This document shows positions 1 through 64,000 of a stretch of DNA of 64,000 nt, piece by piece (within the stretch, counting starts at the first letter, position 1; the number at the start of each line of letters is the position of its first letter). The translations under genes and the position numbers were made by a program. The notes beneath the pieces were generated by a model, which saw only the letters and a list, made by a program, of their open reading frames with translations, had not been told where the DNA came from and searched no databases. The stretch spans positions 245,757 through 309,756 of IMG/VR virus record IMGVR_UViG_3300042473_001540, one strand, 5' to 3'.

Positions 1-198
1 CTCATACTTATCTATCTCAATATGCCAAGTTTGGGTTATCCCATTGGCCAATTGGAGTTGGTTAAAGAGTGGCGCACTATTCTCTGTGAAGAGCTTGTGA
101 AACGGAAACCCATTCATTGGCGTCATTTCTTGAAAAGCCGTATGGACAAAAACGCTGCTGAGAAAACATCAGTTGACGAGCCCAGCCCTTCAGCGTAA
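1..198 (+). CDS. 3' end of hypothetical protein truncated by window edge
   Basis: Open frame 1 from base 1 to TAA at 196-198. Confidence 0.5.
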   Translation, partial: LILIYLNMPSLGYPIGQLELVKEWRTILCEELVKRKPIHWRHFLKSRMDKNAAEKTSVDEPSPSA

Positions 199-220
199 GT
201 TATCAAGGGACACGGAAGGA

Positions 221-679
221 ATGATTATGACCAAAGGTGAGCTGCTAGGCAAGTGTTTGGTTTTTGCCACCAACGCACATGCTGGTCAGTTTGACAAGGG
301 AGGTGCTCCATATTTGCTCCACGTCCTAAAGGTTATGCACTATTTGCGCACCGAGGACGAAGAGCTGCAATGCATTAGTTTGCTCCACGACGTGTGTGAA
401 GATACTGATGCCACCTACGCTGATCTCAGAGATATTGGCTGCACCGAGCGTGTGATTGCGGGCGTGAGGGCACTGACCAAAGTGCCGGGTGAAACACTCG
501 ACGAATACAAGGCTCGAGTTTTCGCCAACCCCGATGCCATGCGTGTGAAAAAGTGCGACCTGCGTCACAACTCGGATATCCGGCGCTTGAAAGGTGTCAC
601 AGAGAAGGACATTCGGCGCATGGCTCGCTACCATGAGTTTTACCTGGAGATTTGCGAGCGACTCAAGCTAGCTGATTGA
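221..679 (+). CDS. HD-domain small alarmone hydrolase (SpoT/Mesh1-like (p)ppGpp hydrolase)
   Basis: AHAGQFDKGGAPYLLH, LLHDVCEDT, VKKCDLRHN motifs; GGAAGG RBS before ATG 221. Confidence 0.85.
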   Translation: MIMTKGELLGKCLVFATNAHAGQFDKGGAPYLLHVLKVMHYLRTEDEELQCISLLHDVCEDTDATYADLRDIGCTERVIAGVRALTKVPGETLDEYKARVFANPDAMRVKKCDLRHNSDIRRLKGVTEKDIRRMARYHEFYLEICERLKLAD

Positions 680-703
680 CAATCCAATCAATACTGCTAT
701 AGT
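676..703 (+). promoter_or_regulatory. sigma70-type early promoter
   Basis: TTGACA-N16-TATAGT with TGC before -10. Confidence 0.75.
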
Positions 704-724
704 GCTGGGGAAAGGAACACGCTG

Positions 725-1312
725 ATGATCACCATTGTGAAAAAGTCCACACAAAATCGTCGAGCACTCTTGGGCCAAACTGGTAAACAGTTTGTGAGAA
801 TGTCGGGCGATGCCGTGCGCTCCATTGTGGAGAAAAATACTTTTGATCCCACTTTGGCTTTTTGGGTTCATTGGTACAATCAAGCACCTGCCCTTGATTT
901 CGATGCAACTGCGCTCACACCAAAGCAATGCCAAGATTTGATTGAGCTTGTGACGTTGCAGACCAAAAAAGATCTTGAAAATATTCTCAAGTATCTTGAT
1001 GAGATCAGGCTAGATCAAGAATATTGGCGCACCGTGTCAGAAAAGCTGAGCCAAGGGCTTGAACCACCCAACGCCCCATATTTCTTTTGGGACCCGCCTG
1101 TCGGCATCCCAGACTTCTCCCGGTGGACGCAAGCTGATGCGCCAAATCAAGAGTGGCTGGAACATGTAGACAATCGCCTCAAGAGACTGAAGGTAGTTGA
1201 GCGCGACTACCGCAAGTCAGCCAGGCTCCACCAGGATCGCTTGAACGACACATACATTTGGGCAGATGTGCAGACCGAAACTGTGCGCACCACTGTCATC
1301 ACTCCAGTTTGA
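725..1312 (+). CDS. hypothetical protein
   Basis: 195-aa ORF behind promoter and AGGA RBS. Confidence 0.7.
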   Translation: MITIVKKSTQNRRALLGQTGKQFVRMSGDAVRSIVEKNTFDPTLAFWVHWYNQAPALDFDATALTPKQCQDLIELVTLQTKKDLENILKYLDEIRLDQEYWRTVSEKLSQGLEPPNAPYFFWDPPVGIPDFSRWTQADAPNQEWLEHVDNRLKRLKVVERDYRKSARLHQDRLNDTYIWADVQTETVRTTVITPV

Positions 1313-1319
1313 GGGTCAC

Positions 1320-2138
1320 ATGAGCAAGGACAGTCTTGGCGACAGGATGAAGCTGCTGGAACAGCAGGAAACTGATCGACGCTTCCTGTTCAGCTTGCCC
1401 ATCTATGCGCGTATTGACGGACGGGGCTTCAGCAAGTTCACCAAGGACATGGAGCGACCTTACGACACTGGCATGACCACTAGCATGATCGAAACCACTC
1501 GAACCTTGGTGGAGAAAACCCAAGCTACTCTCGGGTATGTTCAAAGTGACGAGATCAGCTTGGTGTGGGTGCCCACAGGCAATGGCCATGGTTGGTTTGA
1601 TGGCAAGATAACCAAGATGACCAGTGTGCTGGCTGGCCTGGCCACAGCAGCATTCATTGAGAATGTTATTCAGTATTTTCCCAACTGGCAGCAGCTGGTG
1701 CTCCGCCTGCCGCACTTTGATGCAAGAGTCATCAGCATGCCCAGTTTGAGTGAGACGGCGAACATGTTACTTTGGCGCAATCTTGATTGTGCCAAAAATT
1801 CCGTGAGCATGGCTGCCCATCACTATCGCAGCCACAAAGAGCTGCAAGGCCTAGATCAAAAACAGCAACAGGAACTCATTTGGCAAAGTGGCGTCAACTG
1901 GAGCTCATATCCCGCAGCATTCAAGCGAGGAACTTGGGTACGTCGACGTGTAGTGCAACGCACGTTGAATGACTCTGAGCTGGGGTTGATTCCGGAAAAC
2001 TACAGGCCAGATCCCGGCACACTGTTTGCCCGGAGCGAGGTGCAAAGCTATGATCTGCCTCCTCTCAATCGAGTCACAAACCGAGTGGCTGTGCTGTTTG
2101 AAGACGCACCGCCTGAATACAAAACAGATAACCCTTGA
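1320..2138 (+). CDS. thg1: Thg1-like 3'-5' nucleotidyltransferase (tRNA-His guanylyltransferase family)
   Basis: LGDRMK, YARIDGRGFSKFT, YVQSDEISL, FDARV, KNSVSM motifs. Confidence 0.92.
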   Translation: MSKDSLGDRMKLLEQQETDRRFLFSLPIYARIDGRGFSKFTKDMERPYDTGMTTSMIETTRTLVEKTQATLGYVQSDEISLVWVPTGNGHGWFDGKITKMTSVLAGLATAAFIENVIQYFPNWQQLVLRLPHFDARVISMPSLSETANMLLWRNLDCAKNSVSMAAHHYRSHKELQGLDQKQQQELIWQSGVNWSSYPAAFKRGTWVRRRVVQRTLNDSELGLIPENYRPDPGTLFARSEVQSYDLPPLNRVTNRVAVLFEDAPPEYKTDNP

Positions 2139-2162
2139 CATACTCTCTGCCACTGCTATAAT
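2135..2162 (+). promoter_or_regulatory. sigma70-type early promoter
   Basis: TTGACA-N16-TATAAT. Confidence 0.85.
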
Positions 2163-2187
2163 CCGCGCATACAAAGGAGACAGGTTG

Positions 2188-3132
2188 ATGGGCAGCTGGA
2201 ACGAAACTTGTGGGATCACACGCTTGCCCATCCATTCAGGCGATCCTGTGGTGCTGATCATGTTGAGCCAGGTCACTGACTCTGGTGGTGCTGATGGCGC
2301 TTGCTATGCCAGCCACTACTGGAAGCCCTATGCGCTCCCGCTACGTGCAGTCTACAACGACTACGGTGGTATTGAAGATGTGGGCACAGAGTGGAATCAA
2401 CGCTGGATCCTGGGCAAAACTCGCGAAAGCATGGAGAGCATGCCAGAGGGAGAAAATCCCTACCACGAGCCCGCTGTGGATCCACTACAGCTTGACAGCA
2501 TGGAAACCCTCATGGAGTGGATTCGATCTGATCGGGTGTGGGTGAGAGGTGCTCGCAATCCCCGGGGCGGTGGGCATCTCCTGGGCTGGACCATGTGCCA
2601 CGCTTGGGCATGGGACCATCTAGCCCAGCAGAGTGAACACTGGAATGGCGATGTGACCACACTGGAGATGAACTACAAGCGGGGTCAGGAACGCTACCGC
2701 AGCCTCTTCAAGCTGGCACAGGATCACCCGGATGGTATGAACTTTGAGATGGCTTATTGGCGCTGGCGGGACACCCACTCCCTACGGGATCACTGGGCTG
2801 CCTTGCTAACTGGAGGCAGCAGCTTTGAAAGCTATGGTGGTGCCACAACTGGCATCCGCTCTTACGCTGATCTCATGCGGCTGTGGGCAGTGGCAGGACG
2901 TGACGTCGATCATCCCGAAGTTGACGACTTTCTCCGGGAGATGAGTGCCTTTCTGTTGGTATCAGACAACATGTGTGGACTGCGCATGACATGGCACCCG
3001 CAAACTGGCAAGGGCAGTCAGTGCGCCGAATACCCTCTCTACAAAAGTTTTTTTCTTCGCTGCCAGCAGCATGTGGACCTGATGCTGAACGGTGGCGACG
3101 ATGATGACTGCGACACTGATGACACTCTATAA
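2188..3132 (+). CDS. hypothetical protein
   Basis: Long ORF starting MGSWNETCGIT after AAGGAG RBS. Confidence 0.75.
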   Translation: MGSWNETCGITRLPIHSGDPVVLIMLSQVTDSGGADGACYASHYWKPYALPLRAVYNDYGGIEDVGTEWNQRWILGKTRESMESMPEGENPYHEPAVDPLQLDSMETLMEWIRSDRVWVRGARNPRGGGHLLGWTMCHAWAWDHLAQQSEHWNGDVTTLEMNYKRGQERYRSLFKLAQDHPDGMNFEMAYWRWRDTHSLRDHWAALLTGGSSFESYGGATTGIRSYADLMRLWAVAGRDVDHPEVDDFLREMSAFLLVSDNMCGLRMTWHPQTGKGSQCAEYPLYKSFFLRCQQHVDLMLNGGDDDDCDTDDTL

Positions 3133-3156
3133 CCTCAAAAACAAGGAAACCGTGCT

Positions 3157-3573
3157 GTGAACAACCTCAGCCTTCTCATCTACCTTGCTGGCGTAACAGG
3201 CAGTATTGGTAGCTTTCTGGTATTTGTTGCTGTTCTGTTTGGATTTGGAATAGCAGTCTGCGGTGTCGTTTGGGTCGTAAGTCTTGACGCTACCAATTTC
3301 CGCACTGTGGAATATGCCAATCACGTCAAAATCCACAGCTGGCGCTGGCTTTGGGCGTTTTTGGTGCTGATGATTTTTGTTGGTAGTGTGTCAGCACTGG
3401 TGCCCAGCCGACAGACAGTGCTGCTGATTGCTGGCAGTGAGATGGGCGAGCGAGTGCTCAATCACCCACGCTTCAACCAAGTTGTGGATCCTGGACTAGA
3501 GCTGGTGACAACCTGGATGCAAAAAGAAACGGCTGAGATCCGCCGGAGCATGGATCCTACCAAAAAGCAGTAA
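3157..3573 (+). CDS. membrane protein
   Basis: Two long hydrophobic segments; GTG start after AAGGA. Confidence 0.7.
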   Translation: MNNLSLLIYLAGVTGSIGSFLVFVAVLFGFGIAVCGVVWVVSLDATNFRTVEYANHVKIHSWRWLWAFLVLMIFVGSVSALVPSRQTVLLIAGSEMGERVLNHPRFNQVVDPGLELVTTWMQKETAEIRRSMDPTKKQ

Positions 3574-3577
3574 TAGG

Positions 3578-4405
3578 CTAGCCCAGCTGGCCCAGGCTGG
3601 TGACAAATCCCGGGCGCCCGGGCTGGTTGTGCAGGATGAACTCGCTTTGTCCTGCACGATCGGTTATCCAGATGATGCTGTTAACAGGTATGTCAGCTTG
3701 CAGGACTTTCTCAAGCTTGCGGTCTCTCTTTTGCAACAGCTCAGTGATCCAAGTTTGGTCTTCTCGGAACTGCTCCTCTAAATCGTCCCCATCAGTTATC
3801 ATGTCACCATCGCTGTCAAAGATGTGATAATAATAAGGGTCTAGGTCAGGGTCATTGGTGGGCTCATCAGTGCGCACATATTGTTTCCCTCTCCAAGTGA
3901 CTTTGCCCTTTTGGTTATACTCTTGCACTGCTTGTTGAATAGCCTGATCAGTTATGGGCTTGACCTTCATGAGCCTGGGATCTACTCCTGCAAACCAAGC
4001 TGCAACGCGGGGGTCACTTGTCCAGCTGAGTGTGTGCCGGGGACCACCTTTGTCACCCACAGGGGTTTGAGCTCGATAGAGACGTATGGTGTCGCCAAAC
4101 TTCCTCCGCAAGGCCGCTTGCACTGGCCTAAAACTCTGCTCCAGGCTGGCTCGGATCCGTTGGCCCCGCTCACTTGGCTGTGGGCTGTAGGCATCTTCCA
4201 GTTGAGCACTTTTCATGATTCCGCCCCACATGCCCTTGTTTTGGGCATCCGGTGGCACTCCTACAAATCCCTCTAGGGCATCAGCAGCCTCTCCGGTCAA
4301 ACTGTCATCAGCTTGGTCCACTAGATTTTTGATGCCCAACTGCTCAACGCTGATGTTGGAGAAGCTTTCCCGTAGGATCCGGGGATTGAGATCTGTTATA
4401 CGCAT
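3578..4405 (-). CDS. putative ADP-ribosyltransferase, late expressed, candidate virion-packaged
   Basis: R-S-E ART triad (IRLYRAQ, LSWTSD, QSEFIL); TAAATA at 4410-4415 just upstream; N-terminus MRITDL..ILRE. Confidence 0.65.
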   Translation of the reverse strand: MRITDLNPRILRESFSNISVEQLGIKNLVDQADDSLTGEAADALEGFVGVPPDAQNKGMWGGIMKSAQLEDAYSPQPSERGQRIRASLEQSFRPVQAALRRKFGDTIRLYRAQTPVGDKGGPRHTLSWTSDPRVAAWFAGVDPRLMKVKPITDQAIQQAVQEYNQKGKVTWRGKQYVRTDEPTNDPDLDPYYYHIFDSDGDMITDGDDLEEQFREDQTWITELLQKRDRKLEKVLQADIPVNSIIWITDRAGQSEFILHNQPGRPGFVTSLGQLG

Positions 4406-4427
4406 GGGATATTTACGCAAAAAATGG

Positions 4428-4456
4428 TTGACAGGCCAGCCTCCTTGTGCTACATT
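4428..4456 (+). promoter_or_regulatory. sigma70-type early promoter
   Basis: TTGACA-N17-TACATT. Confidence 0.7.
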
Positions 4457-4481
4457 CCTTACTGTAAACAAGGAGGCTGCT

Positions 4482-4676
4482 GTGAGCGATGAACCCCAAC
4501 TGGATGGCATGATCCCACTTTCTGCCCTAGCAGATTTCCTCCGTGATCATCTCACCGTTGAGGTGGAGGTGTATGAGGAGAACTACAGCCAAGGCTACGT
4601 TACCACTGAGGTCACCATTAAGTTGGGTGACATTGTGATCACCAGGGGCTCGGACAACCACAACTACACGCGCTAA
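4482..4676 (+). CDS. small hypothetical protein
   Basis: GTG start after AAGGAGG. Confidence 0.7.
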   Translation: MSDEPQLDGMIPLSALADFLRDHLTVEVEVYEENYSQGYVTTEVTIKLGDIVITRGSDNHNYTR

Positions 4677-4758
4677 CAGGCGATTTTTTCAGAACAAATG
4701 GTTGACAGGGTGGTCAACCCATGCTAGTATGCCTACATAAGCTAAAGGACGTAGAGAG

Positions 4759-4953
4759 ATGCAAGTTTCCGAGCTGATTGAACGGCTGCAAACCTTGAAG
4801 GAGCAGCACGGCGATGTTCCTGTGATGGTAGGCAATGACGATGGCGACGTATGGGATTGCATTATTGCTACCCATTATGTAACAGAGCAAGATGAGTTTC
4901 CCAGCAACTGGAACATGCCAGAAGGCTTTGAGTTTATCAAGCTCAGCAACTGA
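4759..4953 (+). CDS. small hypothetical protein
   Basis: MQVSELIERLQ, common phage N-terminus; promoter at 4702-4730. Confidence 0.7.
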   Translation: MQVSELIERLQTLKEQHGDVPVMVGNDDGDVWDCIIATHYVTEQDEFPSNWNMPEGFEFIKLSN

Positions 4954-4965
4954 AGGATCAAGATC

Positions 4966-5394
4966 ATGGACATCACTGCATTTGGCAAGACCCAACCGCT
5001 GGAACAGCATCTTTGGGAGATTGCCAACACCCGGCGAGATGAGTTTCCCAAGGATGTGATCAACCTCATGCTGGCAGCCTACTCTGTCATCGAAAGCCAA
5101 AAGATTTTCATCCAGCAAGGTGACGAGCGTGAGGCTCGGATAAACACCCAGCTCAATGCCAAGCTGGACCAACTGCTGAGTTGTGTGGATCAGCCTCGTT
5201 GGTTGGTGCAGGGCACGGTGAGCGTGAGCCACTACATGCAAGATGGGCGCGAGCAGAGAGTTGAGACCCTGGTGGTGCTGGCTGACACTGAGCAGGAAGC
5301 CTGTGACAAGTTTGTGGCTCATTGGGAGAGCAAGACCTCAGAATATGCCGTCTACTACACTGCCTGGGCTGACAAGGCCCATCAAACTGGTTGA
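4966..5394 (+). CDS. hypothetical protein
   Basis: ORF with AAGGA RBS. Confidence 0.65.
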   Translation: MDITAFGKTQPLEQHLWEIANTRRDEFPKDVINLMLAAYSVIESQKIFIQQGDEREARINTQLNAKLDQLLSCVDQPRWLVQGTVSVSHYMQDGREQRVETLVVLADTEQEACDKFVAHWESKTSEYAVYYTAWADKAHQTG

Positions 5395-5446
5395 CACTGA
5401 CTAGAGTTATGCTACAGTGCCAGAGACAGAGTAAGGACCTTTGCCC

Positions 5447-5608
5447 ATGACAGTAATCCGAGAAACATGCGAACTTTGTGAGCATAACAGGCTCTGCTAT
5501 TGCAGATCATGTGATTTGAGTGGCGAGCCCAACCCAGAAGCTTTCACCAGAAATGAACTGGTAGAGGCACTAATCTCCTACTACAGGGCCCCAAGGACCG
5601 CTGAGTAA
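5447..5608 (+). CDS. small Cys-rich protein (53 aa, not in ORF track)
   Basis: MTVIRETCELCEHNRLCYCRSC; TAATG coupling to next gene; promoter 5391-5418. Confidence 0.6.
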   Translation: MTVIRETCELCEHNRLCYCRSCDLSGEPNPEAFTRNELVEALISYYRAPRTAE

Positions 5609-6000
5609 TGAAACTTCTTCGATTCCGCGAGAAGCATGGCGATCGAGTTTTCCTTTTCAAAACCAAAGAGGAACTTCAGCTGATCCTAGCGCAGGTTGCA
5701 CAGGAAAGGCTGGACGAAGGCTATTGGTATGACACTGAGAATGGCAGTGATCAGGTTGACAGGCTGTGGCCCATGCGGCATCTCAGTGATGCGGACAAGA
5801 TCGCACTTCTGCTCAAGAGGCTGCACGACCCTTCTGCCCGGCCCAACACCAACCCTACCAGCTATTATCTGCACCAGGTTGCGCAATGGATGCGAGCTCG
5901 CCGGGACTATGAGTATGAGGGCTGGGATGAACTGCCTGTCGAACAGTGTCAACTCACCCACTACGAGGGCAGCGTGCGTCGCACCAGCTCTGCAACATAG
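5608..6000 (+). CDS. hypothetical protein, paralog of 6518-6931
   Basis: Shares RFREKH.DRVF and LILAQVAQERL..G.WYD.ENGSDQVD. Confidence 0.8.
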   Translation: MKLLRFREKHGDRVFLFKTKEELQLILAQVAQERLDEGYWYDTENGSDQVDRLWPMRHLSDADKIALLLKRLHDPSARPNTNPTSYYLHQVAQWMRARRDYEYEGWDELPVEQCQLTHYEGSVRRTSSAT

Positions 6001-6011
6001 AGGTTGATATC

Positions 6012-6199
6012 ATGAAAACACTGGCTAGGTTTGGTGTTTGAATGGAGTGTGGACAAGAACAATGTGCTGTGGATCAGCCCAAACCAAACTCGCAAGCAAG
6101 CTTTTTTTTGATCAACATCAAGCGGAGATCCAGCGCCTCACTCGGGAGGCTATCCAATCCATCTCTGCCAAAATCATTGCGGTGAACAACAACCCATAA
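6012..6199 (+). pseudogene. possible frameshifted gene, N-terminus paralogous to 6941-7261
   Basis: MKTLARFGV* then an open +1 frame to TAA 6197-6199. Confidence 0.35.
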
Positions 6200-6262
6200 G
6201 AGTCGTTGACAATCGTCTGTGGTGTGCTACACTAGGCACAGGAAACAAATGGGAGACATGCT

Positions 6263-6490
6263 GTGAAGAAACGTGTTGTTGTCACTTTGGAACTGATTTA
6301 CGACCATCCCGAGACTGTGACAGTGCGTGGCAAACAGGTGGCCTATCCCTTTGATGTAGGCTATGTGTTGAGCGAGATCAAGGGCACGCTAGAATGCAGC
6401 GACTATGGTGTTTGGGGCCTGCAGAAGGTGAACGGCGGCTGTGTGAGTCACCTGCAACTTGTGCTAGCTGACGACATTGTTGACGAGTAA
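6263..6490 (+). CDS. hypothetical protein
   Basis: GTG start after GGGAG; promoter 6206-6233. Confidence 0.65.
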   Translation: MKKRVVVTLELIYDHPETVTVRGKQVAYPFDVGYVLSEIKGTLECSDYGVWGLQKVNGGCVSHLQLVLADDIVDE

Positions 6491-6517
6491 TTCACTCATC
6501 ACACAAGGAACCCTCTG

Positions 6518-6931
6518 ATGCGACTGATTCGATTCCGCGAGAAGCATGACGACCGTGTGTTTGTTTACTCCACAGGATTGGAGAAGCAGCTGATCCTTGC
6601 CCAAGTGGCACAGGAACGCTTGCAGGACGGCACTTGGTATGATGATGAGAATGGCAGCGATCAAGTTGATCTCCTCAAGCCCAAGACTCATCTCAGCGAC
6701 GCGGAACGGATTGGCCAACTGCTGGAGAAGCTCTTTGATCCCAGCAACCGTAGCGATGCTAGCAAGGCATACAAGCTAGGTGAGCTCACTTATTATCTCG
6801 GCCTGGTCGAGCGTTGGATGGGTGGCCGCAGGCACTATGAATACGAGGATTGGGACGAGCGACCGGTTGACGCCCTAGAGCTCAAATGCCACCAAGGCAG
6901 TGTGCGCCGTAATACCAACCGGGAAGATTAG
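6518..6931 (+). CDS. hypothetical protein, paralog of 5608-6000
   Basis: Shared motifs as above. Confidence 0.8.
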   Translation: MRLIRFREKHDDRVFVYSTGLEKQLILAQVAQERLQDGTWYDDENGSDQVDLLKPKTHLSDAERIGQLLEKLFDPSNRSDASKAYKLGELTYYLGLVERWMGGRRHYEYEDWDERPVDALELKCHQGSVRRNTNRED

Positions 6932-6940
6932 GAAAACACC

Positions 6941-7261
6941 ATGCGAACTCTAGCCCGCTTTGCCATCCGCCCTGCTGACAACCAGTATTCAAAGGGTGAC
7001 CTTATCCTGGGCGCCATGTGTGAGGAACACGCCACCAACCTTCTCAAGCCCAACCATGTGTATGAGATCCGCGAGATTGATGGTGTGCTCACTATAGCGG
7101 ACATGGGCGAGAGTGCCATGGGCATGTATCCTGTTGAAGCCCGGGTAGACAGTCCTCTGAGGGGGCAGGTATCGCGTGTGGGTTGGTTCAACGAGATAGG
7201 CCATTTGTTGAGCGTGGGCGATGGCCAGCACTTGGTGACCCGAGAGGAGATAGGCAGGTAG
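6941..7261 (+). CDS. hypothetical protein
   Basis: ORF with AGGA RBS. Confidence 0.65.
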   Translation: MRTLARFAIRPADNQYSKGDLILGAMCEEHATNLLKPNHVYEIREIDGVLTIADMGESAMGMYPVEARVDSPLRGQVSRVGWFNEIGHLLSVGDGQHLVTREEIGR

Positions 7262-7279
7262 GCTGCGGGGAAAAACTGG

Positions 7280-7307
7280 TTGACAGCGCCCTGCATCGTG
7301 CTATAAT
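7280..7307 (+). promoter_or_regulatory. sigma70-type early promoter
   Basis: TTGACA-N16-TATAAT. Confidence 0.85.
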
Positions 7308-7333
7308 GCGCACACAAGCAAGGAGCCGACCTT

Positions 7334-7888
7334 ATGAGCCGCGGAAAATATAGCCCTGCAACTCCTCGCAAGAACAGTGACGCACGCATGAAGCTCGACG
7401 CGGTCGAACAGTTCGATCGCAACGCCTATGGTGAGGTTCCCTCTCCCTACCAGGCAGGGGTTGACCAATATGATGAGAAGATCCATTTCGTCAACTATGA
7501 CGAGTGGGGCTACGACAGCTATGGCTACTCGGCCTGGCTTGAGGATGGCACGTTTGTTGGCCTTGGGCAAGGTGTAGACAGGCTGGGCTACACTGAGGAT
7601 GACTACATCACCATGAGAGATGATGAGTGGGAGGATGTGTGCTGGAGCATTGATCCTGCGGTGTTCAAGCTTCCTTGCCCTGGTATCACACTCCGCCAAA
7701 CTCCCCGGGCCATTCTCAGCCAGCTTGAAGGAGAGATTCAGCATATTTTGAACCGTGCTGAGGATGAGATCAAAAAGGCAAAAGAAATAGGGTATCACAC
7801 CGAACTGTTTCACCAGCAAGGTCGACAGAGTGCTGCCAACGAGCTGCTTAAGGTTGTGGTTCGCCTACAGAAAGAACAAAACGGTTGA
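7334..7888 (+). CDS. hypothetical protein
   Basis: AAGGAG RBS; acidic Tyr/Gly-rich middle. Confidence 0.7.
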   Translation: MSRGKYSPATPRKNSDARMKLDAVEQFDRNAYGEVPSPYQAGVDQYDEKIHFVNYDEWGYDSYGYSAWLEDGTFVGLGQGVDRLGYTEDDYITMRDDEWEDVCWSIDPAVFKLPCPGITLRQTPRAILSQLEGEIQHILNRAEDEIKKAKEIGYHTELFHQQGRQSAANELLKVVVRLQKEQNG

Positions 7889-7912
7889 CAGCCCCTTGAG
7901 CTGTGCTATAAT
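7885..7912 (+). promoter_or_regulatory. sigma70-type early promoter
   Basis: TTGACA-N16-TATAAT. Confidence 0.85.
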
Positions 7913-7939
7913 GGGCATATAGAGACAGGAGCACGGGAC

Positions 7940-8353
7940 ATGAGCAAGAAACTGGAAGTAGGCGACGTGTTTGAGGCCTGCAAGAACATGAGTGTTTATG
8001 CCAAAATCCCCAGCCACTTTGCCTATGTCAACCGGCCCAACGATCCCACTCCTGCAAAAACTGAGGTGCGAGTGGGATGCCTCATGTGGCGAGACGATCA
8101 TGCACTGGATCTCGGCTACCTCAAGGGTCGCTATGTGGTGGAGCATGCTCGGAGTGAGGGCGGCGGCACTGGTCACGGACCCCATGACATTTACCCCGAC
8201 GGTTGGCACATCCGGGCTCGCAAGCTGAACGTAGATGGCAGCTACAATGCCACTGGTGTAGAGATCGAGTTCTACCAGAGCGGTGCGTTCACTGTGGTGA
8301 ACAAGGATGTGCCCGTGGTAGGCAAGCTGCACCGGATTTTTGTGGCTGAATAG
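7940..8353 (+). CDS. hypothetical protein
   Basis: AGGAG RBS, C/G-ending codon usage. Confidence 0.75.
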   Translation: MSKKLEVGDVFEACKNMSVYAKIPSHFAYVNRPNDPTPAKTEVRVGCLMWRDDHALDLGYLKGRYVVEHARSEGGGTGHGPHDIYPDGWHIRARKLNVDGSYNATGVEIEFYQSGAFTVVNKDVPVVGKLHRIFVAE

Positions 8354-8365
8354 ACAAAAAAGCGG

Positions 8366-8393
8366 TTGACAGCAGGCCAAACCCTGCTATAAT
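8366..8393 (+). promoter_or_regulatory. sigma70-type early promoter
   Basis: TTGACA-N16-TATAAT. Confidence 0.85.
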
Positions 8394-8421
8394 GGGCACA
8401 CAGAGAGAGGAAGCAACACCA

Positions 8422-8676
8422 ATGTTCAAGTTCGAGCTGGACCAGACTGTCTACTATCTCATGGACAACCGGGTGTGCAGTGCTCCGGTGTTGTGCCGCA
8501 TGCTGGTGGAGAATCAGCATCCCAAGTGGAATGCCACCGACAAGCAGGCGGAGTTTTTCCAGCGTTTTGGTCCCTGCCGTGTGGTGTATGCCACCTGCCA
8601 TGGAGAGCATGAAGAAGCCATGCTGTTTGAGAGCCGCGAGGCACTGGCTGCTGCCATCATTGCGGAACAGATCTAA
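8422..8676 (+). CDS. hypothetical protein
   Basis: MFKFELDQTVYY, GAGG RBS. Confidence 0.7.
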   Translation: MFKFELDQTVYYLMDNRVCSAPVLCRMLVENQHPKWNATDKQAEFFQRFGPCRVVYATCHGEHEEAMLFESREALAAAIIAEQI

Positions 8677-8915
8677 TGACTGCTGAAGGAAAAGTGCTGT
8701 ATCAGCGGAATACAATGGGCTATTGGATCTTGCGACATCCATCAGGGTTGTATCCTGTTGATACAACACAGGGTTTTTGGAGTAATCATAGGGTGGCAGC
8801 CATGAGATTCCACACAAAAGAGGAAGCTGATGCCTGTGCTGCCTATCTCTCCACGAGTGTTATAAGCGGGATCAAATGTAACATGCTCTTGGTGGAGATG
8901 TTGTTTCAGATGTAA
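8676..8915 (+). CDS. hypothetical protein
   Basis: TAATG coupling to upstream gene. Confidence 0.55.
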   Translation: MTAEGKVLYQRNTMGYWILRHPSGLYPVDTTQGFWSNHRVAAMRFHTKEEADACAAYLSTSVISGIKCNMLLVEMLFQM

Positions 8916-8955
8916 ACAACGCTTTTGGTATCAATATCTAACCCACGGGGTAATT

Positions 8956-9432
8956 ATGAACGGCGCCGGACATGCAGACTACTGTAACATACGAATCAGT
9001 CGAGAAGGGCTAGCACGCGGCAAGCTCGAGCTAGTGCATCGATATGTAATCTACTTTGCACGACAGTATGTGACTGATTATCTTACAGGAACTGTAAGCG
9101 GAGCACATCTCAAGATTGGCCAAAGCACTTTGTTCAATTCGCTGCAACGTGGCCGAAACCAAGCGGGTGGTGATTTTAGAATTCTAGCTGAGCTGTGTTT
9201 TCAATCAGCTGATGCTGCCAAACAGGCAGAAAAATATGCTCATTATCTTTTCATGAACGATCAGGTACGCGGTCCGCAAAATCAGCAAGAATTGTTCAAC
9301 ATCCCTGATCAAGATGTTGAAACCCGTGCAAAGGCGCTGATTGCCTATTGCACCACCAACAATGATCATCCGTTGCCTTTTGTTGAGGCCCTGTTGTTTA
9401 CAGGCGGACAAGAAACCGTGGATATTATCTGA
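8956..9432 (+). CDS. GIY-YIG-like / T5orf172-like domain protein
   Basis: YVIYF..LKIGQST..R..Q..AEKYAH pattern. Confidence 0.4.
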   Translation: MNGAGHADYCNIRISREGLARGKLELVHRYVIYFARQYVTDYLTGTVSGAHLKIGQSTLFNSLQRGRNQAGGDFRILAELCFQSADAAKQAEKYAHYLFMNDQVRGPQNQQELFNIPDQDVETRAKALIAYCTTNNDHPLPFVEALLFTGGQETVDII

Positions 9433-9439
9433 GGCAGAC

Positions 9440-9706
9440 ATGAGCAAAAATCCCACTTCCAACCAAATCATCTCTTGGGTCAAAGCCGAAGCGCAAGCTC
9501 GCCTAGACAATGCTGGTTATTCTGGACGTTATGATGATGGTGGATACGGCGCTCTGCTGCGTGAGGTAGAGGCTTATCAAGCCGGCCAGGCCGGCACAGT
9601 GCCAGGCTCTTGGGAACCCATCATTGAGAAACATGTTCGGCAGCAGGATGCTGAGTATCAAGAGTATCTCAGGCTAGCCAACAAGTTTGGTCCACCAAAA
9701 AATTAA
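9440..9706 (+). CDS. hypothetical protein
   Basis: GAGG RBS before ATG 9440. Confidence 0.65.
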   Translation: MSKNPTSNQIISWVKAEAQARLDNAGYSGRYDDGGYGALLREVEAYQAGQAGTVPGSWEPIIEKHVRQQDAEYQEYLRLANKFGPPKN

Positions 9707-9764
9707 GGCTAGACATAAAACAGCATCCTGCTATAATGCCCACATAGAGAAAAGGAACCCAGCC

Positions 9765-10439
9765 GTGAGTGACGAAATTGATCGCTTGCTGAAGTTTGAC
9801 CCACTGGACACAGCTGAGCGCATGCTGGGCCGCAACAATCCCGATAGTGTCAACCTTGGTATGGCGCTGCACGTCAGCCACAACCAGCGCAAGCAAAGGG
9901 CTCTAGAGGAGTTGGGCGACACCACCTTCAGCAACCGGCTGGTTCGCTACCAGGAGATCATCACCCTCATGGGTTTTGAGTTGGCGCTGGAGCTGCCCTT
10001 TGTGGTACGGGGATACGACAGCACTGATCCCGATCGTGAAGAACGCTATTTCATCTACGCTCACCGGGACGGGCTGCTGCTGTGTTTCGACACCTTCTGC
10101 GGTGACCATGTGAACGGTGCAAAAGTCTACTACAACTGGATTCCTCACAGCGGCACAGACCGTTGGTGCTACACCAGCAGCGGGCATTTTGAGGGCTATG
10201 TAGACCAGGAAAATCCCGGTGTGTGGTGTGGCGACCATGATGCTCGCGAGGCACTGCGCCACAAGATCCAAGGCCTGCAGAGTGCTGGCGATCTCCTGCC
10301 CCAGTGGAGGCATCGTCCTTGGCTTTGGTTGCTGCACTACCAGGACACCAAGGACACCAACTACGATCATGCAGCCATCACCCAGAGCCGTATCAAGATG
10401 TGCCCCGAGTGGGTGCAAAACATGATTGGCGCAGTATGA
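9765..10439 (+). CDS. hypothetical protein
   Basis: GTG start after AAGGA; promoter 9710-9737. Confidence 0.75.
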   Translation: MSDEIDRLLKFDPLDTAERMLGRNNPDSVNLGMALHVSHNQRKQRALEELGDTTFSNRLVRYQEIITLMGFELALELPFVVRGYDSTDPDREERYFIYAHRDGLLLCFDTFCGDHVNGAKVYYNWIPHSGTDRWCYTSSGHFEGYVDQENPGVWCGDHDAREALRHKIQGLQSAGDLLPQWRHRPWLWLLHYQDTKDTNYDHAAITQSRIKMCPEWVQNMIGAV

Positions 10440-10527
10440 AGCAGCACACGTTGATCTACTGAAAAAGTCCTAGACACAACTCAGCAACCTTGCTATAGTC
10501 ACACAACAGTTGAAAGAAACACACCCT

Positions 10528-12504
10528 ATGACAGCTGATTTCCCCAGCTTCAGCACTGCTGTAGCCAATCGAGTCAAGAGCCTCAGCCAGCATGAGCTGT
10601 ATGTGGTAGAGGGTATTGACCTCTTCACCAGCTACCTGCTGAGTTTTCCCGAGGGCACTGACCCCATGTTCCGGGTTCGCACCACGCATGACTGCTCTTG
10701 CTGCAAGAACTTTGTGCGCAACATGGGCGGTGTGGTGGCTATCGTCAACGGCCGCAAGGAAAGCGTGTGGAGCGTTCCCAACCTCCCCGAGCCCTATGCC
10801 ACTGTGGCTGCGGCCATGGATGCACTAGTGCAACAGCTTCCCATCAAAAGCGTGTTCCGCACCAAGGAAACTCGCTTTGGTGCCTCACACACCTATGACA
10901 GTGACAACCGACGCTGGGACCACTTCCATGCTGAGGTGGCAACTCGTCACCGCTGTGCTCGTCCCGACGAAGAGCGAGGCAGCATCAACACCACTGCTCA
11001 AGTGCTGCGTCGCGGCCTAGACACCTTGGGTGACGACACCTTCCAGACAGTGCTGGACCTCATCGACAGCAACGCCCTCTACCGTGGTAGTGAGCACCGT
11101 CGAGCTGTGCAGGAGTTTCAAAGCCTCCAGCGTGCCTACCGTGCCTCAGGTGACGGCAGCCTGCATGTGTGGAGCAACGTCGGCAACCCTGTGGCACGCT
11201 TTCGCAACACGGTGATTGGCACGCTGATCCAGGACCTCAGTGATGGTGTGGACCTCGAGCGTGCCGTGCGCGGTTTTGAGCAGAAGGTGGCCCCCACCAA
11301 CTACAAGCGCACCACTGCACTCATCACGCCTGCCATGGTCACCAAGGCAGTGGAGAAGTTGCGTGAGCTGGATCTGGAGCGGAGCATCGAGCGGCGGTTT
11401 GCCCGACTGGAAGATGTGAGTGTCAACGACGTGCTGTTTGTGGACAACAGTGTGCAGGCACAGATGCGAGATGGTCTCACCAGCCTGCTCATGGAGGCAG
11501 TCGGCTCAGCGCCGCCCAAGAACGTGAGTGGTGTCACTGGCATCCCGGTGGCTGAGTTTGTGAGCGATGTGCTGCCCAAGGCGCGCCGAGTTGAGGTGCT
11601 GCTGAAGAATCAGCACCTGGGCAACTTTGTGAGCGTGACTGCACCTGTGCATGTGCATGTGGATGCTGGTCGGCTGTTCCGCTGGAACAACGATTTTGCG
11701 TGGAGCTATGATGGCGAGGTCGCAGACAGCATCAAGGCTCGTGTCAAGCGGGCAGGTGGCAACACCAATGCAGCACTCCGAGTGAGTTTGGCCTGGAGCA
11801 ACTATGACGACCTTGACATCCATGCTCACTGCCCTGACGGTCACATCTACTACGGCAACCCTGGGCGCATCCTGGACGTGGACATGAATGCAGGCCGAGG
11901 CACCACTCGAGAGCCTGTGGAGAACCTCAGCTGGACTCGTCCGCTTGATGGTGTCTACCGCATTCAGGTCAACCAGTTCAGTCAGCGTGAGACTGACAAC
12001 GTGGGCTTCACACTGGAGATTGAGTGCGAGGGCAAGGTCTCTCAGCTGAGCTATCCACTAGGTGTCAAAGGCACGGTGGACTGCATCACCTTCCAGATGG
12101 TGCGTGGCGAACTCACTGATCTCAAGATTGTCAACAAGTCAATCCGAGGCGGTGACGTGTCAACCCAGAAGTGGGGTGTGGCTACGGAAAACTTTGTGCC
12201 GGTCAGCACGCTGATGTGCAGTCCCAACCACTGGGAAAACGCAGGCGGTGTGGGCAACCAGCATTGGTTCTTCATCCTGGAAGGCTGCAAGAATCCCGAG
12301 GCCACTCGAGGCATCTACAACGAGTTCCTGCGAGGCGACCTCGAGCCTCATCGCAAGGTGTTTGAGGTGCTAGGCAACAAGACCAAGTGTGCACCCTCAG
12401 ATCAGCAACTCAGTGGCGTGGGCTTCTCACGTGGACGCAACGACGAGGTCACTGTGCGAGTCTCAACCAACAACTCAACTCGTGCCTACAACATCATTTT
12501 TTGA
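10528..12504 (+). CDS. large protein with N-terminal HDCSCC motif and C-terminal YfaP/DUF2135-like domain
   Basis: THDCSCCKNF; VSLAWSNYDDLDIH; LDVDMNAG; PVENL. Confidence 0.6.
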   Translation: MTADFPSFSTAVANRVKSLSQHELYVVEGIDLFTSYLLSFPEGTDPMFRVRTTHDCSCCKNFVRNMGGVVAIVNGRKESVWSVPNLPEPYATVAAAMDALVQQLPIKSVFRTKETRFGASHTYDSDNRRWDHFHAEVATRHRCARPDEERGSINTTAQVLRRGLDTLGDDTFQTVLDLIDSNALYRGSEHRRAVQEFQSLQRAYRASGDGSLHVWSNVGNPVARFRNTVIGTLIQDLSDGVDLERAVRGFEQKVAPTNYKRTTALITPAMVTKAVEKLRELDLERSIERRFARLEDVSVNDVLFVDNSVQAQMRDGLTSLLMEAVGSAPPKNVSGVTGIPVAEFVSDVLPKARRVEVLLKNQHLGNFVSVTAPVHVHVDAGRLFRWNNDFAWSYDGEVADSIKARVKRAGGNTNAALRVSLAWSNYDDLDIHAHCPDGHIYYGNPGRILDVDMNAGRGTTREPVENLSWTRPLDGVYRIQVNQFSQRETDNVGFTLEIECEGKVSQLSYPLGVKGTVDCITFQMVRGELTDLKIVNKSIRGGDVSTQKWGVATENFVPVSTLMCSPNHWENAGGVGNQHWFFILEGCKNPEATRGIYNEFLRGDLEPHRKVFEVLGNKTKCAPSDQQLSGVGFSRGRNDEVTVRVSTNNSTRAYNIIF

Positions 12505-12517
12505 AAGGACACCCAAC

Positions 12518-12922
12518 ATGAACGATCTTTTTGTTACCGCTTCTCGACAGGCTTGGCGCTTTCCCAGCACTCGTGGCGAGCTCACCACCGAGCAACTGTG
12601 GAGCATGCCACTCCTAGCCAAGAATGGCTTTGACCTCAACTCCGTGGCTCGGGGCCTCAACCAAGAGGTCAAGGACCTAGGCGAGGAAAGCTTTGTGGAA
12701 ACACGGAGCAACCCTGCTCGCTCCACTGCTGAAGGCAAGCTGGAACTGGTCAAATCCATCATCGCTGTGCGACAGGAAGAGAACCGGCTGGCCGAGCAGC
12801 GTGCCCAGCGTGCTGTGGAGCGTGCTCGCATCCTGGATGCACTGGCAGCTCGCGAATCCGAAGAGCTCACCAAGGCCAGCAAGGATGAGCTGCTGGCCCG
12901 CCTGGCCCAGCTGGACGGCTGA
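12518..12922 (+). CDS. coiled-coil hypothetical protein, partner of upstream gene
   Basis: AAGGA RBS; RFPSTRGELTTEQLWSMPL. Confidence 0.75.
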   Translation: MNDLFVTASRQAWRFPSTRGELTTEQLWSMPLLAKNGFDLNSVARGLNQEVKDLGEESFVETRSNPARSTAEGKLELVKSIIAVRQEENRLAEQRAQRAVERARILDALAARESEELTKASKDELLARLAQLDG

Positions 12923-12928
12923 TTGCTC

Positions 12929-12963
12929 AAGTGAGGGGTGTGACCGTGCCCCTCACTTTTTCT
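12929..12963 (+). terminator. rho-independent terminator
   Basis: AAGTGAGGGG/CCCCTCACTT stem followed by T tract. Confidence 0.85.
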
Positions 12964-13019
12964 CTTGACTCAGTCTATGTCTGTGCTACTATGCCTATTG
13001 ACACGCAAGAGGTGAGAAC

Positions 13020-13715
13020 GTGAGCCTGATCAACAAGCGTATTGCAGACAGCATCCGACGCTACCCCACTCTTTATCGCTGCCGTACTGATGTGCTGGAA
13101 CAGTGGTTTTGTGTGATTGGCAATGGCATGGAATGGCAGGATGGACAGCTAGTGAGCATATTTGACGAGCCACCTTTGCGCACTGTGGAACAGCTGGTAG
13201 CAGAAAACACCAAGTGGATGAGAGAGCGGCTGGAGGAAGATGCCAACGAGATGGATGCCTCTACTTTGGCTCGATATCGTGTGATGATCCAGCAGGAGAG
13301 CATGCGGATTAGGGCCACCGTCGAAAATGCCAATGATCTGGCACTAGTGGAGTGGAGCCACAACACACCGACCAGGCTCAGAGACAGCTTCTCAGCCAAA
13401 AGCATTTATCCTCTCTGTGCCTACAGCCGGATGAGCCAGGTGCCAGATGATGTTGACCCCGAATGGCTTGCAGCAGTGCGTGAGATGATTTTTGTAGTGT
13501 TTCGCAGTGAGCCTGACCAGTATGGATTTGACCCTGAAACCAATGCGAAACAGCACGAGGCCAACATCCAGTTTGCGAGCCAAACTTCGGCTCACTTGGC
13601 TCAACGTTTTGGTGATGGTGGTCGGCCAGCCAGCTATGAATCTTGGTGCTCACGCCAACGGGCATTCAACATCAAGGTCAAGGCAATGATTCAAGACATT
13701 TTGACAGGAGTGTAA
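13020..13715 (+). CDS. hypothetical protein
   Basis: GTG start after GAGG; promoter 12965-12992. Confidence 0.7.
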   Translation: MSLINKRIADSIRRYPTLYRCRTDVLEQWFCVIGNGMEWQDGQLVSIFDEPPLRTVEQLVAENTKWMRERLEEDANEMDASTLARYRVMIQQESMRIRATVENANDLALVEWSHNTPTRLRDSFSAKSIYPLCAYSRMSQVPDDVDPEWLAAVREMIFVVFRSEPDQYGFDPETNAKQHEANIQFASQTSAHLAQRFGDGGRPASYESWCSRQRAFNIKVKAMIQDILTGV

Positions 13716-13718
13716 ACC

Positions 13719-14201
13719 GTGCAAGTCAACAGTGATCAATGGTATGTGAAGTGGTTCCTATGGAACTGCAATATTCTGGACCGGTGGCTCAATCCAGGAT
13801 ACGCTAGTCGACGAGTAGAGAGGGCTATGAATAAGGGCACCGACCTCTGCACCTTCTTCCGCACAATCCTGCTGGGCACCCTGGTGGCCCTGCTGAACTT
13901 GGCTGTGTGGGCGTGGGTGGCGTTTGTGATGCTGGTGATGCCCTTCCTGCTGTTCAATGTCACAACGGTGGCCATGACTGTGGGACTTTTTGTTGGTGTG
14001 TTTGCTGCCGCTATGTTGGTGGCAACGGCTGTTGTGGGAGCACCTGAGGCCATCCGGTGGGTGGCAAGAAAGACCAGCAGCGCAGTCAAGAAAGCTCCTC
14101 AGCGTGCGCCCACATTCCTACAGGTGTTTGGGCGCTATCTCATTGGCGTCAAACAGCGTTTTTGCCCCACCATCACCATTAAGGACAACAACAATGATTA
14201 A
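13719..14201 (+). CDS. membrane protein
   Basis: Two hydrophobic helices. Confidence 0.7.
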   Translation: MQVNSDQWYVKWFLWNCNILDRWLNPGYASRRVERAMNKGTDLCTFFRTILLGTLVALLNLAVWAWVAFVMLVMPFLLFNVTTVAMTVGLFVGVFAAAMLVATAVVGAPEAIRWVARKTSSAVKKAPQRAPTFLQVFGRYLIGVKQRFCPTITIKDNNND

Positions 14202-14523
14202 CATCATCCGCAACGGCAGCTTTTTGATCCCCCCAATGGGAGCAGTGGTGGCTGTGGCTGTCACCAGCCTGGCGCTGTTTTTCATGGTCCTAGGCAGCAA
14301 AGAAACTCGAGTGCGAACCTCTGACGCACGGTGTGAGGTGGGCGAAGTTGTCAGCGGCAGCGAGACCATCCGCGTCAAGCTGCTGTGTGATGAGGCGGGT
14401 GAGAAGACAGCCACCAGCACCGGCCAGGCCGAAACTGTGCTGGCCATCCTCAAAACCAACCCCGCCACTGTGGTGTGCAATGTCATGCATACTGGCTGGG
14501 CACGGGACTGCCGCGTGCCCTAA
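14194..14523 (+). CDS. membrane-anchored hypothetical protein
   Basis: N-terminal hydrophobic helix, AAGGA RBS. Confidence 0.65.
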   Translation: MINIIRNGSFLIPPMGAVVAVAVTSLALFFMVLGSKETRVRTSDARCEVGEVVSGSETIRVKLLCDEAGEKTATSTGQAETVLAILKTNPATVVCNVMHTGWARDCRVP

Positions 14524-14535
14524 AGGATAGAGTAG

Positions 14536-14727
14536 ATGGTAAGGATCATTGGCAAGGACGAGCGGGAGATGCGGCGTGTGACCTGTCGGTTCTGCGCCAG
14601 CATTTTGGAGTACACCCAGAGCGAGACCACCACACGGTGGGTAGGAGACTACAGCGGTGACCGTGAGCAGATTAGAGAGCTGGCTTGCCCGGGATGCGGC
14701 AACAAAATTCCGGTGAAATTTTATTGA
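14536..14727 (+). CDS. small Zn-ribbon protein
   Basis: CRFC...CPGC. Confidence 0.7.
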   Translation: MVRIIGKDEREMRRVTCRFCASILEYTQSETTTRWVGDYSGDREQIRELACPGCGNKIPVKFY

Positions 14728-14786
14728 AAATTCCAGTTGACACCTCTGTGATTTGTGCTATTATCCAGGCGTAGAGCAAAGGCTAG

Positions 14787-15104
14787 GTGATGCCAAACGA
14801 GTGCCCAGACTGTGACAGCATGTGGTGCAGACAGCGTGGCTGCCAAGGCAGCATTCCACAACTTCCCCCATATGAGGAGATCCGTCCCATGACCAAGCGT
14901 TTTACCATCGAGCGTGTGATCAAGGTCTATGATGAGGACACCGGTAACCACTTTTATGTGGGTCCCGATGCTGACGGACTTGATGGTATGGAGATTCGAG
15001 ATGTCAATAGCGAGGGCAAGATTGACGCTCGCTTCTTCATAGGGCGCGAGCAAGCTGTGCTGGTGGCACAGGCCATCCTCGAGCTATATGGGGACAAGCA
15101 GTGA
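14787..15104 (+). CDS. hypothetical protein (true start may be 14889)
   Basis: Promoter 14737-14764; GAGGAG before ATG 14889. Confidence 0.6.
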   Translation: MMPNECPDCDSMWCRQRGCQGSIPQLPPYEEIRPMTKRFTIERVIKVYDEDTGNHFYVGPDADGLDGMEIRDVNSEGKIDARFFIGREQAVLVAQAILELYGDKQ

Positions 15105-15337
15105 GCCGGGCTGCACTCAAGCCCAAGCTTGATGATCAGGATCTTGCAGAGATCCGCAAGGATCACGATTGGTGGATGGCAGCCGCTCCTCCCAACTGCG
15201 TGTTGATTGGGTGGACCGATCGAGAAAGCGCAGTGTTTCAACAGGGTCCTGGTCCGTTTCCCAAAACCATCACCATTCCTGGTGTGGCAGCCGAATACAT
15301 CCACACTCTTCTCAAAGGCAAGGAACTCACACCATGA
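15101..15337 (+). CDS. hypothetical protein
   Basis: GTGA overlap with upstream stop. Confidence 0.6.
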   Translation: MSRAALKPKLDDQDLAEIRKDHDWWMAAAPPNCVLIGWTDRESAVFQQGPGPFPKTITIPGVAAEYIHTLLKGKELTP

Positions 15338-15690
15338 GCAAGCCCAATGCTAGAGACCGGCGCACTGTTGAACGTCGTCGTGATCTTGACCAATACAGCG
15401 GACCTTACCGTCTAGAGGACCTACCTGAGCTGCAACATGGTGCTGTATTGGTTCTTGACAGCTGGTATGATGAAACCTCAGTGTATCTTGCCTGGGAAGA
15501 GCTAGAGAGTGAGGAAGAGTGGAGGGCTCGAGTCAAAAAGCTCGATGCGGCTGCTGCTCGTCGCGCCCAGAATCCCACACCACGCAAAAGCAAGGAGCAG
15601 AGGCTGCTGGAGCAGGCTCGCCAAAAGCTCACGCCAGAAGAGTTGGCTGCCTTGGTTCGAGATGCCAGGAATAGCTTGACAATGTCCTAA
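15334..15690 (+). CDS. hypothetical protein
   Basis: ATGA overlap; AAGGA RBS. Confidence 0.65.
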   Translation: MSKPNARDRRTVERRRDLDQYSGPYRLEDLPELQHGAVLVLDSWYDETSVYLAWEELESEEEWRARVKKLDAAAARRAQNPTPRKSKEQRLLEQARQKLTPEELAALVRDARNSLTMS

Positions 15691-15726
15691 AGCCTGCTAT
15701 AGTGGTCACACAAACGAGGAAAGCTC

Positions 15727-15954
15727 ATGAATCACCAGCAGGACAGAGATCTACAAGTTTGGCTTGTCACGCTCGATGGAACTCAACAGGCCCATAATGT
15801 GGTTGTTGAGCTCAAGAAACTAGGATTCTTGCAGTTGACGGTAATGGATGCAATTGGCGTGATCACCGGCAGGGCAGATCAGTCTATTGCCGAGGCAGCT
15901 CGCATCCTCCCGGGTGTTTTGGATGTGGAACCAGAAACTCCAGTGTCAGTTTGA
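15727..15954 (+). CDS. small hypothetical protein
   Basis: GAGGA RBS; promoter 15676-15703. Confidence 0.7.
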   Translation: MNHQQDRDLQVWLVTLDGTQQAHNVVVELKKLGFLQLTVMDAIGVITGRADQSIAEAARILPGVLDVEPETPVSV

Positions 15955-15975
15955 TATCTCAAGGAGTACCGGATA

Positions 15976-16194
15976 GTGCAGGACGTATTTGGTCAGGATT
16001 TGAACGTTGGCGATAAGGTGGCTCTGACCCCGCACGGATACAAGAGCCTGGTTGTTGGCACGATTGTAGGATTCACAGCACAGCAGGTGCGAGTCAGCTA
16101 TGAGCGACGACGCCGGTATGGCGATACGGAGGAGACCACAATCCTTCGACCTCCCGGTGATTTGGTCAAAGCCCCAGAACATTTTACCTCTTGA
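15976..16194 (+). CDS. small SH3/KOW-like beta-barrel protein
   Basis: DVFGQDLNVGDKVA..GTIVGFT pattern; AAGGAG RBS. Confidence 0.6.
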   Translation: MQDVFGQDLNVGDKVALTPHGYKSLVVGTIVGFTAQQVRVSYERRRRYGDTEETTILRPPGDLVKAPEHFTS

Positions 16195-16218
16195 CATTCA
16201 GCTCGAGTCTGCTATAAT
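16191..16218 (+). promoter_or_regulatory. sigma70-type early promoter
   Basis: TTGACA-N16-TATAAT. Confidence 0.85.
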
Positions 16219-16243
16219 CCCCACATCAAGCGAGGACAGCACC

Positions 16244-16513
16244 ATGTCAATCAACACCAGTGAGCTTTGGGTTGTGGTCTATATCCACAATAATCCCTAC
16301 AGCTTTGACACTGGCATGCCGGACACGGTCTACCTCAAGCGGGAGGAGGCTGAAGCTGCCTGCCGTGAGCTCAACAGCATGCCCAAAACTTTCAGTTGGG
16401 AACGCGAAAATCCCTATTCTGCTGAAAGCCTGTATGATCGCATGCTGACTATTCGGGACGAGAGTCGGCGAGAAGGTGAGCGAGACGAGCGTCGCAACGC
16501 TGACGGCTACTAG
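16244..16513 (+). CDS. hypothetical protein
   Basis: GAGGA RBS. Confidence 0.7.
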   Translation: MSINTSELWVVVYIHNNPYSFDTGMPDTVYLKREEAEAACRELNSMPKTFSWERENPYSAESLYDRMLTIRDESRREGERDERRNADGY

Positions 16514-16521
16514 GGGGAAAA

Positions 16522-16746
16522 GTGACCATCAACCGCAAGGCGTTTCAAACACCACAGAAAACTTGGCATGCAGTCAAGTGGACTCGCAAGGGGCGAGGAT
16601 CCTACACTGATTTCGAAGCGGCCAAAAGGTGGTGCAACGCTCATGCTGGAGTCTACAGAGGTGACTGGTGTTACCATTATGGCCCTTGGGAATTCAAGTT
16701 TCGCGACCCCGCTATAGCCTTGATGTTTCAACTTACATGGTGCTAG
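16522..16746 (+). CDS. small protein of the F....(D)A..F.L.W paralog family
   Basis: C-terminus FKFRDPAIALMFQLTWC. Confidence 0.65.
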   Translation: MTINRKAFQTPQKTWHAVKWTRKGRGSYTDFEAAKRWCNAHAGVYRGDWCYHYGPWEFKFRDPAIALMFQLTWC

Positions 16747-16747
16747 T

Positions 16748-17002
16748 ATGAAATGGGAATGGACTCTGTCCGTAGTTGCTGAGCGTGATGCCTCAGGCAA
16801 GCGTCGTCGACTTGAGGAGCATGAGACAGCCGTGGAGGTGCAAGATGGTGGACAGGCACAGCTTGTGGAGTTTGCAAACACCAGTGAGACCGGGCTGTTT
16901 GTGCGCTTGCAGAGCTGGGATGATCAGCGCGAGCATACCGAAATGGCTCAGTTGCTGAACAAGCGAGTGCGAGTCACTGTGGAGGTGCTGGACGATGAAT
17001 GA
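16748..17002 (+). CDS. hypothetical protein
   Basis: ORF packed between neighbours. Confidence 0.6.
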   Translation: MKWEWTLSVVAERDASGKRRRLEEHETAVEVQDGGQAQLVEFANTSETGLFVRLQSWDDQREHTEMAQLLNKRVRVTVEVLDDE

Positions 17003-17309
17003 AGTTTCAAAGATGATTTGTGTGGGCATGATCCTGGCTTCAAAAAAGCGCAAGCCTGACAGCTTGTTTGTGGTCACGCATCTCTATCAGCGAGAGTACG
17101 CCAATGGTAATCTCGCTGATAGAGCAACAGGATTGATAATTAGCAAAAAGCGTGACCCTGAACCTTGGCTCGAAACTCGGGCTCACGGTGCTCCCCCTCC
17201 GGGGATTGATGGGAGTGAGCTCCGCGACCTAGATGTTAGAAGTCTCGAGCAGATGTTTCCCCATGTGTGGTTTGATCCAGTTGTGCCAGAGCATGAGGAA
17301 GACAAGTGA
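16995..17309 (+). CDS. hypothetical protein
   Basis: Overlaps upstream stop; GGAGG RBS. Confidence 0.6.
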   Translation: MNEVSKMICVGMILASKKRKPDSLFVVTHLYQREYANGNLADRATGLIISKKRDPEPWLETRAHGAPPPGIDGSELRDLDVRSLEQMFPHVWFDPVVPEHEEDK

Positions 17310-17373
17310 ATTTTTCTGGTTGACAATCTTCTCTAGGCTGCTACAATGGCGGGGCAAGCAAGGAGCTAGAGCG

Positions 17374-17529
17374 ATGGACGACCTCAGCAAACTGATTGGG
17401 CGCACTGTAGCCAAAGCCGAAATGTTTGGAGACGGTTATTTCCGGCTCACGTTTGAGGACGGAAGCGAGCTGGATGTGATGGCGCACGGCACTGAGCCGC
17501 AGTGGTTGAGTGTTGACTTCACCGATTGA
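17374..17529 (+). CDS. small protein, paralog of 19124-19285
   Basis: LIGRTV..FGDGYFRLTFEDGSEL..WLSVD; promoter 17320-17347. Confidence 0.7.
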   Translation: MDDLSKLIGRTVAKAEMFGDGYFRLTFEDGSELDVMAHGTEPQWLSVDFTD

Positions 17530-17579
17530 CAGAGCAGTAGCCTTCAGCTAGTATGCGCTACCAAAAGAGGAGTTGTGCT

Positions 17580-17888
17580 ATGCAGTTTGTTGTTATTGAT
17601 CTCAAGACTCGCTGCCTGGTGAAGCATCCGCGCACTCGGAAGGAAACCTACAGCACTGAGCGTGCTGCCAAAGCGGCGAAGACCCGCTTGACCAAAATTG
17701 ATATGGACGCCTATCTCGCAGGCAAAAAGTATCCTCGCTCCGACTATGAGGTTATGGACGAGGCAACATACAAGGCACAGGTGCCCATGCGGGAGGTCAC
17801 TAATCTTATGACGGGAGCCACCGTGCTCGAGCGTGCTGACACACCGTGGCACTGTTCAGTCGGTAGTGAGAGTTACTGGAGCAGCTGA
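17580..17888 (+). CDS. hypothetical protein
   Basis: GAGGAG RBS; promoter 17526-17554. Confidence 0.7.
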   Translation: MQFVVIDLKTRCLVKHPRTRKETYSTERAAKAAKTRLTKIDMDAYLAGKKYPRSDYEVMDEATYKAQVPMREVTNLMTGATVLERADTPWHCSVGSESYWSS

Positions 17889-17889
17889 C

Positions 17890-18207
17890 GTGAGTAAACT
17901 GGTGACAGATGGTCATGTGGCTGTGCTCTACAGCCCAGGTTTTGGATCATGTTGGTATGACCCCAGCTTTCCCTCCTGCCTAACTGATCCCGCAGTAGTA
18001 GATTGGGTGATGGCGGGAAAACCCAAAAGCCAATTGAGAGAAATTATAACCTATCTCGCTCTAGCTTACGGTGAGGAATTCGGGATTGGCGGGTTGGATC
18101 AGCTCGCAGTCTCATGGATCCCTGAGGGCACACGGTTTGTGGTGCATGACTATGATGGCAGCGAATATATCTTGCGAGAAGATAAAATGCCGTGGAGTGT
18201 GGCATAA
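17890..18207 (+). CDS. conserved-type phage hypothetical protein
   Basis: VAVLYSPGFGSCW..WIPEGTRFVVHDYDGSE pattern. Confidence 0.7.
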   Translation: MSKLVTDGHVAVLYSPGFGSCWYDPSFPSCLTDPAVVDWVMAGKPKSQLREIITYLALAYGEEFGIGGLDQLAVSWIPEGTRFVVHDYDGSEYILREDKMPWSVA

Positions 18208-18301
18208 TCCAGAAAAAACTGGTTGACTGAAACCAAAACTTTGCTAATATGTGAGCACGCAAGCAGCAGGGGCTGGTTGCACAACAGGAAAGAAGGTTAC
18301 A

Positions 18302-18532
18302 ATGGGTATCAGCACTGAACTGGCTCGGAAGATCCTCTCGGACGAGATCGACATCTATGATGCGGTGGCATATGGTGAAGGCTGCACCAACGAGGAGCAT
18401 AACTACCTGCAGAACATGTATGACGAGATTGCTGCTGAGCACTTCCTGCATCGGGACGATGCCTCTGAAGAGATCATGGAACGCATCTACGATTGCATTT
18501 ATGACGACTTTGGCGAGGAGGCTGTGGCGTAA
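18302..18532 (+). CDS. highly acidic small protein
   Basis: 21 D/E versus 4 K/R in 76 aa (hand count); promoter 18223-18250. Confidence 0.7.
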   Translation: MGISTELARKILSDEIDIYDAVAYGEGCTNEEHNYLQNMYDEIAAEHFLHRDDASEEIMERIYDCIYDDFGEEAVA

Positions 18533-18576
18533 CAGCCACACCCACCACAGCAACAAGCAGAACTGAGGTACCAAAA

Positions 18577-18858
18577 ATGAACACGCAAACTTCTGTTTCC
18601 GAATGCCTCCAGGAAGCTGACGAGGTGATCCAGAGCCTGAAGGAAGCAGGCTATGACTACAGCCACAAGCGTGCCGAGATTGCTCTGCTGTTTGATACTC
18701 AGCTCTACAACGGCAACTGGGACTGCACCACGGACTTTGACGATGGTACCCCGGACCTCCGATTGATCCAGGAGGACGAGTATGACCAGCACATGGATGA
18801 TGAGGACAAGCCTGACTCAGTCACCTATGCTGCCGGGCACTATGTGATGCTGGCCTAG
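18577..18858 (+). CDS. highly acidic small protein
   Basis: 22 D/E versus 5 K/R in 93 aa (hand count); GAGGT RBS. Confidence 0.7.
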   Translation: MNTQTSVSECLQEADEVIQSLKEAGYDYSHKRAEIALLFDTQLYNGNWDCTTDFDDGTPDLRLIQEDEYDQHMDDEDKPDSVTYAAGHYVMLA

Positions 18859-18868
18859 GAACACAAAA

Positions 18869-19111
18869 ATGATAGCCACCATCACACTTTGGACCATGCT
18901 GCTGTGGGCCGAATCTCGAGCATCCAGCAGTTCCTTGGAATCTACCCAGATAAATGGGTTTGCGACCCAAGAGGCGTGTTTGACCGCCCTGGCACAAATC
19001 ACCGGGATCAACAAGCGTCTCCAAAATGAGAGAGGGAGTGCAAGGTCAGGCGAGACTGGTGTGGACTTCAAGCTGACGATGTGCATTCCTGTCGAAACTC
19101 CCAAGAGTTGA
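18869..19111 (+). CDS. small protein with hydrophobic N-terminus
   Basis: AGGA RBS; two Cys. Confidence 0.55.
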   Translation: MIATITLWTMLLWAESRASSSSLESTQINGFATQEACLTALAQITGINKRLQNERGSARSGETGVDFKLTMCIPVETPKS

Positions 19112-19123
19112 TGGAGACAGCAA

Positions 19124-19285
19124 ATGTGGGACGAAGAGCTTAGGAAGTTTGTGGGTCGCACTGTGGAGAGCATCACTCGCTATGGTGATGAGTATCTCGA
19201 GATTCGCTTTGATGATGGCACCTGTCTCACTGTGGGCTCTCGGGGCAGTGAGGAAAGTTGGCTGGATGTAGATTCTTTGGGTTGA
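19124..19285 (+). CDS. small protein (53 aa, not in ORF track), paralog of 17374-17529
   Basis: FVGRTV..YGDEYLEIRFDDGTCL..WLDVD; GGAG RBS. Confidence 0.7.
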   Translation: MWDEELRKFVGRTVESITRYGDEYLEIRFDDGTCLTVGSRGSEESWLDVDSLG

Positions 19286-19336
19286 CCCCTGCTCAAACCC
19301 TGCTATAGTGTGGTTGCAAGAGAGGAGACCGCAGAC

Positions 19337-19588
19337 ATGATGAGGGCTGTGAAAGCGTTGATGGGCTGGCGTAAGGTGGTTAATGACAGCCTTACAGATG
19401 TGTCGTTTGGGTCAAACGGTGGAGGCGAGTGGATGGCACAGGAACTGCTCTCCATGTCAGACGCTGACCGTATCGCCCTTGCTGCCGAACTGCTGGCAGG
19501 GACGGGATACGAGACCCGGCGTACGGAGCGTGCAGGCTCTGATGTGGCGGATTTTTTGCTGTGCGGCGCTTCAATGAAGAGGGAGTAG
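19337..19588 (+). CDS. hypothetical protein
   Basis: GAGGAG RBS; promoter 19282-19309. Confidence 0.6.
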   Translation: MMRAVKALMGWRKVVNDSLTDVSFGSNGGGEWMAQELLSMSDADRIALAAELLAGTGYETRRTERAGSDVADFLLCGASMKRE

Positions 19589-19593
19589 TAGAG

Positions 19594-19845
19594 ATGAACC
19601 TCAGCAAGCTCAAAGTGATCCAGACCACATATGCGCTAGAGCGTGAGGACTACGTGTATCGCATTACAGTGGACGAGGATGGTTGGGTCATCATCAAGAG
19701 GACTGACTCCCAGCATCCCATGTGGACGCATGGGGCTCTCACCCAGGCTTATGACGCGGTCTGTGAAAAGTTTGTGGTGATGATCCGTGTGGAAAACATG
19801 CGTCTCCGTCCCGATGAGGCTGAAAAAGTGCTTGCAGGGCTTTGA
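19594..19845 (+). CDS. hypothetical protein
   Basis: GGGAG RBS. Confidence 0.6.
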   Translation: MNLSKLKVIQTTYALEREDYVYRITVDEDGWVIIKRTDSQHPMWTHGALTQAYDAVCEKFVVMIRVENMRLRPDEAEKVLAGL

Positions 19846-19887
19846 AGCTGGTGCTATATTGAGTTTGCACAACAGGGACACGGTGAT

Positions 19888-20319
19888 ATGGCCTACATGA
19901 ACCAAACTCGCAAGAATGAGATCACTCCTGCTGTGAAGCGTGTGCTGAGCAAGTATAAGATCAAGGGCACGCTGAGTGTGCGCAATCACAGCACCTTGGT
20001 GCTGAGCATCAAATCCGGCAGCATTGATTTCTGCCAGAATTGGTATGACAAGTGGACTGCCGAACATGCGCGCCGCCCCACTGCACATCAGCCCACAGAG
20101 GTTCCGGACCACATTGATGTGAATGTGCATCACATTGGGAGCCACTTTTCCGGACGTGCAGAAAAGTGCCTCCAGGAGTTGCTGAACGCTATGAACGAAG
20201 GCAACTGGAACCGGAGCGATGTCCAGACCGATTATTTTGACCGTGGATGGCACGTTTCAATGGGCATTGGTCGTTGGAACAAGCCCTACGTTTTTGAGAA
20301 GGTTAGCAAAGGTGTTTGA
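19888..20319 (+). CDS. conserved phage early protein with SD.QTDYFD motif (LPD29-like, tentative)
   Basis: NWNRSDVQTDYFDRGWHVSMGIGRWNKPY. Confidence 0.5.
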   Translation: MAYMNQTRKNEITPAVKRVLSKYKIKGTLSVRNHSTLVLSIKSGSIDFCQNWYDKWTAEHARRPTAHQPTEVPDHIDVNVHHIGSHFSGRAEKCLQELLNAMNEGNWNRSDVQTDYFDRGWHVSMGIGRWNKPYVFEKVSKGV

Positions 20320-20545
20320 AAAGCGTCTATGGCTGGTCAAACTCAGCTTTAGAGATGATCGTCAGAGAGAGTTGGGCACTAGTGAGTTCTCAGTGATGGC
20401 TCGAACTCATTGGGGTGCTCAGAGAGAAGTACGTCGTCAGGTAGAGATCATGCGACACAGCTATGGCCAGATGTATCCAGGCCAATCAGTGTCGATCTAC
20501 AGCACTGTGAGCCTAGGAGTTGGTGAGTTCATCTGCGTAGCCTAG
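20312..20545 (+). CDS. hypothetical protein
   Basis: GTG start overlapping upstream stop. Confidence 0.5.
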   Translation: MFEKRLWLVKLSFRDDRQRELGTSEFSVMARTHWGAQREVRRQVEIMRHSYGQMYPGQSVSIYSTVSLGVGEFICVA

Positions 20546-20595
20546 TTTGGAAAACATGCGCCTTAACCCTGCATTGCGATAGCGAGGAAACATAC

Positions 20596-20994
20596 ATGAC
20601 TCGAAACGAGTTTGACGGTTACATTCGGCTGGTGTTCAGCAGCGCAAGCAATTGGCGCGGCGAAGACCACATTTGGTGGCCACATGGAACCGATCTCTAC
20701 TACGAGGTCACATGGATCACAGGTGGGATGACAGGGGGCAACTGTTGGGGGGACAGTGCTGAGCACAGTGTGAGCAGTGAGCCTGAGCCCTCTCTTGAAC
20801 TGCTGGATCAATTCTTGGATGAGGTGTGCCCAGATCTCACTGCTCGGCAGTATCGCCGGCTACTTGCAGAGGTTCCTTATCGAGACAGCTACACTGACTA
20901 CGAGTATTATGGCAACCACACCACACGTGGCAAGAAGGTTGTATCCTTCAAGGACCTCTACAAGTGGTTGTGCCAGGAAGTTTGGAAGTGCTGA
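20596..20994 (+). CDS. hypothetical protein
   Basis: GAGGA RBS. Confidence 0.7.
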   Translation: MTRNEFDGYIRLVFSSASNWRGEDHIWWPHGTDLYYEVTWITGGMTGGNCWGDSAEHSVSSEPEPSLELLDQFLDEVCPDLTARQYRRLLAEVPYRDSYTDYEYYGNHTTRGKKVVSFKDLYKWLCQEVWKC

Positions 20995-21395
20995 TTACCT
21001 GTATCGCTGGCCTGCCCGGCAGTGGCAAAACCCATCTCATGGACAAGATTAGCGACCAATACCCACCGCTCAGAGCATGGGCGGTAGATGACATAACCGA
21101 GCTGGGGCAGTTGCCAGGAGTGCATGCTGTATTCCATCTTGACCATCTCATTATCGCCGATCCTCACTTCTGTAGAGAGAGCACCAGGGTACGTGCAGAG
21201 ACTTTGCTGACGGGTTGGTATAACCGGCCCATAGAATGGATCTTTTTTGAGAACAATCCCCAACGATGCCGCGAGAACGTGCACTGTAGGAACGATCAAC
21301 GGAGGGTGTTGGGGATGATCCACATCCTAAGTCAACTCTATACCATTCCAGCAGGGGCTGATGTGCGGCCAGTATATTGTCGCATAGACTCATAA
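20988..21395 (+). CDS. small P-loop NTPase/kinase (AAA_33-like)
   Basis: IAGLPGSGKT Walker A; LIIAD Walker B-like. Confidence 0.7.
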   Translation: MLITCIAGLPGSGKTHLMDKISDQYPPLRAWAVDDITELGQLPGVHAVFHLDHLIIADPHFCRESTRVRAETLLTGWYNRPIEWIFFENNPQRCRENVHCRNDQRRVLGMIHILSQLYTIPAGADVRPVYCRIDS

Positions 21396-21447
21396 TTTTT
21401 AGGTCTTGATCAAGACTCCTGCTATACTCAAGGCAGGAGAAACATGA

Positions 21448-22389
21448 ATGAAGAAAATACTTGTAACTGGTGGGGCTGGGTTTTTGGGCAGCCACTTGTG
21501 TGAAAGACTTGTGGCCCGAGGACACCATGTGCTGTGTGTGGACAACTATTTTACTGGATCAAAATCCAACATACAGCATTTGTTAAGCAGTTCCAATTTT
21601 GAGGTCATACGTCATGACGTCTGTGTGCCCTTATATGTGGAGGTAGATGAAATCTATAATCTTGCCTGTCCTGCAAGTCCCAAAAGTTATCAAAAAGATC
21701 CTATTCAAACCATGAAAACCAGTTTTATGGGATCTTATAATCTATTAGGCTTGGCCAAACGCACAAAAGCAAAGATCTTTCAAGCCAGCACTAGCGAAAT
21801 TTATGGCGATCCTTTTGTTCATCCGCAACCAGAATCCTACTGGGGCAATGTAAATCCTCTGGGCCCGCGTGCCTGTTACGATGAAGGCAAACGTGCTGCT
21901 GAAACACTTTTTATGGACTATAACCGGCAACACAATGTTGACGTTCGGGTGGCTAGGATCTTCAACACCTACGGACCGCGCATGAGTGTTGATGATGGGA
22001 GAGTAGTTAGTAATTTTATTGTGCAGGCGTTACAAGGGCTGCCTTTGAGTGTGTATGGTGAAGGCACCCAAACACGTAGCTTCTGTTATGTTGATGACCT
22101 AATTGATGGCATTTTGACATTGATGGAGTCCACATCTTCTGGCTCACAACCTGTGAATTTAGGCAATCCTCATGAGGTAACAGTCAGGAGCCTTGCAGAG
22201 CAAATCCAACGCCTCACAGGGTCCACTAGCCGGATTTTAAATTTACCGTTGCCTGTAGATGATCCACAACAGCGTCAAGCTGATATTACTAGAGCAACAA
22301 GCATACTGGGTTGGGAGCCAAAAATCCCTCTTGAGCAAGGACTACAAAAAACTATAGCCTATTTCCAACAGGTGCTGACCAATGCCTAA
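21448..22389 (+). CDS. uxs: UDP-glucuronate decarboxylase (UDP-xylose synthase), extended SDR
   Basis: [55 protein letters not shown]. Confidence 0.92.
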
Positions 22390-23017
22390 GGTAACAACCG
22401 CAGTTTTTATCAGTGGACGAGGCAGCAATCTCTTGAGCCTTCTCAAGGCACAAAATGATTCCCATTGCCCCTTTCAAATTCAATTGGTGGTTAGTAACAA
22501 TGAGGATGCGGGCGGATTGAAACTAGCACAAGATCATGGCGTGCAATGGGCAATCTTTCCCAACAGTGCGTACAAAAAAGATAGGGAAGGTCAAGAGGGG
22601 GCTATTCACCAACTTTTGGTGGAACAAAAGATTGAGCTAGTTGCGCTGGCTGGCTACATGCGGGTTTTGACTCCGTGGTTTGTTGCACAATGGAGTCAAC
22701 GAATTATCAATATTCATCCCAGCTTGTTGCCCAAATATCCTGGATTACACACTCACCAAAGGGCTTTGGCAGCAGGGGATCAAGAACACGGTTGCACGGT
22801 ACACTATGTTACAAAAGTGTTGGATGCTGGTCCTATTATCCTACAAGCCAAGGTTCCTGTAGAGCCTGGAGATACAGAATCTGATTTGAGTCTTAGGGTA
22901 TTGGTGCAAGAACACCTAATCTATCCCCAGGCATTGTCCTTGGTTTCCCAGCAACTCTGCGACAAAAAAATAGTGGGAGAAAAAGGCATTTCGCTGGAAA
23001 AACCGGTAGACAGCTGA
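22382..23017 (+). CDS. purN: phosphoribosylglycinamide formyltransferase
   Basis: [40 protein letters not shown]. Confidence 0.95.
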
Positions 23018-23069
23018 GATGGTGATGCTATTATGCGGTTGTAGGCAACGAAACAGAGGATGCTACACG

Positions 23070-23552
23070 ATGAACACCAAGCAGTTCAACATCATTGGTA
23101 TTAGCCGCTTCCAGGGCGTGCTGACCTTCCGCGTTAGCAACGGCAGCATCAAGCACCGTGAGACTGTGCTGGCACGCGAAGGGCACACTGAGGTGCAGTT
23201 CAAGACCCTCCCGCAGCCCATGACCAAGGCTGATGCTGTGGCTTGGATGCGCAGCCAGGGCGTGGACGCTGTGGTGCCGGCCAAGAATCTCAAGAAGAAG
23301 ATTGAGGCCATCTTGGCTGCTGAGCGGGAAGCTGCTGCTCAGAAGGCTGCCAAGGATTGGGCCGAGATGCAGACCAACAGCATGAGCAAGCTGGCTGCCA
23401 AGCGGGCCCGGGACGCTGCTCGCAAGCGGGAGAAGCGTGCTGCTGAGCGTGCGGCTCAAGAGGCTGCTAAGCAGCAGGGCATCAACCAGCTGATGGGGGC
23501 GGTTGACCAGGAGTTTGGGGTGGATGTGGAGCGTGAGCTGGCGGGGGAGTAA
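23070..23552 (+). CDS. hypothetical protein with basic Ala-rich helical C-terminus
   Basis: GAGGA RBS; promoter 23007-23034; strongly C/G-ending codons. Confidence 0.75.
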   Translation: MNTKQFNIIGISRFQGVLTFRVSNGSIKHRETVLAREGHTEVQFKTLPQPMTKADAVAWMRSQGVDAVVPAKNLKKKIEAILAAEREAAAQKAAKDWAEMQTNSMSKLAAKRARDAARKREKRAAERAAQEAAKQQGINQLMGAVDQEFGVDVERELAGE

Positions 23553-23566
23553 GCAGAGGAATATGG

Positions 23567-23655
23567 AACTGGTGGGGTGACGAACCCGTAAACCCAGTTT
23601 GACACCAAGAAAGCGGCTGGTGGGGTGATGAACCCGTAAACCCAGCCGCTTTCTT
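23567..23655. repeat. two tandem copies of 29-nt motif CTGGTGGGGTGAYGAACCCGTAAACCCAG, each closing a hairpin
   Basis: Copies 23569-23597 and 23617-23645, one mismatch; different outer stems (AACTGG/CCAGTT; AAGAAAGCGGCTGG/CCAGCCGCTTTCTT). Confidence 0.9.
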
Positions 23656-23660
23656 GTGAG

Positions 23661-23666
23661 TAAATA
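23661..23666 (+). promoter_or_regulatory. T4-type late promoter core TAAATA
   Basis: Upstream of ParB-like gene. Confidence 0.6.
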
Positions 23667-23690
23667 GGGGAACAAACAAAGGATGGGTCA

Positions 23691-24092
23691 GTGAGAGCAA
23701 GTGATTTTTTGTCGCCAAAAATTCAGTTAACTGAAAGCATAACTGGTAGCGAAATGCTGACTCTCTACAAAAGCATGCATCACGAAGAGCCCACTAATCC
23801 TGCTATGGTCAACTGGATCAAAAGTCAAGACTGGGGCATAAAAATGATCAACCCGCAAGACTTTCCAGATCACTATGGTGATGTGCTGCCAGATGATCCT
23901 TTTAATCGGGTAATTGATATTGACGATGAGATTGTGAAAAAGCTAACCATCAAACTAGAGCGTGGAGAGCAAGTGGACCCTGTGATTATGGGACCAAATG
24001 GCAGTGTTGTTGACGGCAACCACCGAGCGCAAGCTGCCAAGGAGGCTAGTGTAAGCATCTTGGCATATGTTCCCATGGGGCAAACTGTTTGA
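23691..24092 (+). CDS. ParB/Sulfiredoxin-like domain protein, candidate virion-packaged
   Basis: VDPVIM..VVDGNHRAQAA; N-terminus MRASDF..LTE. Confidence 0.7.
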   Translation: MRASDFLSPKIQLTESITGSEMLTLYKSMHHEEPTNPAMVNWIKSQDWGIKMINPQDFPDHYGDVLPDDPFNRVIDIDDEIVKKLTIKLERGEQVDPVIMGPNGSVVDGNHRAQAAKEASVSILAYVPMGQTV

Positions 24093-24123
24093 CGCAAGCT
24101 TGATAAGATCGCATACTTGACCC

Positions 24124-25122
24124 ATGAGCACATATCAAGAAGCTGGCGTTAACATAACTGCTGGAGAAGAGTTTGTTGACCAAATAAGGCCCTTGGCCCA
24201 ATCCACACACCGAAAGGGCGTGTTGGGCACAATAGGCGGCTTTGGCGCAGTGTTTGACATCGGCAGCTTGGGCATGCGTGACCCCCTGCTGGTTAGCACA
24301 ACTGATGGCGTGGGAACAAAGCTGTCACTTGTCAAAGAGGCAGGCACACGCCTTCAAGGCTTGGGGCAAGACCTAGTTGCTATGTGTGTGAATGATCTTG
24401 TGACAACAGGTGCAACGCCACTTTATTTCTTGGACTATCTGGCTGTGAACAAGCTGGATCCCTCTACGCATGTTGATATCATAGAGGGCATTGCAGAAGC
24501 TTGCAGAACATCTGGTTGTGCACTAGTGGGCGGTGAAACAGCAGAAATGCCAGGAGTCTACAGCCCAGGCGATTTTGATTTGGCTGGATTCGCTGTGGGT
24601 GCTGTAGAGCGCAACAGGCTGCTTCCTAAAAATGTTTCTGTAGGTGATGCAGTAATTGCTCTGCCCAGCAGCGGAGTGCACAGCAATGGGTTCAGCCTCG
24701 TGAGGAAAATCCTTCACGACAGTGGCACAAGTCTTGATGCGCTTGTGCCTTGGGACCTTACAAAAACTTTTGGTCAAGTGTTATCTACTCCCACTGCCCT
24801 TTATGTCAGCACAATTTTGGAACTGCACACAAAAGGCCTACTTACGGCTGCTGCACACATCACTGGTGGAGGCCTGTATAGCAATCTCAAGCGTGTGTTG
24901 CCAAGTGATCTTGATTTTGAAAAAACCAGAGGTTGTCCGGTGCCTGAAGTATTTCGTTGGCTACAAACCGCAGGGCATGTCTCAGACACTGAAATGCACT
25001 CTGTGTTCAATATGGGCGTGGGCATGTGTTTGATCTCCAACCAACCCAGCAAAGTAGTTGAGCTGTTGTGGGCGCAAGATCAAGCCTGTTACCTTATTGG
25101 GCATGTAATCAATAAGCGATGA
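24124..25122 (+). CDS. purM: phosphoribosylformylglycinamidine cyclo-ligase (AIR synthetase)
   Basis: YQEAGV, GGFG, DGVGTK, CVNDL, GGETAEMPG, SSGVHSNGFSL, HITGGG. Confidence 0.95.
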   Translation: MSTYQEAGVNITAGEEFVDQIRPLAQSTHRKGVLGTIGGFGAVFDIGSLGMRDPLLVSTTDGVGTKLSLVKEAGTRLQGLGQDLVAMCVNDLVTTGATPLYFLDYLAVNKLDPSTHVDIIEGIAEACRTSGCALVGGETAEMPGVYSPGDFDLAGFAVGAVERNRLLPKNVSVGDAVIALPSSGVHSNGFSLVRKILHDSGTSLDALVPWDLTKTFGQVLSTPTALYVSTILELHTKGLLTAAAHITGGGLYSNLKRVLPSDLDFEKTRGCPVPEVFRWLQTAGHVSDTEMHSVFNMGVGMCLISNQPSKVVELLWAQDQACYLIGHVINKR

Positions 25123-25316
25123 AGTATCGTGTGGAGATTTGGGAGGCAGTGCGTGGTTTAGAGCCCACTCTTATTCACGTATTGCTGTTCAACACCTTAG
25201 ATGACGCCCTTACAAGAGCTAGATCCACTACCTTAGCCAACACCTTGCCTTTGGCTCCTGATTGGTACTCATTCAGTAAGGGACCATATGTTCAAACCGA
25301 AAGCATTACAATATGA
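25119..25316 (+). CDS. small hypothetical protein
   Basis: ATGA overlaps at both ends. Confidence 0.6.
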   Translation: MKYRVEIWEAVRGLEPTLIHVLLFNTLDDALTRARSTTLANTLPLAPDWYSFSKGPYVQTESITI

Positions 25317-26212
25317 CCCTTCCTCACTTGCTGAGCATTGATCAGTTTGACCTCACAAGTATACACACATTATTCACAACTGTGAAAGGCATTGAACTGG
25401 GCCTCACCCAACCAGTAGCTCAAGGGAAGGTATGTACTAACCTCTTCTACGAGCCCAGCACACGCACCAGCAGTAGTTTTTATTCAGCCATGGTGCGGCT
25501 AGGTGGCGCTGTCATCCCCATCAATGATGTCAGCTTCAGCTCTGTCAGCAAGGGTGAGAACCTAGAAGACACTATTCGCACTTTGGCCAGCTATTCAGAC
25601 TGCATTGTGTTGCGCCATCCCGAAAAAGGGGCAGCTCAATGGGCTGCGGCTGTAAGTCCTGTTCCTATCATCAATGCAGGCGATGGAGTTGGTGAGCATC
25701 CCACACAAGCTCTCCTAGACCTCTATACCATCCAGCGGCATGTGGGCTTGACTCGTCCCATTGACGTGTGCCTAATGGGTGACTTGCGTCATGGTCGAAC
25801 TGTGCACAGCCTCACCAGGTTACTGCGTCTATATGATGTGAGACTGCACATGGTGAGTCCACCAGGTCTGGAGATGCCGCAAGAACTCACAGAGGAAACA
25901 GACAAGCTTTACACCAGCATTGACGAATGTGTGGACAAGGTGGATGTGATCTATGTTACCCGTGTGCAGAAGGAGCGGATTGCGCCGAATCTACAAAGCA
26001 CGATGGGCAAGTATCAGCTCACTCCTCAGCACATGAGCCAGGCCAAGAGCAGCAGCATCATCATGCACCCTTTGCCGCGTGTTGACGAGCTGCCCAGCAG
26101 CTTGGACAGTGATCCCCGGGCCGTGTACTTCAAGCAGATGCGCTATGGTCTCTATGTGCGTCAAGCTATCTTTCTCCACATGTTCAGTGACAGCGTGCCT
26201 TGGAAGTTTTAG
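25313..26212 (+). CDS. pyrB: aspartate carbamoyltransferase catalytic subunit
   Basis: FYEPSTRT, SKGENLEDT, INAGDG.GEHPTQALLD, HPLPR. Confidence 0.96.
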   Translation: MTLPHLLSIDQFDLTSIHTLFTTVKGIELGLTQPVAQGKVCTNLFYEPSTRTSSSFYSAMVRLGGAVIPINDVSFSSVSKGENLEDTIRTLASYSDCIVLRHPEKGAAQWAAAVSPVPIINAGDGVGEHPTQALLDLYTIQRHVGLTRPIDVCLMGDLRHGRTVHSLTRLLRLYDVRLHMVSPPGLEMPQELTEETDKLYTSIDECVDKVDVIYVTRVQKERIAPNLQSTMGKYQLTPQHMSQAKSSSIIMHPLPRVDELPSSLDSDPRAVYFKQMRYGLYVRQAIFLHMFSDSVPWKF

Positions 26213-26267
26213 GTTGACATCTAAACACTTCTCTGTATAGTGCGCTTGAATCCGCAAAGAGGCAACT

Positions 26268-26615
26268 ATGTTTGGCTTCATGAAAAGTTGGTTTACTCAG
26301 CCGTCTCTGTCCGTCAGATCCGCCCAGGATCTCAGCTACTTAGAGCTAATTGAAGAACTGCGAACCAGGGATGATATTGAAATCTTTGCCCGCTTGCGGT
26401 TTCGAGATCAGTGGGTGAAGAATTTTCACGAGAAAAATCCTGGTGCAAAAGTTCCAAGTGGTTTCCTCATGAGGTTTGGTGCACTGGACAGAGTGGCCTC
26501 AGAACGCATGCTGAAACTGATGAACGAACTCAGAGTCATGCGTGAGCTACCAGAAATCAGCCATGAAAAGCTGGAGAAGCACCTTGCGGGCTCCTATCCA
26601 AAGAGCATGCGATGA
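26268..26615 (+). CDS. hypothetical protein
   Basis: GAGG RBS; promoter 26214-26241. Confidence 0.65.
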   Translation: MFGFMKSWFTQPSLSVRSAQDLSYLELIEELRTRDDIEIFARLRFRDQWVKNFHEKNPGAKVPSGFLMRFGALDRVASERMLKLMNELRVMRELPEISHEKLEKHLAGSYPKSMR

Positions 26616-26788
26616 ACCAATTGATCGAGTTGAGTTTTTTCCTGCCCGAAATGGTTCTTTTTGGGGCAGGGCTATACACTTGGTATCATCTTTTCACCTC
26701 CATTGGAAAGTGGAGCTGGAAGCGAGTGGCTCTATACCTCTACGGTGCAGCTTGTGTCTACAGCCTTTGGATCATGGGTTACCAATAG
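26612..26788 (+). CDS. small membrane protein (58 aa, not in ORF track)
   Basis: MNQLIELSFFLPEMVLFGAGLYTW..; ATGA overlap. Confidence 0.55.
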   Translation: MNQLIELSFFLPEMVLFGAGLYTWYHLFTSIGKWSWKRVALYLYGAACVYSLWIMGYQ

Positions 26789-26846
26789 CTGGTTGACATG
26801 CCATCAAAAGCTGCTATATTGGCGGGGTAGAGCACGGAGACAGTAG

Positions 26847-27569
26847 ATGAGCAACTGGAAGGTAGAACCTGCTGCACCGCACACGGTGGAAGGCATGATC
26901 TGCTCTCTTGCAGGCGTGTGCGACGGTGCAAGGCAGCATGACCAACAAGGGTTTTCTGGTGCAGACACTGAGTTTGGCCACAGCTTGGCCAATCGTGCTC
27001 AGCAAGGTAGGCCCTTCACGCTGAAGCAAGCGCAGGCTGCATTGAAGCTCGTGAACAAATACCGCCGACAAATTGGTGGGACGGACTTTGTGAAAGCGTT
27101 CCTGGAACAGCCAGTGTTCAAGCTTGCACCGCTGGATCCCAACGCAGCAGTTGGCAACCTCGAAGGCAGGCATCACAATCCGCGGCGTATCATCAGCGAA
27201 CAGAAGACTGCGGTGTTCCACTTCCCTTACAATCCGGACTTGGTGGCTGCGCTGAAGATGGTCCGAGGCGAGCACAAGGGCGAAAAGTATCGGGCACAGT
27301 GGGAGCCCTCCCGCAAGGTTTGGTTGTGCCCTGTGAACGAAAGCAGCATCTGGAGCATCATGGATGTTGCAGATAAGTTTGAGTTTGAGGTGGAAGATCG
27401 TTTCACCACTTACTTGGAGCGTGTGCGAGAAAAGACGGAAGAAAGTCGAGTTCATCTCATGCTGACAGGCGGCCAGCATGTGACATTGGCAGGCGACACA
27501 CTGATTGTGTCGGTTGACGACGCTGCCATTCTCAAGGAGATCGAAGATGAGCTCAACACTGACGCCTGA
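26847..27569 (+). CDS. N-terminal module of HARP/SMARCAL1-like helicase (CDGA domain plus HARP domain)
   Basis: CDGA..D..GF..D..FG.SLA..KQ..KY motif; FHFPYNPDLVAALK..AQWEPSRKVW HARP-like; promoter 26793-26820. Confidence 0.55.
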   Translation: MSNWKVEPAAPHTVEGMICSLAGVCDGARQHDQQGFSGADTEFGHSLANRAQQGRPFTLKQAQAALKLVNKYRRQIGGTDFVKAFLEQPVFKLAPLDPNAAVGNLEGRHHNPRRIISEQKTAVFHFPYNPDLVAALKMVRGEHKGEKYRAQWEPSRKVWLCPVNESSIWSIMDVADKFEFEVEDRFTTYLERVREKTEESRVHLMLTGGQHVTLAGDTLIVSVDDAAILKEIEDELNTDA

Positions 27570-27828
27570 TTGGATTGACAGAGACCTACTGGCAGAGGCA
27601 TTTCGAGAGATGCCTACCCCACATGGTGCCACCTTCGACGATGGCCGCCGCTGGTGTGGACGGTGTGAGAAGCCTGTGCTCACATGTGAGGCAGTGGTTG
27701 GGGATGGTTGGGCTGACAAGATCTGTCAGCGTTGCACCAGCATCTGGCCCGAGTTCAGCGACCTCTACCAGCTGCAACTGCTGATGGCGGATGAGGATGA
27801 AGATTATTTTCCGGATACTATGCATTGA
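27547..27828 (+). CDS. small Cys-rich (Zn-binding) protein
   Basis: CGRC, CQRC; AAGGAG RBS. Confidence 0.6.
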   Translation: MSSTLTPDWIDRDLLAEAFREMPTPHGATFDDGRRWCGRCEKPVLTCEAVVGDGWADKICQRCTSIWPEFSDLYQLQLLMADEDEDYFPDTMH

Positions 27829-28106
27829 CGCTGACAGCTCTAGACCAAATTCAATTCCCTCTCAATCTGCTCAAAACCCGTGACGCTGATCAGTGGCCCT
27901 ATATGATTGAGGTTTTAGACGTGCCCAATATTACTTTGAAAAGAAACCAAACACTGGGGCTACAGCTTTTTGGCACTCCTGATGCAGAGAGTTGCAGCAG
28001 CCGATGGTCATGGCATGCCATCAGCATCCATAATTTCTCATGTGTGAGGTTTTGGTTCCGGTCCAAGGATGACTTGACACAATTTGCGTTGATGATGGAA
28101 AGGTAG
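27825..28106 (+). CDS. F....D...F.L paralog family protein
   Basis: C-terminus FWFRSKDDLTQFALMM. Confidence 0.6.
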   Translation: MTLTALDQIQFPLNLLKTRDADQWPYMIEVLDVPNITLKRNQTLGLQLFGTPDAESCSSRWSWHAISIHNFSCVRFWFRSKDDLTQFALMMER

Positions 28107-28109
28107 AAT

Positions 28110-28481
28110 ATGGGTATCGAAGATCTCAAGGGCATCACTCTGCTCAACATTGAGCTTGAACGCGAGCCAGACCAGCTCATGTTTTACAGCGAGTGCGGGC
28201 GTAGGTGGCGAATGTGGCACTGTCAAGACTGCTGTGAGAATGTTGTCCTCCAAGACATCATTGGCGAGCTAAGTGACCTCGTTGGTGCGCCTATTCTTGT
28301 GGCTGAGGAGCGTGTGAATGGAAGCGAGACTGAATGGGGGCACGAGACCTGGACATTTTCCGAACTAGCTACCATCAAGGGCAGCGTGACACTGAGATGG
28401 CTGGGTGAGAGCAACGGCTACTACAGCGAAGCAGTGGATTTTGAACAGTTGATGAGTGTAGAGGAGAGTCTCCGAGCATGA
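28110..28481 (+). CDS. conserved phage protein (CCE.V / GESNGYYSE family)
   Basis: QDCCENV, TWTF, WLGESNGYYSE. Confidence 0.75.
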   Translation: MGIEDLKGITLLNIELEREPDQLMFYSECGRRWRMWHCQDCCENVVLQDIIGELSDLVGAPILVAEERVNGSETEWGHETWTFSELATIKGSVTLRWLGESNGYYSEAVDFEQLMSVEESLRA

Positions 28482-28675
28482 GCAGCTACCTAGTGATCCG
28501 TCAAGACGACAACGGTGTGTGCACAATTTTGGCCGACAAGCTCAGTGAGCACGAAAGCCGGCGCTTGGTTGAGATGATGACCAAGCGTGGACACAAGGCC
28601 ACTTACTTTGCCCAACTATATCTCAACCCTCATCAGCGCCAGCAGATTCTCATCACTCATCATGTGAATCTCTAG
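28478..28675 (+). CDS. small hypothetical protein
   Basis: YLVIRQDDNG..GHKATYF; ATGA overlap. Confidence 0.65.
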   Translation: MSSYLVIRQDDNGVCTILADKLSEHESRRLVEMMTKRGHKATYFAQLYLNPHQRQQILITHHVNL

Positions 28676-28735
28676 ATTTAGGATTGACCATCCCTTCAAA
28701 CCTGCTACAATGCAGGGGTAGGAAGGAGAGCTTAC

Positions 28736-30343
28736 ATGTTGACTGTTCCAGCCTCGATTGAGAATGCTCGCAAGGTGCTGCGACTCAGCACCAAGCACAA
28801 CCTCAAGGTTGATCCCCGAGTTGAAGCTTTCTTGAACAGCATCCCTCGGGTCACCCAGCTGGAAGGTTTCAACTTCAAGCTGAAGCCTTACCAGGCAGAG
28901 GCTGTTGCGTGGTTGGAGAGCCAGCTGGGAGTTGGACTGTTGGCTGAAGAACAGGGACTGGGAAAGACCGTTGAGGTTATGGCCTACGCCCACAAGAATC
29001 AGCTGTTTCCTATGATGGTAGTGCTGCCCAATACTCTTAAGTTGAATTGGCGGAATGAAATCATCGCGATGACTGGCACTCGGTACCAAATCAATGTGGT
29101 GGGCACTTCCTACAGCAAGCGTGCCACTGCTGAGCGAGCTGCTCGGCATCCCAATGTCATCTACAGCAAGCGGCCCACAGCCGGTTGCGACATCTACCTT
29201 GTGAACTACGACATCCTCAGTAGCAACCTCGACGACATCGAGGCATTGAATCTCAAGTTCATGGCGGTGGATGAGAGCCACAAGATCAAGAATCCCAGTG
29301 CCAAGCGCACACAGGCTTACATGCGGCTAGCTACTGGTGAGGTGGAGGAAAAGCTCAAGGGCGGTGTGCGCAAGACTCACAAGGTCAGCAAGCCTGTGCC
29401 GCGTGTGGTTCTGATTTCAGGCACTCCAATGGTAAACAGGCCGGCAGAGCTGTGGAGCACTGTCAGGAGCTTGGCCAGCTATGTGCCGCAGTTCAGCACT
29501 TGGAACAAGTTCGCATGGCGCTTCTGCAACCCGGTGAATAACGGGCATGGTTGGAACTTCGGTGGCAGCTCGAACATGGATGAACTGCACCAGCTGCTGA
29601 CAAGCCACCTCATGCTGCGTCGCTTGAAGCGGGACGTGCTGAAGGAGCTGCCGCCCAAGGTGTATCAGGTTATCCCACTGGAGTTTGACCGTGCGGAGTA
29701 TGACAGCGTAGAGCGAGCCTTCAAGGGAATTGATTGGAAAGCTGGCCTTGAGACTATGATCCGCTTGGGCAGCAATGCTCCCAAGAGCGATGAGCGCATT
29801 GTTGCGATGCAGAAGCTGCGTGAGGTGGCTGCGCTCAGCAAGCTCGCCAGCACTGTAGAGTGGATTCGAGATTATACTGAAAACGGCGAGAAGCTGGTGG
29901 TGTTTGCCCACAACCGGGCGGTGATTGACCATATCCAAGGTGCGCTAGCTGCGGACCAGGAGTGGGGCGGAAAGGTTGGAGTTATCTACGGTGGGGTCAG
30001 CAACGAAGAGCGTGCACAGGCTGTTGAGGCTTTTCAGAATGATCCCAAGACCCGAGTGATTTTGGTTAGCATCTCTGCTGGTGGTTTTGGCCTTACCCTT
30101 ACGGCTGCAAATGCGGTGGCGTTTGTGCAGACGCCGTGGAGCCCTGGAGAAATTCAGCAGTGTGCAGACCGTGTGCACCGCATTGGTCAAACTAGCGACC
30201 AGGTTACGATTTTCAACTTGGTGGCTGAAAATACTATCGAAGAGATGATGGCAGACATGCTGTTCAGCAAGGGGCAGGTGCTGGATGCGGGATTGGATGG
30301 TGGGGCTGTGGTGAACACAGTGGACTTGCGTGCAGCGGGTTAA
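28736..30343 (+). CDS. SNF2-family helicase/ATPase (HARP/SMARCAL1-like catalytic part)
   Basis: KPYQ, LAEEQGLGKT, DESH, SGTPMVNRP, RRLKRDV, QCADRVHRIGQ; own promoter 28684-28711. Confidence 0.92.
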   Translation: MLTVPASIENARKVLRLSTKHNLKVDPRVEAFLNSIPRVTQLEGFNFKLKPYQAEAVAWLESQLGVGLLAEEQGLGKTVEVMAYAHKNQLFPMMVVLPNTLKLNWRNEIIAMTGTRYQINVVGTSYSKRATAERAARHPNVIYSKRPTAGCDIYLVNYDILSSNLDDIEALNLKFMAVDESHKIKNPSAKRTQAYMRLATGEVEEKLKGGVRKTHKVSKPVPRVVLISGTPMVNRPAELWSTVRSLASYVPQFSTWNKFAWRFCNPVNNGHGWNFGGSSNMDELHQLLTSHLMLRRLKRDVLKELPPKVYQVIPLEFDRAEYDSVERAFKGIDWKAGLETMIRLGSNAPKSDERIVAMQKLREVAALSKLASTVEWIRDYTENGEKLVVFAHNRAVIDHIQGALAADQEWGGKVGVIYGGVSNEERAQAVEAFQNDPKTRVILVSISAGGFGLTLTAANAVAFVQTPWSPGEIQQCADRVHRIGQTSDQVTIFNLVAENTIEEMMADMLFSKGQVLDAGLDGGAVVNTVDLRAAG

Positions 30344-30578
30344 CCGGGATCTGGAAGCGGACTACAGCCAGTGGCACGAGGTGCCTATTGAGGCAGACAA
30401 CCCAGTGCCTTTGCCCCATCTTTTGGACGTGTTGGGCGAGCTGCGATGGAGTTGGCTGAAGAAGACACCTGGAGGCAGCTACTGGCTCCAGTGGCACAGT
30501 GGGGTCAACCCCAAACGATATCAACTGGTGTTTGAGCGTGAAGAAGATGCTCTGCTGTTCAGGTTGACGTGGACCTAG
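30330..30578 (+). CDS. F....DA..F.L.W paralog family protein
   Basis: C-terminus VFEREEDALLFRLTWT. Confidence 0.65.
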   Translation: MQRVNRDLEADYSQWHEVPIEADNPVPLPHLLDVLGELRWSWLKKTPGGSYWLQWHSGVNPKRYQLVFEREEDALLFRLTWT

Positions 30579-30581
30579 CGC

Positions 30582-30824
30582 ATGTATGAGACCACAGTCT
30601 TGCCTCAATGGCCACATATGGTAGTGCTGGAAGGCATGTCTCTTGCTGAGCACGAAAACATGCTGCTGTGGTTGATAGATACCTTGGGCCAACCGGACTT
30701 TTTCAAAGCAAGTAGCCGATGGAGCTATCGTTCTCTGTCATCTCACCAACATTATGAAAAAATTTGGGTGAGCTTTCGGAGCCAAGAGGATGCCAGCTTG
30801 TTTGCCCTCTTGTGGGGAAGGTAG
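30582..30824 (+). CDS. F....DA..F.L.W paralog family protein
   Basis: C-terminus SFRSQEDASLFALLWGR. Confidence 0.7.
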   Translation: MYETTVLPQWPHMVVLEGMSLAEHENMLLWLIDTLGQPDFFKASSRWSYRSLSSHQHYEKIWVSFRSQEDASLFALLWGR

Positions 30825-30863
30825 CATATTGACAACCTTTGGGGTTTCTGATACGCTTTAAGT

Positions 30864-31529
30864 ATGACACTTGATTATTCCATTTGGCTTATTTCACAAA
30901 ATTTTGACGATTTACAATTTGCCAACAGCAAATTACAAAACAATACAGTGAATTGGTTCAATGGCAGCAATTATCCCAGTTTTTCCCTGCTGGTGAACGA
31001 TTGTGTTCACCAGAGTCCTACAGAAACAACTATCATACTTTGTAATCGCGTTGCCCCCTCTGACGAAAATATTCAATTGATTTTACAAAAGCTGGATGAA
31101 GGGTTTGCCTTTGTGGCGTTGTATGATTTCCGTTTTTTTGGTATCAAAAAGGAATTGTTTAGGCAAATAGGTGGCTTGGACGAGAAGTTTCCTGGAGGCT
31201 TTGAAGACGATGATTTCATATTGCGATTGATTGGCAACAATCTAGCCTGCTATATTACACAAGAGGCTGAGTATTTCTGGGCCCCCAGCACTTGGGCCCC
31301 TTCAGGACAATATCTTGGCATAAGCTATTTTCAAGAAAAATGGATCAGTTGGCCGGATGCAGTCAACACAACTGAGATGTATAAAAGATTGCCCGACAGT
31401 TTTAAACAACGAGATTGGGGACCCAGGACGCCAGGTGAGTTCTTGTCATGCAAGGAACACAGCTATGTTCAGTCTTGGTTATGCAAGTATTTTTACTTGA
31501 ACTCAATCAGGAAAATTTGTGATTTTTAA
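30864..31529 (+). CDS. GT2/GT-A-like glycosyltransferase
   Basis: KELFRQIGGLDEKF..GFEDDDFILR motif. Confidence 0.7.
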   Translation: MTLDYSIWLISQNFDDLQFANSKLQNNTVNWFNGSNYPSFSLLVNDCVHQSPTETTIILCNRVAPSDENIQLILQKLDEGFAFVALYDFRFFGIKKELFRQIGGLDEKFPGGFEDDDFILRLIGNNLACYITQEAEYFWAPSTWAPSGQYLGISYFQEKWISWPDAVNTTEMYKRLPDSFKQRDWGPRTPGEFLSCKEHSYVQSWLCKYFYLNSIRKICDF

Positions 31530-31579
31530 GATATGTTATGCCTCTACATACAGGCCGGTGGCATACCAACCAGTGACAT

Positions 31580-31615
31580 GTGAACTACTACGCCCTAAAG
31601 GCACCTAGCTTTCCG
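31580..31615 (-). mobile_element. orphan IS200/IS605 (IS1341-like) right-end-like hairpin
   Basis: Minus strand GGAAAGCTAGGTGCCTTTAGGGCGTAGTAGTTCAC resembles GAAGC-hairpin-GTAGTTCAC right ends; no tnpA/tnpB adjacent. Confidence 0.45.
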
Positions 31616-31699
31616 CGGCAGATTGTAACTAGCCATGTATTGAAATTCATACCTCCTTTTAATTTTTTCCAAGAGTGATTGTCAATTTAAATAAGTGTT

Positions 31700-32923
31700 A
31701 TGAATCAACCAATAGATCCTTGCCAGGGCGTGAGCCTCACAGTTACATTTCCAAAGTTTGAATGCACTGATGGTGTATTACCCAATTTCAACAATCTTGA
31801 TGAGTTTGGCCGAGGGCTAGGCAGCATACCAGGGCAATTGGGTCAGATAGCTCAATGCACTGTTACTGCCACAGCCAAACAAATTTCGGATGCAATAGAC
31901 AGTTTACTGAAATTATTTGACAAAACCTTTGGGACCACACTAGGCAGCGTGGACAATCCTGTGTACGGCCCTAACCTCAAAGTCCCAGAACAAGAAATGG
32001 GTGTACGACTGCGAGCACTGTTTAATGAGTTCAAACTCTATTTGGAACTCAAGTTATTGGACATTTTGGGCAGGATTATTCCCAACTTGAGCTTTTTGAA
32101 TATACCGTTGCCGTTCCTGCCCAACTGTACAGTGCGTGATCTTCTTAGTGCAGAGGGTAGAGCTAAAATAAGAGCTGCAATTGGCGCTCGCCAAGATCAA
32201 ATAGCAAAAGCCTTGGGCCTACCTTGGAATATCACATTTGATGGAACATTGGGTTTGAAGAACGATGAAATGCGCCAACAAAGCCTAATCAGTAGAGTAT
32301 GGAGTGAGTTCCACAAAGGTTTATTGAGCCTAATCAACAGAGGTTTCCGAGCACTAAGAGCTTTGACTGAACCGATCAAAAAAATTTGGCAAGCCCTGCG
32401 CTTACCAGACCTTCCCAATTTGGTGGCCCTAAATTTTGAAGAGCTTTTCAATAGTGTGTGGCAACCCATCAAAGACTTGGCCATCAGTGCTAATGAAAAA
32501 ATGCAGCGCATGATTGATTACTTTCTTGAGTTTGATATAAAAAACTTTTTGGACAAGGCATTTAGTCCCTTGTTGAAATTCATAGCTTGGCCTTTTCCCA
32601 CAAAAGTCAAACAGCTTCTCAAAATATCTGACCCACCCAAAGATCTCAATCTTGAGAGCAAGGAAACCCGCTTCAACAGCATAATGCAGGCTGTGAAAGA
32701 CTTGTTTGAACAAATTCCTACTCTGATATTGGAACTGTGGATGAAGCTTGTCGTGGGGTTCTTCAAAGCTATCTTGAAGTTTGTTCCCATACTCAAAGAA
32801 ATCTTCAAGTACATTCCCTTCACCTTCTGCACATTTATTGGGCTGGTGTTAAGTCCCATTTTGGGACTGGGAAGTGCAGTGGCTGGCCTTATTCCTCCTG
32901 GAATCTCAGTGCAACAAACTTAG
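31700..32923 (+). CDS. late hypothetical protein, hydrophobic Leu/Phe-rich
   Basis: TAAATA at 31688-31693; convergent with baseplate hub gene. Confidence 0.75.
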   Translation: MNQPIDPCQGVSLTVTFPKFECTDGVLPNFNNLDEFGRGLGSIPGQLGQIAQCTVTATAKQISDAIDSLLKLFDKTFGTTLGSVDNPVYGPNLKVPEQEMGVRLRALFNEFKLYLELKLLDILGRIIPNLSFLNIPLPFLPNCTVRDLLSAEGRAKIRAAIGARQDQIAKALGLPWNITFDGTLGLKNDEMRQQSLISRVWSEFHKGLLSLINRGFRALRALTEPIKKIWQALRLPDLPNLVALNFEELFNSVWQPIKDLAISANEKMQRMIDYFLEFDIKNFLDKAFSPLLKFIAWPFPTKVKQLLKISDPPKDLNLESKETRFNSIMQAVKDLFEQIPTLILELWMKLVVGFFKAILKFVPILKEIFKYIPFTFCTFIGLVLSPILGLGSAVAGLIPPGISVQQT

Positions 32924-35697
32924 CCGCACTGAGTTCCATTCAGTTGATCAAAAATGGTCTTTGCTGTATTGAATCTGTTTTGAGCTTCTGGGGTAATTGT
33001 TCCCTGCCGTCCCAACAGCCCTGATGAACTGATCTCGTAGTATTCATTTACTGCTCTAGCTGCTGACTCAGGACTGTTGGTTGCCAACATCTTGGAGTAG
33101 GCACTGCGATGTGTGTTCTTGAATTCCCAATCCACAAAGTCTAGGCTTTTATACAAGGCAGTGTCGTTTGATAGTTGACTCAATTGTGGCCAACTTACAC
33201 CAATAGCCCGTGGCATATTTTTGAAACGATCGGAATTCCATTGAGCCAAGCCTTTGAAGGTGGGGTTGCTGTCCACTCGGGGATTCAAGGCACTTTCAAT
33301 AGTGAAATTGCCCAGCAAGCCAGCAATGTGTTCGGGTTGATAACCTTTGCCCTTCAAGTAACACCAAGCTTTTTTGGCTTGATTGGAATCAAATCCTTTG
33401 CCAGCCCCACTTGCTGCTGCACTGAAGTCTGCATCAGGTCTAGCTTGGCCACTGAACAAAAATGCGTTGTTGAGACGGCGAGTTTTGAGTTCAAACTTTT
33501 CTTCGTTGTTACAAGCCAAAATCCATCGACTCATTTCATTTGGAACTTTGTTGTAGTCTCCGCTGCTGATCATGCCAGTGATGCCGCTCTTGTCAAAGTT
33601 GTCAGAGCCAATGTTGTAGATGAAGTCTGCTAAACTATTGAACTGATCTTGTGTTAATAGGTTGCTACCAATGCTGCTGTGAATCTTGCCTTCAATTTTT
33701 TTGATGTCTGTTTTCAACAACACCTTCATATTGGTTTCGCTTATACCCTCTCCAACATTCAATTGCGTGCTGATCTGAGTGCCAGAATCGTCTGTTGCAT
33801 TCAAGGTAACTGTGTTGTTTTGAAGTTCTTCACTTGATAACAAATGACCATAACCCAACAGCTTTTGCCCGCTTTTGCATGCATCGTCAAAGGGCTTGCC
33901 AATCAAATTGCCACCCAAACCTTCATGATCAATTATGATTTGAATACCACGGTTGTTAACTGTCCACTCTGTGGAGGGGAGCAATACTCTGGGACCCAAC
34001 GGTTTGAATTCATATTGTGGAGTCCCACCTTCGTCCCAACTTTGCCCAATGTGCAAGCCAGTTTGACCATTCACTATTCCATATACTTGGAGTGGTTTGT
34101 CTTGTGCTGGACTCACTTGCCCCACTTTGTAAGTGCTTTCAGGTGGAGTGATTTTCCTCTGCACTAGGCCTGTGTTGGAATAACCTGGGCCTGAAACACT
34201 TCTTTGTCTCCAAGGATCAGCTCCTGGCAGTCTGCTGACAATGGTTTGAACAATCTGAATGCTTCTTGCAGGACTCACTACATTCTGCAACTGCACTCTT
34301 TCTTCCGTTCGAATGTCAGGCGATAATGCAACTACTCCTGGTACAGCAGTTATGGGATTATCTGGATTGGTGGGCTTGGCTGCATCTGGTAAATTAGCAA
34401 CATTCAAGACTGTTTTTGGACCAGTGTTCACACTTCCTGCACCAGAACGCAAGTTTACAGATCCATTGCCTTGAACTTTGACATCAGCACCACCTACTAA
34501 ATTCAAGGTACCTGTGCTTTGAACTTTTACATCAGCACTGGCAACTAAATTTAAGTTACCATTTGTGCTTCTTAACCTTACGTCACCTGTGCTGCTGGCA
34601 TCAACATTGCCTCCTGCAAACAAGCGAATATTACCAGTCAAGTTTTTGATGTCAATGTTGCTTTCTTGAGTGGTGAGAAATATGCCATAATTGCTTCTGT
34701 ATTGTAGGCTGCCTACAGCAGTGTTGTAGATATTTGAATTACTGACAAGATGCATATTTCCTTGACTGAACAACAAAACATCTCCACCACTGCTGATGTT
34801 GAAGGGCTTTTTGCTGAACATGCGTGTTTCATCTAGGCTTCTCATTTTGATGCTGCCACCAGCTTCAATATTCACATCTCTGTCAGCATGTAAATTGATG
34901 TCTTGTCCGGCACTGACACTTACACTCTTTTGTCCAAAAATGTCAATGTTGCCTTCTTTGTCCATCTCTATCCTGGCTCTGTTTGGACCAGTGTTGATTA
35001 TGATTCTATCTTTTGTATCATGAATAACAATTTGAGCTAGGCCACGAGTTTGCAGGCGGATGAAAGCGTCTTCTGGGGTGTCGTCCATAACGAAGGTGTG
35101 CCCATATGGGGTTCGGATACCCATAGTGCGAATACCCTGTTGCATACCTCTCGGTGCTGGTCCACCTTGTTCAATAGGGAGGTTAACTCCTCCAGATTCT
35201 CGAGCTGCATCGTAACCTGATAAAAACGTTGGTGATTCACCAGTGAATATATTTGGGTTCTGCTCTTGTGGATTGCTGGCAGGAGTGCTGGCAGGAGTGC
35301 TGGGAGTCATATGATTGCGGTCAACTTGGAACAAACATCCAAACCAAACCCCTCGGCTAGGATCGCCATTTATGAAACAAACCAGCACTTGGTTATTGAG
35401 GTCAGGTGGTATGAATGTCATACCATAGTCTGTTTGTGAGCTTGTGGGATTTAGGTTTACATCAGCTACGTTTGATGCCCCAGCAAATGGACTGGCGTAA
35501 TCACAAATGATCCACGTTGCTTCATTATTGATTGCTCCACCAAGTTCAGGGATCCAAACTCGGATACGTCCCATGTTGCGAGCATCATTTACGTCTCGTA
35601 TTAGGCCAAGATAAATTTTGTCCCAGGTGGCACGTAGCCCCCCAGGCTCTAGCTCATAAGCTCCAGGTAAATTTACTGTTTGTTTTAATGTTGCCAT
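32920..35697 (-). CDS. gp5: baseplate hub/tail lysozyme (gp5-like OB fold, beta-helix, GH24 lysozyme and phage-tail lysozyme domains)
   Basis: GRIRVWIP..YASPF..VLVCFINGDPSRGVW; RTPYGHTFVMDD; HEG..GYGH..QFNSLADFIYNIG; IAGLLGNFTIES..GLAQW. Confidence 0.85.
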   Translation of the reverse strand: MATLKQTVNLPGAYELEPGGLRATWDKIYLGLIRDVNDARNMGRIRVWIPELGGAINNEATWIICDYASPFAGASNVADVNLNPTSSQTDYGMTFIPPDLNNQVLVCFINGDPSRGVWFGCLFQVDRNHMTPSTPASTPASNPQEQNPNIFTGESPTFLSGYDAARESGGVNLPIEQGGPAPRGMQQGIRTMGIRTPYGHTFVMDDTPEDAFIRLQTRGLAQIVIHDTKDRIIINTGPNRARIEMDKEGNIDIFGQKSVSVSAGQDINLHADRDVNIEAGGSIKMRSLDETRMFSKKPFNISSGGDVLLFSQGNMHLVSNSNIYNTAVGSLQYRSNYGIFLTTQESNIDIKNLTGNIRLFAGGNVDASSTGDVRLRSTNGNLNLVASADVKVQSTGTLNLVGGADVKVQGNGSVNLRSGAGSVNTGPKTVLNVANLPDAAKPTNPDNPITAVPGVVALSPDIRTEERVQLQNVVSPARSIQIVQTIVSRLPGADPWRQRSVSGPGYSNTGLVQRKITPPESTYKVGQVSPAQDKPLQVYGIVNGQTGLHIGQSWDEGGTPQYEFKPLGPRVLLPSTEWTVNNRGIQIIIDHEGLGGNLIGKPFDDACKSGQKLLGYGHLLSSEELQNNTVTLNATDDSGTQISTQLNVGEGISETNMKVLLKTDIKKIEGKIHSSIGSNLLTQDQFNSLADFIYNIGSDNFDKSGITGMISSGDYNKVPNEMSRWILACNNEEKFELKTRRLNNAFLFSGQARPDADFSAAASGAGKGFDSNQAKKAWCYLKGKGYQPEHIAGLLGNFTIESALNPRVDSNPTFKGLAQWNSDRFKNMPRAIGVSWPQLSQLSNDTALYKSLDFVDWEFKNTHRSAYSKMLATNSPESAARAVNEYYEISSSGLLGRQGTITPEAQNRFNTAKTIFDQLNGTQCG

Positions 35698-35712
35698 TTA
35701 TAGCTTCTCAAA

Positions 35713-38022
35713 TTATTGATTTATACCTGTTCTCAAAACTGCCGGTACAGTACCAAACTCTGTTCGCGAGTCGCCCAAATTACTCAAAAGGTCACGGGTT
35801 GCTTCACATCGTTGGGTAAATTTCCCGTCTCTGAATATGTGTGTTACTTGCACCATCATATAGAGAGCATTGAAAAAATCAACATCATCACGCAAGTCCA
35901 TAAACCCTGTGTTTTCGTCAGGAATAGTTCCTGCCCGGAAAGCCAACATAAAAAATGCATCGTAAGGTTGGTAAACGGCGTATTCATCTATATAGACTGG
36001 AACTCCTGACTGTTGACCAAAATATGTCTGTTGTATATAACTTCTCAACTGTCTATCTCTTTCTATATTTGAAGCCCCTAACCAGTAAGGATCACCACGT
36101 ATCTCCATTGTGATATTCACCATATCTTGCATGCGAGCATAAATTTGTTGTGTTACACTGGCATAAACTTTACGAACATCCGTATCAGTAGCAGTCTGAG
36201 GCCTTAGTTGATTTATAATATCTCTAGTATCTTGGATGTAGGTAAGCTGAGCAGGCAATGTCCTATTATTACTACTAAATTCGTCCTCACTAAATTCAAC
36301 ACGTCTTCGCCTTGTTCGTGCAGCATCCCGCTCTCTTTGGAGCTGCTCCCGTAAGCCGGTTACTGGAGATTGATCTTGACCAAAACGTCCATATGCGTCT
36401 TCTAATGTCTGAGCCACATTTGGGTCAAATACTACTAACGACCCTTGAGCTAAGGCACGGCGCGCTGCCTCATCTTCTTGTTCTATTTCTCGTAAACGAC
36501 GCTCACCAGCAGCAATTTGAGTGTCTAATACAACAGCATCAGACGCCTGTGCGCCAGCCCTAAGCCTCCGCAATCTAAGTAACTCTTGTTGAGTTTGATC
36601 GTATTCTTGAAGCGCAGTCTGTCTACGAGCTAAGGCGCTTTGTAAGTCGCCTAGAGAAGTACGCAGTGCACTAAATGCACTTGGCAAAACTGTTTCATTT
36701 GTCATAGGCAAAGGTATCCAATGCAGTGCATTGAATTGAACATCAAGATTTATAATCTCTGTGTTGTTTCCTGTGTAAAAATACAAATAAGCCTTTTTCA
36801 GTAGCTTAACAGTCCCAGTATTAATACTTGCTAATCTAGCATCGTGAAATTCGTTTACAAGTTGGAAAGCTCGGCCAAATTCTTGGCTAGCTATAGCTCT
36901 GCGGGTCTGTTTAACTCCAATATAAAATTGGAATTGCCTTATATAATCATTTCTTATGTAGTCCCACCCAATGTTTTTTACTACACACTCAATCCAAGGA
37001 ACTTTTATGATACCTGACCTATCATCTGGTATAAAAAATGTAATGTCTTGAATTGATGCACAGACGTCATCTACTAACGCACCAATGCTTATGCCTTTAC
37101 CAGCAATAAATTGAACTTTGTCTCCTACTTGCCTAAAACTAGCACGCCGGTTGTTGATTTGTGGGCTAAACTGGATTTTTTGATTTCTCAATGCCTCCTC
37201 AATGAAAAATTGATAAATTACAACCTGTGTTTGTTGATCTTGTGGCCGTTGACTACTTCTTAAATCAATATAAAACTGATTTAGTTCATCTTCCAATTTT
37301 CCAAAAAATTCACCAACTGTTTTATCAAAGTCTATAATATTTTGCCCAGGCAGTACCCCTCCTGGATCAGAAATGCCTATCCTTCCACTTCCTAGTTCAA
37401 TAGTATAAGTTTGTGGTAAAAGATAGAATGAGTTTTTGAATGCCATATTATTATTAACAGCGGCTTTCATTCTATAAATGGTTCCTGCAGCCGTAAGTGT
37501 ATTCGACAAATCAACTATATTAAGTTTGTAGACTTTAAAAAACTTTCTTTGGGCATTGGCAACTATATTTCCGTCAGCATCGTAATAGTTGAACCATAAC
37601 ATCAAAAATATAGGAGCTAATCGCCAATTAAGGTTACCTAGTTGCTTGCTGCTTTCAAAAATTTTGTCAGGTAAGCTCATATTATACGGTTCTGCAATCA
37701 CCATGTCTACTTCTACTGAGGTTGCATTTTTAGTACGAAAATTATGGCTTACAGCATCTTTTATTTCACATTCTATTATATTGAACCCAGCCGTAACTCC
37801 ACTTTCAGCCACAACAACATATCTAACCTCATTTAGGTACAATTTTTCATCAATATCATCTTCATCAGCTTCTCTATCATTTACCAAAACTAATTGTAAA
37901 TGATATGTGTATCTGTCATGAGAATTTAGCATATTATCTTCTGGGCTGAAATTTAGGCCTTTAAGAGCGAGCTCACTTAAAATGCGTCGAAGATAATGAT
38001 TAGTCACAAGTGGGGTAGCCAT
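35713..38022 (-). CDS. baseplate hub / tail protein (gp27-like, tentative)
   Basis: N.L..Y.Y.L.L start; EIRGDPYWLG; Y..QVTHIFRDGKFTQ C-terminal motif; operon position. Confidence 0.65.
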   Translation of the reverse strand: MATPLVTNHYLRRILSELALKGLNFSPEDNMLNSHDRYTYHLQLVLVNDREADEDDIDEKLYLNEVRYVVVAESGVTAGFNIIECEIKDAVSHNFRTKNATSVEVDMVIAEPYNMSLPDKIFESSKQLGNLNWRLAPIFLMLWFNYYDADGNIVANAQRKFFKVYKLNIVDLSNTLTAAGTIYRMKAAVNNNMAFKNSFYLLPQTYTIELGSGRIGISDPGGVLPGQNIIDFDKTVGEFFGKLEDELNQFYIDLRSSQRPQDQQTQVVIYQFFIEEALRNQKIQFSPQINNRRASFRQVGDKVQFIAGKGISIGALVDDVCASIQDITFFIPDDRSGIIKVPWIECVVKNIGWDYIRNDYIRQFQFYIGVKQTRRAIASQEFGRAFQLVNEFHDARLASINTGTVKLLKKAYLYFYTGNNTEIINLDVQFNALHWIPLPMTNETVLPSAFSALRTSLGDLQSALARRQTALQEYDQTQQELLRLRRLRAGAQASDAVVLDTQIAAGERRLREIEQEDEAARRALAQGSLVVFDPNVAQTLEDAYGRFGQDQSPVTGLREQLQRERDAARTRRRRVEFSEDEFSSNNRTLPAQLTYIQDTRDIINQLRPQTATDTDVRKVYASVTQQIYARMQDMVNITMEIRGDPYWLGASNIERDRQLRSYIQQTYFGQQSGVPVYIDEYAVYQPYDAFFMLAFRAGTIPDENTGFMDLRDDVDFFNALYMMVQVTHIFRDGKFTQRCEATRDLLSNLGDSRTEFGTVPAVLRTGINQ

Positions 38023-38321
38023 TACAAACTACTTTCTATACTAAGCTGGTTAGGTGCATAAATTGTTATCCCAGGAACGAAATCATAAATTGGATCCACA
38101 ATTTGATCAGGATTTAGGATAGCAAACGCCCACCATGCCCGGGGATTCTGATATAGTTCAAAACTCAATAAGTCAGGCCGATGTAGATGCCGTTGTGCCA
38201 AAGTAACAATTAGATCGTCAGTTGTTCTTGTGAGCAATGGAGGTCGCCAAAAATCCAGATATGTAGTGTTTTGTGGAGTACGATAGTAAGGACTACTGCG
38301 TAGATAAGTTACTGTTGTCAT
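38022..38321 (-). CDS. gp53: baseplate wedge subunit, LysM-like
   Basis: RPDLLSFELY..WWAFAILNPD..DPIYDF.PG..IYAP. Confidence 0.85.
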   Translation of the reverse strand: MTTVTYLRSSPYYRTPQNTTYLDFWRPPLLTRTTDDLIVTLAQRHLHRPDLLSFELYQNPRAWWAFAILNPDQIVDPIYDFVPGITIYAPNQLSIESSL

Positions 38322-39280
38322 TAGATGAAATCACTTTGACTTGGGTCACCATTGATGTATTTGGGCAACTCGAATCTCTTCCGCAATGTGGTAGGAGTGT
38401 GTTGCACAATCAATGTTACTGAAATTTTAAACAAGCTGGGTAACCAAACACCTTTTGTAGCTGACGGTGTTTGTTGTTGAACACTGGCTCCAGGAGGATT
38501 GTTCAATGGATCGTCCCAATTCCGGTTTGCAGGCTGGGTAACACCAGGCAAACCTTGCAACGCTAGGCCAGGTTCGCCAGCATCTTCAAGCTGTTGTGGC
38601 GACCTAATTATTGGTGTGGGTCGCACTGTAGGTTGATTAGTAGCAGGCAGCCCACTAGCCACTTGAACATAGTCTACATCATCTGGAAATCCAATACTAT
38701 AGCTCTTGACTATGACTGGCAAGTTGTTGAACACAAAGGGACCGTAGGCATTGAACAAGAGAATAGGAGGAGGTGTGCCTGCATCTTTGTCATTTTCACC
38801 AAAATGCATCTTGCTCATGGTTCTCAAAAAGTGTATGCATGCCAAGGCATAGCGTCCTTCTTTTTGATTTTGAACAGTGAATTGACCATCCACACTGAAT
38901 GAAGTTGCAGGAGTACGTGCAAATATATGAAAGTCTTGGTTTGTATGTACAGTGCTAATGGTTTGATAATCAATGTCTTGTTGATAGTTGATTGTAGGTG
39001 TGTAGGGCCAAACCATGCCATTGTTTGTTTCTCGCAAAGGATCCAATAATCCCTTGCCCAACACGCGATTAGCAGCAGCTGGTCTGGGCCGCAGGCTTAC
39101 ACGTCGGTTAGTGGGATCTTGATTGTTGAGTGTTCCCAACAAATTCACACCATCTCCAATTCCAAAACCGCCAAACACCCCGCGTGGAAAAATAGCAGAG
39201 GCAGCCGACCCCACAACGTTGTTTACAAGTCCACCAACCAAAGAACCAGTGTTAACACCAAAACCACCAAATCTAGGCAT
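38321..39280 (-). CDS. baseplate-tail tube junction protein (gp48/54-like)
   Basis: GMVWPYTPTI, H.NQ, ACIHFLRTMSKMHFG, GTPPPIL, PVIVKS; TAAATA on minus at 39311-39316. Confidence 0.75.
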   Translation of the reverse strand: MPRFGGFGVNTGSLVGGLVNNVVGSAASAIFPRGVFGGFGIGDGVNLLGTLNNQDPTNRRVSLRPRPAAANRVLGKGLLDPLRETNNGMVWPYTPTINYQQDIDYQTISTVHTNQDFHIFARTPATSFSVDGQFTVQNQKEGRYALACIHFLRTMSKMHFGENDKDAGTPPPILLFNAYGPFVFNNLPVIVKSYSIGFPDDVDYVQVASGLPATNQPTVRPTPIIRSPQQLEDAGEPGLALQGLPGVTQPANRNWDDPLNNPPGASVQQQTPSATKGVWLPSLFKISVTLIVQHTPTTLRKRFELPKYINGDPSQSDFI

Positions 39281-39352
39281 GCAATTCTTTCCTCAAAAAT
39301 ATTAGCCAAATATTTATGTGCTGGAAACCAGCTGGAATCTAAATACTAGATC

Positions 39353-40186
39353 ATGAAACAGTTTGAACTCTCCCCACAATTAGTTTTTGAAGGCGGCAAC
39401 GTATTCAAAACCTCAGATGGCTATCCACGCACCACTCGTATCCCACTGGCTTTGATCAGTCCCACGTTGGATTGGCTGGAAAAAATCACAGGGCTGCCTA
39501 TGCATGGCATGACCTTGGGCAGTGTTGGCAAAAAAGCCAGCAGTGGGGATATCGACATTGTAGTCGACAGCAAGAAAATGTCAAAAGCCCAATTTGCCCA
39601 AAGTCTCCAAAACTGGGTGTTGAGCCAAGGTTTGAACCCCAAAGAGTATGTGAAGCCTGCTGGAGAAGTTCATCTGTTGACACCAATTGCAGGTGATCCC
39701 AAGAATGGCTTCGTGCAAACTGACTTTTTCTTCCATGATGATCCTCAATGGATGAAATTCAGCATGCAGAGTCCAGGAGACGCCAGCAACTACACTGGTG
39801 CAGAAAGAAATCAACTCATGAGCAGTATTGCCAAAGCATTGGGAATGAAATACAGTTGGCAACGTGGACTGTTGAATCGGGAAGATGAATCTGTTATCTC
39901 CACTGATCCTGATGTGATTGCACAAAAGCTATTGGGGCCCAGATTCACTCACGACAGCTTCCAAAGTGTTGAAACTATTCAACGAGCCATCAAAGGCAAT
40001 AGGGCTATTCATCAAGGGTTGACTGAGTTGATTCAAACTCTAAGGAGCTTGGATAAATTAGGGCCCACTGGCAAACCCACAATGGATGTGAAAACTGGGA
40101 AGTTTAAGCAGAAATCTCCCAGTGAGCAACGCAAATCAGAAGAAGAAGCTGCAAGGATTGAGCAGTTGACAGGTGTAGCTGTTTAG
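39353..40186 (+). CDS. Pol-beta superfamily nucleotidyltransferase, candidate virion-packaged
   Basis: LGSVGKKASSGDIDIVVD (GS..DxD) and VQTDF; TAAATA 39340-39345. Confidence 0.75.
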   Translation: MKQFELSPQLVFEGGNVFKTSDGYPRTTRIPLALISPTLDWLEKITGLPMHGMTLGSVGKKASSGDIDIVVDSKKMSKAQFAQSLQNWVLSQGLNPKEYVKPAGEVHLLTPIAGDPKNGFVQTDFFFHDDPQWMKFSMQSPGDASNYTGAERNQLMSSIAKALGMKYSWQRGLLNREDESVISTDPDVIAQKLLGPRFTHDSFQSVETIQRAIKGNRAIHQGLTELIQTLRSLDKLGPTGKPTMDVKTGKFKQKSPSEQRKSEEEAARIEQLTGVAV

Positions 40187-42402
40187 CTTTTGTTTCCGTA
40201 TCGGGGATCAATTGGCTTGACATGAATCTGATCAAACAGCAGAGGAAAGTTGGGCAAAACTTTTGGTAGGTCTGTTCTCTCCAACCAATTGTAATTTACG
40301 CTGCTGTGTGGAATGAAGTTGGGGAAATCGTGAGTTCCGCCCTTGCTCTTCAAATGATGATGAAATTTGTGTGCCAGGTCACAATCTAGGTCTAGGCACA
40401 GGGCTTTGTCGCCCATTTTGGTCCAACCTTTTATTTGTGCTGGCACAACCACAGTGTTACCATGCATGCTCATGAGGTGAGGCACTGGTTTTTGGCTATA
40501 CAAAACAGTCATGTGAAGATCATCAGTATTCATACAGGGAACACCTTGACTTTCACACCATTCTTTGAGCTCTCGAGCATTTTTGGGACTCATGCTCAAA
40601 ACAACTATGGTGCCAGCAGCGTGCTCATGAGCTTCCATTACTGTGTTCCTAGGGTGCTTGAGATAGCGTCGAACTGATTGGAACAGCCTATTGGAAAGTT
40701 CATCATCCAAACCCACAGCTTGGTGGAAAGCCTTTTTGTCTTTGTTCAAAACAGCCTCACGTGCCTTGGTGCCGCTTATTCCACTAACGCCAATGCCATC
40801 TGGATGCCGTTCTCCAGCTGATACAATTTCAATCGTCACTGGTTGACGTTGATGTTTTTCACGTATTTCTGGACTGTTCCAAGAGTCAAAAAGGTCTTTC
40901 ATGCCCTGCACACGATCTTCGCCGGCAACAAATACAAAATGTCTATAGCCTTTGTTGTAGAGCCATTCTGCGGCTTGCAGCGGAGTTTTGATGCTCTCAT
41001 CCTGCACCACATGATCTTGGTGTTGAGACATAATCTCTTGGAAAAACTCCAGCTTTTCCGCCCAAGGCAATGGATTCTTTTTTCCGTCTTGACTGTGACT
41101 CAAAAAGATCCAATAGTCACCCTTGCCAGCGTGTTTGGCCATTGTGTTAACCAAGTGCTGATGACCACGAGTGGGAGGATTCATCCTCCCAAAGGTCCAA
41201 ACTACCCGGTTGTGTTCTTGTTCCATCAATGAATCAGGCTCGCCTTTTCTCATAAATTGGGCACGATTTACAAACTTCACTATTCCAGTGGGAGTTACAG
41301 CCACAAATCCCTCATGTCCTGGATCTCCACCCAAACTAGCACCCACTGTCCCATCTGTTTGACGGTCCATTTGTTTCTTGAGATCCAGCTTCAAACTTGT
41401 TAACAAACTTACTATCCGCCACACGCTATTGTAACCATGGATGTGGCTTTGAATCCATTTCAAACACTTGGCCTGCATTGCAGGGCTAGCAGTACTGTTG
41501 AGCCCTGTAAGCCACTCCAAAAACTCTCTACTCACATGGCTAAATGTGGAACTACCACGTTCTGCCTTTTTGGCCAAAAAGCTTTTCATCAAGCCAGGAA
41601 GGCTCAAGATTTCATGACTGGCTAGTTGTCCTCTGTCCAAAAATGATTTCACACTTACAGCATGCACTCTAAACAAGTGGGATAATTTGTCAACTAAGTT
41701 TTTATCCAGGTTCAAACTTTTGAGCATGGTGGCTTCATGAGGTAGGATAGCCAGTCCTTGATCAGTGCGAAAGCCATATTGACTAATGTTTCGCAAGGCT
41801 TCTGGTTCCTGATCTTCAGGGCTTTGATAAACACTGTGCATGACCACGCCAGCACTGCTGTTGGCAATCATTTCACCATATTGACTGTTGACAGGCACAC
41901 GATAAGTTATTTTGTTGGGTGTAAATTCATATGCCCCATCTACAATGGGAGGTACACCAGTCCACAACAAATCCGCTTGAACGTAACCGATAAATCCTTT
42001 TGGGGTAACTTTTTTCAACAATGGGTAGAGACTGGCTATTTTGTTGGCATATGCCAGTCGAGCACTCTTTGCACTGGGGCTGGTGTCTTTCATTTTCCTG
42101 CTCATGAGCATATTGACAATATCCTCAGGGCTTGTGGTTAAACCATTGTATTTTTTACTGCTGAATCCAGCTTTGTCTGTTAACACAAATTTATAGTCTT
42201 TCCATCCAGAAATCAAGGCTGGTGTTCCATCCATTTTTATACTAACATACTCGGGTTGATGAGCAGTTGTGCTCAGTATATGAAAAGCTCTTTTGGCACC
42301 ATCTAACCCCTCATCGAAGATCATGTCTTCTGGATGCTCGATACGGGCTTTGGCCTCAGTCAAAGAGAGATTTACTACTGGTAATAAGTCAAACAGCTTC
42401 AT
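40183..42402 (-). CDS. three-domain protein: unknown N-domain, HIGH-type cytidylyltransferase-like domain, Acb1-like 2H phosphoesterase
   Basis: FGRMNPPTRGH (HIGH-like), VAGEDR; LHMTVLYS and FIPHSSVNY (two HxT/S motifs); TAAATA on minus at 42442-42447. Confidence 0.75.
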   Translation of the reverse strand: MKLFDLLPVVNLSLTEAKARIEHPEDMIFDEGLDGAKRAFHILSTTAHQPEYVSIKMDGTPALISGWKDYKFVLTDKAGFSSKKYNGLTTSPEDIVNMLMSRKMKDTSPSAKSARLAYANKIASLYPLLKKVTPKGFIGYVQADLLWTGVPPIVDGAYEFTPNKITYRVPVNSQYGEMIANSSAGVVMHSVYQSPEDQEPEALRNISQYGFRTDQGLAILPHEATMLKSLNLDKNLVDKLSHLFRVHAVSVKSFLDRGQLASHEILSLPGLMKSFLAKKAERGSSTFSHVSREFLEWLTGLNSTASPAMQAKCLKWIQSHIHGYNSVWRIVSLLTSLKLDLKKQMDRQTDGTVGASLGGDPGHEGFVAVTPTGIVKFVNRAQFMRKGEPDSLMEQEHNRVVWTFGRMNPPTRGHQHLVNTMAKHAGKGDYWIFLSHSQDGKKNPLPWAEKLEFFQEIMSQHQDHVVQDESIKTPLQAAEWLYNKGYRHFVFVAGEDRVQGMKDLFDSWNSPEIREKHQRQPVTIEIVSAGERHPDGIGVSGISGTKAREAVLNKDKKAFHQAVGLDDELSNRLFQSVRRYLKHPRNTVMEAHEHAAGTIVVLSMSPKNARELKEWCESQGVPCMNTDDLHMTVLYSQKPVPHLMSMHGNTVVVPAQIKGWTKMGDKALCLDLDCDLAHKFHHHLKSKGGTHDFPNFIPHSSVNYNWLERTDLPKVLPNFPLLFDQIHVKPIDPRYGNKS

Positions 42403-42522
42403 TGTTACGCCCCAACATAATCTTTTGGCAATCTATTGAATTATTTAACAGATCAAGGCGTCCATTTTGACTTCTTCTGTAACCAATTACAAAATTTAGG
42501 GTTTCAAACACAAAGGACTATA

Positions 42523-43368
42523 ATGGCATTGGTTCCCAAGATCAAATATCTAACAAACAAAGATTTATTGTCTGCAATCCATGAAAGTAAGCTTACTTTT
42601 TGTGAATTTGTTGACAAAAAATACACTGATTTTGATGTCATTGTATATGATCTTGCAGCAGCAACTCCAGAAGTTTTGGACGCTGCTCGACACAAAAAGC
42701 TAGCTAACAAAATGGCTGAAGAAAAGAAAGCCAGCGGCAGCAAGACTTTTGAATCTTCATTAACATTGGATAATGTGCCTTTGGATGAAATTGTTGTGAG
42801 GCTTATGACTTTTGTGCACATTCCGTTAAACCCTGCCAAAGCTGACAAAGCCAAAAATCAGGCAGAAAAACACATCAGATGCAATTTCCCTCCTTTTCAA
42901 CATTGGATTTTCCAAAACAATGAATGGAAATGTGTGGGCAAGAGTCATCACAAAAAGGGTGAATTCACCTTAACTGGCGGTAGGATTACTGATAGACTGG
43001 CTGCTATGTGGATCAAATTGGTTGATCGCTATGGGCATAGAGGCAACTGGAGAGGTTACACTTATCTTGACGAAATGAAAGCGCAAGCACTGGTGCAATT
43101 GGCACAAGTGGGACTTCAATTTGATGAAGCTAAAAGCTCAAACCCCTTTGCTTATTATACTACCGTAAGTAGTACAAGTTTTCTCAAGATATTACAACTG
43201 GAAAAGAGAAGTCAACACATAAGAGATGATCTTTTGATCATGCATGGTGCAACACCCAGTCACACCCGACAGACCGAGGATCAGTTGGCACAACAACTGG
43301 GATTTGACAATGCAGAAGCAGCAGTCCCACTTGTTGTGCCCCAAATGAGCCCAACTGGCCCCATCTAG
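42523..43368 (+). CDS. gp55: late-transcription sigma factor
   Basis: YLTNKDLL; NWRGYTYLDEMKAQAL; FDEAKSSNPFAYYT. Confidence 0.85.
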   Translation: MALVPKIKYLTNKDLLSAIHESKLTFCEFVDKKYTDFDVIVYDLAAATPEVLDAARHKKLANKMAEEKKASGSKTFESSLTLDNVPLDEIVVRLMTFVHIPLNPAKADKAKNQAEKHIRCNFPPFQHWIFQNNEWKCVGKSHHKKGEFTLTGGRITDRLAAMWIKLVDRYGHRGNWRGYTYLDEMKAQALVQLAQVGLQFDEAKSSNPFAYYTTVSSTSFLKILQLEKRSQHIRDDLLIMHGATPSHTRQTEDQLAQQLGFDNAEAAVPLVVPQMSPTGPI

Positions 43369-45086
43369 TATTTTTTGATCCACACTGCGTTGCCTGCATC
43401 ATAAAAACGATTGTAGCCCAAATTTTTGGCAATTTCTTGCTCTGTATTGCCCGCAGCTAAGCCTTGTATTTTGTGTTTTTGAAATTTAAGTCGGCTCTGA
43501 ACGTCATTTATATTTTTCCAATACCAATAATTGGGTGGACTGATATGACTTAACTCAAAGCCTGTTTTTTCGTAACCATTTCCCAGTCCCCAGTTCAAGT
43601 TACTGTAGGACACCAAGCTTTTGAATCCCAACTCCTGATGTGCATGATTCAAAAGCTTGCTAAGCCCTCCTGGCACATGATACCCAGGCAAAATACAATA
43701 ACGGGCCAGCTCATAATCACTCCCTTTGCTATACCTAGTTTTGACAAAGCTAGCAAGTGCAACAAGCGACCCGTTGTGTTCCAAACCCCAAATATGTTTG
43801 GTTGGTATGTTGCCCTGCAAGTGTGAGTTCTGAATAAATGTTTTAGCTGTTCCAAAATCCACAACTGTAATGTTGCATTTACGTGCACCAACAATTGTTT
43901 TTTTCAAACCCACTACGTGTGACAATCTGTCAAATATAATATTGGGTTTTTGCACCATCTCATGTTCCCAAATTTGAACAAGCCTTACACCTTTTTCAAG
44001 AGCTTGTTTCCATTTATTTTGATGATATTTTTTGTCTCCTATTTGGCAATCTGAATGATAAAAGATGCCATTAAACTCAATACCCACATTTAAATCTGGA
44101 AGATAAAAGTCAATCTCCAATGGCTTGATAACTTGCCTATTCCATTGCTCAAAAGATATGTTATTATCCCACAACCATTGTTTGATCTTTGTTTCTCCCC
44201 AACTTTCTTTTCTTGGATAACAAGCAAAACAACGCAAATCAGATTCTCTTTTCAAGGCAACACTGAATTGGTTATGGCATTTTTGGCAAACAAACGAATG
44301 TTCAGAATAACGATGTGAGTCCAAAAATTCTTCTTGAGTGAATAACGGAGTGTAATCAGTCCTATTTGTAATATAGGAATCCCAAGATTTTTGCCGAAAA
44401 GTTTTCCTATTGGTCTCCCTATGCTCTGTTGTCAAAAACGGGGCCACAACACCATATTTTGAGAGGTTGGTTTTTTTGGTTTTAACTAACACCTCCAGGT
44501 TTTGAGCAGGAACAGGTGCTCCATAAGTGTTTTGAAACACCTCTATAGTTTTGGTTCTTATATCAGGATGTTGCTGAGGAAAGTTTACTCCCCAATTTTC
44601 CTGGATCGTTTTTTGTGCTTTGTCTAAAACAACAGGATTTAAGGTTGGAGCTTTTGCGCCATACTTTTCAAAACATGTGGTCTCAGCTTTGGCTTTGACC
44701 TTGTCATGTTGACTTGCATACTCAAAACCATACTTTTGAAGGTTGGTATTTTTACGTTTTTCGTGAATATGATTTATTTCATCTCTAGTGCGGCTGTGTC
44801 GAACGCTTTCCTGATATTCACGATTACAGGAGCATTGAGATTGATTACCACAGAATTTTCTGAACCCTAGAACCATATTATTGAAAGTCCTGAACTTACC
44901 ACTCTGTTCACACCAACTGTTTTCTGCATTAGTGTTATGAACGTATGCATAAAATTTAGCTGCAATTGGGCCTTCACAAGGAAATAATTTGTCTAGCTCT
45001 TCTTTGTGTATAGGCAACAACTTTGTCAACCTATTTGGTGTAATCTCCTTGTTCAACCAAAGTTCTTTCAATTCTGCCAAATTCAC
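43365..45086 (-). CDS. Hef-like homing endonuclease (KYG repeats, Zn ribbon, PD-(D/E)xK nuclease, GNAT-like C-domain)
   Basis: Repeated T(C/N)L.KYG units; CQKC/CFAC; LEIDFYLPDLNVGIEFNG; ARKC..YELARYC..GGLSKL; TATAAATA on minus at 45113-45120. Confidence 0.75.
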   Translation of the reverse strand: MNLAELKELWLNKEITPNRLTKLLPIHKEELDKLFPCEGPIAAKFYAYVHNTNAENSWCEQSGKFRTFNNMVLGFRKFCGNQSQCSCNREYQESVRHSRTRDEINHIHEKRKNTNLQKYGFEYASQHDKVKAKAETTCFEKYGAKAPTLNPVVLDKAQKTIQENWGVNFPQQHPDIRTKTIEVFQNTYGAPVPAQNLEVLVKTKKTNLSKYGVVAPFLTTEHRETNRKTFRQKSWDSYITNRTDYTPLFTQEEFLDSHRYSEHSFVCQKCHNQFSVALKRESDLRCFACYPRKESWGETKIKQWLWDNNISFEQWNRQVIKPLEIDFYLPDLNVGIEFNGIFYHSDCQIGDKKYHQNKWKQALEKGVRLVQIWEHEMVQKPNIIFDRLSHVVGLKKTIVGARKCNITVVDFGTAKTFIQNSHLQGNIPTKHIWGLEHNGSLVALASFVKTRYSKGSDYELARYCILPGYHVPGGLSKLLNHAHQELGFKSLVSYSNLNWGLGNGYEKTGFELSHISPPNYWYWKNINDVQSRLKFQKHKIQGLAAGNTEQEIAKNLGYNRFYDAGNAVWIKKY

Positions 45087-45213
45087 AATTTTTCTCCAAC
45101 CCTATTGCATATTATTTATATATCATAATGAATATCACAAATCTAGGTCCTGCCCACCTGTTGAACTAACAGTTTTTATCAGCTATACTCTGACTCAAGG
45201 AGACTTTTGAGTC

Positions 45214-46245
45214 ATGACTATCAATCTAGACAATGTTGATTTTTCAAAAGTAATTGCCATAACTGATGTGCATTTTGGCATGCGGAACAACTCCAAACAG
45301 CACAACACTTGGTGTACTGAGTTTTTGGAGTTTGTGGTCAAACGAGCACAAGAGCTGAAAATCAAAACACTCTTGTTTTTGGGCGACTGGAGTCACAACC
45401 GCAACAGTGTGAACATCAGCACACTCAATTACAGCCACAATGGCATGAAACTGCTAAACAACAATTTTGACAATGTGATAATGCTCTTGGGCAACCATGA
45501 TCTCTATTTTCGAGATACTCTAGAGCTGCACAGTATTCCCTATGCACAGGATTTTTCAAATATTCACCTAATTGACAAAATCACCACAGTCAAAGACTAT
45601 TGTTTTGTTCCTTGGTTGGTGGGTGATGAGTATAAGTTGATTCAAAAAATCAAACAGCCTTATTTGTTTTGTCATGCTGAAATTGCCAAGTTCCGGATGA
45701 ATGCCATGGTGGAAATGCCCGATCATGGCGGCTTGAACAGTGAACACTTTCAAAATCAAAAATTGGTGTTCAGTGGGCATTTTCACAAAAGGCAGCGAAA
45801 GGGCAACATTTGTTATATTGGCAATGCCTTTCCTCACAACTTTGCAGATGCGGGAGACGATGATAGAGGGTTGATGATCTGGACTCCTGGAACTGATCCC
45901 ATATTTGAAAAATGGCTTAGTGCACCCAAGTATCGCACGTATAACCTTACAGAGGCACTTCAGGATCCTACCGGCTTGATAGACAACAAAACTTTCGCAC
46001 GGATAACAGTAGATGCTGACTTAACTTATGAAGACCTTGCCTTCATTAGAGAGTTATTTGAAACTCAGCTAGCTGCCTTGGATGTGAGTTTTATTCATGG
46101 CAGAAGTGATGGAGATGACACTGTTCTTGATGATAGTGAAATCAATTTTGAAAGCGTTGACTCAATTGTGGTGTCACATTTGAATAGTATTGAAAGCACT
46201 ACAATGAACAAACAACGCTTGATTGAAATCTATCAGAGTATTTGA
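45214..46245 (+). CDS. gp47: recombination endonuclease subunit (Mre11/SbcD-like)
   Basis: TDVHFG, GDWSH, GNHD, SGHFH; promoter 45161-45189. Confidence 0.93.
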   Translation: MTINLDNVDFSKVIAITDVHFGMRNNSKQHNTWCTEFLEFVVKRAQELKIKTLLFLGDWSHNRNSVNISTLNYSHNGMKLLNNNFDNVIMLLGNHDLYFRDTLELHSIPYAQDFSNIHLIDKITTVKDYCFVPWLVGDEYKLIQKIKQPYLFCHAEIAKFRMNAMVEMPDHGGLNSEHFQNQKLVFSGHFHKRQRKGNICYIGNAFPHNFADAGDDDRGLMIWTPGTDPIFEKWLSAPKYRTYNLTEALQDPTGLIDNKTFARITVDADLTYEDLAFIRELFETQLAALDVSFIHGRSDGDDTVLDDSEINFESVDSIVVSHLNSIESTTMNKQRLIEIYQSI

Positions 46246-48023
46246 ACTTGATCATCCTCAAAAACGTCACAATCAAAAACTTCATGAGTGTGGGTGCTGT
46301 TACACAATCAGTTACTCTCACACAACCTGGCTTGACTCTTGTATTGGGCGAGAATCTAGACTTGGGCGGCAACGGCAACCGGAATGGTGTTGGCAAATCG
46401 ACGCTGATTTCAGCCATTTGTTATGCCCTGTATGGTCAAGCTCTTACTAACATCAAGAAAAACAATCTCATCAACAGCATCAACAAAAAGAACATGGTGG
46501 TGAGTATTGAGTTTGAAGCCCACGGCAACAGCTACAAAATTGAACGTGGCCGTGCCCCTAGTTTTTTCCGCTATGTTGTAAATGATGAATCAGTAAATGA
46601 AAACAAAAGTGCAGACGAAGCTCAAGGCGAAAACAAAGATACTCAGAAAGAGATTGAGAAGGTATTGGGCATCAGCCACACCATGTTCAAACACATTGTG
46701 GCTTTGAACACCTATACTGAGCCATTTTTGAGCATGGGTGCTGGAAAACAGCGAGAAATAATTGAAGAGCTGTTGGGAATTACATTACTGTCTCAGAAGG
46801 CAGAAAACCTCAAAAAGCTTATTCAAACAACCAAACAAACTATTGAACAAGAAGAGTTCAAAATACATACTATCAAAAACAGCAATACACGTATTTTGAG
46901 CACTATTGAAAGTTTGAATCAAAAAACCCAACAGTGGGATACTCAACATCAGAACAAAATTCAAGACTTGGAAAATGCACTAGATGCTTTGAGTCATCTT
47001 GATGTTGAGCAGGAAATTCAAAGTCACAAAGACAATCTTGTGTATCGTGAACTTCAAACAGCATTGAAGAATGTGCGCAGCCAAAGCCAAACAAAAACAC
47101 AGCATGGAACACAGCTGAAGGCGCAACAAAACAACTGGTTAACTCAGTATAGTCAAATTCAAGACCACAACTGCGCAATGTGTGGTCAAAAGATTCATGA
47201 CGAGAAACAAACACATCTGCTGGACGACCTTGAGCACAAAATTACCAAACTGGACAGCAGCATTCAAACACTGGAACAGGAATGCCTGAGTTTGACACAA
47301 GAACTGGATGAGCTCATGGGTCTGTCTAGTGCTGTATCGCTAAACCAAACATTTTACAAAAGCATTGATGAGGCATATGAGCATCGAAACAGTCTCACAC
47401 TTCTTAGTGGTGAACTGGACAAACTTAAGCTTGAAACCAATCCTTATCAAGCCCAAGTGGGTAATTTAAATGACACACTGCAAGAAGTCACTTATGATTC
47501 ACTAAATGAACTCAGCCAACTCAAAGACCATCAAGAGTTTCTCTTGAAGCTGCTAACAAACAAAGACAGCTTCATCCGAAAGCGTATTATTGATCAAAAC
47601 CTCAGCTACTTGAATCACAGACTGGGTGAATATCTAGCTGGATTGATGTTGCCACACCAAGTTAAATTCAGCAACGACTTGGGAGTTGAGATCATGCATA
47701 TGGGCGTAGACTTTGACTTTGACAGTCTCAGCCGAGGTGAACGCACAAGAGTTTGTTTGGCACTCAGCTGGGCATTCCGAGACATTTTTGAAAACATGAA
47801 CACCAGCATCAACTTCATGGCTGTTGATGAGATCCTTGATGTGGGACTTGACAGCACAGGACTTGAAAGATCTCTAGAGACGCTTAAGGCTATGAGCAGA
47901 GATCGGAACAAGAACATTTTGTTGATCTCACATAGAGAAGAGCTAACAAGTCGCTGCGATCGAGTTTTGTATGTTATCAAAGAGTTAGGTTTCACTCGTT
48001 TCAGCTATGAAAGCGGTGAGTAA
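46242..48023 (+). CDS. gp46: recombination ATPase subunit (Rad50/SbcC-like)
   Basis: NGVGKST Walker A, CAMC zinc hook, LSRGE signature, AVDEILD Walker B, ISH. Confidence 0.93.
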   Translation: MNLIILKNVTIKNFMSVGAVTQSVTLTQPGLTLVLGENLDLGGNGNRNGVGKSTLISAICYALYGQALTNIKKNNLINSINKKNMVVSIEFEAHGNSYKIERGRAPSFFRYVVNDESVNENKSADEAQGENKDTQKEIEKVLGISHTMFKHIVALNTYTEPFLSMGAGKQREIIEELLGITLLSQKAENLKKLIQTTKQTIEQEEFKIHTIKNSNTRILSTIESLNQKTQQWDTQHQNKIQDLENALDALSHLDVEQEIQSHKDNLVYRELQTALKNVRSQSQTKTQHGTQLKAQQNNWLTQYSQIQDHNCAMCGQKIHDEKQTHLLDDLEHKITKLDSSIQTLEQECLSLTQELDELMGLSSAVSLNQTFYKSIDEAYEHRNSLTLLSGELDKLKLETNPYQAQVGNLNDTLQEVTYDSLNELSQLKDHQEFLLKLLTNKDSFIRKRIIDQNLSYLNHRLGEYLAGLMLPHQVKFSNDLGVEIMHMGVDFDFDSLSRGERTRVCLALSWAFRDIFENMNTSINFMAVDEILDVGLDSTGLERSLETLKAMSRDRNKNILLISHREELTSRCDRVLYVIKELGFTRFSYESGE

Positions 48024-48052
48024 TTATCTGTACTCCATAAATATAGATATAT

Positions 48053-48082
48053 GCCGGTCACGACCCTGGCAGGTCCACCGGC
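48053..48082 (+). promoter_or_regulatory. leader hairpin between late promoter (TAAATA 48038-48043) and homing endonuclease RBS
   Basis: GCCGGT/ACCGGC outer and GACC/GGTC inner stems. Confidence 0.55.
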
Positions 48083-48108
48083 TCTATCGCTTTAAGGGAG
48101 CAACAGCT

Positions 48109-48933
48109 ATGTCTATTTATCGTAATATCAAACCCTTTGGGTTTTATGTGTATGCCTACTTAAGAAAAACAACATCCAACAATGGTCCTGCAGGAACCCC
48201 TTATTATATTGGAAAAGGGACCGGCATACGTTACAAAGAAAACCACGGAACTCTACCTGTACCAAAAGAAGCATGGAGGATTGTTGTCCTTGAACAAGGA
48301 TTAACTAATCTTGGTGCTGTTGCGCTCGAAAGAAGGCTGATACTCTGGTGGGGACGCCTGGATAATAACACAGGTATATTACACAATCGAACTGATGGCG
48401 GGGATGGGGCAGTTGGGAAGATAGTCTCTGATGAATCAAGAATGAAAGCAAGTGTTAACAATTGTGGCAAAAAAAGAAGTGCAGAAACAATCAAGAACAT
48501 AAAAGATGCATTATCTCTTATCGACAGGTCAGGAGAGAATCATCCGTTATATGGCAAAAAGCATTCTGATGAAGCTAGATCTAAAATGAGCGAAGCTAAA
48601 AAAGGCAGGTCCTATGAAGAAATTTATGGCCCAAAAGCAGAAGAGATGCGAGCTGCACGCTCACAAAAATCTCGGGGACGAAGTCTGTCTGCTGAGACCA
48701 AAGAAAAGATAAGTTTAGCAAATCGAGGCAAGAAAAAACCTGCAGGCTTTGGAGTCCGAATGTCCGCAGTAAGGTCTGGCCAAAAAGTCTCTGAAGAAAT
48801 TTTGAAGAAGAGAGCACAGATATTCGAAGCAACAAAACAAACTTGTGAACATTGCGGGAATATCTTTGGTTTAGCGAACTATATCAGATGGCATGGTCCT
48901 AATTGCAAAACTCAACCTAACCAACTACTATAG
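48109..48933 (+). CDS. GIY-YIG homing endonuclease with NUMOD3 repeats
   Basis: FYVYAY..YYIGKG..RY; N.TDGGDG; HPLYGKKHSDE.R.KMSEAKKG. Confidence 0.9.
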   Translation: MSIYRNIKPFGFYVYAYLRKTTSNNGPAGTPYYIGKGTGIRYKENHGTLPVPKEAWRIVVLEQGLTNLGAVALERRLILWWGRLDNNTGILHNRTDGGDGAVGKIVSDESRMKASVNNCGKKRSAETIKNIKDALSLIDRSGENHPLYGKKHSDEARSKMSEAKKGRSYEEIYGPKAEEMRAARSQKSRGRSLSAETKEKISLANRGKKKPAGFGVRMSAVRSGQKVSEEILKKRAQIFEATKQTCEHCGNIFGLANYIRWHGPNCKTQPNQLL

Positions 48934-48948
48934 GCGATTCGATTGGGA

Positions 48949-49464
48949 TTATACACCAGCAGTATAACTCAGTTCAGCAATCTTCAGCTTGTTTTGTTCA
49001 AAAAATGGCTCAAACTCTGTTATTACAAAGGTTTTGTAACGTGCGTGGTTTTCAACCGTGAAGTCAGCCAAATGTTTTTGATCAAAACAAGCATAACTTC
49101 CTTTGTGATTGATGCGTATGACAACAAACCACAAATCTTCTGGATCACATGTGTCAAGTGTTTGCTCTATCCAAGCATCCAGTTGTTTGATATCTCCATT
49201 GCACATGAGTCGATGCCACGGAAAGTCTTGATAAAACTTACTTTCAATCACCAGCTTTTTCATATGGGAAGGTGGAATGAGATCACTTTTGAAGTAGCTG
49301 ATTTGCGTAGCATCCATAGTGTCTTTTCTCTTGGTGTTTGCTCCTCCAATGAAGGCACCAGAATTAGGAACCCTAATAAATTTGGCTTCATATAACGTTG
49401 TGAGAAACTTGGCTATCCGTAATTCGCCTGCATTTCCTTTTGCCTTGCCTTTGGACCCTGCCAT
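48949..49464 (-). CDS. Holliday junction resolvase (Hjc-like PD-(D/E)xK)
   Basis: KGNAGELRIA, RVPNSGA, SDL, VIESKFY. Confidence 0.8.
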   Translation of the reverse strand: MAGSKGKAKGNAGELRIAKFLTTLYEAKFIRVPNSGAFIGGANTKRKDTMDATQISYFKSDLIPPSHMKKLVIESKFYQDFPWHRLMCNGDIKQLDAWIEQTLDTCDPEDLWFVVIRINHKGSYACFDQKHLADFTVENHARYKTFVITEFEPFFEQNKLKIAELSYTAGV

Positions 49465-49503
49465 ATGTTTTTTCCTGTAATCCAGAAAAAGCTCTGGAAG
49501 TCT

Positions 49504-49532
49504 TTGATTTTATAGTTTTAGATGGCTATAAT
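49504..49532 (+). promoter_or_regulatory. sigma70-type promoter of the TnpB-like gene
   Basis: TTGATT-N17-TATAAT preceded by GC. Confidence 0.6.
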
Positions 49533-49556
49533 CAAAATAACAAAAGAGCATTTCAA

Positions 49557-50366
49557 ATGAAGCACAACAAGCCACAACACCGCAGCATTTTTATTGTAGT
49601 TGATCCAGTAGATCAAAATCGGCTCAATAGTTTTTTCCGACAAGAGTTGGGATTTTACAATACCCTTGTAGGAACCTTTGGAAGTCGTGTAAGAGCATTT
49701 CCACAAACTATTCTCAACATCACACACGATCAAGCATCACTCTTTTGTGATCTAGCCAAATACAATCTCAACATTCGCGAATTGGTGAAAAAGCCTCAAG
49801 AATGGCCTGAACAACTGAAAAGTTATTTTCCAGTTGCTTTTGACAGACTCACACAAAAAACAATTTTGACCGAAGCGCAAATTATGATGTTTGAATCTGC
49901 CGGAGCCAATCGCTGGATTATGATTCCAGAAGCCAAAAAACAGATGGCTAGAGCAGTTATTGATTTTTACAAAGAGCAAGCAGACATTTTGGCTCATCCC
50001 CAATCAAGCGATATAATTGAGGTGGCTTACAAGACACCACCCAGCAGCTTGAGTGAGTTGGAAATCAGCAACAAACGTCATGCACAGATCCCTCGTAATG
50101 AAATCAAATACAAATACAACAACACTGAACAACATACAGAAATTTGGACTCCGTTAACTACAAAACCCATTATTATTCCGCATTTTAACCTTAACGAATA
50201 CAATCGATGGACAACAGCAATAGTCAAGCAAGAGAGTGGTAGATTCTGTGAATACAACACACCTTGGGTAATTGACTTCAAAAATACAAAAAACAATTAT
50301 CTTTTGAAATATCTAGACAGCACAGCACGTAGTCCAGGCAATTATAGAATCAGCAACTACGCATAA
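49557..50366 (+). CDS. TnpB/Cas12-like WED-REC protein lacking RuvC (putative RNA-binding or RNA-guided, nuclease-free)
   Basis: N-terminus RSIFIVVDP..RLNSFF..FYNTL resembles HTH_OrfB_IS605; KQMARAVIDFYK REC helix; beta-rich WED-like end; no GIDxG or CxxC. Confidence 0.55.
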   Translation: MKHNKPQHRSIFIVVDPVDQNRLNSFFRQELGFYNTLVGTFGSRVRAFPQTILNITHDQASLFCDLAKYNLNIRELVKKPQEWPEQLKSYFPVAFDRLTQKTILTEAQIMMFESAGANRWIMIPEAKKQMARAVIDFYKEQADILAHPQSSDIIEVAYKTPPSSLSELEISNKRHAQIPRNEIKYKYNNTEQHTEIWTPLTTKPIIIPHFNLNEYNRWTTAIVKQESGRFCEYNTPWVIDFKNTKNNYLLKYLDSTARSPGNYRISNYA

Positions 50367-50388
50367 CAGAGTATATTTTTAAAACATA

Positions 50389-50752
50389 GTGGCTTTATAT
50401 GATGGTGTAGTGTCCATCCGTATCTACCAGGCGCGAAGGCCGGGGAAAATTGCGTATGAGGGTTTACGGTTCTATGCCCTCGCCACAAAAGTGAACAAAA
50501 AGGATCCAGCCTCTCACTGTCCCGTGACGCTGGAAGGGGTTCAGTCAACAGCCTGTCTGACTGAATTCCCTGCGTGTGTGATGAGCACATAACCGAGAAG
50601 GCAGCTCCATGAGCATAAGTCCGAGAAGAGAGTCAGGAACGCTGGAAATAGGTTCTCCGCCAGCTGGAAGCAATTCCCAAGACGAGACAGGCAGGCCGAA
50701 GCCCTATACGAAAGCCTTTTCACACTTCTCCTCCCGGTGGGGAGAAGTGTGA
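50389..50752 (+). ncRNA. large structured non-coding RNA downstream of the TnpB-like gene
   Basis: At least 6 local hairpins, long-range stems 50389-93/50482-86 and 50443-53/50670-78, 8-bp pairing 50551-58/50685-92; G-U pairs favour + strand. Confidence 0.75.
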
Positions 50753-50872
50753 CTTCCTCCCTAACGAAATACCCAGAACTATTATCAGTCCAACAAGTAT
50801 CCTATTCCAGATCCAATAATATCATCAATAAGATCATTGAGATTCATACTAGATCACGCCCAGCTAAAATTA

Positions 50873-51040
50873 TCACTTCTTTGATTGAGCCTTCCTATAA
50901 GCTTCGGCTTGCATCTCATAGTGTTTGGAAATAGTTCCACTCAAAGATTTCATCTGTGAAGTGGTGAGACGCCAAGCTTCACTGTAGGTGAGTCCTCCGT
51001 TCATGTAATACACTAGGTTGGCAATATCGCTTTCAATCAT
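50873..51040 (-). CDS. gp51-like baseplate hub assembly protein; may be translated as -1 frameshift extension of upstream gene (not in ORF track)
   Basis: MIESDIANLVYYMNGGLTYSEAWRLT..; frame open back to the T TTT TTC heptamer at 51112-51118. Confidence 0.7.
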   Translation of the reverse strand: MIESDIANLVYYMNGGLTYSEAWRLTTSQMKSLSGTISKHYEMQAEAYRKAQSKK

Positions 51041-51105
51041 TTCCACTTCTTTTTCGCAGCTTCTCAGTACTTGGGTGATGGCTACATGATCACCCCTGAG
51101 AAGCT

Positions 51106-51939
51106 TTAGTCGAAAAAACTTGTGGGATCAAAGTCAATTGACTGGCTCCAAGTGTGTGAGCAACCGTCGCATTGAAAAGAGGTTTCGGTATCAATACCAG
51201 TTTTGTTGAGCTCTTTCAACTTGTCGATGATGGCGTTGGCACTGGTTGTGGGAATACCTTTCACAAACTCTTGAATGTATTCTTGATTGGTGACCAGTTC
51301 ACCACTACTGATTATTTTGATTTCAGTTATGCTCATGGCCATGATGTCCAATGTGCGTTTGGCCATGTGATTCACTTGTTTGGTCACACTACTGATCTTT
51401 TCTGCATCAGTTGTGTCTGTTTCTTGTAACACTTTGATGCTTCTGGCTTGTTCCACTTCATTCAACAGTTGTAGATTTCTCTGCTCAAAGTTGTAAGGAC
51501 GCAGGAAAACTTGGAGTGCTCCATCTATTTCAATATAGGTGGGGCCTTCAACATAAGTTTGTGTTTCGATAAATGCAGAGAGGTCTATACCAAAGTTGTG
51601 CTCTTTTCCACAACTGGGACATGTGGTGTCTATTTCCATAGTTGACCCTGCACTGGCAATTCTTATGGCAACAAGTAGGGTGTTGATGTCAGGCTCCACA
51701 AGCTTCTTGGGATCTTTGACTCCAGGAACACAGTTTCGGAAAACACTCAACAATGCATCGCCATTCAACAGCGCATCAGGAGTTTTCAACATGATTTGAT
51801 CAATAGCAGTCAACGGATACACTGCCATTTCGCCATTGGCTGAAGTCTCAAGGAAATCACTAGGATAAAATTTGCCTCGTGTTGGCAATTGTGCATAGGC
51901 CTTGGGTGTGTGAAAGTATTGACTCAATGGATTACTCAT
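51106..51939 (-). CDS. baseplate hub assembly chaperone (gp26-like)
   Basis: NPL..YF..P..Y..LPTRGKFY, T.DE/Q..LKTPDALLNG, D...LLVAIRIAS, CPSC..CDGC; TAAATA on minus at 51977-51982. Confidence 0.8.
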   Translation of the reverse strand: MSNPLSQYFHTPKAYAQLPTRGKFYPSDFLETSANGEMAVYPLTAIDQIMLKTPDALLNGDALLSVFRNCVPGVKDPKKLVEPDINTLLVAIRIASAGSTMEIDTTCPSCGKEHNFGIDLSAFIETQTYVEGPTYIEIDGALQVFLRPYNFEQRNLQLLNEVEQARSIKVLQETDTTDAEKISSVTKQVNHMAKRTLDIMAMSITEIKIISSGELVTNQEYIQEFVKGIPTTSANAIIDKLKELNKTGIDTETSFQCDGCSHTWSQSIDFDPTSFFD

Positions 51940-52025
51940 TACTGGCGCCCTATTATCTAAGTATGTTATTCCCTAGTATTTAAGGGGCTTAAATATGGGT
52001 AGTCTCCTGTTGTGAGAAAATTTGT

Positions 52026-54350
52026 ATGAGTTTTACAGCTAGTGAATTGAAAGATATCAGCAAGAATTGGGCCCAGGAGCGCACTCTCGGAGAGTTGCGT
52101 GACAAGATGGCGTCAAACAACAGTATTTTGGCTGCTATTGCTAAAGAAAAGTTCAACTTAGATGCTGCAACTATTCGCTCATTTGAAGATGCTATTGATG
52201 ATGCCAAAGATGGCTTGACAGAACTTCAAAATAGTGCGGAGAAAGCTAAAAGGGCTCAGGTCAATCAACTGCGTCATGAACAACGCATGCAAGGCTATGA
52301 ACAGGAAATCAAAGGCAATTACAAACGCAGTGTTGATGATTTACGCTCAAGCTTAGACAAAATGAGTCGATTTGACAGCAGTAGACTGTATGAAGGTGTC
52401 ACAAGTGGTATCAACAGCTTAAGCTATAATTTCCGTAAGGCAGATGGTAGTGCAACTGGGTTAAGCACAGCATTTGCTGGCTTGAACAAAGTGGTGGCTG
52501 TTGTTGCTGCTGGTGTGGGAATTTTTGCTAGCGGAATGCCAGCTTTTCAGGCCATGGCAAACACCGGTGTTACTTTTGGCGGCAGTCTTGAAAAGATGCA
52601 GGAAATGGTTGGTCGTACAGGTTTGAAGCTGGAAGAGTTTCAAGGACTTGTTGGGCAATTTGGTACTACAATTGGTGGAGTGGGTGAAGAAAATTTTGCC
52701 AAATTGATTCGGGCAACACAAACAGCTACTAGGGAGTTTGGTATGTACGGCCAGACGTCTCAACAACAGGCTGAGTCCGTTAGTTTCTTTGTGAACAGCT
52801 TAGTCGAAGGTGGGCTTTCATTCCAGCAAGCAAGCGCAATGAACGAACAAGGCACTGCACAATATTTGCGTGAGCTTACAGCACTTACTATTTTAACTGG
52901 CAAAGATAGAAAAACATTAGAGGCTAGACAAAAAGAGCTAGATCAAGATAGATTTATTAGACTTCGGGTTAGGCAATTGGAACAGACCAATCCTGAAGCG
53001 GCAGCAACATTTAAGAAAAACACTGGCCAATTGGCAATGGACATAGGGCCTAAATTGACAAGAGCCATAGCAGGCATGCAATATGGGCTTATGCCTCCTG
53101 ACGAGCAAATGCGCGCCTTTATGAGCATAGGCGGGACAATGTCTGGAATGGAGCAATTGTCTAGGCAGCTAACATCAGGATCTACCTTAGACATGATGGA
53201 AGGAGCTGGGAATTTAAAACGTAATTTTAGCCAAGGACAGGGCTTAAATGATTTTGTAACACAGGCGTATCTGGGAAGTAAGTACGCAGGAGCAGGTGAC
53301 ATAGCTGATGAATTATATGGAGACGCAGCACGGGCAAAGGCGGCTGAAGCGCAGCCAGGAGGTATGCAGAGGATACTTGATATCTTCACCGGAAGAGGTG
53401 GAAACTTAGATCAAGCTACTACTGCCATGCAAAAAGTGACTATGGATACTGCTCGTATCACTGGTGACTTCAAGGCAGCGCTCTGGGCAGCTACACAACA
53501 GTTGGGCTTGTTTACGAAAGTTCTTGAACCCTTGGCAGCAGCAACTGGCGCAGGCGCAGGAGCAGCAAACTCATTTTATGGAATGGCTGCCAGTGGTATG
53601 TCCGGAGCAGCTTCGGCCTTAATGACAGGAGCTGCTGTGGCATTGATGCCTAAATTGCTGGCAAGTACAGCTTTAAAAGCTGCAATACCACGGTTACTGG
53701 GAGGAGGAGGCTTGGGTTTGACTTCAATGCTGGGCTCAACAGGAATGATGTCTGGTATGATGGGCGGGGCTGGTAATCTTGCTGCTAGAGGAGGGTTGTT
53801 AGGAATGACAGGAAATCGCTTACTAGGTTCGGGGTTAAGTAGAGGCATTTTAGGAGGAGGTTTAGGAGGACTCGCAGGAGGGATGGCGGGCGCAGGACTT
53901 GGTAGCATGCTGGGCCTTGGCTCATTTGGTAGTGGTGCCTTAGGCGTATTAGGTGGGGCAGCAGGCGGCTTCTTGATGGGTGGGCCGGTGGGGGCACTTG
54001 TAGGTGGTCTGGGTGCTGCACTACCTATGCTTATAAGTTCAGCAAGTGCATCAGAAGCAAGGCCAGGTGATCAAACTGGCAATGCTGGTGGTTTATTACA
54101 AGATTCAACTGCACTTGTTGAAATGCAAGCAAGCAGCACGTCATATGTTTCTGCTATGGCTGCACTTGTAAGTAGAGTAGCAGCACAAGCCACTATGACT
54201 AGTCTTGCTCCACCAATAGCACCGCAAAACGATGCACTATTAGGTATGGTCACTACCTTGAACAGCACAGTGGCAGCACAAACACCCTACATCCAAGATC
54301 AAGCAAGACAAGCACGTATCACAGCTGGAATAATTGGTGACTTTGCCTAG
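52026..54350 (+). CDS. tape measure protein (gp29-like)
   Basis: Long helical Ala/Gly-rich protein with GG..GG hydrophobic tract; divergent from gp26-like; TAAATA 51990-51995. Confidence 0.65.
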   Translation: MSFTASELKDISKNWAQERTLGELRDKMASNNSILAAIAKEKFNLDAATIRSFEDAIDDAKDGLTELQNSAEKAKRAQVNQLRHEQRMQGYEQEIKGNYKRSVDDLRSSLDKMSRFDSSRLYEGVTSGINSLSYNFRKADGSATGLSTAFAGLNKVVAVVAAGVGIFASGMPAFQAMANTGVTFGGSLEKMQEMVGRTGLKLEEFQGLVGQFGTTIGGVGEENFAKLIRATQTATREFGMYGQTSQQQAESVSFFVNSLVEGGLSFQQASAMNEQGTAQYLRELTALTILTGKDRKTLEARQKELDQDRFIRLRVRQLEQTNPEAAATFKKNTGQLAMDIGPKLTRAIAGMQYGLMPPDEQMRAFMSIGGTMSGMEQLSRQLTSGSTLDMMEGAGNLKRNFSQGQGLNDFVTQAYLGSKYAGAGDIADELYGDAARAKAAEAQPGGMQRILDIFTGRGGNLDQATTAMQKVTMDTARITGDFKAALWAATQQLGLFTKVLEPLAAATGAGAGAANSFYGMAASGMSGAASALMTGAAVALMPKLLASTALKAAIPRLLGGGGLGLTSMLGSTGMMSGMMGGAGNLAARGGLLGMTGNRLLGSGLSRGILGGGLGGLAGGMAGAGLGSMLGLGSFGSGALGVLGGAAGGFLMGGPVGALVGGLGAALPMLISSASASEARPGDQTGNAGGLLQDSTALVEMQASSTSYVSAMAALVSRVAAQATMTSLAPPIAPQNDALLGMVTTLNSTVAAQTPYIQDQARQARITAGIIGDFA

Positions 54351-54415
54351 AGGTAATCTTTTTTCTGGGTATTTTTCTCACATAAATATCAAAAACCGAG
54401 AGAAACAGAACCCTG

Positions 54416-56173
54416 ATGGCTTGGAAAAAATATTTCACAACAGTACCGAGTCAAGCTAGACTCACTGCAAGACTAGCAGAAATCAACAAAGACAACAGTC
54501 AAGGTGCAACCACTACAAAATTCAGCAGTTATTTGCCTGAAGTCTATGCTGGTGCTCCAAACCGAGTTGAACGCTATGTGGCTTATGAACAAGCTGATTT
54601 AGATAGTGAAATCAATCGCAGCTTGGACACTATTGCTGAGTTCTGCACACAAAACCAAAGTGATGATGAGCCTATTCCTTTCCGATTTATTTGGAAAGGT
54701 GATGTTACTGAAACTGAAACAGAACTTTTGGCCAGTGCACTTCAACAATGGTGCAGCATCAATAAACTGAATCAACGAATCTTCAAAATATTCCGTAATA
54801 CTGTCAAATACGGTGATCAATTTTTCGTCCGAGATCCAGAAACCTATGAGCTGTTGTGGGTAGATTCAGCCAAAGTGGAAAAAATCATTGTCAATGAGGC
54901 ACAAGGCAAAAAAATTGAACAATATGTGATTAGAGATTTGGATTTCAATTTACAAAGTCTAGTGGCAACCAACCCTCTTGTGCATGATCAATACAGTTTC
55001 CCAGGAGGTTACCCTCGTAGTGCGAACCCAGCAGCTGGTGCAGGCAACATCAACTATGGACAGCCCACAACACCTGGCGGCCGTACCAGCAGATTTTACA
55101 ATCCAGCCAACAGCATGGCAATTGATGCCAACCACGTGGTGCATCTCAGTTTAAGTGAAGGCTTGGATCAATATTGGCCTTTTGGCACCAGCATCATTGA
55201 AGCAGTTTACAAAACTTACAAACAAAAAGACCTTTTGGAAGACTGCATTCTCATTTACCGTATTGTGCGTGCACCTGAGCGCAGAGTGTTTAAGATTGAC
55301 GTGGGTCAGCTGCAAGGTCAACGTGCCATGCAGTATGTTGAAAGAGTCAAAAACGAAATTTACCAAAGGCGACTCCCAAACCGCACAGGTGGTGGCTCAA
55401 GTATTATTGACAGCGCCTATAATCCCATAAGCATTACAGAAGATTTCTTCCTTGCAACCAACAGTGAACAACGCGGCACAACTATTGACACTTTGAACGC
55501 TGGCGAAAACTTGGGCACTATTGACGACTTGAAATACTTCAACAACAAGTTGATGCGCGGGCTGGGTATTCCCAGCAGCTATTTGCCCACTGGACCAGAT
55601 GATGGCACAGCAGTTTACAACGATGGCAAAGTGGGAACAGCATTTATCCAAGAGTATAGATTCAACAAATATTGCCAAAGATTGCAGAACAGTCTTGCGC
55701 CAACATTGGATATGGAATTTAAATTGTTTTTGAAGTTCCGTGGCATTGAGGTACACAGCAGTTTGTTTGAGTTGGCATTTAACGTTCCACAAAGTTTCAG
55801 TCAATATCGCAACATGAGCATTGACACTGAGCGTGTTAACCTCTTCAGTTCAGCTATGAACAGTGATGCAAGAGCTTACATGAGCAAGAGATATGCGCTC
55901 AAGCGTTATCTAGGATGGACAGAAGAAGATATTCTGGAAAATGAGCGGATGTGGAAAGAAGAAAACAACGACAAAGTCAAAGGCAAGACTGGCACCAGCC
56001 CCATTGAAGACAGGGGTGTGGGACTGGGATCAATAGGGATACGCCCTTCACCAGAGCCTGATTTTGGTATGGGTGGACCTGAGATGCCTCCTGAAGCCCC
56101 GCTTGAGACACCGGGATTTGAAACACCTGAAGTTGCTCCAGGTGCTGAAACACCTCCAACTGAAACACAGTAA
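54416..56173 (+). CDS. gp20: portal protein
   Basis: W.KYF, ALD.IAEF, KYGDQFF, LEDCILIYRIVRAPERRVFKIDVG, EDFF..RGT.IDTL.GE; TAAATA 54383-54388. Confidence 0.95.
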   Translation: MAWKKYFTTVPSQARLTARLAEINKDNSQGATTTKFSSYLPEVYAGAPNRVERYVAYEQADLDSEINRSLDTIAEFCTQNQSDDEPIPFRFIWKGDVTETETELLASALQQWCSINKLNQRIFKIFRNTVKYGDQFFVRDPETYELLWVDSAKVEKIIVNEAQGKKIEQYVIRDLDFNLQSLVATNPLVHDQYSFPGGYPRSANPAAGAGNINYGQPTTPGGRTSRFYNPANSMAIDANHVVHLSLSEGLDQYWPFGTSIIEAVYKTYKQKDLLEDCILIYRIVRAPERRVFKIDVGQLQGQRAMQYVERVKNEIYQRRLPNRTGGGSSIIDSAYNPISITEDFFLATNSEQRGTTIDTLNAGENLGTIDDLKYFNNKLMRGLGIPSSYLPTGPDDGTAVYNDGKVGTAFIQEYRFNKYCQRLQNSLAPTLDMEFKLFLKFRGIEVHSSLFELAFNVPQSFSQYRNMSIDTERVNLFSSAMNSDARAYMSKRYALKRYLGWTEEDILENERMWKEENNDKVKGKTGTSPIEDRGVGLGSIGIRPSPEPDFGMGGPEMPPEAPLETPGFETPEVAPGAETPPTETQ

Positions 56174-56181
56174 ATATCAAG

Positions 56182-58158
56182 ATGAATACAAATATCACAA
56201 AGACCAATGGCACTACGCTGGCAAGTATTCCGCCAGGACAGTATAACAGCACAGTTTCCAGTTTGATCCTATTTGGTAAGAATTTTGCCAATTACGGTAC
56301 TTATTTGAATGAAAATCTTGTTCATCTCATGGAAAATTTTGCCGACCAAAGTCCTCCACAAAGTCCCACACAAGGACAGCTTTGGTACAAAACCACAGAC
56401 AAACAAATGTATGTTTGGGAAGGCAGTGTTTGGAAACTGCTAAATGCAGAAAGCCTGCAACAGATTGCTGATGCAATTGTTAAAAATCGCATTTACGTTG
56501 CAGAAAGTGGTAATGATACCAACAGTGGACAAAGTTGGTATAGCGCCAAGCGAACTGTGAAAGCTGCATGTGCTGAAGCAGCTAGACAAATTGCCACAGG
56601 TGCATTCCGACCTGATCACACAGCTATATTAGTAGCAGCTGGTGACTATACTGAAGACTGTCCTATTGAAATTCCGCCAGGTGTCAGCATTATTGGCGAT
56701 AATCTTAGAGCTGTTTCCATACGACCAAGAGTCGCAACTACTGATGTATTTTATTTGAACAGCAAGTGTTATGTGTATGGCATTACTGTAAGAGATCATA
56801 GATTGAATCCATCAGCATTGGATATAACTCCAGCAGGTTATGCCAACACAAGTGGAGTGAATACATCTGCACTGATCTCTACAACTCGACAAACAGGATT
56901 TGCCTTTGGCTTTGCTCCAGGTGCAGACATCTTGGTCAGTCCCTATGTACAAAACTGTTCCAGCATTAGTGGCGATCCAGACACTGGATCAGGGATTTAC
57001 CCAGGTGGTGGCGGTGTGTTGATTGATCCCAGTGTTTTGGGACCCAATAATAGGATTCACAGCATTGTTATTGACGCATTTACTCAAATCAATCTTGGTG
57101 GTATCGGCGTCAAAGTCATTGGCAAAGGCTACATGCAGTTGGTGAGTTTTTTCGTTAACTTCTGCCAGTTTGGCTTGCTGTGCCTTGATGGTGGTCACGT
57201 GACTGCATTGAACAGCAATTGCAGTTTTGGCAATTATGCTCTTTGGAGTCAAGGACACCGGTATCTTGAAACCACTGACAGCCCTGTGGCTGTAAATCAA
57301 ACTTGGGCCACCAATGGTGTCAGTTCTGATTTTGTCACAACGGGTGGCACTTATGTTTTGCCAAATCAATTCAGTGACTTGGAAGTGCAATTTTTAGACA
57401 CTGCAACACCGTTGCTGCCCACTGTTGACTATACAATATCAAAAGGTGTAACAGCGGGTGGTTTGCCTTGTTCAGTTATTAGCTTGAAGTCTTTGCCCAT
57501 AGCTGGCCGGCAATTGCGAGCCAGGATCAAGTTTGGCTCCTTGATTGAAGCCAGCGGCTATACCATGAGCTATGCTGGTGCTGGCTTGGATTATGCCAAA
57601 CTCAGCCCCAGTCAAGATGGCAGTGGCTACGCTGATCCCAACAAATATACTATTGCACTAGCTGGTGGACGTGTATTCCATACCACAACTGACGAAAGCG
57701 GAGACTTTTATGTGGGGGCTGTGACACCCAATCCAGCGTTTCAAGTTGGCGGATTGACTATTGCCAATGGCGGAGGCAGCTATAACGTAGGGGATACATT
57801 GAATTTCATTACCCCAGCCAACGTTAACAGCACCTATGCTGTGCCCACAACACTTAAGGTTTTGAGTGTGTCCAGTGGTGTTATTACAAGTGTTGCGATT
57901 CTTATTCCTGGATACTATCTACTTTCGGCGCCAGGTAGCACAACAATTGGCAGTTTGCCCACAAATCCCATTAGTGCAACGTCAACAAGTGGTGGTGGAT
58001 CGTCAGCTACTTTTAACTTCGTGTGGGAGAAACCTCCTGCCAGACCCAGTTTCCGCATAAATCAGAGACGAGGTGCTATTGATGGACGCAGCTTTTATCA
58101 AAGCATCTTTGGATTTATGACTCCCTTTATACTTGCTCTTTCACGCAAAGGATCTTAA
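56182..58158 (+). CDS. tail fibre/spike-like structural protein with pectin-lyase-like beta-helix
   Basis: LFGKN..YG..LNENLVHLMENFA..P..GQLWY anchor; IYVAESGND..AKRTVKAA; SPYVQNCS; TAAATA 56171-56176. Confidence 0.7.
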   Translation: MNTNITKTNGTTLASIPPGQYNSTVSSLILFGKNFANYGTYLNENLVHLMENFADQSPPQSPTQGQLWYKTTDKQMYVWEGSVWKLLNAESLQQIADAIVKNRIYVAESGNDTNSGQSWYSAKRTVKAACAEAARQIATGAFRPDHTAILVAAGDYTEDCPIEIPPGVSIIGDNLRAVSIRPRVATTDVFYLNSKCYVYGITVRDHRLNPSALDITPAGYANTSGVNTSALISTTRQTGFAFGFAPGADILVSPYVQNCSSISGDPDTGSGIYPGGGGVLIDPSVLGPNNRIHSIVIDAFTQINLGGIGVKVIGKGYMQLVSFFVNFCQFGLLCLDGGHVTALNSNCSFGNYALWSQGHRYLETTDSPVAVNQTWATNGVSSDFVTTGGTYVLPNQFSDLEVQFLDTATPLLPTVDYTISKGVTAGGLPCSVISLKSLPIAGRQLRARIKFGSLIEASGYTMSYAGAGLDYAKLSPSQDGSGYADPNKYTIALAGGRVFHTTTDESGDFYVGAVTPNPAFQVGGLTIANGGGSYNVGDTLNFITPANVNSTYAVPTTLKVLSVSSGVITSVAILIPGYYLLSAPGSTTIGSLPTNPISATSTSGGGSSATFNFVWEKPPARPSFRINQRRGAIDGRSFYQSIFGFMTPFILALSRKGS

Positions 58159-58161
58159 CAT

Positions 58162-58632
58162 ATGCCTGCACCTATTTTTAACTTTCGTAATGTCAAAGTT
58201 AGAGTTACAAATGATCAACCCACAACCATTTACAAAGTTTCAAGTTACGATCAAACTATTCCCAACACAACATTGCCTCCAGGTGTAGATCCAACTGAAG
58301 TCAGTATTGTGTTGTTGACTGTTCAATGCAGCAACATTACAGGCAGTCCCAGCAGTCCTACTCTACGGAAAACCATCAATCTCAGTGTATGGATTGATAA
58401 TCCTCCTGATCCAGCCTATCTGCCCACTGGTAGACGTTACCTTGTTAACAATTACACAATTATTCCCAACAACGCTTTTGACCCCTTGAATGGCAATTTG
58501 ATCATGAGCAGCGGAGATACCTTGGTTGTACAAGTAAGTAATCCTCCAGCAGAAACAACCAATACCAGTACTGATAACTGTGTTGATGTTGTTGTAAGCC
58601 TATTGGAAATTGCCAATGCGACTGCCAATTAA
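58162..58632 (+). CDS. small virion structural protein
   Basis: F.FRN..L...GDTL..D..VSLLE pattern; co-transcribed with fibre genes. Confidence 0.6.
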   Translation: MPAPIFNFRNVKVRVTNDQPTTIYKVSSYDQTIPNTTLPPGVDPTEVSIVLLTVQCSNITGSPSSPTLRKTINLSVWIDNPPDPAYLPTGRRYLVNNYTIIPNNAFDPLNGNLIMSSGDTLVVQVSNPPAETTNTSTDNCVDVVVSLLEIANATAN

Positions 58633-58641
58633 GGACTAAGC

Positions 58642-59196
58642 ATGCCAAAGCTACTTGATAACCGCGTTGTTGGATCAGCTGATCTTATTGATGTGCAACT
58701 GGAAGGTGTTCCAGCTGGCTTGGTATTGAAAGTCTCTGCCAACGGAGAGCAATTCTTTTTTGGGCAACAAATTGGACCACCTGGACCTCCAGGTATTATT
58801 GGCACAGCAGGGAGCCCTGGCCCTCAAGGACCACCAGGAGATGACACATTTGTTGTTGGTCCACCTGGGCCTCCTGGTCCTCCTGGTATGGGAGGGGGAA
58901 TTCCTGGAAGCCCAGGAGTTCAAGGACCTCCAGGTCCAAACAAAGGCCCGCCAGGCGATCAAGGACCCAATGGTGATACTGGGCCAACAGGACCACAAAT
59001 AACTGATCAACAACATTATGCAGCAGTTTTCAGCACTGCTGGTCCACAAACATGGACAGCGCCACCTGGTGTTAGGCGTGCTAGAATAACACTGATCGGT
59101 GGAGGGGCTGGGGGAACGTTGGGCATTTATGTGCCTCCAGGTTCAGTTCCACCTACAGAAGGTGGCCCTGGGGCTGGCGGCGGAGGACTATTTTGA
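58642..59196 (+). CDS. collagen-like fibre paralog 1, N-terminal part
   Basis: [11 protein letters not shown]; Gly-X-Y repeats; [20 protein letters not shown]; stops inside Gly-rich domain. Confidence 0.8.
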
Positions 59197-59322
59197 TTAC
59201 CATAAGTAGTAACAGAGTCGTAGCATAAGACAGCCATTGTCTATTATAGGGATTTAAGGCTATGCAACGCTGGGACTAAACAGTTGGGGTGTAACAATGG
59301 ATAGCTATAGAGGATTACTGTT

Positions 59323-59703
59323 ATGAGTGGAAGCATTGGCGGATGGTTTACTGGCCTGGCTGGAGGCTCTGGAGCAATTTTACGGCTGTGGGTAGATATA
59401 ATCCCAAATGCCACCTATAATCTTCAAGTTGGTGCTGGAGGTCAAGGGCAAACATCTGCCACAGTTCCTCCAACAAATGGAGGCAACACTACTATGAGCG
59501 GACCAGGTGGAGTATTTTATTCTGCTGGAGGCGGCGTAGCAGTGAGTGGAGGCAATGCAGGCACGACACCAAACATAATTTGGCCCTTGGTACCTGGATC
59601 ATATCTCCATGGTTTGGCAGGTGCAGGAGGCGATCCCACTAAGCCAAATCCTGCAGGGTCAAATGGCTCAGCTGGCCTTATTTTGATTGAATGGATTAAC
59701 TAA
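59323..59703 (+). CDS. C-terminal half of Gly-rich domain of fibre paralog 1
   Basis: [21 protein letters not shown] matches C-halves of paralogs 2 and 3; same frame as 58642. Confidence 0.75.
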
Positions 59704-60632
59704 TGCCTCGCTTACTTGATAACCGTATTGTTGGCCCATCACGAGACGTTTTGACTACAACATTATATGGGGCACCTGCCGGGTATGTGTTACGAGTATC
59801 CCCCACAGGAGATACACTTGTGGTCACAACCCCAGGTGGCCCACTGGGTCCTCCAGGTCCTCCTGGCCCCGCTGGACTAGCAGGGCCTGTTGGGCCACCT
59901 GGAGCCAGCAGTGCATTAGTAGGTGATACAGGTCCCCCAGGTCCTCCTGGTCCTGCAGGAGGACCTCCTGGTCCTGCAGGTTTAACTGGACCAACGGGAC
60001 CAGGCGGGGGACCAGTGGGTCCTCCAGGACCGCCTGGAATTACTGGACCTATTGGGCCGCCTAGTGGCAATCAAGATATAAATGCAGCACAACTTGTGTC
60101 TCCTGGTGTATGGACAGCACCCCCAGGTGTGTTTTCTGTTAAGCTGACACTTATTGGAGCAGGGGGAGGCGGTAGTTTGCCCGTGAGTGGGGGTAGTCCA
60201 ATTGAATTTGACAATAGTGCTCAATCTGGTTGGACAATACAAGGTATTCCTGGAAGCAGTGGTGGCGTAAATGAACAATGGGTAACTGTGCAGGGCGGAC
60301 AAAATTACAATGTCACAATAGGAGTTGGGGGTAGTGGAGCTATAATATCTGGAGGTGGGGTGTACCCCAATGAAAATAATATTCCAACATATTACCCACA
60401 ATATATATACGTTCCACCAAGTCCTGGCACCCCTACAACATGGAGTGGTCCAGGCAGTCCCACAGTCGTAGCAGGCGGCGGCCCATCAGCAGGCACCCCC
60501 GCAGGAATTCTGGGTACTCCTGGAGTGAATTCCCCCTTAAGTGTGGGATTGGGTGTGGCAACAGTCTATGGATTTGGGGCAGGAGCAGAACAACAGGGCG
60601 GCCCTGGTGCAGCACTTATAGAATGGATTTAA
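59703..60632 (+). CDS. collagen-like fibre paralog 2
   Basis: MPRLLDNR; GPP repeats; WTAPPGV..IGAGGGG..AALIEW. Confidence 0.8.
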
Positions 60633-60635
60633 AAG

Positions 60636-61571
60636 ATGCCAAAACTTCTTGATAAGCGTATAATAGGCGGGTCTGCAGACGTCCTGAATACAATACTGAT
60701 TGGTGTGCCTGCTGGGTTGCCCCTTATAGTGGCGCCAACAGGCGCCGCTTTGCTGTTGGGTCCAGCCACAAGTTTTCCAGGCGTAAGGGGGCCTACAGGG
60801 CCTACAGGATTGGGAGGAGCGCCAGGATTTGGTGGATTTCCTGCCCCTCCAGGTGTAAAAGGTGCCACTGGGTCTGCTGGGCAGCCTGGCCCATTAGCAG
60901 GACCACCAGGCACACTAGGGGCAACCGGGCCAGTAGGTGGCGCTGGCCCGACCGGAGACCCAGGGGCAACAGGAACTCTTGGTTTTCCAGGACCCCAAGG
61001 GACAGGCCAAAAATTAGCAGTAGCTGGCTTTTTGTCTCCCAGTACATGGGCTGTGCCTGCTACAACTACTAATGTAAAAATCACAACTGTGGGCGGAGGA
61101 GGAGCAGGTGGTTGGGGAGCAATTTATACAACACAGGATTACACAGGTGCTGACGGCGGCTATGCTGATGGTCCCACTATAAAACTAATTGGAGGCAAGG
61201 GTGGACCAGGTGCCGCTATAGAAACATGGATACCGGTCACGGCAGGCAGTAATTTGCAAGTAATAGTTGGAGGTGGTGGGGCTGCTAACATTAGTAATTC
61301 TGGAAACCCTGGCACGCCCAGCCAACTTTTGGATCAAAGTGGAATAGCCCTTGTTACAGCAGGTGGTGGAAGCGGCGGCCTCAATGCCAACATCTTCACA
61401 CCCGGTGCCAATGGTGCGAGAGGAACTGCCACCAGCATAGGCCCGCTGGTTTACTTGAATGCTGACTTAGGCCTTAGGTTTGGTTACGGGGGCGTGGGCC
61501 GAGACGATACATCAGCATCAGGTGGACAACCAGGTGCAGTTCTTATAGAATATGTTGCTGTAGGTCCTTAA
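60636..61571 (+). CDS. collagen-like fibre paralog 3
   Basis: MPKLLDKR; Gly-X-Y repeats; WAVPA..VGGGG..AVLIEY. Confidence 0.8.
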
Positions 61572-62176
61572 CGCAGTGCTGGACCAGTTAACCAAGCCAC
61601 CAAAGTGCGGCGTAACCCACTTGTAACGGGTGTTACTCTATGCAGAACAAAGCTGGGAAAAACGGCTACAAGGCCTAGATCCTTGCTAATGGTTTGTGGA
61701 TCAGCGCCTAACTTAACTTGTAGATTGCCACCTTCATACTCACAGGGATCGCTCAATTGTAAAACTACACTGAGTTTTCGAGGACCGTGGTTTGTGGAAG
61801 TGATGCCACTGTCAATATGCCAGGTGTAGTGACCCTCATCATCCCCGTAGTATTCAGTGTATTGCAGGTGTTCACCAAATCCCCACAAATCAAAGCGAAA
61901 ATGCTGGCCATTTAAATTACGAACAATATTACCCAAGCGTTGATAAATCCAATCAGTGTCAGGACTGGCTTCAATCCAACTGGTTTTGCTTTTGCGTATT
62001 TGTTCATAATTTTGAGCGGGATCAAATCCACCAATTACCGCTTTTCCTGGCTGTCTAGCCTGCCCTAGTTGAATTATCTTTTTTATATCATCTCCTGAAA
62101 ATCCATCTTTCCAGGTTGCTACGTTTGCCTCACCAGCGCCAAAGCTGGGACTTGGTAAAAATTGATAAATTGACAC
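61568..62176 (-). CDS. 2OG-Fe(II) oxygenase (prolyl-4-hydroxylase-like)
   Basis: [38 protein letters not shown]; GTG start after AAGGGAG; promoter TTGCAG-N17-TATAGT (62227-62199). Confidence 0.85.
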
Positions 62177-62238
62177 TCTGTTGCTCCCTTTGATTTGAAC
62201 TATACAAGGGCCTTTGTTTCTCTGCAATAAATAGATTT

Positions 62239-62466
62239 ATGAGAGCAATGGATTTAGATAGTGCTGGCTATTACAGCCCAGACCAAGATCATTATACTAT
62301 GCAAAATCAGTATGACCCGCGTCGACCCAAGATTACAATCGCACATTTAAATCAAATGAAAAGAATGCGTAGTGCCAAGAAATTGGAAAATCTTGTGCGC
62401 AGAGATCTTTTGGGCCTGTTGTATGGCGCTCCCTCTGCTGAAGGCGGCGGAATGCCAGGCATGTAG
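62239..62466 (+). CDS. small prohead-cluster protein
   Basis: TAAATA 62228-62233; RRPKITI.HLN.M..R motif; precedes scaffold. Confidence 0.65.
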   Translation: MRAMDLDSAGYYSPDQDHYTMQNQYDPRRPKITIAHLNQMKRMRSAKKLENLVRRDLLGLLYGAPSAEGGGMPGM

Positions 62467-62562
62467 TCTAAAATTGCCTTATTTTCCATATAAATCCAAG
62501 TTATTCTTCAACTCCTTCTAAATAAACACAGAGTCTATCAACTTTACCAAAGGAGACAAACT

Positions 62563-63924
62563 ATGGCTAATAGCAAGCTGTTGAAGGTAATGGATTACCT
62601 TATCAACGAGCAAGAAGACAAGGCTCGTGACCTGTTGCACCAAATCTTCATTGAGAAGGCACGTGCAATTCACGAGGAAATGCTAAGTGACGACGAGCAT
62701 GAAATGGACAGGGACGAGGGCAGAAATCTCGGAGATGACATTGAATTTCACAAAGAAGAAATTGAGAATGAAGAGCATTATGGCGACGGCACAATGGAAG
62801 ATGTTGACCTCGATGACGCGGTTGAAGATCTCACAGTAAGTGCTGGCGATGATGAAGATGCTGACGATGTTGATGTTGACGTGGAAGACGATGACATAGA
62901 CATGGACGCTGAAGACGACATGGACGATGAAGACGACATGGACGATGAAGAAATGGATGCTGATGAAGCTGAAATGGATGCAGACATGGACCACGACGAG
63001 GAAGCTGAAGGCGAGCGTCTAAAAGACATTGAGCAAGCAATTGAAGAGTTGACTGCTGAATTTGAAGCTATGAAGGCTGAACTACATGGTGAACATGGTG
63101 ATGCAGAGGGAGATAAAATGCCCCTGCAGGAAATGGCAGATTCGGGCACTACGCCTGGTGGTAAACAGTACAAAATTAGCGGCGATTTTGAAACCGTGAC
63201 TGTTAATGGAACTTCTTACCCAATCCGCAAACTGAGTGGTCAAGGGGACAACCCCGACTACGTAATAGATGACATCCATATTGGTCAAACATATCAGGAC
63301 ATGCCACACCCTGACGCGGATGAGGAAGACTATGAGGAAGAATATGAAGTCTGGACAGAAGCACCAGGACAAGCAGATAACACCCTACACGTTGGTACGT
63401 GGGATGAGTGCTGGAACTTTTTAATTGATCAACTAGGAAGTGAAGACCATTCGCGTTTGAAAAGACGCCTACAGCGCGATGCTAGCGGTGGTGGCATGAG
63501 AGAAGGCTGGATGGACAACACTGACGACCTTGATGAAGACTATGATGATCTTGATGAAGCCATTGCCCTCGATACAGTTCATGTTGATCTCAAGAAAGTT
63601 GGCGAAGTTGGCTCAGGAAAGTTTTCTCGTAGTGATGTAAGCAAGCATAGCCCAGTGCCCAAAGGCGTTCAAAGCCCTGTTCCAGGTGCCAAGCCAGTTG
63701 TGACAGGCAAGGGATCAAAGGCTGATGGATATCATCTTCAATCTGCCCCCACAAGTGCCAGTATGAACTTGTCCAACCGTCGCAAGAAGGCTAGTGAAGA
63801 CATGACTCATGTCAGCAAGGAAGGCAGCACAAAGGCCATGTTGAACAAAGATCGTTCAGAAGGTTTTGGCGCCGCCAACGTTCGCAGCCCACTGGGCAGC
63901 ACCGGCACAACACCAAAGAAGTAA
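62563..63924 (+). CDS. acidic prohead core/scaffolding protein
   Basis: L.KVMDYLINEQEDKARDLLHQIFIEKAR.IHE; very D/E-rich; LKDIEQAIEELTAEFEAM; AAGGAG RBS; TAAATA 62519-62524. Confidence 0.75.
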   Translation: MANSKLLKVMDYLINEQEDKARDLLHQIFIEKARAIHEEMLSDDEHEMDRDEGRNLGDDIEFHKEEIENEEHYGDGTMEDVDLDDAVEDLTVSAGDDEDADDVDVDVEDDDIDMDAEDDMDDEDDMDDEEMDADEAEMDADMDHDEEAEGERLKDIEQAIEELTAEFEAMKAELHGEHGDAEGDKMPLQEMADSGTTPGGKQYKISGDFETVTVNGTSYPIRKLSGQGDNPDYVIDDIHIGQTYQDMPHPDADEEDYEEEYEVWTEAPGQADNTLHVGTWDECWNFLIDQLGSEDHSRLKRRLQRDASGGGMREGWMDNTDDLDEDYDDLDEAIALDTVHVDLKKVGEVGSGKFSRSDVSKHSPVPKGVQSPVPGAKPVVTGKGSKADGYHLQSAPTSASMNLSNRRKKASEDMTHVSKEGSTKAMLNKDRSEGFGAANVRSPLGSTGTTPKK

Positions 63925-63940
63925 TTTATCAACAAGAAAT

Positions 63941-63969
63941 TATGCTGTAACTCAAAAGGTTACAGCATA
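63941..63969 (+). terminator. hairpin after scaffold gene (terminator or processing site)
   Basis: TATGCTGTAAC/GTTACAGCATA 11-bp stem; weak T tract follows. Confidence 0.6.
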
Positions 63970-64000
63970 GTTCTTTGAAAAAACACTGGTTTCTTACTGG

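What the first reader, a model, noticed from the sequence alone, without database searches (positions are those of the whole stretch)
23567..23655. Tandemly duplicated 29-nt hairpin motif with conserved loop and different outer stems
Two copies (23569-97, 23617-45; period 48; one C/T difference) of CTGGTGGGGTGAYGAACCCGTAAACCCAG. Each closes with a different outer stem (6 bp and 14 bp), so the core is held constant while the closing stem varies. That pattern is typical of a protein-binding RNA or ssDNA element. It lies between an early gene and the TAAATA promoter of the ParB/Srx-like gene. The inner GGGT-GAYGA-ACCC loop has a box-C-like GUGAUGA in copy 2.
Basis: seen in the sequence. Interest (0 to 1): 0.62.

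Follow-up and report, generated by a model that had tools for sequence, protein, structure and literature searches.

The report
Conserved twin hairpin ending early gene
Two near-identical RNA hairpins sit directly after an early gene of an uncultured giant phage and are kept in every close relative; they most likely end or stabilise that gene's transcript and give an unidentified factor a fixed docking site.

Summary
Two copies of a 29-nt motif lie at 23569-23597 and 23617-23645, and they are the only copies in the 309,756-bp phage record. The pair follows the stop codon of a 160-aa early gene (23070-23552) that has its own sigma70-like promoter.

Nine related lineages, sharing 59-100% protein identity in that gene, all carry the same two-hairpin unit at the same place. 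More distant homologues have one plain GC-rich hairpin there instead. Covariation supports both hairpins: 9 pairs show compensatory changes, and no shuffle reached the observed score. G-U pairs fall almost only on the + strand, so this is an RNA in the gene's 3' UTR.

The lower stem of hairpin 2 evolves freely in sequence and resembles this genome's ordinary terminators. Its 29-nt apex is 98% identical across lineages, unpaired bases included, against 60% at four-fold sites. Hairpin 1 is a looser copy.

Best reading: a terminator or 3'-end hairpin pair whose apex is a sequence-specific recognition module. The binder is unknown, and the neighbouring protein's invariant arginine-rich helix is only a candidate. 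There is no match to Rfam, box C/D, CRISPR, REP or IS605. No expression data could be obtained.

The parts
23007..23034 (+). sigma70-like early promoter of the upstream gene (TAGACA, 16 nt, TATTAT with TG)
   Evidence: Consensus scan. The same -35, spacer and extended -10 are conserved in the 8 lineages whose upstream sequence is held. It matches the genome-wide early promoter consensus.
23070..23552 (+). 160-aa early gene (P0001). It has an N-terminal beta-beta-alpha-beta-alpha domain and a long helix with an invariant basic stretch. The element is its 3' UTR.
   Evidence: Translation; family alignment A2; AF2 model. No Pfam, PDB or GenBank-phage match.
23566..23600 (+). Hairpin 1: motif copy 1 (core 23569-23597) closed by 6 pairs plus a G-U. 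This is the looser, evolving copy.
   Evidence: Covariation at pairs 2-28 and 6/7-19 and in the closing pairs. Mean core identity 0.79.
23598..23605 (+). Short linker between the hairpins. It is U-rich at its start and poorly conserved.
   Evidence: Alignment A1. Spacer identity 0.60.
23606..23656 (+). Hairpin 2: a 15-bp lower stem of the A-rich/GC/U-rich terminator type, capped by motif copy 2 (core 23617-23645, nearly invariant).
   Evidence: -32.3 kcal/mol, z -7.1. The lower stem covaries in sequence and length across lineages. Core identity is 0.979 and unpaired positions 0.983, against 0.595 at four-fold sites. Other terminators of this genome have similar stems.
23661..23666 (+). TAAATA box in front of the next gene. 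It marks the start of the next expression unit. Promoter status is untested.
   Evidence: Conserved upstream of the 133-aa gene in lineages A, C, D and E, and in B after an inserted gene. TAAATA is not enriched genome-wide.
23691..24092 (+). It is a neighbour, not part of the element.
   Evidence: Translation. No Pfam or PHROG hit. Separated from the element by an inserted convergent gene in lineages B and F.

Best explanation
The two hairpins are a structured RNA in the 3' UTR of the early gene 23070-23552, transcribed from that gene's own sigma70-type promoter. Hairpin 2 is the unit's terminator or 3'-end-protecting hairpin. Its lower stem is an ordinary A-rich/GC/U-rich terminator stem that is free to change sequence as long as it pairs. 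Its 29-nt apex is a sequence-specific recognition module. That apex has either a GUGAUGAA apical loop with a UAAAC bulge, or, in the other register, a GAYGA pentaloop with a 2x6 internal loop. Hairpin 1 is a duplicated, more weakly constrained second copy of the module. An unidentified trans-acting factor, probably a protein, binds the modules and tunes termination, read-through or mRNA stability. Shown: the structure, the strand, the position, the conservation pattern and the clade-wide presence. Inferred: the terminator or stabiliser role and the existence of a binder.
For: The structure is real. RNAalifold and pair counts on nine lineages give 9 pairs with compensatory changes, and 0 of 500 shuffles reach the covariation score. 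Slid controls score far lower. The strand is +: 14 G-U cells against 2 A-C cells. Position: the element begins 6-14 nt after the stop codon in every lineage with 59% or more protein identity. What follows is a new promoter-like box, the end of a convergent gene, or a sigma70 promoter. Homologues below 50% identity carry a single GC-rich hairpin at the same place; in L024-L026 it is followed by a T-run, in L098-L101 it is not. The hairpin-2 lower stem resembles other terminators of this genome. Sequence constraint beyond structure: hairpin-2 core identity is 0.979 and its unpaired bases 0.983, against 0.595 at four-fold sites, 0.755 for the coding sequence and 0.58 for its own lower stem. UAA is invariant in all 18 hairpins. 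Each record holds exactly two copies.
Against: Expression, 3' ends and strand are therefore inferred from sequence only. The U-tract after hairpin 2 is moderate in A, B, F, G and H and poor in C, D and E, so efficient intrinsic termination is not assured. No binder was identified: the record has no RNase III, RegA or RegB hit. The RegA and RegB controls found those families in no genome, so their absence is uninformative. The nine lineages include three close pairs (C/E, F/F2, G/H), so there are about six independent lineages. The hairpin-2 core never varies in its stems, so its own fold is supported only through hairpin 1 and through thermodynamics.
Confidence: 0.5

Rival explanations
1. A plain tandem intrinsic terminator with no specific binder. 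On this reading the core conservation reflects only folding kinetics or stability of a long hairpin, or chance retention.
For: Terminator position. Distant homologues have simple hairpins at the same place. The lower stem is of the genome's terminator type. In lineages B and F the element lies between convergent genes, as bidirectional terminators do.
Against: Unpaired bases of hairpin 2 are 98% identical while neutral sites are 60% identical and the pairing lower stem 58%. A terminator does not need fixed loop and bulge bases. UAA is kept in hairpin 1 even where its apical loop was replaced.
Confidence: 0.2
2. An N- or Nun-like system. The invariant arginine-rich helix of the upstream protein binds the hairpins on its own nascent transcript and makes RNA polymerase resist, or obey, the hairpin-2 terminator.
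For: In one register the apex is a 4-bp stem closed by U-A with a GA(N)GA pentaloop whose third base is the only freely varying loop base (C, U, G). That pattern matches the P22 boxB GACAA loop, in which the third base is looped out of a GNRA-like fold (PMC12550061). The protein family's most conserved part is a basic helix, with 15 invariant columns mostly in it. The gene and the element are always adjacent.
Against: No boxA-like conserved linear motif lies near the hairpins. The protein has no Pfam hit to any antiterminator family. Distant homologues keep the basic helix but lack the motif. Downstream genes have their own promoter-like boxes, or are convergent, which argues against programmed read-through. 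The loop register is ambiguous. The third loop base is U in all nine hairpin-2 copies.
Confidence: 0.12
3. A 3'-UTR-derived small RNA or a ribonuclease processing and stability signal. The hairpins would be cut from or retained on the mRNA, and the conserved loops would act as a seed or cleavage determinant.
For: About 100 nt with two hairpins, the second terminator-like, is a typical small-RNA architecture. The conserved single-stranded bases could be a seed. T7 early mRNAs carry conserved RNase III hairpins with internal loops (from general knowledge).
Against: No conserved promoter lies between the stop codon and hairpin 1 (6-14 nt). No target was found. No phage RNase III was found. Hairpin 1 is too short for a classical RNase III site. 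There are no expression data.
Confidence: 0.08
4. A DNA-level site, for example a binding site for the neighbouring DGNHR-motif protein, an origin, or a recombination or homing target, read as double-stranded or single-stranded DNA.
For: The hairpin-2 core is invariant in stems as well as loops, as a protein-read DNA site would be. Mobile-looking genes are inserted just downstream in lineages B and F and in L098.
Against: Compensatory changes and 14 G-U against 2 A-C cells indicate a folded single strand of + polarity. The element stays with the upstream gene when the DGNHR-motif gene is displaced or absent.
Confidence: 0.05
5. A mobile or borrowed repeat: a CRISPR-repeat mimic or mini-array, a REP/PATE or IS200/IS605 end, or a translated mini-ORF (GUG AUG AAC CCG UAA) inside the loop.
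For: The unit is 29 nt with a stem and an A-rich 3' tail, loosely like type I-E repeats (from memory). There are two direct copies. The loop contains an in-frame start and stop.
Against: There are only two copies per phage record. An exact-pattern scan of 185,579 species genomes found no arrays or multi-copy families. The 19-nt 'spacer' pairs with the downstream flank. No Y1 transposase or TnpB was found. Hairpin 1 of lineages C, D and E has no start codon yet keeps UAA.
Confidence: 0.03

Closest known systems
Rho-independent terminators closing autonomous phage gene cassettes (promoter, gene, terminator; 'moron' layout)
   Same: A sigma70-like promoter, one gene, then a strong GC-rich hairpin with A-rich 5' and U-rich 3' flanks right after the stop codon. 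Distant homologues have a plain terminator-like hairpin at the same place.
   Different: The hairpin apex is a 29-nt, sequence-invariant structured module that is duplicated as a second upstream hairpin. The U-tract is weak in several lineages. Ordinary terminators do not conserve loop and bulge bases.
Lambdoid nut boxB hairpins bound by arginine-rich N (or HK022 Nun) peptides
   Same: A small hairpin in an early transcript. The possible U-A-closed GA(N)GA pentaloop has a variable third base, as in P22 boxB GACAA (PMC12550061). The adjacent gene encodes a protein whose invariant part is an Arg/Lys-rich helix.
   Different: No boxA. No homology to N, Nun or Q families. The hairpin sits inside a larger hairpin with a conserved UAA-containing bulge. 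There are two copies in tandem. They lie after the gene and not between the promoter and the terminators to be overridden. Binding is untested.
Bulged-hairpin sites for arginine-rich peptides (HIV/BIV TAR with Tat type) and phage operator hairpins (MS2, PP7)
   Same: In the alternative register the module is a continuous helix with a conserved 5-nt bulge four pairs below a conserved apical loop. This is the general architecture of such protein sites.
   Different: No sequence relation. No protein partner shown. The comparison is architectural only and comes from general knowledge.
Guanidine-II (mini-ykkC) riboswitch: two tandem look-alike hairpins
   Same: Two small, similar hairpins in tandem with a variable linker. 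The window's copy 1 loop contains ACGA.
   Different: The conserved copy (hairpin 2) has AUGA, not ACGR. The loops are penta- or octaloops, not tetraloops. It lies in a 3' UTR, not a 5' UTR. No Rfam hit even at E<=10.
Box C/D K-turn RNAs
   Same: The heptamer GUGAUGA occurs in copy 2.
   Different: No box D, no tandem G-A pairs and no three-base bulge geometry. The window's copy 1 has GUGACGA. Rfam C/D models give only chance-level hits.

Membership tests
Intrinsic (Rho-independent) terminator | Stable GC-rich hairpin immediately downstream of a gene end | tested here: met
   Hairpin 2 folds at -32.3 kcal/mol, z -7.1, and starts 54 nt after the stop codon. Hairpin 1 starts 14 nt after it.
Intrinsic (Rho-independent) terminator | U-tract directly following the stem | tested here: inconclusive
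   In the window the distal 3' arm plus tail is U-rich (the CUUUCUUGUG part). Lineages B, F, G and H have UUUC then AUUUGUG. Lineages C, D and E are U-poor. The consensus terminator scan did not list the site.
Intrinsic (Rho-independent) terminator | Lies at the end of a transcription unit | tested here: met
   A promoter-like site lies upstream of the gene. Downstream there is a new promoter-like box, a convergent gene end or a sigma70 promoter in every lineage. This is inferred from sequence only.
Intrinsic (Rho-independent) terminator | Transcript 3' ends map to the tail | not testable with these tools
Lambdoid nut site (boxA plus boxB with N protein) | boxB: short stem with a GNRA-like pentaloop | tested here: inconclusive
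   GA(N)GA closed by U-A fits the P22-type 'third base out' pattern. The alternative register is nearly as well supported (97.4% vs 100% of cells paired). No 3D evidence.
Lambdoid nut site (boxA plus boxB with N protein) | Conserved linear boxA next to boxB | tested here: not met
   There is no conserved linear motif in the 5' flank or the linker. Spacer identity is 0.60.
Lambdoid nut site (boxA plus boxB with N protein) | N/Nun-family protein encoded by the phage | tested here: not met
   The upstream protein and its 23 homologues give no consistent Pfam hit. The only link is an Arg/Lys-rich helix by composition.
Box C/D (K-turn) RNA | Box C RUGAUGA paired with box D CUGA forming tandem G-A pairs | tested here: not met
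   GUGAUGA occurs in copy 2 only. There is no CUGA in 23553-23670. Rfam C/D hits have E above 2.
CRISPR repeat, mini-array or repeat-mimic RNA | The repeat matches repeats of a CRISPR array, and the spacer has typical length and is unrelated to the flanks | tested here: not met
   The exact-pattern scan of 185,579 species genomes gave only single chance hits in coding DNA. The spacer is 17-19 nt, and its 3' part pairs with the downstream flank.
REP, PATE or IS200/IS605 end hairpins | Multi-copy dispersed family with a Y1 transposase or TnpB partner | tested here: not met
   Two copies per record, at one locus. No PF01797 or PF07282 in the record.
Any curated Rfam family | Match at the gathering score | tested here: not met
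   No match in the whole window. Only chance-level hits at E<=10 on 23500-23720.

The most novel reading that the evidence does not exclude
The upstream early protein and the twin hairpins form a self-contained ribonucleoprotein switch. On this reading the protein's invariant arginine-rich helix docks on the conserved modules of its own transcript's 3' end. It acts like N or Nun on boxB, or Tat on TAR, but at a terminator apex. It thereby sets how much RNA polymerase terminates or reads through into the neighbouring nucleotide-metabolism genes, or how long its own mRNA lives. That would be a new protein family and a new RNA motif for protein-controlled termination in giant phages.
Probability: 0.15. 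Interest if true: 0.7.

Novelty: new variant of a known kind. Interest (0 to 1): 0.45.

Why it matters
Terminator hairpins are usually treated as sequence-free structures. Here a terminator-position hairpin carries an apex that is more conserved than the adjacent protein-coding gene and is duplicated in tandem. That points to a specific regulatory contact in the early programme of an uncultured group of roughly 310-330-kb phages. No isolate, Rfam family or Pfam family covers either the RNA or the neighbouring protein. The element is small (about 90 nt), sharply defined and supported by covariation, so it is easy to test in a reporter or by EMSA. If a binder exists, it would add a new RNA-protein pair to the few known systems of phage transcription and termination control. 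If not, it is a cautionary example of unusually strong constraint on a terminator.

Tried and rejected
1. Dispersed repeat or mobile element. Pattern and covariance-model searches find only the two copies in the record and in two related records.
2. Wider distribution. Three degenerate-pattern scans of viral contigs, one of metagenome contigs and one of species genomes returned, apart from the same phage clade, only chance hits inside coding DNA.
3. Rfam, at gathering and permissive thresholds: nothing.
4. Box C/D, guanidine-II, CRISPR mimic, REP/IS605: defining features not met (see the membership table).
5. Function of the upstream protein: no result from Pfam, PHROGs, PDB sequence search, Foldseek, VIA-align wide, the Atlas or GenBank phages. 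Only weak or uninformative matches came back: long-helix hits at Z about 7, and viral hypothetical look-alikes for the N-domain.
I did not try another route.
7. Phage-encoded RNase III, RegA and RegB: not found. For RegA and RegB the control genomes also gave nothing, so their absence is uninformative.
8. trp-attenuator-like alternative pairing, with the 3' arm of hairpin 1 pairing with the 5' arm of hairpin 2. This is possible for any tandem duplicate. The stop-codon distance of 6-14 nt lets a terminating ribosome reach hairpin 1 only in C, D and E, so I set the idea aside.
9. Loop as a mimic of the gene's own start. AUGAAC, or AUGAGC in G and H, matches in 6 of 8 lineages and mismatches in D and F. 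Not significant.
10. UAA/GAN and 11-nt tetraloop-receptor motifs: the opposite strand lacks the required bases.

Full report
**Observation**

The period is 48 and there is one C/T difference. None of 100 dinucleotide shuffles of the window gave a match.

Copy 1 is closed by six pairs plus a G-U (23566-23600, -12.3 kcal/mol). Copy 2 is closed by a perfect 15-bp stem (23606-23620 with 23642-23656, -32.3 kcal/mol, z = -7.1).

The window is the last 64 kb of a 309,756-bp viral record that is 45.8% G+C and estimated to be 76% complete. The motif occurs nowhere else in that record, by pattern search or by a covariance model built from 18 hairpins. The two known copies score 60.2 and 58.2 bits, and the next best hit scores 14 bits at E 1.6.

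**Context**

The element starts 14 nt after the stop codon of a 160-aa gene (23070-23552, P0001). That gene has a sigma70-like promoter with an extended -10 at 23007-23034. The promoter is conserved almost base for base in the eight lineages whose upstream sequence is held. It matches a very sharp early-promoter consensus found 44 times on the + strand of the record and 12 times on the - strand.

The neighbours are purN, an NAD-dependent epimerase, purM and an OTCase-like gene. The next gene downstream (23691-24092) has a DGNHR motif but no Pfam or PHROG hit. It is preceded by a TAAATA box at 23661-23666.

**Relatives**

I collected related loci in four ways: an exact-pattern scan of viral contigs, a protein-guided scan, a metagenome pattern scan, and a word search for P0001 homologues followed by contig look-ups.

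- Together these gave nine distinguishable lineages, A to H, with P0001 identity from 100% down to 59%.
- Every one carries the same two-hairpin unit directly after the stop codon, at a gap of 6-14 nt.
- Homologues below 50% identity (L024-L026, L098-L101) instead carry one plain GC-rich hairpin at that place. In L024-L026 it is followed by a T-run; in L098-L101 it is not.
- What lies downstream of the element differs. In A, C, D and E it is the DGNHR-motif gene. In B and F it is a convergent 211-218-aa gene inserted before that gene. In G and H it is a sigma70 promoter followed by other genes.

The element therefore travels with the 3' end of P0001 and not with the downstream gene.

**Structure**

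On the nine-lineage alignment A1, RNAalifold predicts both hairpins. Nine pairs keep pairing through changes on both sides.

For the structure I specified, 0 of 500 shuffles reach the observed covariation score or the observed percentage of paired cells. Sliding the 3' partners by 1-3 columns drops pairing from 90% to between 21% and 64%.

The lower stem of hairpin 2 differs in sequence and length between lineages but always pairs. G-U pairs occur in 14 cells on the + strand. A-C, which would be G-U on the - strand, occurs in 2 cells, both in the least certain outer columns. The folded molecule is therefore the + strand, with the same sense as the P0001 mRNA. RNA is the simplest reading. Single-stranded + DNA is not formally excluded.

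The register of the upper helix is ambiguous because of a G-run, and two models fit.
- Model B has a 4-bp stem, a GAYGA pentaloop and a 2x6 internal loop. It pairs 100% of cells.
- Model A has a continuous helix with a 5-nt UAAAC bulge and an 8-nt apical loop. It pairs 97.4% of cells. Its extra pair 5-20 appears as U-G (10 hairpins), U-A (3) and C-G (1).

**Constraint**

| Region | Mean pairwise identity |
|---|---|
| Four-fold degenerate sites of P0001 | 0.595 |
| Whole P0001 coding sequence | 0.755 |
| Linker between the hairpins | 0.60 |
| Lower stem of hairpin 2 | 0.58 |
| Hairpin-1 core | 0.788 |
| Hairpin-2 core | 0.979 |
| Unpaired positions of hairpin 2 | 0.983 |

Only two of the 29 columns of the hairpin-2 core vary at all.

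Hairpin 1 tolerates more change. Its apical loop is replaced by a tetraloop in C, D and E. The third base of its pentaloop is C, U or G. The bulge changes at its flanks. The UAA trinucleotide is nevertheless invariant in all 18 hairpins.

So the lower stems behave like a structure-only element, and the apex behaves like a sequence-read element. The nine lineages include three close pairs, so about six are independent.

**What it most likely is**

Several lines place hairpin 2 at the end of a one-gene early transcription unit:
- its position directly after the gene;
- the plain hairpins at the same place in distant homologues;
- the new promoter or convergent gene that follows it;
- the likeness of its lower stem to other A-rich/GC/U-rich terminators of this genome, for example those near record positions 9901, 197421, 207443 and 258685.

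Hairpin 2 is therefore most likely a terminator or a 3'-end-protecting hairpin. The U-tract is moderate in five lineages and poor in three, so termination may be partial.

The invariant apex and its duplicate are best explained as docking modules for a trans-acting factor. I could not identify that factor.

The nearest candidate is P0001 itself. Its family has a confident small N-terminal domain whose only look-alikes are viral hypothetical proteins, a variable linker, and an invariant Arg/Lys-rich helix. In model B the apex resembles a boxB-type pentaloop with a variable third base, as in P22 boxB, where that base is looped out (PMC12550061). In model A it resembles bulged hairpins read by arginine-rich peptides.

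Against a true N/nut relationship:
- there is no boxA;
- the protein has no hit to a known antiterminator family;
- distant homologues keep the basic helix but lack the motif;
- the downstream arrangements do not favour programmed read-through.

I rate this reading at roughly 0.12-0.15.

**What it is not**

- There is no Rfam match.
- It is not a box C/D RNA. Copy 2 alone has the heptamer, and there is no box D.
- It is not a CRISPR-like or REP/IS605-like repeat. There are two copies per record. No arrays or repeat families turned up in 185,579 species genomes, and the record has no Y1 transposase or TnpB.
- It is not guanidine-II, because the conserved copy lacks ACGR.

**Limits**

Strand, transcript ends and any processing are inferred from sequence. 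No binder was tested. Public collections could be scanned only with exact patterns, so more divergent versions of the element may exist.

**Verdict**

The box-C and TnpB suggestions are not supported, and the link to the ParB-like gene is not supported either.

The element is an undescribed, clade-specific structured RNA at a terminator position. I class it as a new variant of a known kind and give it moderate interest (0.45).

Noticed in passing
window 14737, 15676, 16191, 17320, 23007, 26214, 26793, 28684 (+ strand) and throughout the record: There is a very sharp early-promoter consensus: TTGACA, a 14-nt spacer, then TGCTATAAT, usually preceded by an A-run. It gives 44 regex hits on the + strand of the record against 12 on the - strand. 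In window 14000-33000 there are 30 sigma70-like sites against 15.6 expected.
   Followed up: partly
L021 3575-4231 (-), L094 1447-2082 (-), L098 732-1346 (+): In lineages B and F a 211-218-aa gene of unknown function is inserted convergently between the element and the DGNHR-motif gene. Its stop codon lies about 10 nt from hairpin 2. A more distant relative has an HNH endonuclease gene at the equivalent place. The spot downstream of this early gene looks like an insertion hot spot.
   Followed up: partly
window 23070-23552 and homologues P0004-P0027: This is an uncharacterised phage protein family. It has a confident N-terminal beta-beta-alpha-beta-alpha domain of about 62 aa, a variable Ala/Lys/Glu-rich linker and an invariant basic helix. 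There is no Pfam, PDB or GenBank-phage relative. Only members that carry the twin hairpin have the acidic C-terminal tail ending ERELAGE.
   Followed up: partly
window 23625-23639 versus 23070-23075: The hairpin-2 loop reads as an in-frame GUG AUG AAC CCG UAA, and the upstream gene itself starts AUG AAC. In lineages G and H both read AUG AGC. In D and F the gene starts AUG AGC while the loop keeps AUG AAC. This may be coincidence.
   Followed up: partly
window 40183-42402 (-): One 739-aa ORF combines DUF6267, a cytidylyltransferase-like domain and an Acb1 (anti-CBASS) domain.
   Followed up: no
window 21448-26212: A cluster of metabolic genes lies around the element: NAD-dependent sugar epimerase, purN, purM and an aspartate/ornithine carbamoyltransferase-like gene. 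Further on are an SNF2-type helicase (28736-30343) and a baseplate-hub/lysozyme fusion (32920-35697, -).
   Followed up: no
window 23035-23069: The 5' UTR of the early gene is conserved across lineages and can form a short stem (GUAG with CUAC) that encloses the ribosome-binding site.
   Followed up: no
L096 2577-2600, L021 3562-3585, L094 1434-1457: Lineages B, F and G share about 24 nt directly after hairpin 2, including a small GCCA/UGGC hairpin. In B and F this stretch contains the stop codon of the inserted convergent gene. G keeps the stretch although that gene is absent.
   Followed up: no

Follow-up and report, generated by a model that had tools for sequence, protein, structure and literature searches.

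A predicted capsid-targeted three-enzyme precursor with an Acb1-type domain and conserved head-protease cut-site motifs in a giant T4-like phage

[quoted passage not shown] Cleavage follows L/I-x-E, with CTS residues 4 and 7 for targeting and residues 8 and 10 for processing (PMC9026906). In T4, Asp at P1 blocks processing but not targeting. Larger injected proteins that combine several domains, the polyvalent proteins of phages and conjugative elements, form a second described theme (Iyer et al. 2017, as cited in PMC7824862). Acb1 (PF23474; T4 57B and Erwinia phage FBB1) is a 2H phosphoesterase that counters CBASS, and the fungal and plant tRNA ligase Trl1 joins ligase, kinase and 2H phosphoesterase domains (LIG-KIN-CPD) in one chain. 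Pol-beta nucleotidyltransferases (NTases) such as RlaP (PF10127) are partners of RNA ligases, and 2H enzymes clear cyclic ends (PMC7824862). Here we describe a gene of a T4-like jumbo phage that brings elements of these systems together in one 739-residue protein, which is probably packed into the head, cut up and injected as a ready-made counter-defence kit, although packaging and cleavage are inferred from comparative evidence alone.

The gene (P0001) lies at 40183..42402 on the minus strand, stop codon included and with an ATG start, of a 64,000-nt window taken from positions 245,757 to 309,756 of IMG/VR record IMGVR_UViG_3300042473_001540. A sequence-only reading of this window had described P0001 as three modules punctuated by hydrophobic-x-Glu sites and tail-to-tail with a Pol-beta NTase gene, and that observation is confirmed. 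Pfam detected DUF6267 at residues 21-384 (E 2e-27), CTP_transf_like (PF01467) at 403-549 (E 7e-6 for the whole protein, 6e-7 for the cut-out domain; 26.7 and 30.2 bits against a cut-off of 21) and Acb1 at 597-733 (E 1e-18, or 4.5e-20 cut out; 67.6 and 72.3 bits against a cut-off of 27), all above the curated cut-offs. The three sites are LSLTE|AK at E16, DSLME|QE at E394 and NTVME|AH at E590. The neighbour, P0002, at 39353..40186 (+), encodes 277 residues with a G-S...D-I-D Pol-beta-type motif and is convergent with P0001, the two stop codons overlapping by 4 nt. It matched no Pfam model at E up to 1, PF10127 included, and no PHROG model.

The first module (residues 17-394; 41221..42354, minus strand; predicted product 41.8 kDa, pI 9.2) had been called a domain of unknown fold, and this is the one point of the observation that we correct, as its predicted fold is that of a divergent Rnl1/Trl1-type ATP-dependent ligase with a helical insert at about residues 222-350. 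In the fold comparison the top 24 of 48,161 chains were all ATP-dependent RNA/DNA ligases, and 11 of 38 family members hit the RNA ligase family PF09511 below threshold (best E 0.003) while no other outside family was hit more than once. The relation remains sub-threshold, however, as P0001 itself gave no PF09511 hit, Foldseek of the domain against the PDB gave only E of 0.04 or worse, and a profile of the domain found no ligase among PDB sequences. The putative motif I, K56-M-D-G59 (42226..42237, minus strand), whose lysine would be the adenylylated residue, is invariant in the family alignment, and in four homologs an intein sits inside this motif, inserted exactly after the DG. Residues E364, G365, K376 and R380, within GHEGFV...IVKFVNR (362-380; 41263..41319, minus strand), are likewise invariant and putatively correspond to motifs IV and V; an hhalign comparison with the phage's own canonical Rnl1 aligned only this region, to an EEGW...AKL stretch that we read as motifs IV/V, and only weakly (E 0.18). 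A literature search found no paper mentioning DUF6267, and cluster look-ups gave no names.

The second module (residues 395-590; 40633..41220, minus strand; predicted product 22.7 kDa) is a HIGH-superfamily NTase of the phage 'cytidyltransferase' clade, matching phrog_3041/395 in addition to PF01467. It carries FGRMNPPTRGH (404-414), in which T-R-G-H (411-414) is conserved, and a conserved ISGTKAR (542-548), and its predicted fold resembles PPAT, NadD and FMNAT. The third module (residues 591-739; 40186..40632, minus strand; predicted product 16.8 kDa) belongs to the Acb1 family by sequence and by fold. A profile search matched FBB1 Acb1 (7t26, E 4.5e-12) with both histidine motifs aligned, and Foldseek matched 7t27 (E 9e-9, TM 0.67), with 7t27 and 7t26 together at E about 1e-8 and TM 0.67-0.68, ranking above LigT and CPDase. 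The catalytic tetrad described for Acb1 (PMC9117128) is represented by H630-M-T632 (40507..40515, minus strand), within LHMTV at 629-633, and by H699-S-S701 (40300..40308, minus strand), within PHSS at 698-701; both histidines are invariant and T632 is nearly so. By a hand count on the HMM alignment in which the numbering offset was not resolved, W660 (invariant), F696 and Y735 fall at or near the Acb1 stacking positions W74, F107 and W147, including the C-terminal lid aromatic. By the same hand alignment the position of the adenine-contacting E141 is Lys729 in P0001 but Glu in most homologs, and Y12 lies outside the alignment.

A bare hydrophobic-x-Glu tripeptide means little by itself, but P0001 contains only five [LIVM]xE motifs (9.1 expected from composition), and three of these fall within the 34 low-confidence residues of the AlphaFold model (hypergeometric p about 8e-4). 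The leader (residues 1-16, MKLFDLL...LTE; 42355..42402, minus strand) has low pLDDT in both models, and the only internal low-confidence segments are linker 1 (pLDDT below 50 for 388-397), with its site L392-M-E394|Q395 (41221..41229, minus strand), and linker 2 (below 50 for 584-591), with its site V588-M-E590|A591 (40633..40641, minus strand); a pTM of 0.48 indicates independent domains. Although the linkers vary among 38 homologs, [LIVM]xE is present in the leader of 37, in linker 1 of 38 and in linker 2 of 38, against 18, 10.2 and 9.5 expected, and the leader's L-x-E|A(K) ending is kept in 37 of 38. Extra modules in longer homologs are inserted at these linkers and are flanked by the same motif. 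Depletion of the motif inside folded domains, examined as a possible signature of exposure to the protease, is not a family property (ratio 1.01). A signal-peptide reading of the leader was rejected because of the acidic residue at position 5 and the weak hydrophobic core, and internal translation starts at M393 and M589 were rejected because Met is not conserved at those positions.

Leaders resembling the T4 CTS are shared with unrelated proteins. P0002 begins with MKQFELSPQLVFE|GG (39353-39391), and its relatives start MK(L/Q)xE(L/F)...phi-x-E|GG. Stand-alone relatives of the middle domain, including the cyanomyovirus 'cytidyltransferase', start with leaders of 8-11 residues ending in phi-x-E (77 of 78 cyanophage N-termini, and also P0109-P0117); in cyanophages the equivalent of linker 1 is itself an N-terminal leader. 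This cytidylyltransferase was detected, with 3 peptides, in the virion proteome of cyanophage S-CREM2, whose authors state that the family is often found in cyanophage virions (PMC10665884); only this homolog of the middle domain has virion mass-spectrometry evidence. Pfam and PHROG scans gave no function for three other leader-bearing ORFs, and a by-eye reading of an ADP-ribosyltransferase at window 3581-4405 is unsupported. Acb1 domains ride on portal proteins elsewhere (Pam3, 8hds; P0118).

The genomic context is that of a T4-like phage, with gp55, gp46/47, gp5-like and portal genes in the window. Searches of the window's own record with PF03420 and PF07068 found no protease and no real major capsid protein, but that record is incomplete, and a 328-kb sister record carrying the identical gene supplied a gp21-type Peptidase_S77 protease at L086 1339..2061 (E 3e-23), a gp23-like major capsid protein and a coiled-coil ORF that we take to be the scaffold. 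Late-promoter-like motifs lie upstream of both genes: TAAATAC at 39340..39346 (+), 13 nt upstream of P0002, and a weaker TTAAATAA at 42441..42448 (minus strand), 46 nt upstream of P0001. Of 52 genome hits to TAAATA[TC], 29 lie 8-70 nt upstream of same-strand starts (2.1 expected), whereas the strict T4 late promoter TATAAATA occurs only once in the window. P0002 is convergent and directly adjacent in 33 of the 34 fetched three-domain loci, the 34th (L019) ending inside it. A P0002-like domain is also fused N-terminally to DUF6267 in a family of ~614-aa proteins and in the protein P0294 (41% identity, E 2e-44), and single polypeptides combining Pol-beta-like, DUF6267 and HIGH NTase domains exist. 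The C-terminal tail of P0294 is not Acb1, and partner domains of large DUF6267 proteins are mostly unknown.

Together, these data support, with moderate confidence, a model in which P0001 is a late-expressed, capsid-targeted multi-enzyme precursor, in effect an enzymatic internal protein. In this model the 16-residue leader would act like the T4 CTS and bring the precursor into the scaffolding core of the prohead, where the gp21-type serine protease would remove the leader at E16|A17 and cut the flexible linkers at E394|Q395 and E590|A591, releasing three basic-to-neutral enzymes of ~42, ~23 and ~17 kDa that would stay in the head and enter the cell with the DNA, accompanied by the product of P0002, which carries the same kind of leader. 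In the cell, the Acb1 module would cleave 3'-5' bonds of cyclic di- or trinucleotide immune signals (CBASS, type III CRISPR) and/or open 2',3'-cyclic phosphate ends, and the ligase-like module, the Pol-beta-like NTase and the HIGH NTase would then heal and seal damaged RNA ends or process the nucleotide products. Our analysis shows the domain identities and the catalytic motifs, those of the ligase-like module being putative, as well as the conservation and placement of the sites, the protease gene in the same phage, the gene linkage and the fusions, while packaging, cleavage, injection and every substrate and activity, including hydrolysis of cyclic nucleotides, are inferences. The interpretation offered by the sequence-only reading, of one precursor cut in the prohead into enzymes that degrade cyclic oligonucleotides and make or recycle nucleotides such as NAD+, is partly supported: the module anatomy, the Acb1 assignment and the Pol-beta-like neighbour hold, the prohead cleavage has substantial but only indirect support, and a specific NAD+ or NMN role for the middle domain is not supported. 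With a ligase-like first module, the ensemble resembles an RNA end-healing and sealing kit at least as much as a nucleotide-metabolism kit.

The alternative that survives best, though we consider it unlikely, is that P0001 is an uncleaved, cytoplasmic, trifunctional RNA repair enzyme built like Trl1 and working with P0002 much as RlaP NTases accompany RNA ligases, with the leader and phi-x-E motifs serving some other purpose such as domain docking or folding. The domain order and sizes match LIG-KIN-CPD, the first domain is nearest to Rnl1/Trl1-type ligases, the Pol-beta-like partner and the single-chain fusions fit, and Foldseek aligned 424 columns to 6u05 ('Crystal Structure of Fungal RNA Kinase', 413 residues, which we take to be the Trl1 kinase-CPD part) at E 5e-5. 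This view does not explain why phi-x-E is the only conserved feature of two otherwise variable, disordered linkers, why unrelated enzymes share a CTS-like leader, or why the NTase is found in virions; in addition, the phage already has a canonical Rnl1, and the middle domain is not a kinase. Less likely still is that the protein is packaged but loses only its leader, as T4 internal proteins do, and is injected as one 81-kDa polyvalent protein. The leader site, L-T-E|A, is indeed the closest to the T4 consensus, but the internal motifs are as strongly conserved and sit in exposed, disordered linkers, inserted modules bring their own flanking motifs, and the linker 1 equivalent in cyanophages is itself a leader. 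The proposal that the middle domain is an NMN/NaMN adenylyltransferase serving NAD+ synthesis or salvage is the weakest, resting on a weak match to phrog_3462 (NMN adenylyltransferase, E 0.004), on JGI naming some homologs NaMN adenylyltransferase and on NadD and NMNAT structures among the fold matches, whereas PPAT and FMNAT match about as well as NadD (PPAT slightly better by target-normalised TM-score), a profile search of the PDB found no NMNAT and only weak motif-level matches to MJ0951 and ATP sulfurylase, the clade is virus-only, and the linked partners point to nucleic-acid ends or oligonucleotides rather than cofactor synthesis.

If the precursor model is correct, a phage can pre-load an anti-CBASS phosphodiesterase and nucleic-acid repair enzymes into its head so that they act as soon as the DNA enters, before any phage gene is expressed, and the T4 targeting and gp21-processing system would extend from small internal proteins to enzyme polyproteins. 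It would also give a concrete, testable function to two large orphan families, DUF6267 (about 2,500 clusters at 50% identity) and the phage 'cytidyltransferase' (more than 5,000 clusters at 90% identity, found widely in marine cyanomyoviruses), and offer natural leaders and cut sites that could be used for packaging foreign proteins into phage heads. A more speculative possibility, which we regard as improbable, is that several widespread, unexplained phage enzyme families, namely the DUF6267 ligase-like enzyme, the 'cytidyltransferase', the Pol-beta-like NTase and Acb1 in jumbo phages, form a CTS-tagged, head-packaged and injected enzyme set, delivered in this phage as a protease-released polyprotein, that carries out a new healing-and-sealing chemistry on RNA or oligonucleotide ends. 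In that chemistry a HIGH adenylyltransferase would replace the kinase of Trl1-type ligases, for example by adenylylating a terminal phosphate, and the Acb1 module would double as signal destroyer and end-healer.

As for the T4 internal proteins and Alt, a short leader ends in L/I-x-E, the same phage encodes an S77 protease, the cargoes behind similar leaders are diverse and the presumed role is early host take-over or counter-defence, but the leader here is 13-16 residues rather than 10 and the cargo is three predicted enzymes in a row with further conserved cut-site motifs between them. As in polyvalent proteins, a large multi-domain protein predicted to be delivered with the DNA combines counter-defence and nucleotide-targeting enzymes whose modules are exchanged between relatives; P0001 has no peptidase domain of its own, and release would depend on the morphogenetic prohead protease and T4-type sites. 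P0002 resembles RlaP in being a Pol-beta-type NTase genetically coupled to a ligase-fold enzyme by adjacency and by fusion, without matching PF10127. Trl1 shares an Rnl1-type ligase domain at the N-terminus, a nucleotide-binding alpha/beta middle domain and a C-terminal 2H phosphoesterase of similar sizes, yet in P0001 the ligase relation is sub-threshold, the middle domain is a HIGH NTase rather than a P-loop kinase, and the 2H domain belongs to the Acb1 family and not to tRNA_lig_CPD. Finally, known Acb1 proteins are small and stand-alone, with T4 Acb1 activity assayed in infected-cell lysates (PMC9117128), whereas the Acb1 domain described here is the C-terminal module of a probable virion precursor.

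The open reading frame at window 40183..42402 (minus strand) is real and encodes a protein of 739 aa (P0001), in which Pfam finds three domains that all score above the curated cut-offs: DUF6267 at residues 21-384, CTP_transf_like at residues 403-549 and Acb1 (PF23474) at residues 597-733. PHROG searches agree with this anatomy, matching the "cytidyltransferase" families 3041 and 395, the 2H family 755, and a 764-residue family (455) that already joins the first two domains. The observation made in a sequence-only reading holds, as every hydrophobic-x-Glu, nucleotidyltransferase and 2H motif that it reported is present where it placed them. The convergent neighbour P0002 (39353..40186, plus strand) overlaps P0001 by 4 nt, such that the stop codons of P0001 (TAA) and P0002 (TAG) overlap within the four bases TTAG at 40183-40186 and leave no intergenic spacer or terminator between the genes. 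P0002 carries a G-S...D-I-D signature of the Pol-beta type but matches no Pfam or PHROG model, and the ESM Atlas places it among viral hypothetical proteins, a few of which carry NTP_transf_2 features.

The locus lies in the last 64 kb of a 309,756-bp IMG/VR record (G000) that CheckV estimates at 76% complete and that belongs to a T4-like jumbo myovirus. The surrounding genes encode a gp55-type late sigma factor, divergent from P0001, gp47/gp46-type SbcCD, a gp5-like hub-lysozyme, virion structural proteins, a portal protein and tail fibres. Homing-endonuclease genes (HNH/GIY-type PHROGs) at 43365-45086 (minus strand) and 48007-48933 (plus strand) lie between the gp55 and gp47 genes and after the gp46 gene, and G+C drops from about 0.50-0.57 in the first 30 kb (1-30000) to about 0.38-0.47 in the region that holds the structural genes and this locus (30000-64000). 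Searches of this record found neither the head protease nor the major capsid protein. A 328,603-bp sister record carrying a 100% identical copy of the gene (L034/G001) has both in a cluster, comprising a Peptidase_S77 (gp21-type) protease (E 3e-23), a 401-aa coiled-coil ORF that we take to be the scaffold, and a gp23-like capsid protein whose N-terminal region contains an L-F-E site followed by N that we read as the equivalent of the T4 propeptide cut. A further homing-endonuclease gene sits next to the capsid gene on this sister record (L088 2613-3467), and two further jumbo records with DUF6267 genes also carry the S77 protease.

The C-terminal module of P0001 is assigned to the Acb1 family by both profile and predicted fold. 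A family profile hits the Erwinia phage FBB1 Acb1 structure with E 4.5e-12 and both His motifs aligned, and the best PDB matches of the AlphaFold model are 7t27/7t26 (E about 1e-8, TM 0.67), followed by a Burkholderia phage Acb1-type phosphodiesterase, with LigT and CPDases ranking clearly lower. The tetrad is H630-x-T632 / H699-x-S701. By hand alignment, W660, F696 and Y735 fall at or near the Acb1 stacking residues W74, F107 and W147, while the position of the adenine-contacting E141 is Lys729 in P0001 but Glu in most homologs. The middle module has the (T/H)xGH and ISxTxxR motifs of HIGH nucleotidyltransferases, with a predicted fold that matches PPAT, NadD/NMNAT and FMNAT about equally (E 2e-4 to 2e-3) and therefore does not single out an acceptor substrate. 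By sequence this module finds only motif-level matches to MJ0951 and ATP sulfurylase, and its look-alikes are all viral "cytidyltransferases".

The N-terminal DUF6267 module is predicted to fold with high confidence (pLDDT 89.9, pTM 0.84), and several lines tie it to ATP-dependent ligases. Foldseek gave only weak hits, among them ligases, but eleven of the 38 family members hit PF09511 (the Rnl1/Trl1 ligase family) below threshold, while no other outside family is hit by more than one member. K56-x-D58-G59, E364-G365, K376 and R380 are invariant. Alignment with hhalign puts the HEGFV...K.V stretch on the EEGW...AKL stretch of the phage's own canonical Rnl1, which we read as motifs IV/V, but only at E 0.18. 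That canonical Rnl1-type RNA ligase (PF09511, E 2e-27) is encoded separately from the DUF6267 module, at G000:C1:210457-211674 (L097 1294-2511). In four homologs (P0054, P0057, P0062 and P0063; seen in a relative on a 333-kb JGI contig, L096:4709-6060) the gene is interrupted by an intein inserted exactly after the KWDG of putative ligase motif I, the kind of site inteins usually occupy, with junctions reading KWDG followed by CVHPD and LLIHN followed by SPA. Gene callers split the gene, so these homologs appear to have a different N-terminus. We conclude that DUF6267 is a divergent ligase-fold nucleotidyltransferase with a helical insert, which is an assignment of fold and motifs and not a demonstrated activity. 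Within the helical insert, residues 217-300 (window about 41503-41754) give a weak profile match (E 0.03), possibly by chance, to the C-terminal part (chain residues 167-251) of archaeal L-seryl-tRNA(Sec) kinase.

A bare hydrophobic-x-Glu tripeptide is weak evidence for a protease-punctuated precursor, and it is the context of these motifs that makes them informative. P0001 has only five [LIVM]xE motifs against 9.1 expected, and three of them are the leader and linker sites. In the full-length model (pLDDT 83.6) the only low-confidence segments are residues 1-3, 11-20, 388-397, 584-591 and the last three residues, which is exactly where the three motifs sit, and the pTM of 0.48 points to independently tumbling domains. 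Across 38 homologs of 44-83% identity the linkers vary in length and sequence, yet the motif is present in 38/38 linkers 1 and 38/38 linkers 2, against about 10 expected from shuffles, and in 37/38 leaders. Longer homologs (P0035, P0014, P0028, P0011, P0013 and P0017) carry extra modules inserted at the two linkers, and each boundary again carries the motif. These modules comprise a ParB_N domain, a small basic KGRWALVS... module, an Ala/Gly-rich hydrophobic segment of about 200 aa, and a conserved module of about 100 aa before Acb1.

The leaders of other proteins are consistent with this picture. P0002 and its relatives begin with a leader of the same style as that of P0001 (MK-L/Q-x-E/D-L/F ... 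phi-x-E followed by GG), and wherever the HIGH nucleotidyltransferase comes first, in 77 of 78 distinct cyanomyovirus N-termini and in several other architectures, the protein starts with an 8-11-residue leader such as MRFIEFIRE followed by A or MKSFLDLLQE followed by D. These resemble the T4 capsid-targeting sequence (CTS) MKTYQEFIAE (PMC8442874), in which residues 4 and 7 direct targeting and residues 8 and 10 direct gp21 processing after L/I-x-E (PMC9026906). Three further ORFs, at window 3581-4405 (minus strand), G000:C1:136828-137406 (minus strand) and G000:C1:145499-146614 (plus strand), start with leaders of the same style (MRITDLNPRILRE followed by S, MKIQDLTQPLNE followed by S and MRIYHLVPLKKLLE followed by A) and are candidates for additional capsid-targeted proteins. 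Neither Pfam nor PHROGs assigns a function to any of them, although the first has, by visual inspection alone, an R-S-E pattern like that of ADP-ribosyltransferases, as well as a TAAATATC motif 15 nt upstream. Late expression is suggested by a T4-late-promoter-like TAAATA motif upstream of both P0001 and P0002. Of 52 occurrences of TAAATA[TC] in the whole record (in the window, for example, at 39340, 51990, 54383 and 56171 on the plus strand and 39316 and 51982 on the minus strand), 29 lie 8-70 nt upstream of same-strand gene starts, against 2.1 expected, and mostly before structural genes, such that the motif behaves as a promoter and looks like a relaxed T4 late promoter.

Evidence from virions is available for relatives of single modules. 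The cytidylyltransferase was detected by mass spectrometry in S-CREM2 virions, and the authors note that it is often seen in cyanophage virion proteomes while also cautioning about contamination (PMC10665884). Acb1-like domains are physically part of capsids in unrelated phages, as the C-terminus of the Pam3 portal (8hds) and in P0118, a metagenomic portal-Acb1-ADP-ribosyltransferase fusion of 1080 aa with an ADP-ribosyltransferase exoenzyme domain. Other observations weigh against the precursor model. The L-x-E-A-K-A-R-I-E-H-P-E-D stretch is conserved at the start of DUF6267 in many architectures and so may be partly structural, the cyanophage DUF6267 has no leader and is not listed in the S-CREM2 virion proteome table, linker 2 often has Val or Met rather than Leu or Ile at P3, and the motif is not depleted in the folded domains across the family. 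The interpretation offered in the sequence-only reading, in which one precursor is cut in the prohead into separate enzymes, is therefore partly supported, by indirect and comparative evidence. The domain assignments, the conservation and placement of the sites and the gene linkage come directly from the analysis, whereas packaging, cleavage, delivery, and the activities and substrates of the modules are inferred. We consider the full packaging-and-cleavage model somewhat more likely than not, and hold the domain assignments with high confidence.

P0002 homologs lie convergently and immediately downstream in 33 of the 34 fetched loci that carry the three-domain gene, and the 34th locus (L019) ends inside the P0002 homolog, which is only partly covered. 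The same domain is fused to the N-terminus of DUF6267 in a ~614-aa family, and to DUF6267 plus the HIGH nucleotidyltransferase in the protein P0294 (41% identity to P0002, E 2e-44), while in cyanomyoviruses DUF6267 and the cytidyltransferase are adjacent genes. The four predicted enzymes therefore belong to one process. We favour a delivered counter-defence kit, in which the Acb1 module would attack cyclic oligonucleotides and/or cyclic phosphate ends and the other modules would process RNA or oligonucleotide ends, as the 2H module is specifically of the Acb1 family, whose known job is destroying CBASS signals (PMC9117128). An RNA-repair role is the principal alternative, since the combination of an Rnl1-like ligase, a Pol-beta nucleotidyltransferase and a 2H phosphoesterase is the pattern described for phage RNA repair, where RlaP occurs with RNA ligases and 2H enzymes clear cyclic ends (PMC7824862). 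The order of ligase, middle domain and 2H also mirrors Trl1, and Foldseek aligns 424 columns to entry 6u05 ("Crystal Structure of Fungal RNA Kinase", 413 residues), which we take to be the Trl1 kinase-CPD part. However, the phage already has its canonical Rnl1, and we found no clear Tpt1.

Three aspects of this locus appear to be new, in that we found nothing on them in the papers we could search: the combination of known pieces into a putative CTS-led, site-punctuated enzyme precursor, the ligase-fold assignment for DUF6267, and the observation that the phage cytidyltransferase family carries CTS-like leaders. The pieces themselves are known, namely T4 CTS and gp21 processing, polyvalent injected proteins, Acb1, and Trl1-like architectures.

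Follow-up and report, generated by a model that had tools for sequence, protein, structure and literature searches.

A predicted RuvC-less TnpB-like protein family and a large structured RNA encoded beside it in T4-like jumbo phages

In the TnpB superfamily the protein works with an RNA whose coding sequence lies at, or a short way past, the 3' terminus of the protein's own gene and in the same orientation. A viral contig from IMG/VR raises the question of whether such a partnership can be kept once the nuclease domain is gone. In the window analysed here (64,000 nucleotides, positions 245,757 to 309,756 of record IMGVR_UViG_3300042473_001540) a first-pass annotation had picked out a 269-aa ORF as a TnpB-like protein that stops short of RuvC, followed by a dedicated non-coding RNA from which candidate guides were proposed. 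Following up these proposals by comparison of related phage loci and by structure prediction, we arrive at a reading to which we give a probability of about one half, namely that the locus encodes a nuclease-free, omegaRNA-like ribonucleoprotein (RNP) that is vertically inherited in T4-like jumbo phages.

The setting of the ORF is that of a phage core region. As the first-pass annotation had it, the ORF lies among core genes and no transposase is present; the neighbours are gp47-like and gp46-like genes (together 45214-48023), a PDDEXK_15 nuclease, a gp26-like baseplate hub gene and a T4-type portal gene (Table 1). The same protein (100% identity) and a near-identical RNA region are found on IMG/VR contigs of 328,603 and 309,756 bp, and contigs of this size carrying T4-like neighbour genes indicate a T4-like jumbo phage. 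Searches of INPHARED phage genomes at the DNA and protein level, the latter with the window protein and two distant members, were without a match, so the phage is without a cultured relative in that collection, and a scan of GTDB genomes returned no relatives. The source habitats of the RNA-bearing phage contigs, which reach 518 kb, are freshwater and other environmental metagenomes. The order PDDEXK_15, ORF, RNA, small ORF, gp26-like gene is kept in all type-A lineages, and the locus is single and syntenic across all contigs examined; none of the hallmarks of an IS200/IS605 element, that is TnpA (Y1) or a serine recombinase, LE/RE ends and multiple copies, was found at the locus.

Table 1. 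Positions in the window of the TnpB-like ORF, the structured RNA and its parts, and the flanking genes
Feature	Position	Strand	Remarks
GIY-YIG/NUMOD3 homing endonuclease	48007-48933	+	between gp46-like gene and PDDEXK_15
PDDEXK_15 nuclease	48949-49464	-	divergent from ORF; conserved neighbour in nearly all loci; context only
sigma70-like promoter	49504-49532	+	TTGATT-17-TATAAT; 10/12 positions match
TnpB-like ORF, 269 aa	49557-50366	+	ATG start; homologues begin at the same ATG
Novel structured RNA, ~390 nt	50387-50775	+	starts 20 nt past the ORF stop codon
RNA 5' domain	50389-50486	+	P1 (50389-50393 with 50482-50486) around hairpins 50401-50418, 50419-50454 and 50458-50481
RNA central and 3' domain	50501-50762	+	long-range helix AGG (50501-50503) with CCU (50760-50762)
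Hairpins of central/3' domain	50505-50534, 50535-50571, 50574-50590, 50604-50614	+	
UAACCGAG motif	50590-50597	+	invariant in all aligned homologues
RNA 3' sub-domain	50630-50755	+	closed by GAGUCA (50630-50635) with UGACUU (50750-50755)
Hairpins of 3' sub-domain	50641-50664, 50666-50677, 50724-50748	+	the last is the terminal hairpin
Conserved RNA 3' tail	50756-50775	+	CCUAWCGRAAU type
57-aa ORF	50873-51046	-	convergent with RNA; without family match
gp26-like baseplate hub gene	51106-51939	-	
T4-type portal gene	54416-56173		

Several further features of the window and of related contigs are recorded here in their own right. The GIY-YIG/NUMOD3 gene is missing from the same position in three related loci (L007, L008, L010) and is therefore an insertion polymorphism. 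Other homing endonuclease genes lie nearby elsewhere, one of the DUF723 type in L001 and a NUMOD3 gene in L126, where this gene and a Gp23-domain fragment form an insertion that separates the TnpB-like ORF from the gp26-like gene; the L126 contig also encodes a homologue of SmpB, the tmRNA partner protein (L126:1-234). Most related loci have a small convergent ORF (45-89 aa) at the corresponding place downstream of their gp26-like gene. The portal gene product of one related phage (L128:7183-8060) is 1104 aa long with a weak intein-splicing match inside Portal_T4, which suggests that it carries an intein. In a 738-aa protein encoded in the window (40183-42402, - strand), DUF6267 and a cytidylyltransferase-like domain are joined to an Acb1 anti-CBASS domain at the C terminus (E 1.2e-18); the protein is possibly a fused counter-defence enzyme.

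The ORF product represents a protein family for which Pfam, PHROGs, NCBIfam and PADLOC have no entry. Two protein searches gathered 15 close homologues and, at 50% identity, ~170 clusters, in which near-full-length members measure 230-345 aa alongside shorter, fragment-length entries and one repetitive outlier. Down to ~20% identity the clusters have an uninterrupted frame of constant length, and E30, N35, Q141, K173-R174-H175-x-Q177, W237 and Y248 are invariant or nearly so. A longer TTG start at 49440 was rejected, as it would swallow the promoter and the homologues start at the ATG. None of the ~170 clusters contains a RuvC domain or a C-terminal extension long enough to hold one. The family alignment shows no Cys motif, in agreement with the earlier remark that the CxxC finger is absent, and there is no OrfB_Zn_ribbon match that would indicate a zinc-finger/TNB domain. 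Scans of 56 members against Pfam (including HTH_OrfB_IS605) and NCBIfam gave no match to TnpB, the models in question being PF12323, PF01385, PF07282 and the NCBIfam TnpB models, and a PDB profile search with the family returned noise only. Aligned by hhalign with E. coli InsQ, the family profile reached a probability of 0.1, a value of limited sensitivity given that the InsQ side was a single sequence; a homologue search with InsQ gave only ~98% identical copies and so no diverse TnpB profile. No sequence method detects TnpB, and the motifs that had been matched to it by eye are therefore without support from sequence comparison.

Putative transcription signals at the locus are conserved. The first-pass annotation credited the ORF with a sigma70-type promoter of its own, and this promoter is kept as TTGAYT-N17-TATAAT in five close lineages and is recognisable in three distant ones. 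Comparison of related loci supports no conserved promoter between ORF and RNA. An internal candidate, TTGACT-17-AATTAT (50272-50300), was discarded, as codon conservation explains it and it is not kept in distant loci. Given that no conserved promoter separates the two, co-transcription would be the simplest reading, with the promoter upstream of the ORF probably serving the RNA as well. At one related locus (L001:5799-5830) a terminator-like hairpin (GCGGGA...TCCCGC plus a T-rich run) stands between the ORF stop and the RNA start; in that lineage the RNA may be initiated independently or arise by processing. At another (L095:3534-3832, - strand) the TnpB-like ORF and the RNA are separated by a 300-nt spacer with a ~17-nt tandem direct repeat (TCATTTATAGGCACATT, twice).

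The ~500-nt gap that separates the ORF from the convergent small ORF (50367-50872) has no conserved ORF, and its GC content between ~50400 and 50780 is 52-55%, compared with ~40% nearby. The first-pass description of this gap as non-coding and densely paired stands by virtue of covariation, but the density seen by eye is not significant alone, the single-sequence fold being weakly better than shuffles (z -2.17). In an alignment of 11 sequences from loci whose proteins are 25-89% identical, the consensus comprises 69 pairs, 44 of them with compensatory changes, as against 13-19 covarying pairs in controls in which the partners were slid. Paired cells make up 93.5%, compared with 76.6 +/- 1.0% in column shuffles and 41-48% with slid partners. 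G-U cells exceed A-C cells in the consensus pairs (39 to 12) and the alifold consensus energy is lower on the + strand than on the - strand (-76.4 versus -59.0), which together place the RNA on the strand of the ORF. Between close relatives the nucleotide sequence of the RNA is better conserved than that of the ORF (95 vs 85%, 93 vs 74%, 84 vs 69% and 81 vs 71%).

The RNA folds into a 5' domain and a larger central and 3' domain (Table 1). Covariation is seen in the closing helix P1 (GUGGC/GCCAC, CCAGC/GCUGG, UUGGC/GCCAA), in hairpin 50535-50571, where most pairs have compensatory changes, and in the terminal hairpin, which covaries in L123, L095 and the type-B RNAs described below; the loop of hairpin 50641-50664, AAAUAGGUUCUCCG, is almost invariant. 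Past ~50775 the sequence varies, and indels distinguish even phages with 89% identity between their proteins. Neither the gathering threshold nor a limit of E<=10 brought a credible Rfam match for the window or five related loci; the highest-scoring one was PtaRNA1 on the minus strand at 23.5 bits against a cut-off of 47, and ARAGORN found no tRNA or tmRNA. A covariance model of a 111-position core (R1) finds homologues of the RNA readily. Judged by this comparative evidence, the ~390-nt RNA represents a large structured RNA class that is new and outside Rfam. It is about twice as long as typical omegaRNAs.

A TnpB or Cas12 RNA would be expected to combine a conserved scaffold and a guide that pairs with a target beside a TAM/PAM. 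A scaffold-like RNA is present here; no variable guide was found, and no target in the 64-kb window or, by exact 16-mer search, in the sister contigs of 309-328 kb. The first-pass annotation proposed to look among homologues for a conserved scaffold with a variable end. A conserved RNA scaffold does lie downstream of the homologous genes, but the 3' tail is conserved too, and the alignment of homologues contains no variable, guide-like segment within the RNA. Both candidate guides are rejected. The one placed after TTCAC (50724 on) forms the 5' strand of the stem of the terminal hairpin, which covaries (50724-50733 with 50739-50748), and the one placed at 50753-50775 lies partly in conserved long-range helices, 50753-50755 pairing with part of 50630-50635 and 50760-50762 with 50501-50503, the rest being the conserved tail motif. 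Searches of the 64-kb window with k-mers of the RNA gave matches at chance level and no target; an exact 16-mer of the sequence following the tail has no second occurrence in the 309-kb or the 328-kb sister contig, again with no target, and a 14-mer target scan was swamped by chance matches. A 12-nt match upstream of the portal gene (54363) was treated as chance, there being no covariation in L007; the site is conserved in L117, where the tail matches only 9-10 nt of it. We consider guide-type targeting by the proposed RNP unlikely.

How tightly are protein and RNA linked? With the R1 model the RNA is still found immediately 3' of ORFs whose products share as little as 24% identity, and in the RNA tree the TnpB-like ORF occurs on both sides of the midpoint root, so that the pairing looks ancestral and its absence elsewhere a matter of later loss. 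The two can nevertheless be separated, in both directions, as a motif scan across metagenome and IMG/VR contigs shows. One RNA clade (support 97/92) is without the TnpB-like gene and has instead a ~120-aa basic ORF 19-48 nt upstream of the RNA. This arrangement, which we call type-B, is seen at no fewer than 13 metagenome loci with enough upstream sequence and on further IMG/VR contigs, including ones of 216 kb (216,498 bp) and 518 kb (518,643 bp). Conversely, in L294 and L296-298 the TnpB-like ORF runs straight into convergent genes, leaving no room for the RNA at the locus, and in L004/L005 and L126 the non-coding stretch downstream has no detectable homology to it; none of the invariant residues has been lost in these protein-only lineages. 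In L295 and L275 the TnpB-like ORF, a small ORF and the RNA follow one another in that order. Since in some lineages the protein or the RNA has survived alone, the partnership counts as facultative over evolutionary time and not obligate. The idea of a dedicated RNA thus holds in part: the RNA is conserved and structured, and its pairing with the ORF on the same strand looks ancestral, but it also occurs without the protein, and the protein without it.

The ~120-aa basic ORF family (L266:8355-8711; the type-B loci L255-L290 and L299-L316; L295:3375-3677) is marked by the motifs WFPxDAK, SPWQRR and NYGTLAKPG and has no Pfam or PHROG match. The possibility that it derives from part of the TnpB-like protein was discarded on the evidence of hhalign, by which the two are unrelated. 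It is a candidate for an alternative partner of the RNA.

This two-way separability is the main strength of the reading that competes best with ours, in which the two genes are independent: the RNA would be autonomous (regulatory, structural or catalytic), sitting as a 3' extension of any upstream gene, and the protein would be an RNA-free or differently partnered nucleic-acid binder. The occurrence of the RNA behind an unrelated small ORF in type-B loci, the intact invariant residues of protein-only loci and the small ORF that intervenes in L295 and L275 all agree with it, as does the fact that no RNA sub-domain tracks the presence of the TnpB-like protein and that the 3' tail is conserved rather than guide-like. 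Against it, the ORF-RNA pairing is not only ancestral but widely retained, and chance is an improbable reason for so rare an RNA, 390 nt long, to have come to lie directly 3' of a gene for a TnpB-like fold and in the same orientation. It is on account of this ancestral siting that we favour an omegaRNA-like partnership; independence of the two genes is possible, and we think it rather doubtful. That protein and RNA do form an RNP we regard as an even chance.

An AlphaFold2 model of the window protein, built on a 56-sequence alignment (pLDDT 88.6, pTM 0.85), shows a strand (10-14), a helical bundle (17-146) and further strands (175-242), with no regular secondary structure in 147-174 and a low-confidence linker at ~150-160 (block pLDDT 55). 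Searched by Foldseek against the PDB, its top 13 matches are all Cas12n, Cas12f, Cas12k, Cas12p or TnpB, the PDB matches having E values of 4.8e-3 to 0.1, probabilities mostly of 0.84-0.99 and TMq up to 0.43; in BFVD two family members come first and the named matches that follow are mostly viral TnpB/Fanzor 'transposases'. A second model, built on a 24%-identical homologue (P0067, pLDDT 91.1), gives Cas12, TnpB or Fanzor for the top 42 PDB matches consecutively, with a best E of 8e-4 and probabilities of 0.99-1.0 for the best. For both models the TM-scores are modest at 0.35-0.44, with Foldseek E values of 8e-4 to 1e-1. TnpB, Cas12f, Cas12n, Cas12k and Fanzor are accordingly the nearest structural neighbours of both models, in support of the WED/REC assignment made in the first-pass annotation, and the protein is predicted, with good support for a prediction, to be a WED+REC-like lobe of TnpB/Cas12f in which a REC bundle is inserted into a discontinuous WED domain. 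In the model the protein stops ~25 residues past the last WED-like strand with no RuvC, which agrees with the earlier claim that it ends where RuvC should begin.

With nothing found by hhalign against InsQ, the choice between homology and convergence falls to structure. The protein could be an unrelated OB-like/helical nucleic-acid-binding protein whose WED+REC likeness is analogous, a reading in keeping with the lack of sequence or profile similarity to TnpB and with TM-scores of only 0.35-0.44. However, two independent models and two libraries return TnpB, Cas12 and Fanzor almost exclusively, over the whole length and at probabilities up to 1.0, and the models share with these proteins an unusual discontinuous-domain topology. 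Convergence is therefore, in our view, improbable.

The missing nuclease might be supplied from outside, the RNP recruiting a separate enzyme such as the divergently encoded PDDEXK_15 protein to make a two-part RNA-directed nuclease. Loci of every type almost always have PDDEXK_15 as the adjoining gene, but colinearity of T4-like core genes explains this adjacency equally well, and the gene persists on the other strand in type-B loci that have no TnpB-like gene. PHROGs moreover labels the protein as resolvase-type. We regard a split effector of this kind as very improbable. A decaying IS200/IS605 remnant, that is a truncated tnpB pseudogene and leftover omegaRNA with no present function, would fit the absence of transposase and RuvC domain, but is effectively refuted by the conservation pattern, in which an intact frame of constant length over ~170 clusters to ~20% identity and invariant residues go with fixed synteny, a conserved promoter and RNA covariation that signifies selection on structure.

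The nuclease-free RNP that we favour would consist of the products of two ancient genes, vertically inherited in a clade of T4-like jumbo phages, one a recognition-lobe (WED+REC) protein and the other a structured RNA. Most likely the protein would bind the ~390-nt RNA as TnpB binds omegaRNA, giving a complex that does not cut, with the large RNA perhaps supplying the bulk normally given by the RuvC lobe. Such an RNP would bind its nucleic-acid target through a fixed, conserved surface of RNA or protein rather than a variable guide, and may act as a regulator or recognition factor early in infection. A fuller version, in which a TnpB recognition lobe and an enlarged RNA that structurally replaces the RuvC lobe serve a core early function, the ~120-aa basic protein having taken over as RNA partner in one clade, is distinctly speculative and on balance unlikely; the complex might then be, for example, a non-cutting R-loop or roadblock RNP by which one fixed site is marked, whether to control transcription, to prime replication or to recognise the genome.

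A RuvC-less family spanning ~170 clusters would mark the minimal protein part of the TnpB/Cas12 superfamily and would show how far RNA can replace protein in complexes of this type. The natural variants (protein and RNA, small ORF and RNA, all three, or protein only) provide a ready comparative experiment on how far the components need each other. A putative DNA- or RNA-binding module of ~270 aa with an RNA partner would be of interest as a compact targeting tool only if guide-like programmability exists.

Full-text literature searches gave no description of a TnpB derivative entirely without RuvC, nor of the ~390-nt RNA. To our knowledge the nuclease-dead derivatives of TnpB and Cas12 (TldR, Cas12k, Cas12m, sigma-associated dCas12f) all still carry RuvC. 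Among large phage RNAs the present one resembles GOLLD, ROOL and the HEARO/IscB omegaRNA in being ornate, supported by covariation and present in phage genomes, and differs from them in having no Rfam match even at E<=10. ISDra2 TnpB (PDB 8exa, 8h1j) and its relatives in IS200/IS605 and IS607 elements share with our models the predicted WED+REC fold and topology, and the omegaRNA/reRNA of TnpB is, like the RNA described here, structured and encoded in the same orientation as the gene, at its 3' side. Unlike TnpB, the present family lacks RuvC, the zinc-finger/TNB domain, TnpA, transposon ends and sequence similarity; its RNA starts past the stop codon instead of inside the ORF and shows no variable guide, and its locus stays in place and is passed on vertically in T4-like phages of the lytic type. 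TldR offers a precedent, being a domesticated, non-mobile, phage-encoded TnpB derivative with no nuclease activity that acts through RNA (PMC10705468; bioRxiv 10.64898/2026.09.22.753285). It is found in temperate phages and retains both a RuvC, though truncated and degenerate, and a guide matching a promoter either nearby or of the host, whereas the protein described here has no RuvC at all, and searches of the 64-kb window and the sister contigs revealed no guide paired with a target. The best Foldseek neighbours, Cas12f, Cas12n and Cas12k (RdCas12n 9j09, CnCas12f 8hr5, AsCas12f 8j1j/8j3r/7wju, Cas12k 8axb), keep an active or dead RuvC and are CRISPR-associated, unlike the RuvC-less protein described here, beside whose RNA neither a CRISPR array nor repeats were noticed on inspection; one of them, Cas12k, is naturally non-cutting with a large sgRNA, and in this it resembles the RNP that we propose.

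Follow-up and report, generated by a model that had tools for sequence, protein, structure and literature searches.

The gp26-like tail-assembly gene of a lake-water jumbo phage ends in a conserved slippery heptamer followed by a hairpin, and we conclude with good, though not complete, confidence that it contains a programmed -1 ribosomal frameshift site that should add a gp51-like tail to some copies of the protein. The same signal occurs in 94 distinct loci, including cyanophages and vibriophage KVP40, and suggests that gp26 and gp51 of phage T4 are the two-gene version of one frameshifted tape-measure chaperone. In this model, most ribosomes stop at TAA 51108-51106 and make a 277-aa protein, while a fraction should slip back one base on U_UUU_UUC, where the downstream hairpin would pause them, and continue in the -1 frame to make a 355-aa product. 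The signal, its conservation and the coding nature of the -1 frame rest on sequence comparison, whereas the transframe protein itself and the slip rate have not been observed. We found no paper linking gp26 or gp51 to frameshifting, although our literature searches did not reach most subscription journals.

The window analysed is a 64,000-nucleotide stretch of IMG/VR record IMGVR_UViG_3300042473_001540 (positions 245,757 to 309,756 of that record). The relevant features, in window coordinates, are as follows.

51106..51939, minus strand: gp26-like gene, 0-frame product of 277 aa, PF12322 T4_baseplate family
51112..51118, minus strand: slippery heptamer T_TTT_TTC, encoding Phe-Phe
51106..51111, minus strand: 6-nt spacer GACTAA, including the 0-frame stop TAA (51108-51106)
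51058..51105, minus strand: two-part hairpin, the predicted frameshift stimulator
50873..51118, minus strand: -1 frame extension of 81 codons, from FFRLKLL... to TGA 50875-50873
50873..51040, minus strand: small ORF as gene callers see it (55 aa from ATG 51040), the distal part of the extension
52026..54350, plus strand: divergently transcribed 774-aa protein, the candidate tape-measure protein

A conserved slippery site at the end of the gp26-like gene

A sequence-only reading had proposed that this gene, ending AGT TTT TTC GAC TAA, is fused by a -1 frameshift to the small downstream ORF, and all of its coordinates are correct. The heptamer T TTT TTC lies in the X XXY YYZ register of the 0 frame, and the -1 frame reads FFRLKLLRGDHVAITQVLRSCEKEVE-MIESD... 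for 81 codons, with its first ATG at 51040. The predicted transframe protein comprises residues 1-274 of the 0 frame plus these 81 residues. Within the window alone the evidence is weak, since 22 stop-free codons between the TAA and the ATG happen by chance about one time in three; it is comparison with relatives that makes the case strong.

The 0-frame product matches PF12322 (5.5e-18; 65.9 bits against a cut-off of 24.5) and phrog_150 (4.5e-20), and has four invariant Cys (C107, C110, C257, C260) and an invariant C-terminal Phe-Phe. An AlphaFold2 model has a pLDDT of 87.4. A nucleotide search of the region against phages found nothing, so related loci were collected by protein-level searches; a divergent alignment contained no block conserved enough for this purpose, but a single protein and an alignment of closer homologs sufficed. 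The heptamer is present, in frame and at the conserved Phe-Phe, in 33 of 33 distinct relatives of the jumbo-phage group, and also in 59 of 59 distinct cyanophage-type contigs and in S-PM2 and KVP40. The preceding codon always ends in T, although it encodes different amino acids (S, H, N, R, A or T in the jumbo-phage group, and also TCT (Ser) and GAT (Asp) among cyanophages). The first Phe is always TTT, while Phe codons elsewhere in these genes are 224 TTT to 108 TTC. In the closest clade, the 0-frame stop is always the second codon after the heptamer.

The -1 frame and the predicted stimulatory hairpin

The -1 frame is coding from the slip site onward. Among 19 aligned sequences it contains 0 stops, against 46 in the 0 frame and 29 in the +1 frame, and its mean pairwise amino-acid identity is 0.45, against about 0.30 in the other frames. 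The motif FFR-x-x-LL is conserved, while the 0-frame tail after FF varies in length and sequence, and relatives have homologous extensions of 59-83 codons. No start codon is conserved: the first ATG falls anywhere from codon 3 to codon 33, and PA5oct, in which the ORF is not annotated, has no ATG, GTG or TTG in its 75-codon frame.

The hairpin starts 6 nt after the heptamer and consists of an outer 10-bp stem, AGCUUCUCAG/CUGAGAAGCU, and an inner 7-bp stem, GGGUGAU/AUCACCC. Its predicted folding energy is -24.3 kcal/mol (z -3.9 to -4.4), with 0 of 200 shuffles folding as well. RNAalifold predicted no consensus structure on 19 junctions because three sequences use a shifted 3' arm; we therefore tested a structure taken from the single-sequence folds. 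In these 19 sequences, 78% of cells are paired, against 36-46% with slid partners, and the covariation score is 0.292 against 0.09-0.15, with 0/500 shuffles as high, indicating compensatory base changes. A hairpin begins 6-8 nt after the heptamer in most lineages, built from different sequences, but is weak in several RaK2-like phages (z about 0). The variants seen in lake populations lie in unpaired positions or in the spacer codon, not in the stems. A promoter and terminator scan found nothing above chance.

Other routes to the extension

An ordinary two-gene arrangement, in which the small ORF is translated on its own from ATG 51040 or by termination-reinitiation at the gp26 stop and the heptamer merely reflects codon choice for a conserved Phe-Phe, is unlikely. 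Gene callers and all GenBank/RefSeq records examined do annotate two separate CDSs or none, and the ATG in the window is preceded by a weak GGA four bases upstream. An ATG also overlaps or closely follows the 0-frame stop in several lineages (Phosso, Atu_ph07, PBECO4, S-PM2 and some metagenomic loci), so the tail could also be made as a separate peptide by coupled re-initiation, and independent initiation in the window is not excluded. However, internal initiation cannot be the general route given the shifting ATG positions and the absence of any start codon in PA5oct. The residues between the heptamer and the first ATG are conserved as protein and free of stops, and codon bias does not explain the retention of NNT before the heptamer and of TTT TTC in 94 loci. 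T4, the one lineage with a separate full-length gp51, has lost the slippery codons.

Transcriptional slippage is likewise improbable, although we found no RNA sequencing runs for this phage with which to exclude it. The site is a homopolymeric run (T6 here and at least T7 in XacN1 and Xoo-sp13), and one U added by RNA polymerase would give exactly the same protein. Yet six T is probably short for efficient bacterial polymerase slippage, which usually seems to need about nine, and both the strict X_XXY_YYZ register and the covarying hairpin 6-8 nt downstream are conserved; the latter is the hallmark of ribosomal frameshifting and is not needed for polymerase slippage. A sequencing or assembly error, or a recent mutation that split a single gene, is contradicted by the data even though homopolymers are error-prone and the window comes from a metagenome assembly: contigs from four independent studies have the same T run without indels, the arrangement recurs in 94 distinct loci, including many isolate genomes sequenced independently, and the 0-frame stop sits at a fixed distance in each clade.

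Relation to T4 gp26 and gp51 and to tail assembly chaperones

The window's genome contains one PF12322 gene (65 bits in a genome search), as do PA5oct, PBECO4, RaK2, Phosso, S-PM2, KVP40 and Vi01, whereas T4 has two, gp26 and gp51 (8.8e-64 and 3.9e-52). The T4 genes are adjacent and lie next to gene 29, the tape-measure gene. T4 gp51 has an extra C-terminal tail of about 48 aa that starts just after its VF (the counterpart of FF), at KLL, while T4 gp26 encodes its FF as the non-slippery TTC TTT. The description of the small ORF as gp51-like is right in a narrower sense, in that it appears to correspond to the C-terminal tail of T4 gp51 and not to the whole protein. The same-position -1 ORFs of S-PM2 and KVP40 directly follow a PF12322 gene ending T_TTT_TTC NNN stop and align with the T4 gp51 tail (probability 94%, E 8.5e-8). 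They are annotated as independent gp51 genes of 55-57 aa, none of the records examined marks ribosomal slippage, and the KVP40 record already notes similarity to about 40 residues at the C-terminus of T4 gp51. The window's extension is longer by an internal segment of about 16 residues, and the jumbo-phage extension aligns with the S-PM2/KVP40 ORF at E 4.8e-4 and with T4 tails at P 0.004-0.007; the fusion profile aligns collinearly with full-length gp51 (E 9e-7). These profile comparisons of the extension are of modest strength and are supplemented by positional equivalence. The extension does not directly hit phrog_634 (PF28602 in precomputed tables) or any Pfam model, and its profile gave nothing against the single T4 gp51 sequence. 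Among the 120 best homologs we found no natural in-frame fusion (those of 378-379 aa carry N-terminal extensions), leaving T4 gp51 as the only in-frame long form found.

We infer that the short and long forms act together as an assembly chaperone for the tape-measure/hub protein, here the divergent 774-aa neighbor and in T4 gp29. The shared PF12322 body would hold the tape measure, and the extension would add a second contact, for example to tube or tube-initiator proteins. The identity of the neighbor as the tape-measure protein, also proposed by the sequence-only reading, is plausible but less firm. It matches no Pfam or PHROG family and shows no similarity to T4 gp29 by BLASTP, but has a helical N-terminal part and a long Gly/Ala/Met-rich hydrophobic stretch. 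Its nearest named ESM-Atlas clusters are the tape-measure families TMP_3 and PhageMin_Tail (score 0.93), its PA5oct homolog is a virion protein by mass spectrometry, and its RaK2 homolog is noted as similar to a tape-measure protein.

The analogy to lambda gpG/gpGT (Levin 1993; Xu, Hendrix and Duda 2004; summarized in PMC5009743) rests on gene order in relatives. In S-PM2, a tube-like gene (phrog_45) is followed by gp26, gp51 and a 1167-aa protein with a tape-measure match (phrog_9570, 5e-21), and Bacillus phage HSE3 has sheath, tube, PF12322 gene, small ORF and tape measure. KVP40 has a tube-like gene, gp26, small gp51, an unassigned 656-aa ORF and gp3; its tape-measure gene is only inferred. 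In the window, the gene instead diverges from the tape-measure candidate. As in lambda, the slip would occur a few codons before the stop of the upstream ORF and yield an abundant short form and a rarer C-terminally extended form, but here the shared body is long (about 275 aa, with a four-Cys site) and the extension short (about 60-80 aa), while in lambda both parts are of similar, modest size. We found no sequence or fold similarity to known tail assembly chaperones: Pfam gave only sub-threshold hits apart from PF12322, none to a chaperone family; no relative was found among PDB sequences; and Foldseek and VIA-align gave only generic helical-hairpin matches.

Frameshifted tail assembly chaperones appear to be near-universal in long-tailed phages, with T4-type phages the notable exception, and T4 gp26 and gp51 are needed for hub assembly by a mechanism that is not understood. 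A broader reading, which we regard as only slightly more likely than not, is that the frameshifted PF12322 gene is the missing tail assembly chaperone of the whole T4 superfamily. The ancestral state would then be one gene making a short and a long form, kept in jumbo RaK2/PA5oct-like phages, cyanophages and KVP40, with a +1 version possibly existing in some Firmicute myoviruses, and T-even phages would have replaced it by gene duplication, giving gp26 (short) and gp51 (long). This would assign a function to two T4 genes that have been genetically essential but mechanistically unexplained since the 1970s. The frameshift would also correct the annotation of at least the 94 loci examined here, where the 'gp51' or 'hypothetical' small ORF, or an unannotated gap, would be the end of a transframe protein.

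T4 gp26 and gp51 are listed as hub assembly chaperones, and gp51 is absent from virions (PMC3004832). Annotation of jumbo-phage homologs gives mixed hints in this respect, as PA5oct gp336 carries no mass-spectrometry note although its neighbors do, while the CBB homolog is annotated 'structural protein', which sits poorly with a chaperone that stays out of virions. The window's protein also gives a weak match, covering only residues 76-156, to the PHROG of P1 PmgB (7.4e-5), which is essential for tail formation, was not found in virions, lies immediately upstream of the tape-measure gene sit, and was proposed to be a tape-measure chaperone (PMC9024508).

The gp26-like gene and its slippery site

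The gene under study lies on the minus strand of a 309,756-bp virus record from a jumbo phage found repeatedly in lake-water metagenomes. The relevant features are as follows:
51939-51106, minus strand: ORF of 277 aa ending AGT TTT TTC GAC TAA
51118-51112, minus strand: T TTT TTC, in the X_XXY_YYZ register of that frame
51105-51058, minus strand: two-part hairpin, the predicted frameshift stimulator
50875-50873, minus strand: TGA that ends the 81-codon -1 frame, which reads FFRLKLL... from the heptamer
51040, minus strand: first ATG of the -1 frame and start of a 55-aa ORF
52026-54350: upstream, divergent ORF of 774 aa, followed by a T4-type portal gene

The 277-aa protein matches Pfam PF12322 T4_baseplate (5.5e-18) and phrog_150 ‘baseplate hub’, while the 55-aa ORF matches nothing. 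The sequence-only reading, which had proposed a -1 ribosomal frameshift that fuses gp26-like and gp51-like genes into a G/GT-type pair, is exact in its description of this site. On its own, however, the observation is weak, because an open linker of 22 codons is common by chance.

To determine whether the site is conserved, we searched by tblastn with the 277-aa protein and found jumbo myoviruses at 25-37% identity, including PA5oct, Phosso, Atu_ph07, the RaK2/PBECO4/GAP32/CBB/Munch group, and Xanthomonas phages. We retrieved 14 of these loci together with metagenomic relatives at 44-91% identity, giving 33 distinct sequences. In every one, the invariant C-terminal Phe-Phe is encoded T_TTT_TTC, with T_TTT_TTT in XacN1 and Xoo-sp13. 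The codon preceding the heptamer is AGT, CAT, AAT, CGT, GCT, or ACT, which represents six amino acids but always ends in T. The first Phe codon is always TTT, although Phe codons elsewhere in these genes are 224 TTT to 108 TTC. A subgroup of metagenomic PF12322 homologs (P0107, P0110, P0116, and P0117; 378-379 aa) carries a Pro/Ala-rich N-terminal extension of about 100 aa and still ends DPTSFF plus a few residues.

The 0-frame stop follows 10 to 40 nt after the start of the heptamer, and the 0-frame tail varies in sequence. The -1 frame, in contrast, reads a conserved FFR-x-x-LL motif and stays open for 72-83 codons into a homologous peptide. In a gap-free alignment of 19 junctions, the -1 frame contains no stops, compared to 46 in the 0 frame and 29 in the +1 frame, and it is also the best conserved of the three as protein. 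The first ATG of the -1 frame lies anywhere between codon 3 and codon 33, and PA5oct has no ATG, GTG, or TTG there and nothing annotated. Judged by the criteria that the sequence-only reading had itself set for rejecting a frameshift, these results favor one.

Six nucleotides after the heptamer, the sequence folds into the two-part hairpin at 51105-51058, with a dG of -24.3 kcal/mol for the 72-nt segment and a z-score of -3.9 to -4.4. Relatives have a hairpin at a spacing of 6-8 nt that is built from different sequences, as in Atu_ph07 (z -6.9), XacN1 (z -4.3), and the 51%-identical locus L028, whose outer stem is entirely different, although hairpins are weak in several RaK2-like phages. With the stems written explicitly on 19 sequences, 78% of cells pair, compared to 36-46% when the partners are slid, and the covariation score of 0.292 (against 0.09-0.15) is reached by 0 of 500 shuffles. 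Single-base variants seen in lake populations lie in unpaired positions or in the spacer codon rather than in the stems, and no indel occurs in the T run in four independent studies.

Relationship to T4 gp26 and gp51

T4 gp26 (208 aa) and gp51 (249 aa) both match PF12322 over their whole domain, at 8.8e-64 and 3.9e-52, respectively. The two are paralogs whose genes are adjacent and divergent (T4 locus L029, NC_000866, 4803-6229). T4 gp26 ends ...EFFELL, encodes its C-terminal Phe-Phe as TTC TTT, which is not slippery, and is followed directly by gene 25, whereas gp51 equals the domain plus a tail of about 48 residues beyond the equivalent point (...DVF-KLLVNPDEI...). Gene counts fit a single-gene origin: the complete genomes of PA5oct, PBECO4, RaK2, and Phosso, the genome studied here, and S-PM2, KVP40, and Vi01 each contain one PF12322 gene, while T4 contains two. 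Two CxxC pairs about 150 residues apart (residues 107-110 and 257-260 of the protein encoded at 51109-51939) are invariant across all PF12322 homologs aligned and suggest one structural zinc site that ties together two β-hairpins; T4 gp51 has CPKC in the first pair but only CC in the second.

S-PM2 and KVP40 carry the same cassette. S-PM2 gp26 ends TCT TTT TTC GCA TAA and KVP40 gp26 ends GAT TTT TTC GTA TAA, after which the -1 frame gives 62 and 59 codons, respectively, which the records annotate from an internal ATG as ‘gp51 baseplate hub assembly catalyst’. The KVP40 record itself notes similarity to about 40 residues at the C-terminus of T4 gp51. All 59 distinct cyanophage-type contigs keep T_TTT_TTC 10 nt before the stop, always after an NNT codon, and are followed by a hairpin.

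Profile comparisons link the tails. The S-PM2/KVP40 -1 peptide aligns with the tails of 92 gp51 homologs (probability 94%, E 8.5e-8), starting right at the slip site, and the jumbo-phage extension aligns with the S-PM2/KVP40 peptide at E 4.8e-4. Against T4 gp51 tails, the jumbo-phage extension gives P 0.004-0.007 in the same register, and a global comparison of the jumbo-phage transframe profile with full-length gp51 gives E 9e-7 and is collinear through the tail. Direct family models do not detect the extension of the phage studied here, and its identity with the gp51 tail therefore rests on position plus moderate profile evidence.

Other lineages depart from this arrangement. In the Firmicute myoviruses Bacillus phage HSE3 (locus L015, 3170-3401) and Streptococcus phage GXN1 (locus L016, 3020-3386), the PF12322 gene ends EFFRP(K/R)F..stop with no -1 heptamer, and the gp51-like tail lies in the +1 frame, where it resembles the S-PM2/KVP40 tail (hhalign E 3e-4). 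A CCC_A or CCC_C site right after FFR could be a +1 slip site. In Salmonella phage Vi01 (loci L063/L067, about 47480-47700 of the record), gp26 ends ...GAA ATT TTC ATT TAA without a canonical heptamer, yet the unannotated -1 frame downstream still encodes a gp51-tail-like peptide (...SIFEISESMPWHLDLL...).

Inferred products and their possible role

Taken together, the comparisons show a conserved slippery site, a covarying hairpin as its predicted stimulator, and a -1 frame under protein-level selection that in at least one phage cannot be reached in any other way, transcriptional slippage on the T run aside. We infer that a fraction of ribosomes make a 355-aa transframe protein (residues 1-274 plus 81) alongside the 277-aa product. 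The sequence-only interpretation is supported: our confidence that a programmed -1 frameshift operates here is high, whereas our confidence that the two products are a tape-measure/hub chaperone pair is only moderate. We hold the combined statement with fairly high confidence, the function being inferred.

Other explanations were also considered. Independent initiation or re-initiation may add to expression in lineages where an ATG overlaps the stop, but it cannot explain PA5oct, the conserved residues that precede the ATG, or the nucleotide-level constraints. Transcriptional slippage on the T run would give the same protein and cannot be excluded without RNA data, although the fixed register and the covarying hairpin point to the ribosome. 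An assembly error is excluded by the absence of indels in the T run across the four studies and by the many isolate genomes.

The evidence for a chaperone role is circumstantial but consistent. In S-PM2, the gene order is a tube-family gene (phrog_45), gp26, gp51, then a 1167-aa protein with a tape-measure match (phrog_9570, 5e-21) and lytic domains; in KVP40, it is a tube-family gene, gp26, gp51, a 656-aa ORF, and gp3; and in HSE3, it is sheath, tube, PF12322 gene, small ORF, and tape measure. In S-PM2 and HSE3, this is the slot that G/GT-type chaperones occupy, and in KVP40 it is the same slot if the 656-aa ORF is the tape measure. A review of T4 lists gp26 and gp51 as hub assembly chaperones and states that gp51 is not in the particle (PMC3004832). 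PmgB of P1 has been proposed to be a tape-measure chaperone (PMC9024508), and the 277-aa protein weakly resembles the PmgB family (7.4e-5). The divergent 774-aa neighbor is tape-measure-like in that its N-terminus is helical, it has a long Gly/Ala/Met-rich hydrophobic region, and its nearest named Atlas clusters are TMP_3 and PhageMin_Tail at a score of 0.93. Its PA5oct homolog is a virion protein by mass spectrometry, and its RaK2 homolog is noted as similar to a tape-measure protein.

Other observations fit this role less well. The predicted structure of the PF12322 protein is confident (pLDDT 87.4), but it has no solved relative and no resemblance to known tail assembly chaperones, and the predicted fold is widespread among myoviruses under ‘baseplate hub’ names. 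The PF12322 protein of Pectobacterium phage CBB (locus L009, 1489-2346) is annotated ‘structural protein’, whereas that of PA5oct carries no mass-spectrometry note, and whether these proteins end up in virions is unsettled, as it long was for T4 gp26.

Prior knowledge and neighboring features

It was already on record that PF12322 covers both gp26 and gp51, that KVP40 and cyanophages have a small ORF resembling the gp51 C-terminus, and that G/GT frameshifts are common in long-tailed phages (PMC5009743). In the literature we could search, which leaves out most subscription journals and so cannot rule out earlier publication, and in the records examined, we found no description of a conserved -1 frameshift cassette in the gp26 gene that joins it to the ‘gp51’ ORF, nor the proposal that this makes T4 gp26 and gp51 the two-gene equivalent of a G/GT pair. 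None of the 18 annotated phage records examined around a PF12322 gene marks slippage. The mechanism and logic, as inferred here, are those of G/GT, but the protein family is unrelated, the proportions differ, and one lineage has resolved the pair into two genes.

About 115 nt downstream of the extension's stop lies a long GC-rich inverted repeat (50715-50760, minus strand; CACACTTCTCC...GGAGAAGTGTG), which may be a transcript-end structure, although it has no T tract and was not listed by the terminator scan. Near-identical genomes of strains carrying the identical gp26-like protein (L053 versus L054/L055) differ in gene content at locus coordinates of about 8500-10350, equivalent to the region around 47000-49500 of the window. 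Here, L053 has an extra NUMOD3 (faint hit) gene and a different set of PDDEXK_15 genes, which looks like mobile homing-endonuclease-type insertions.
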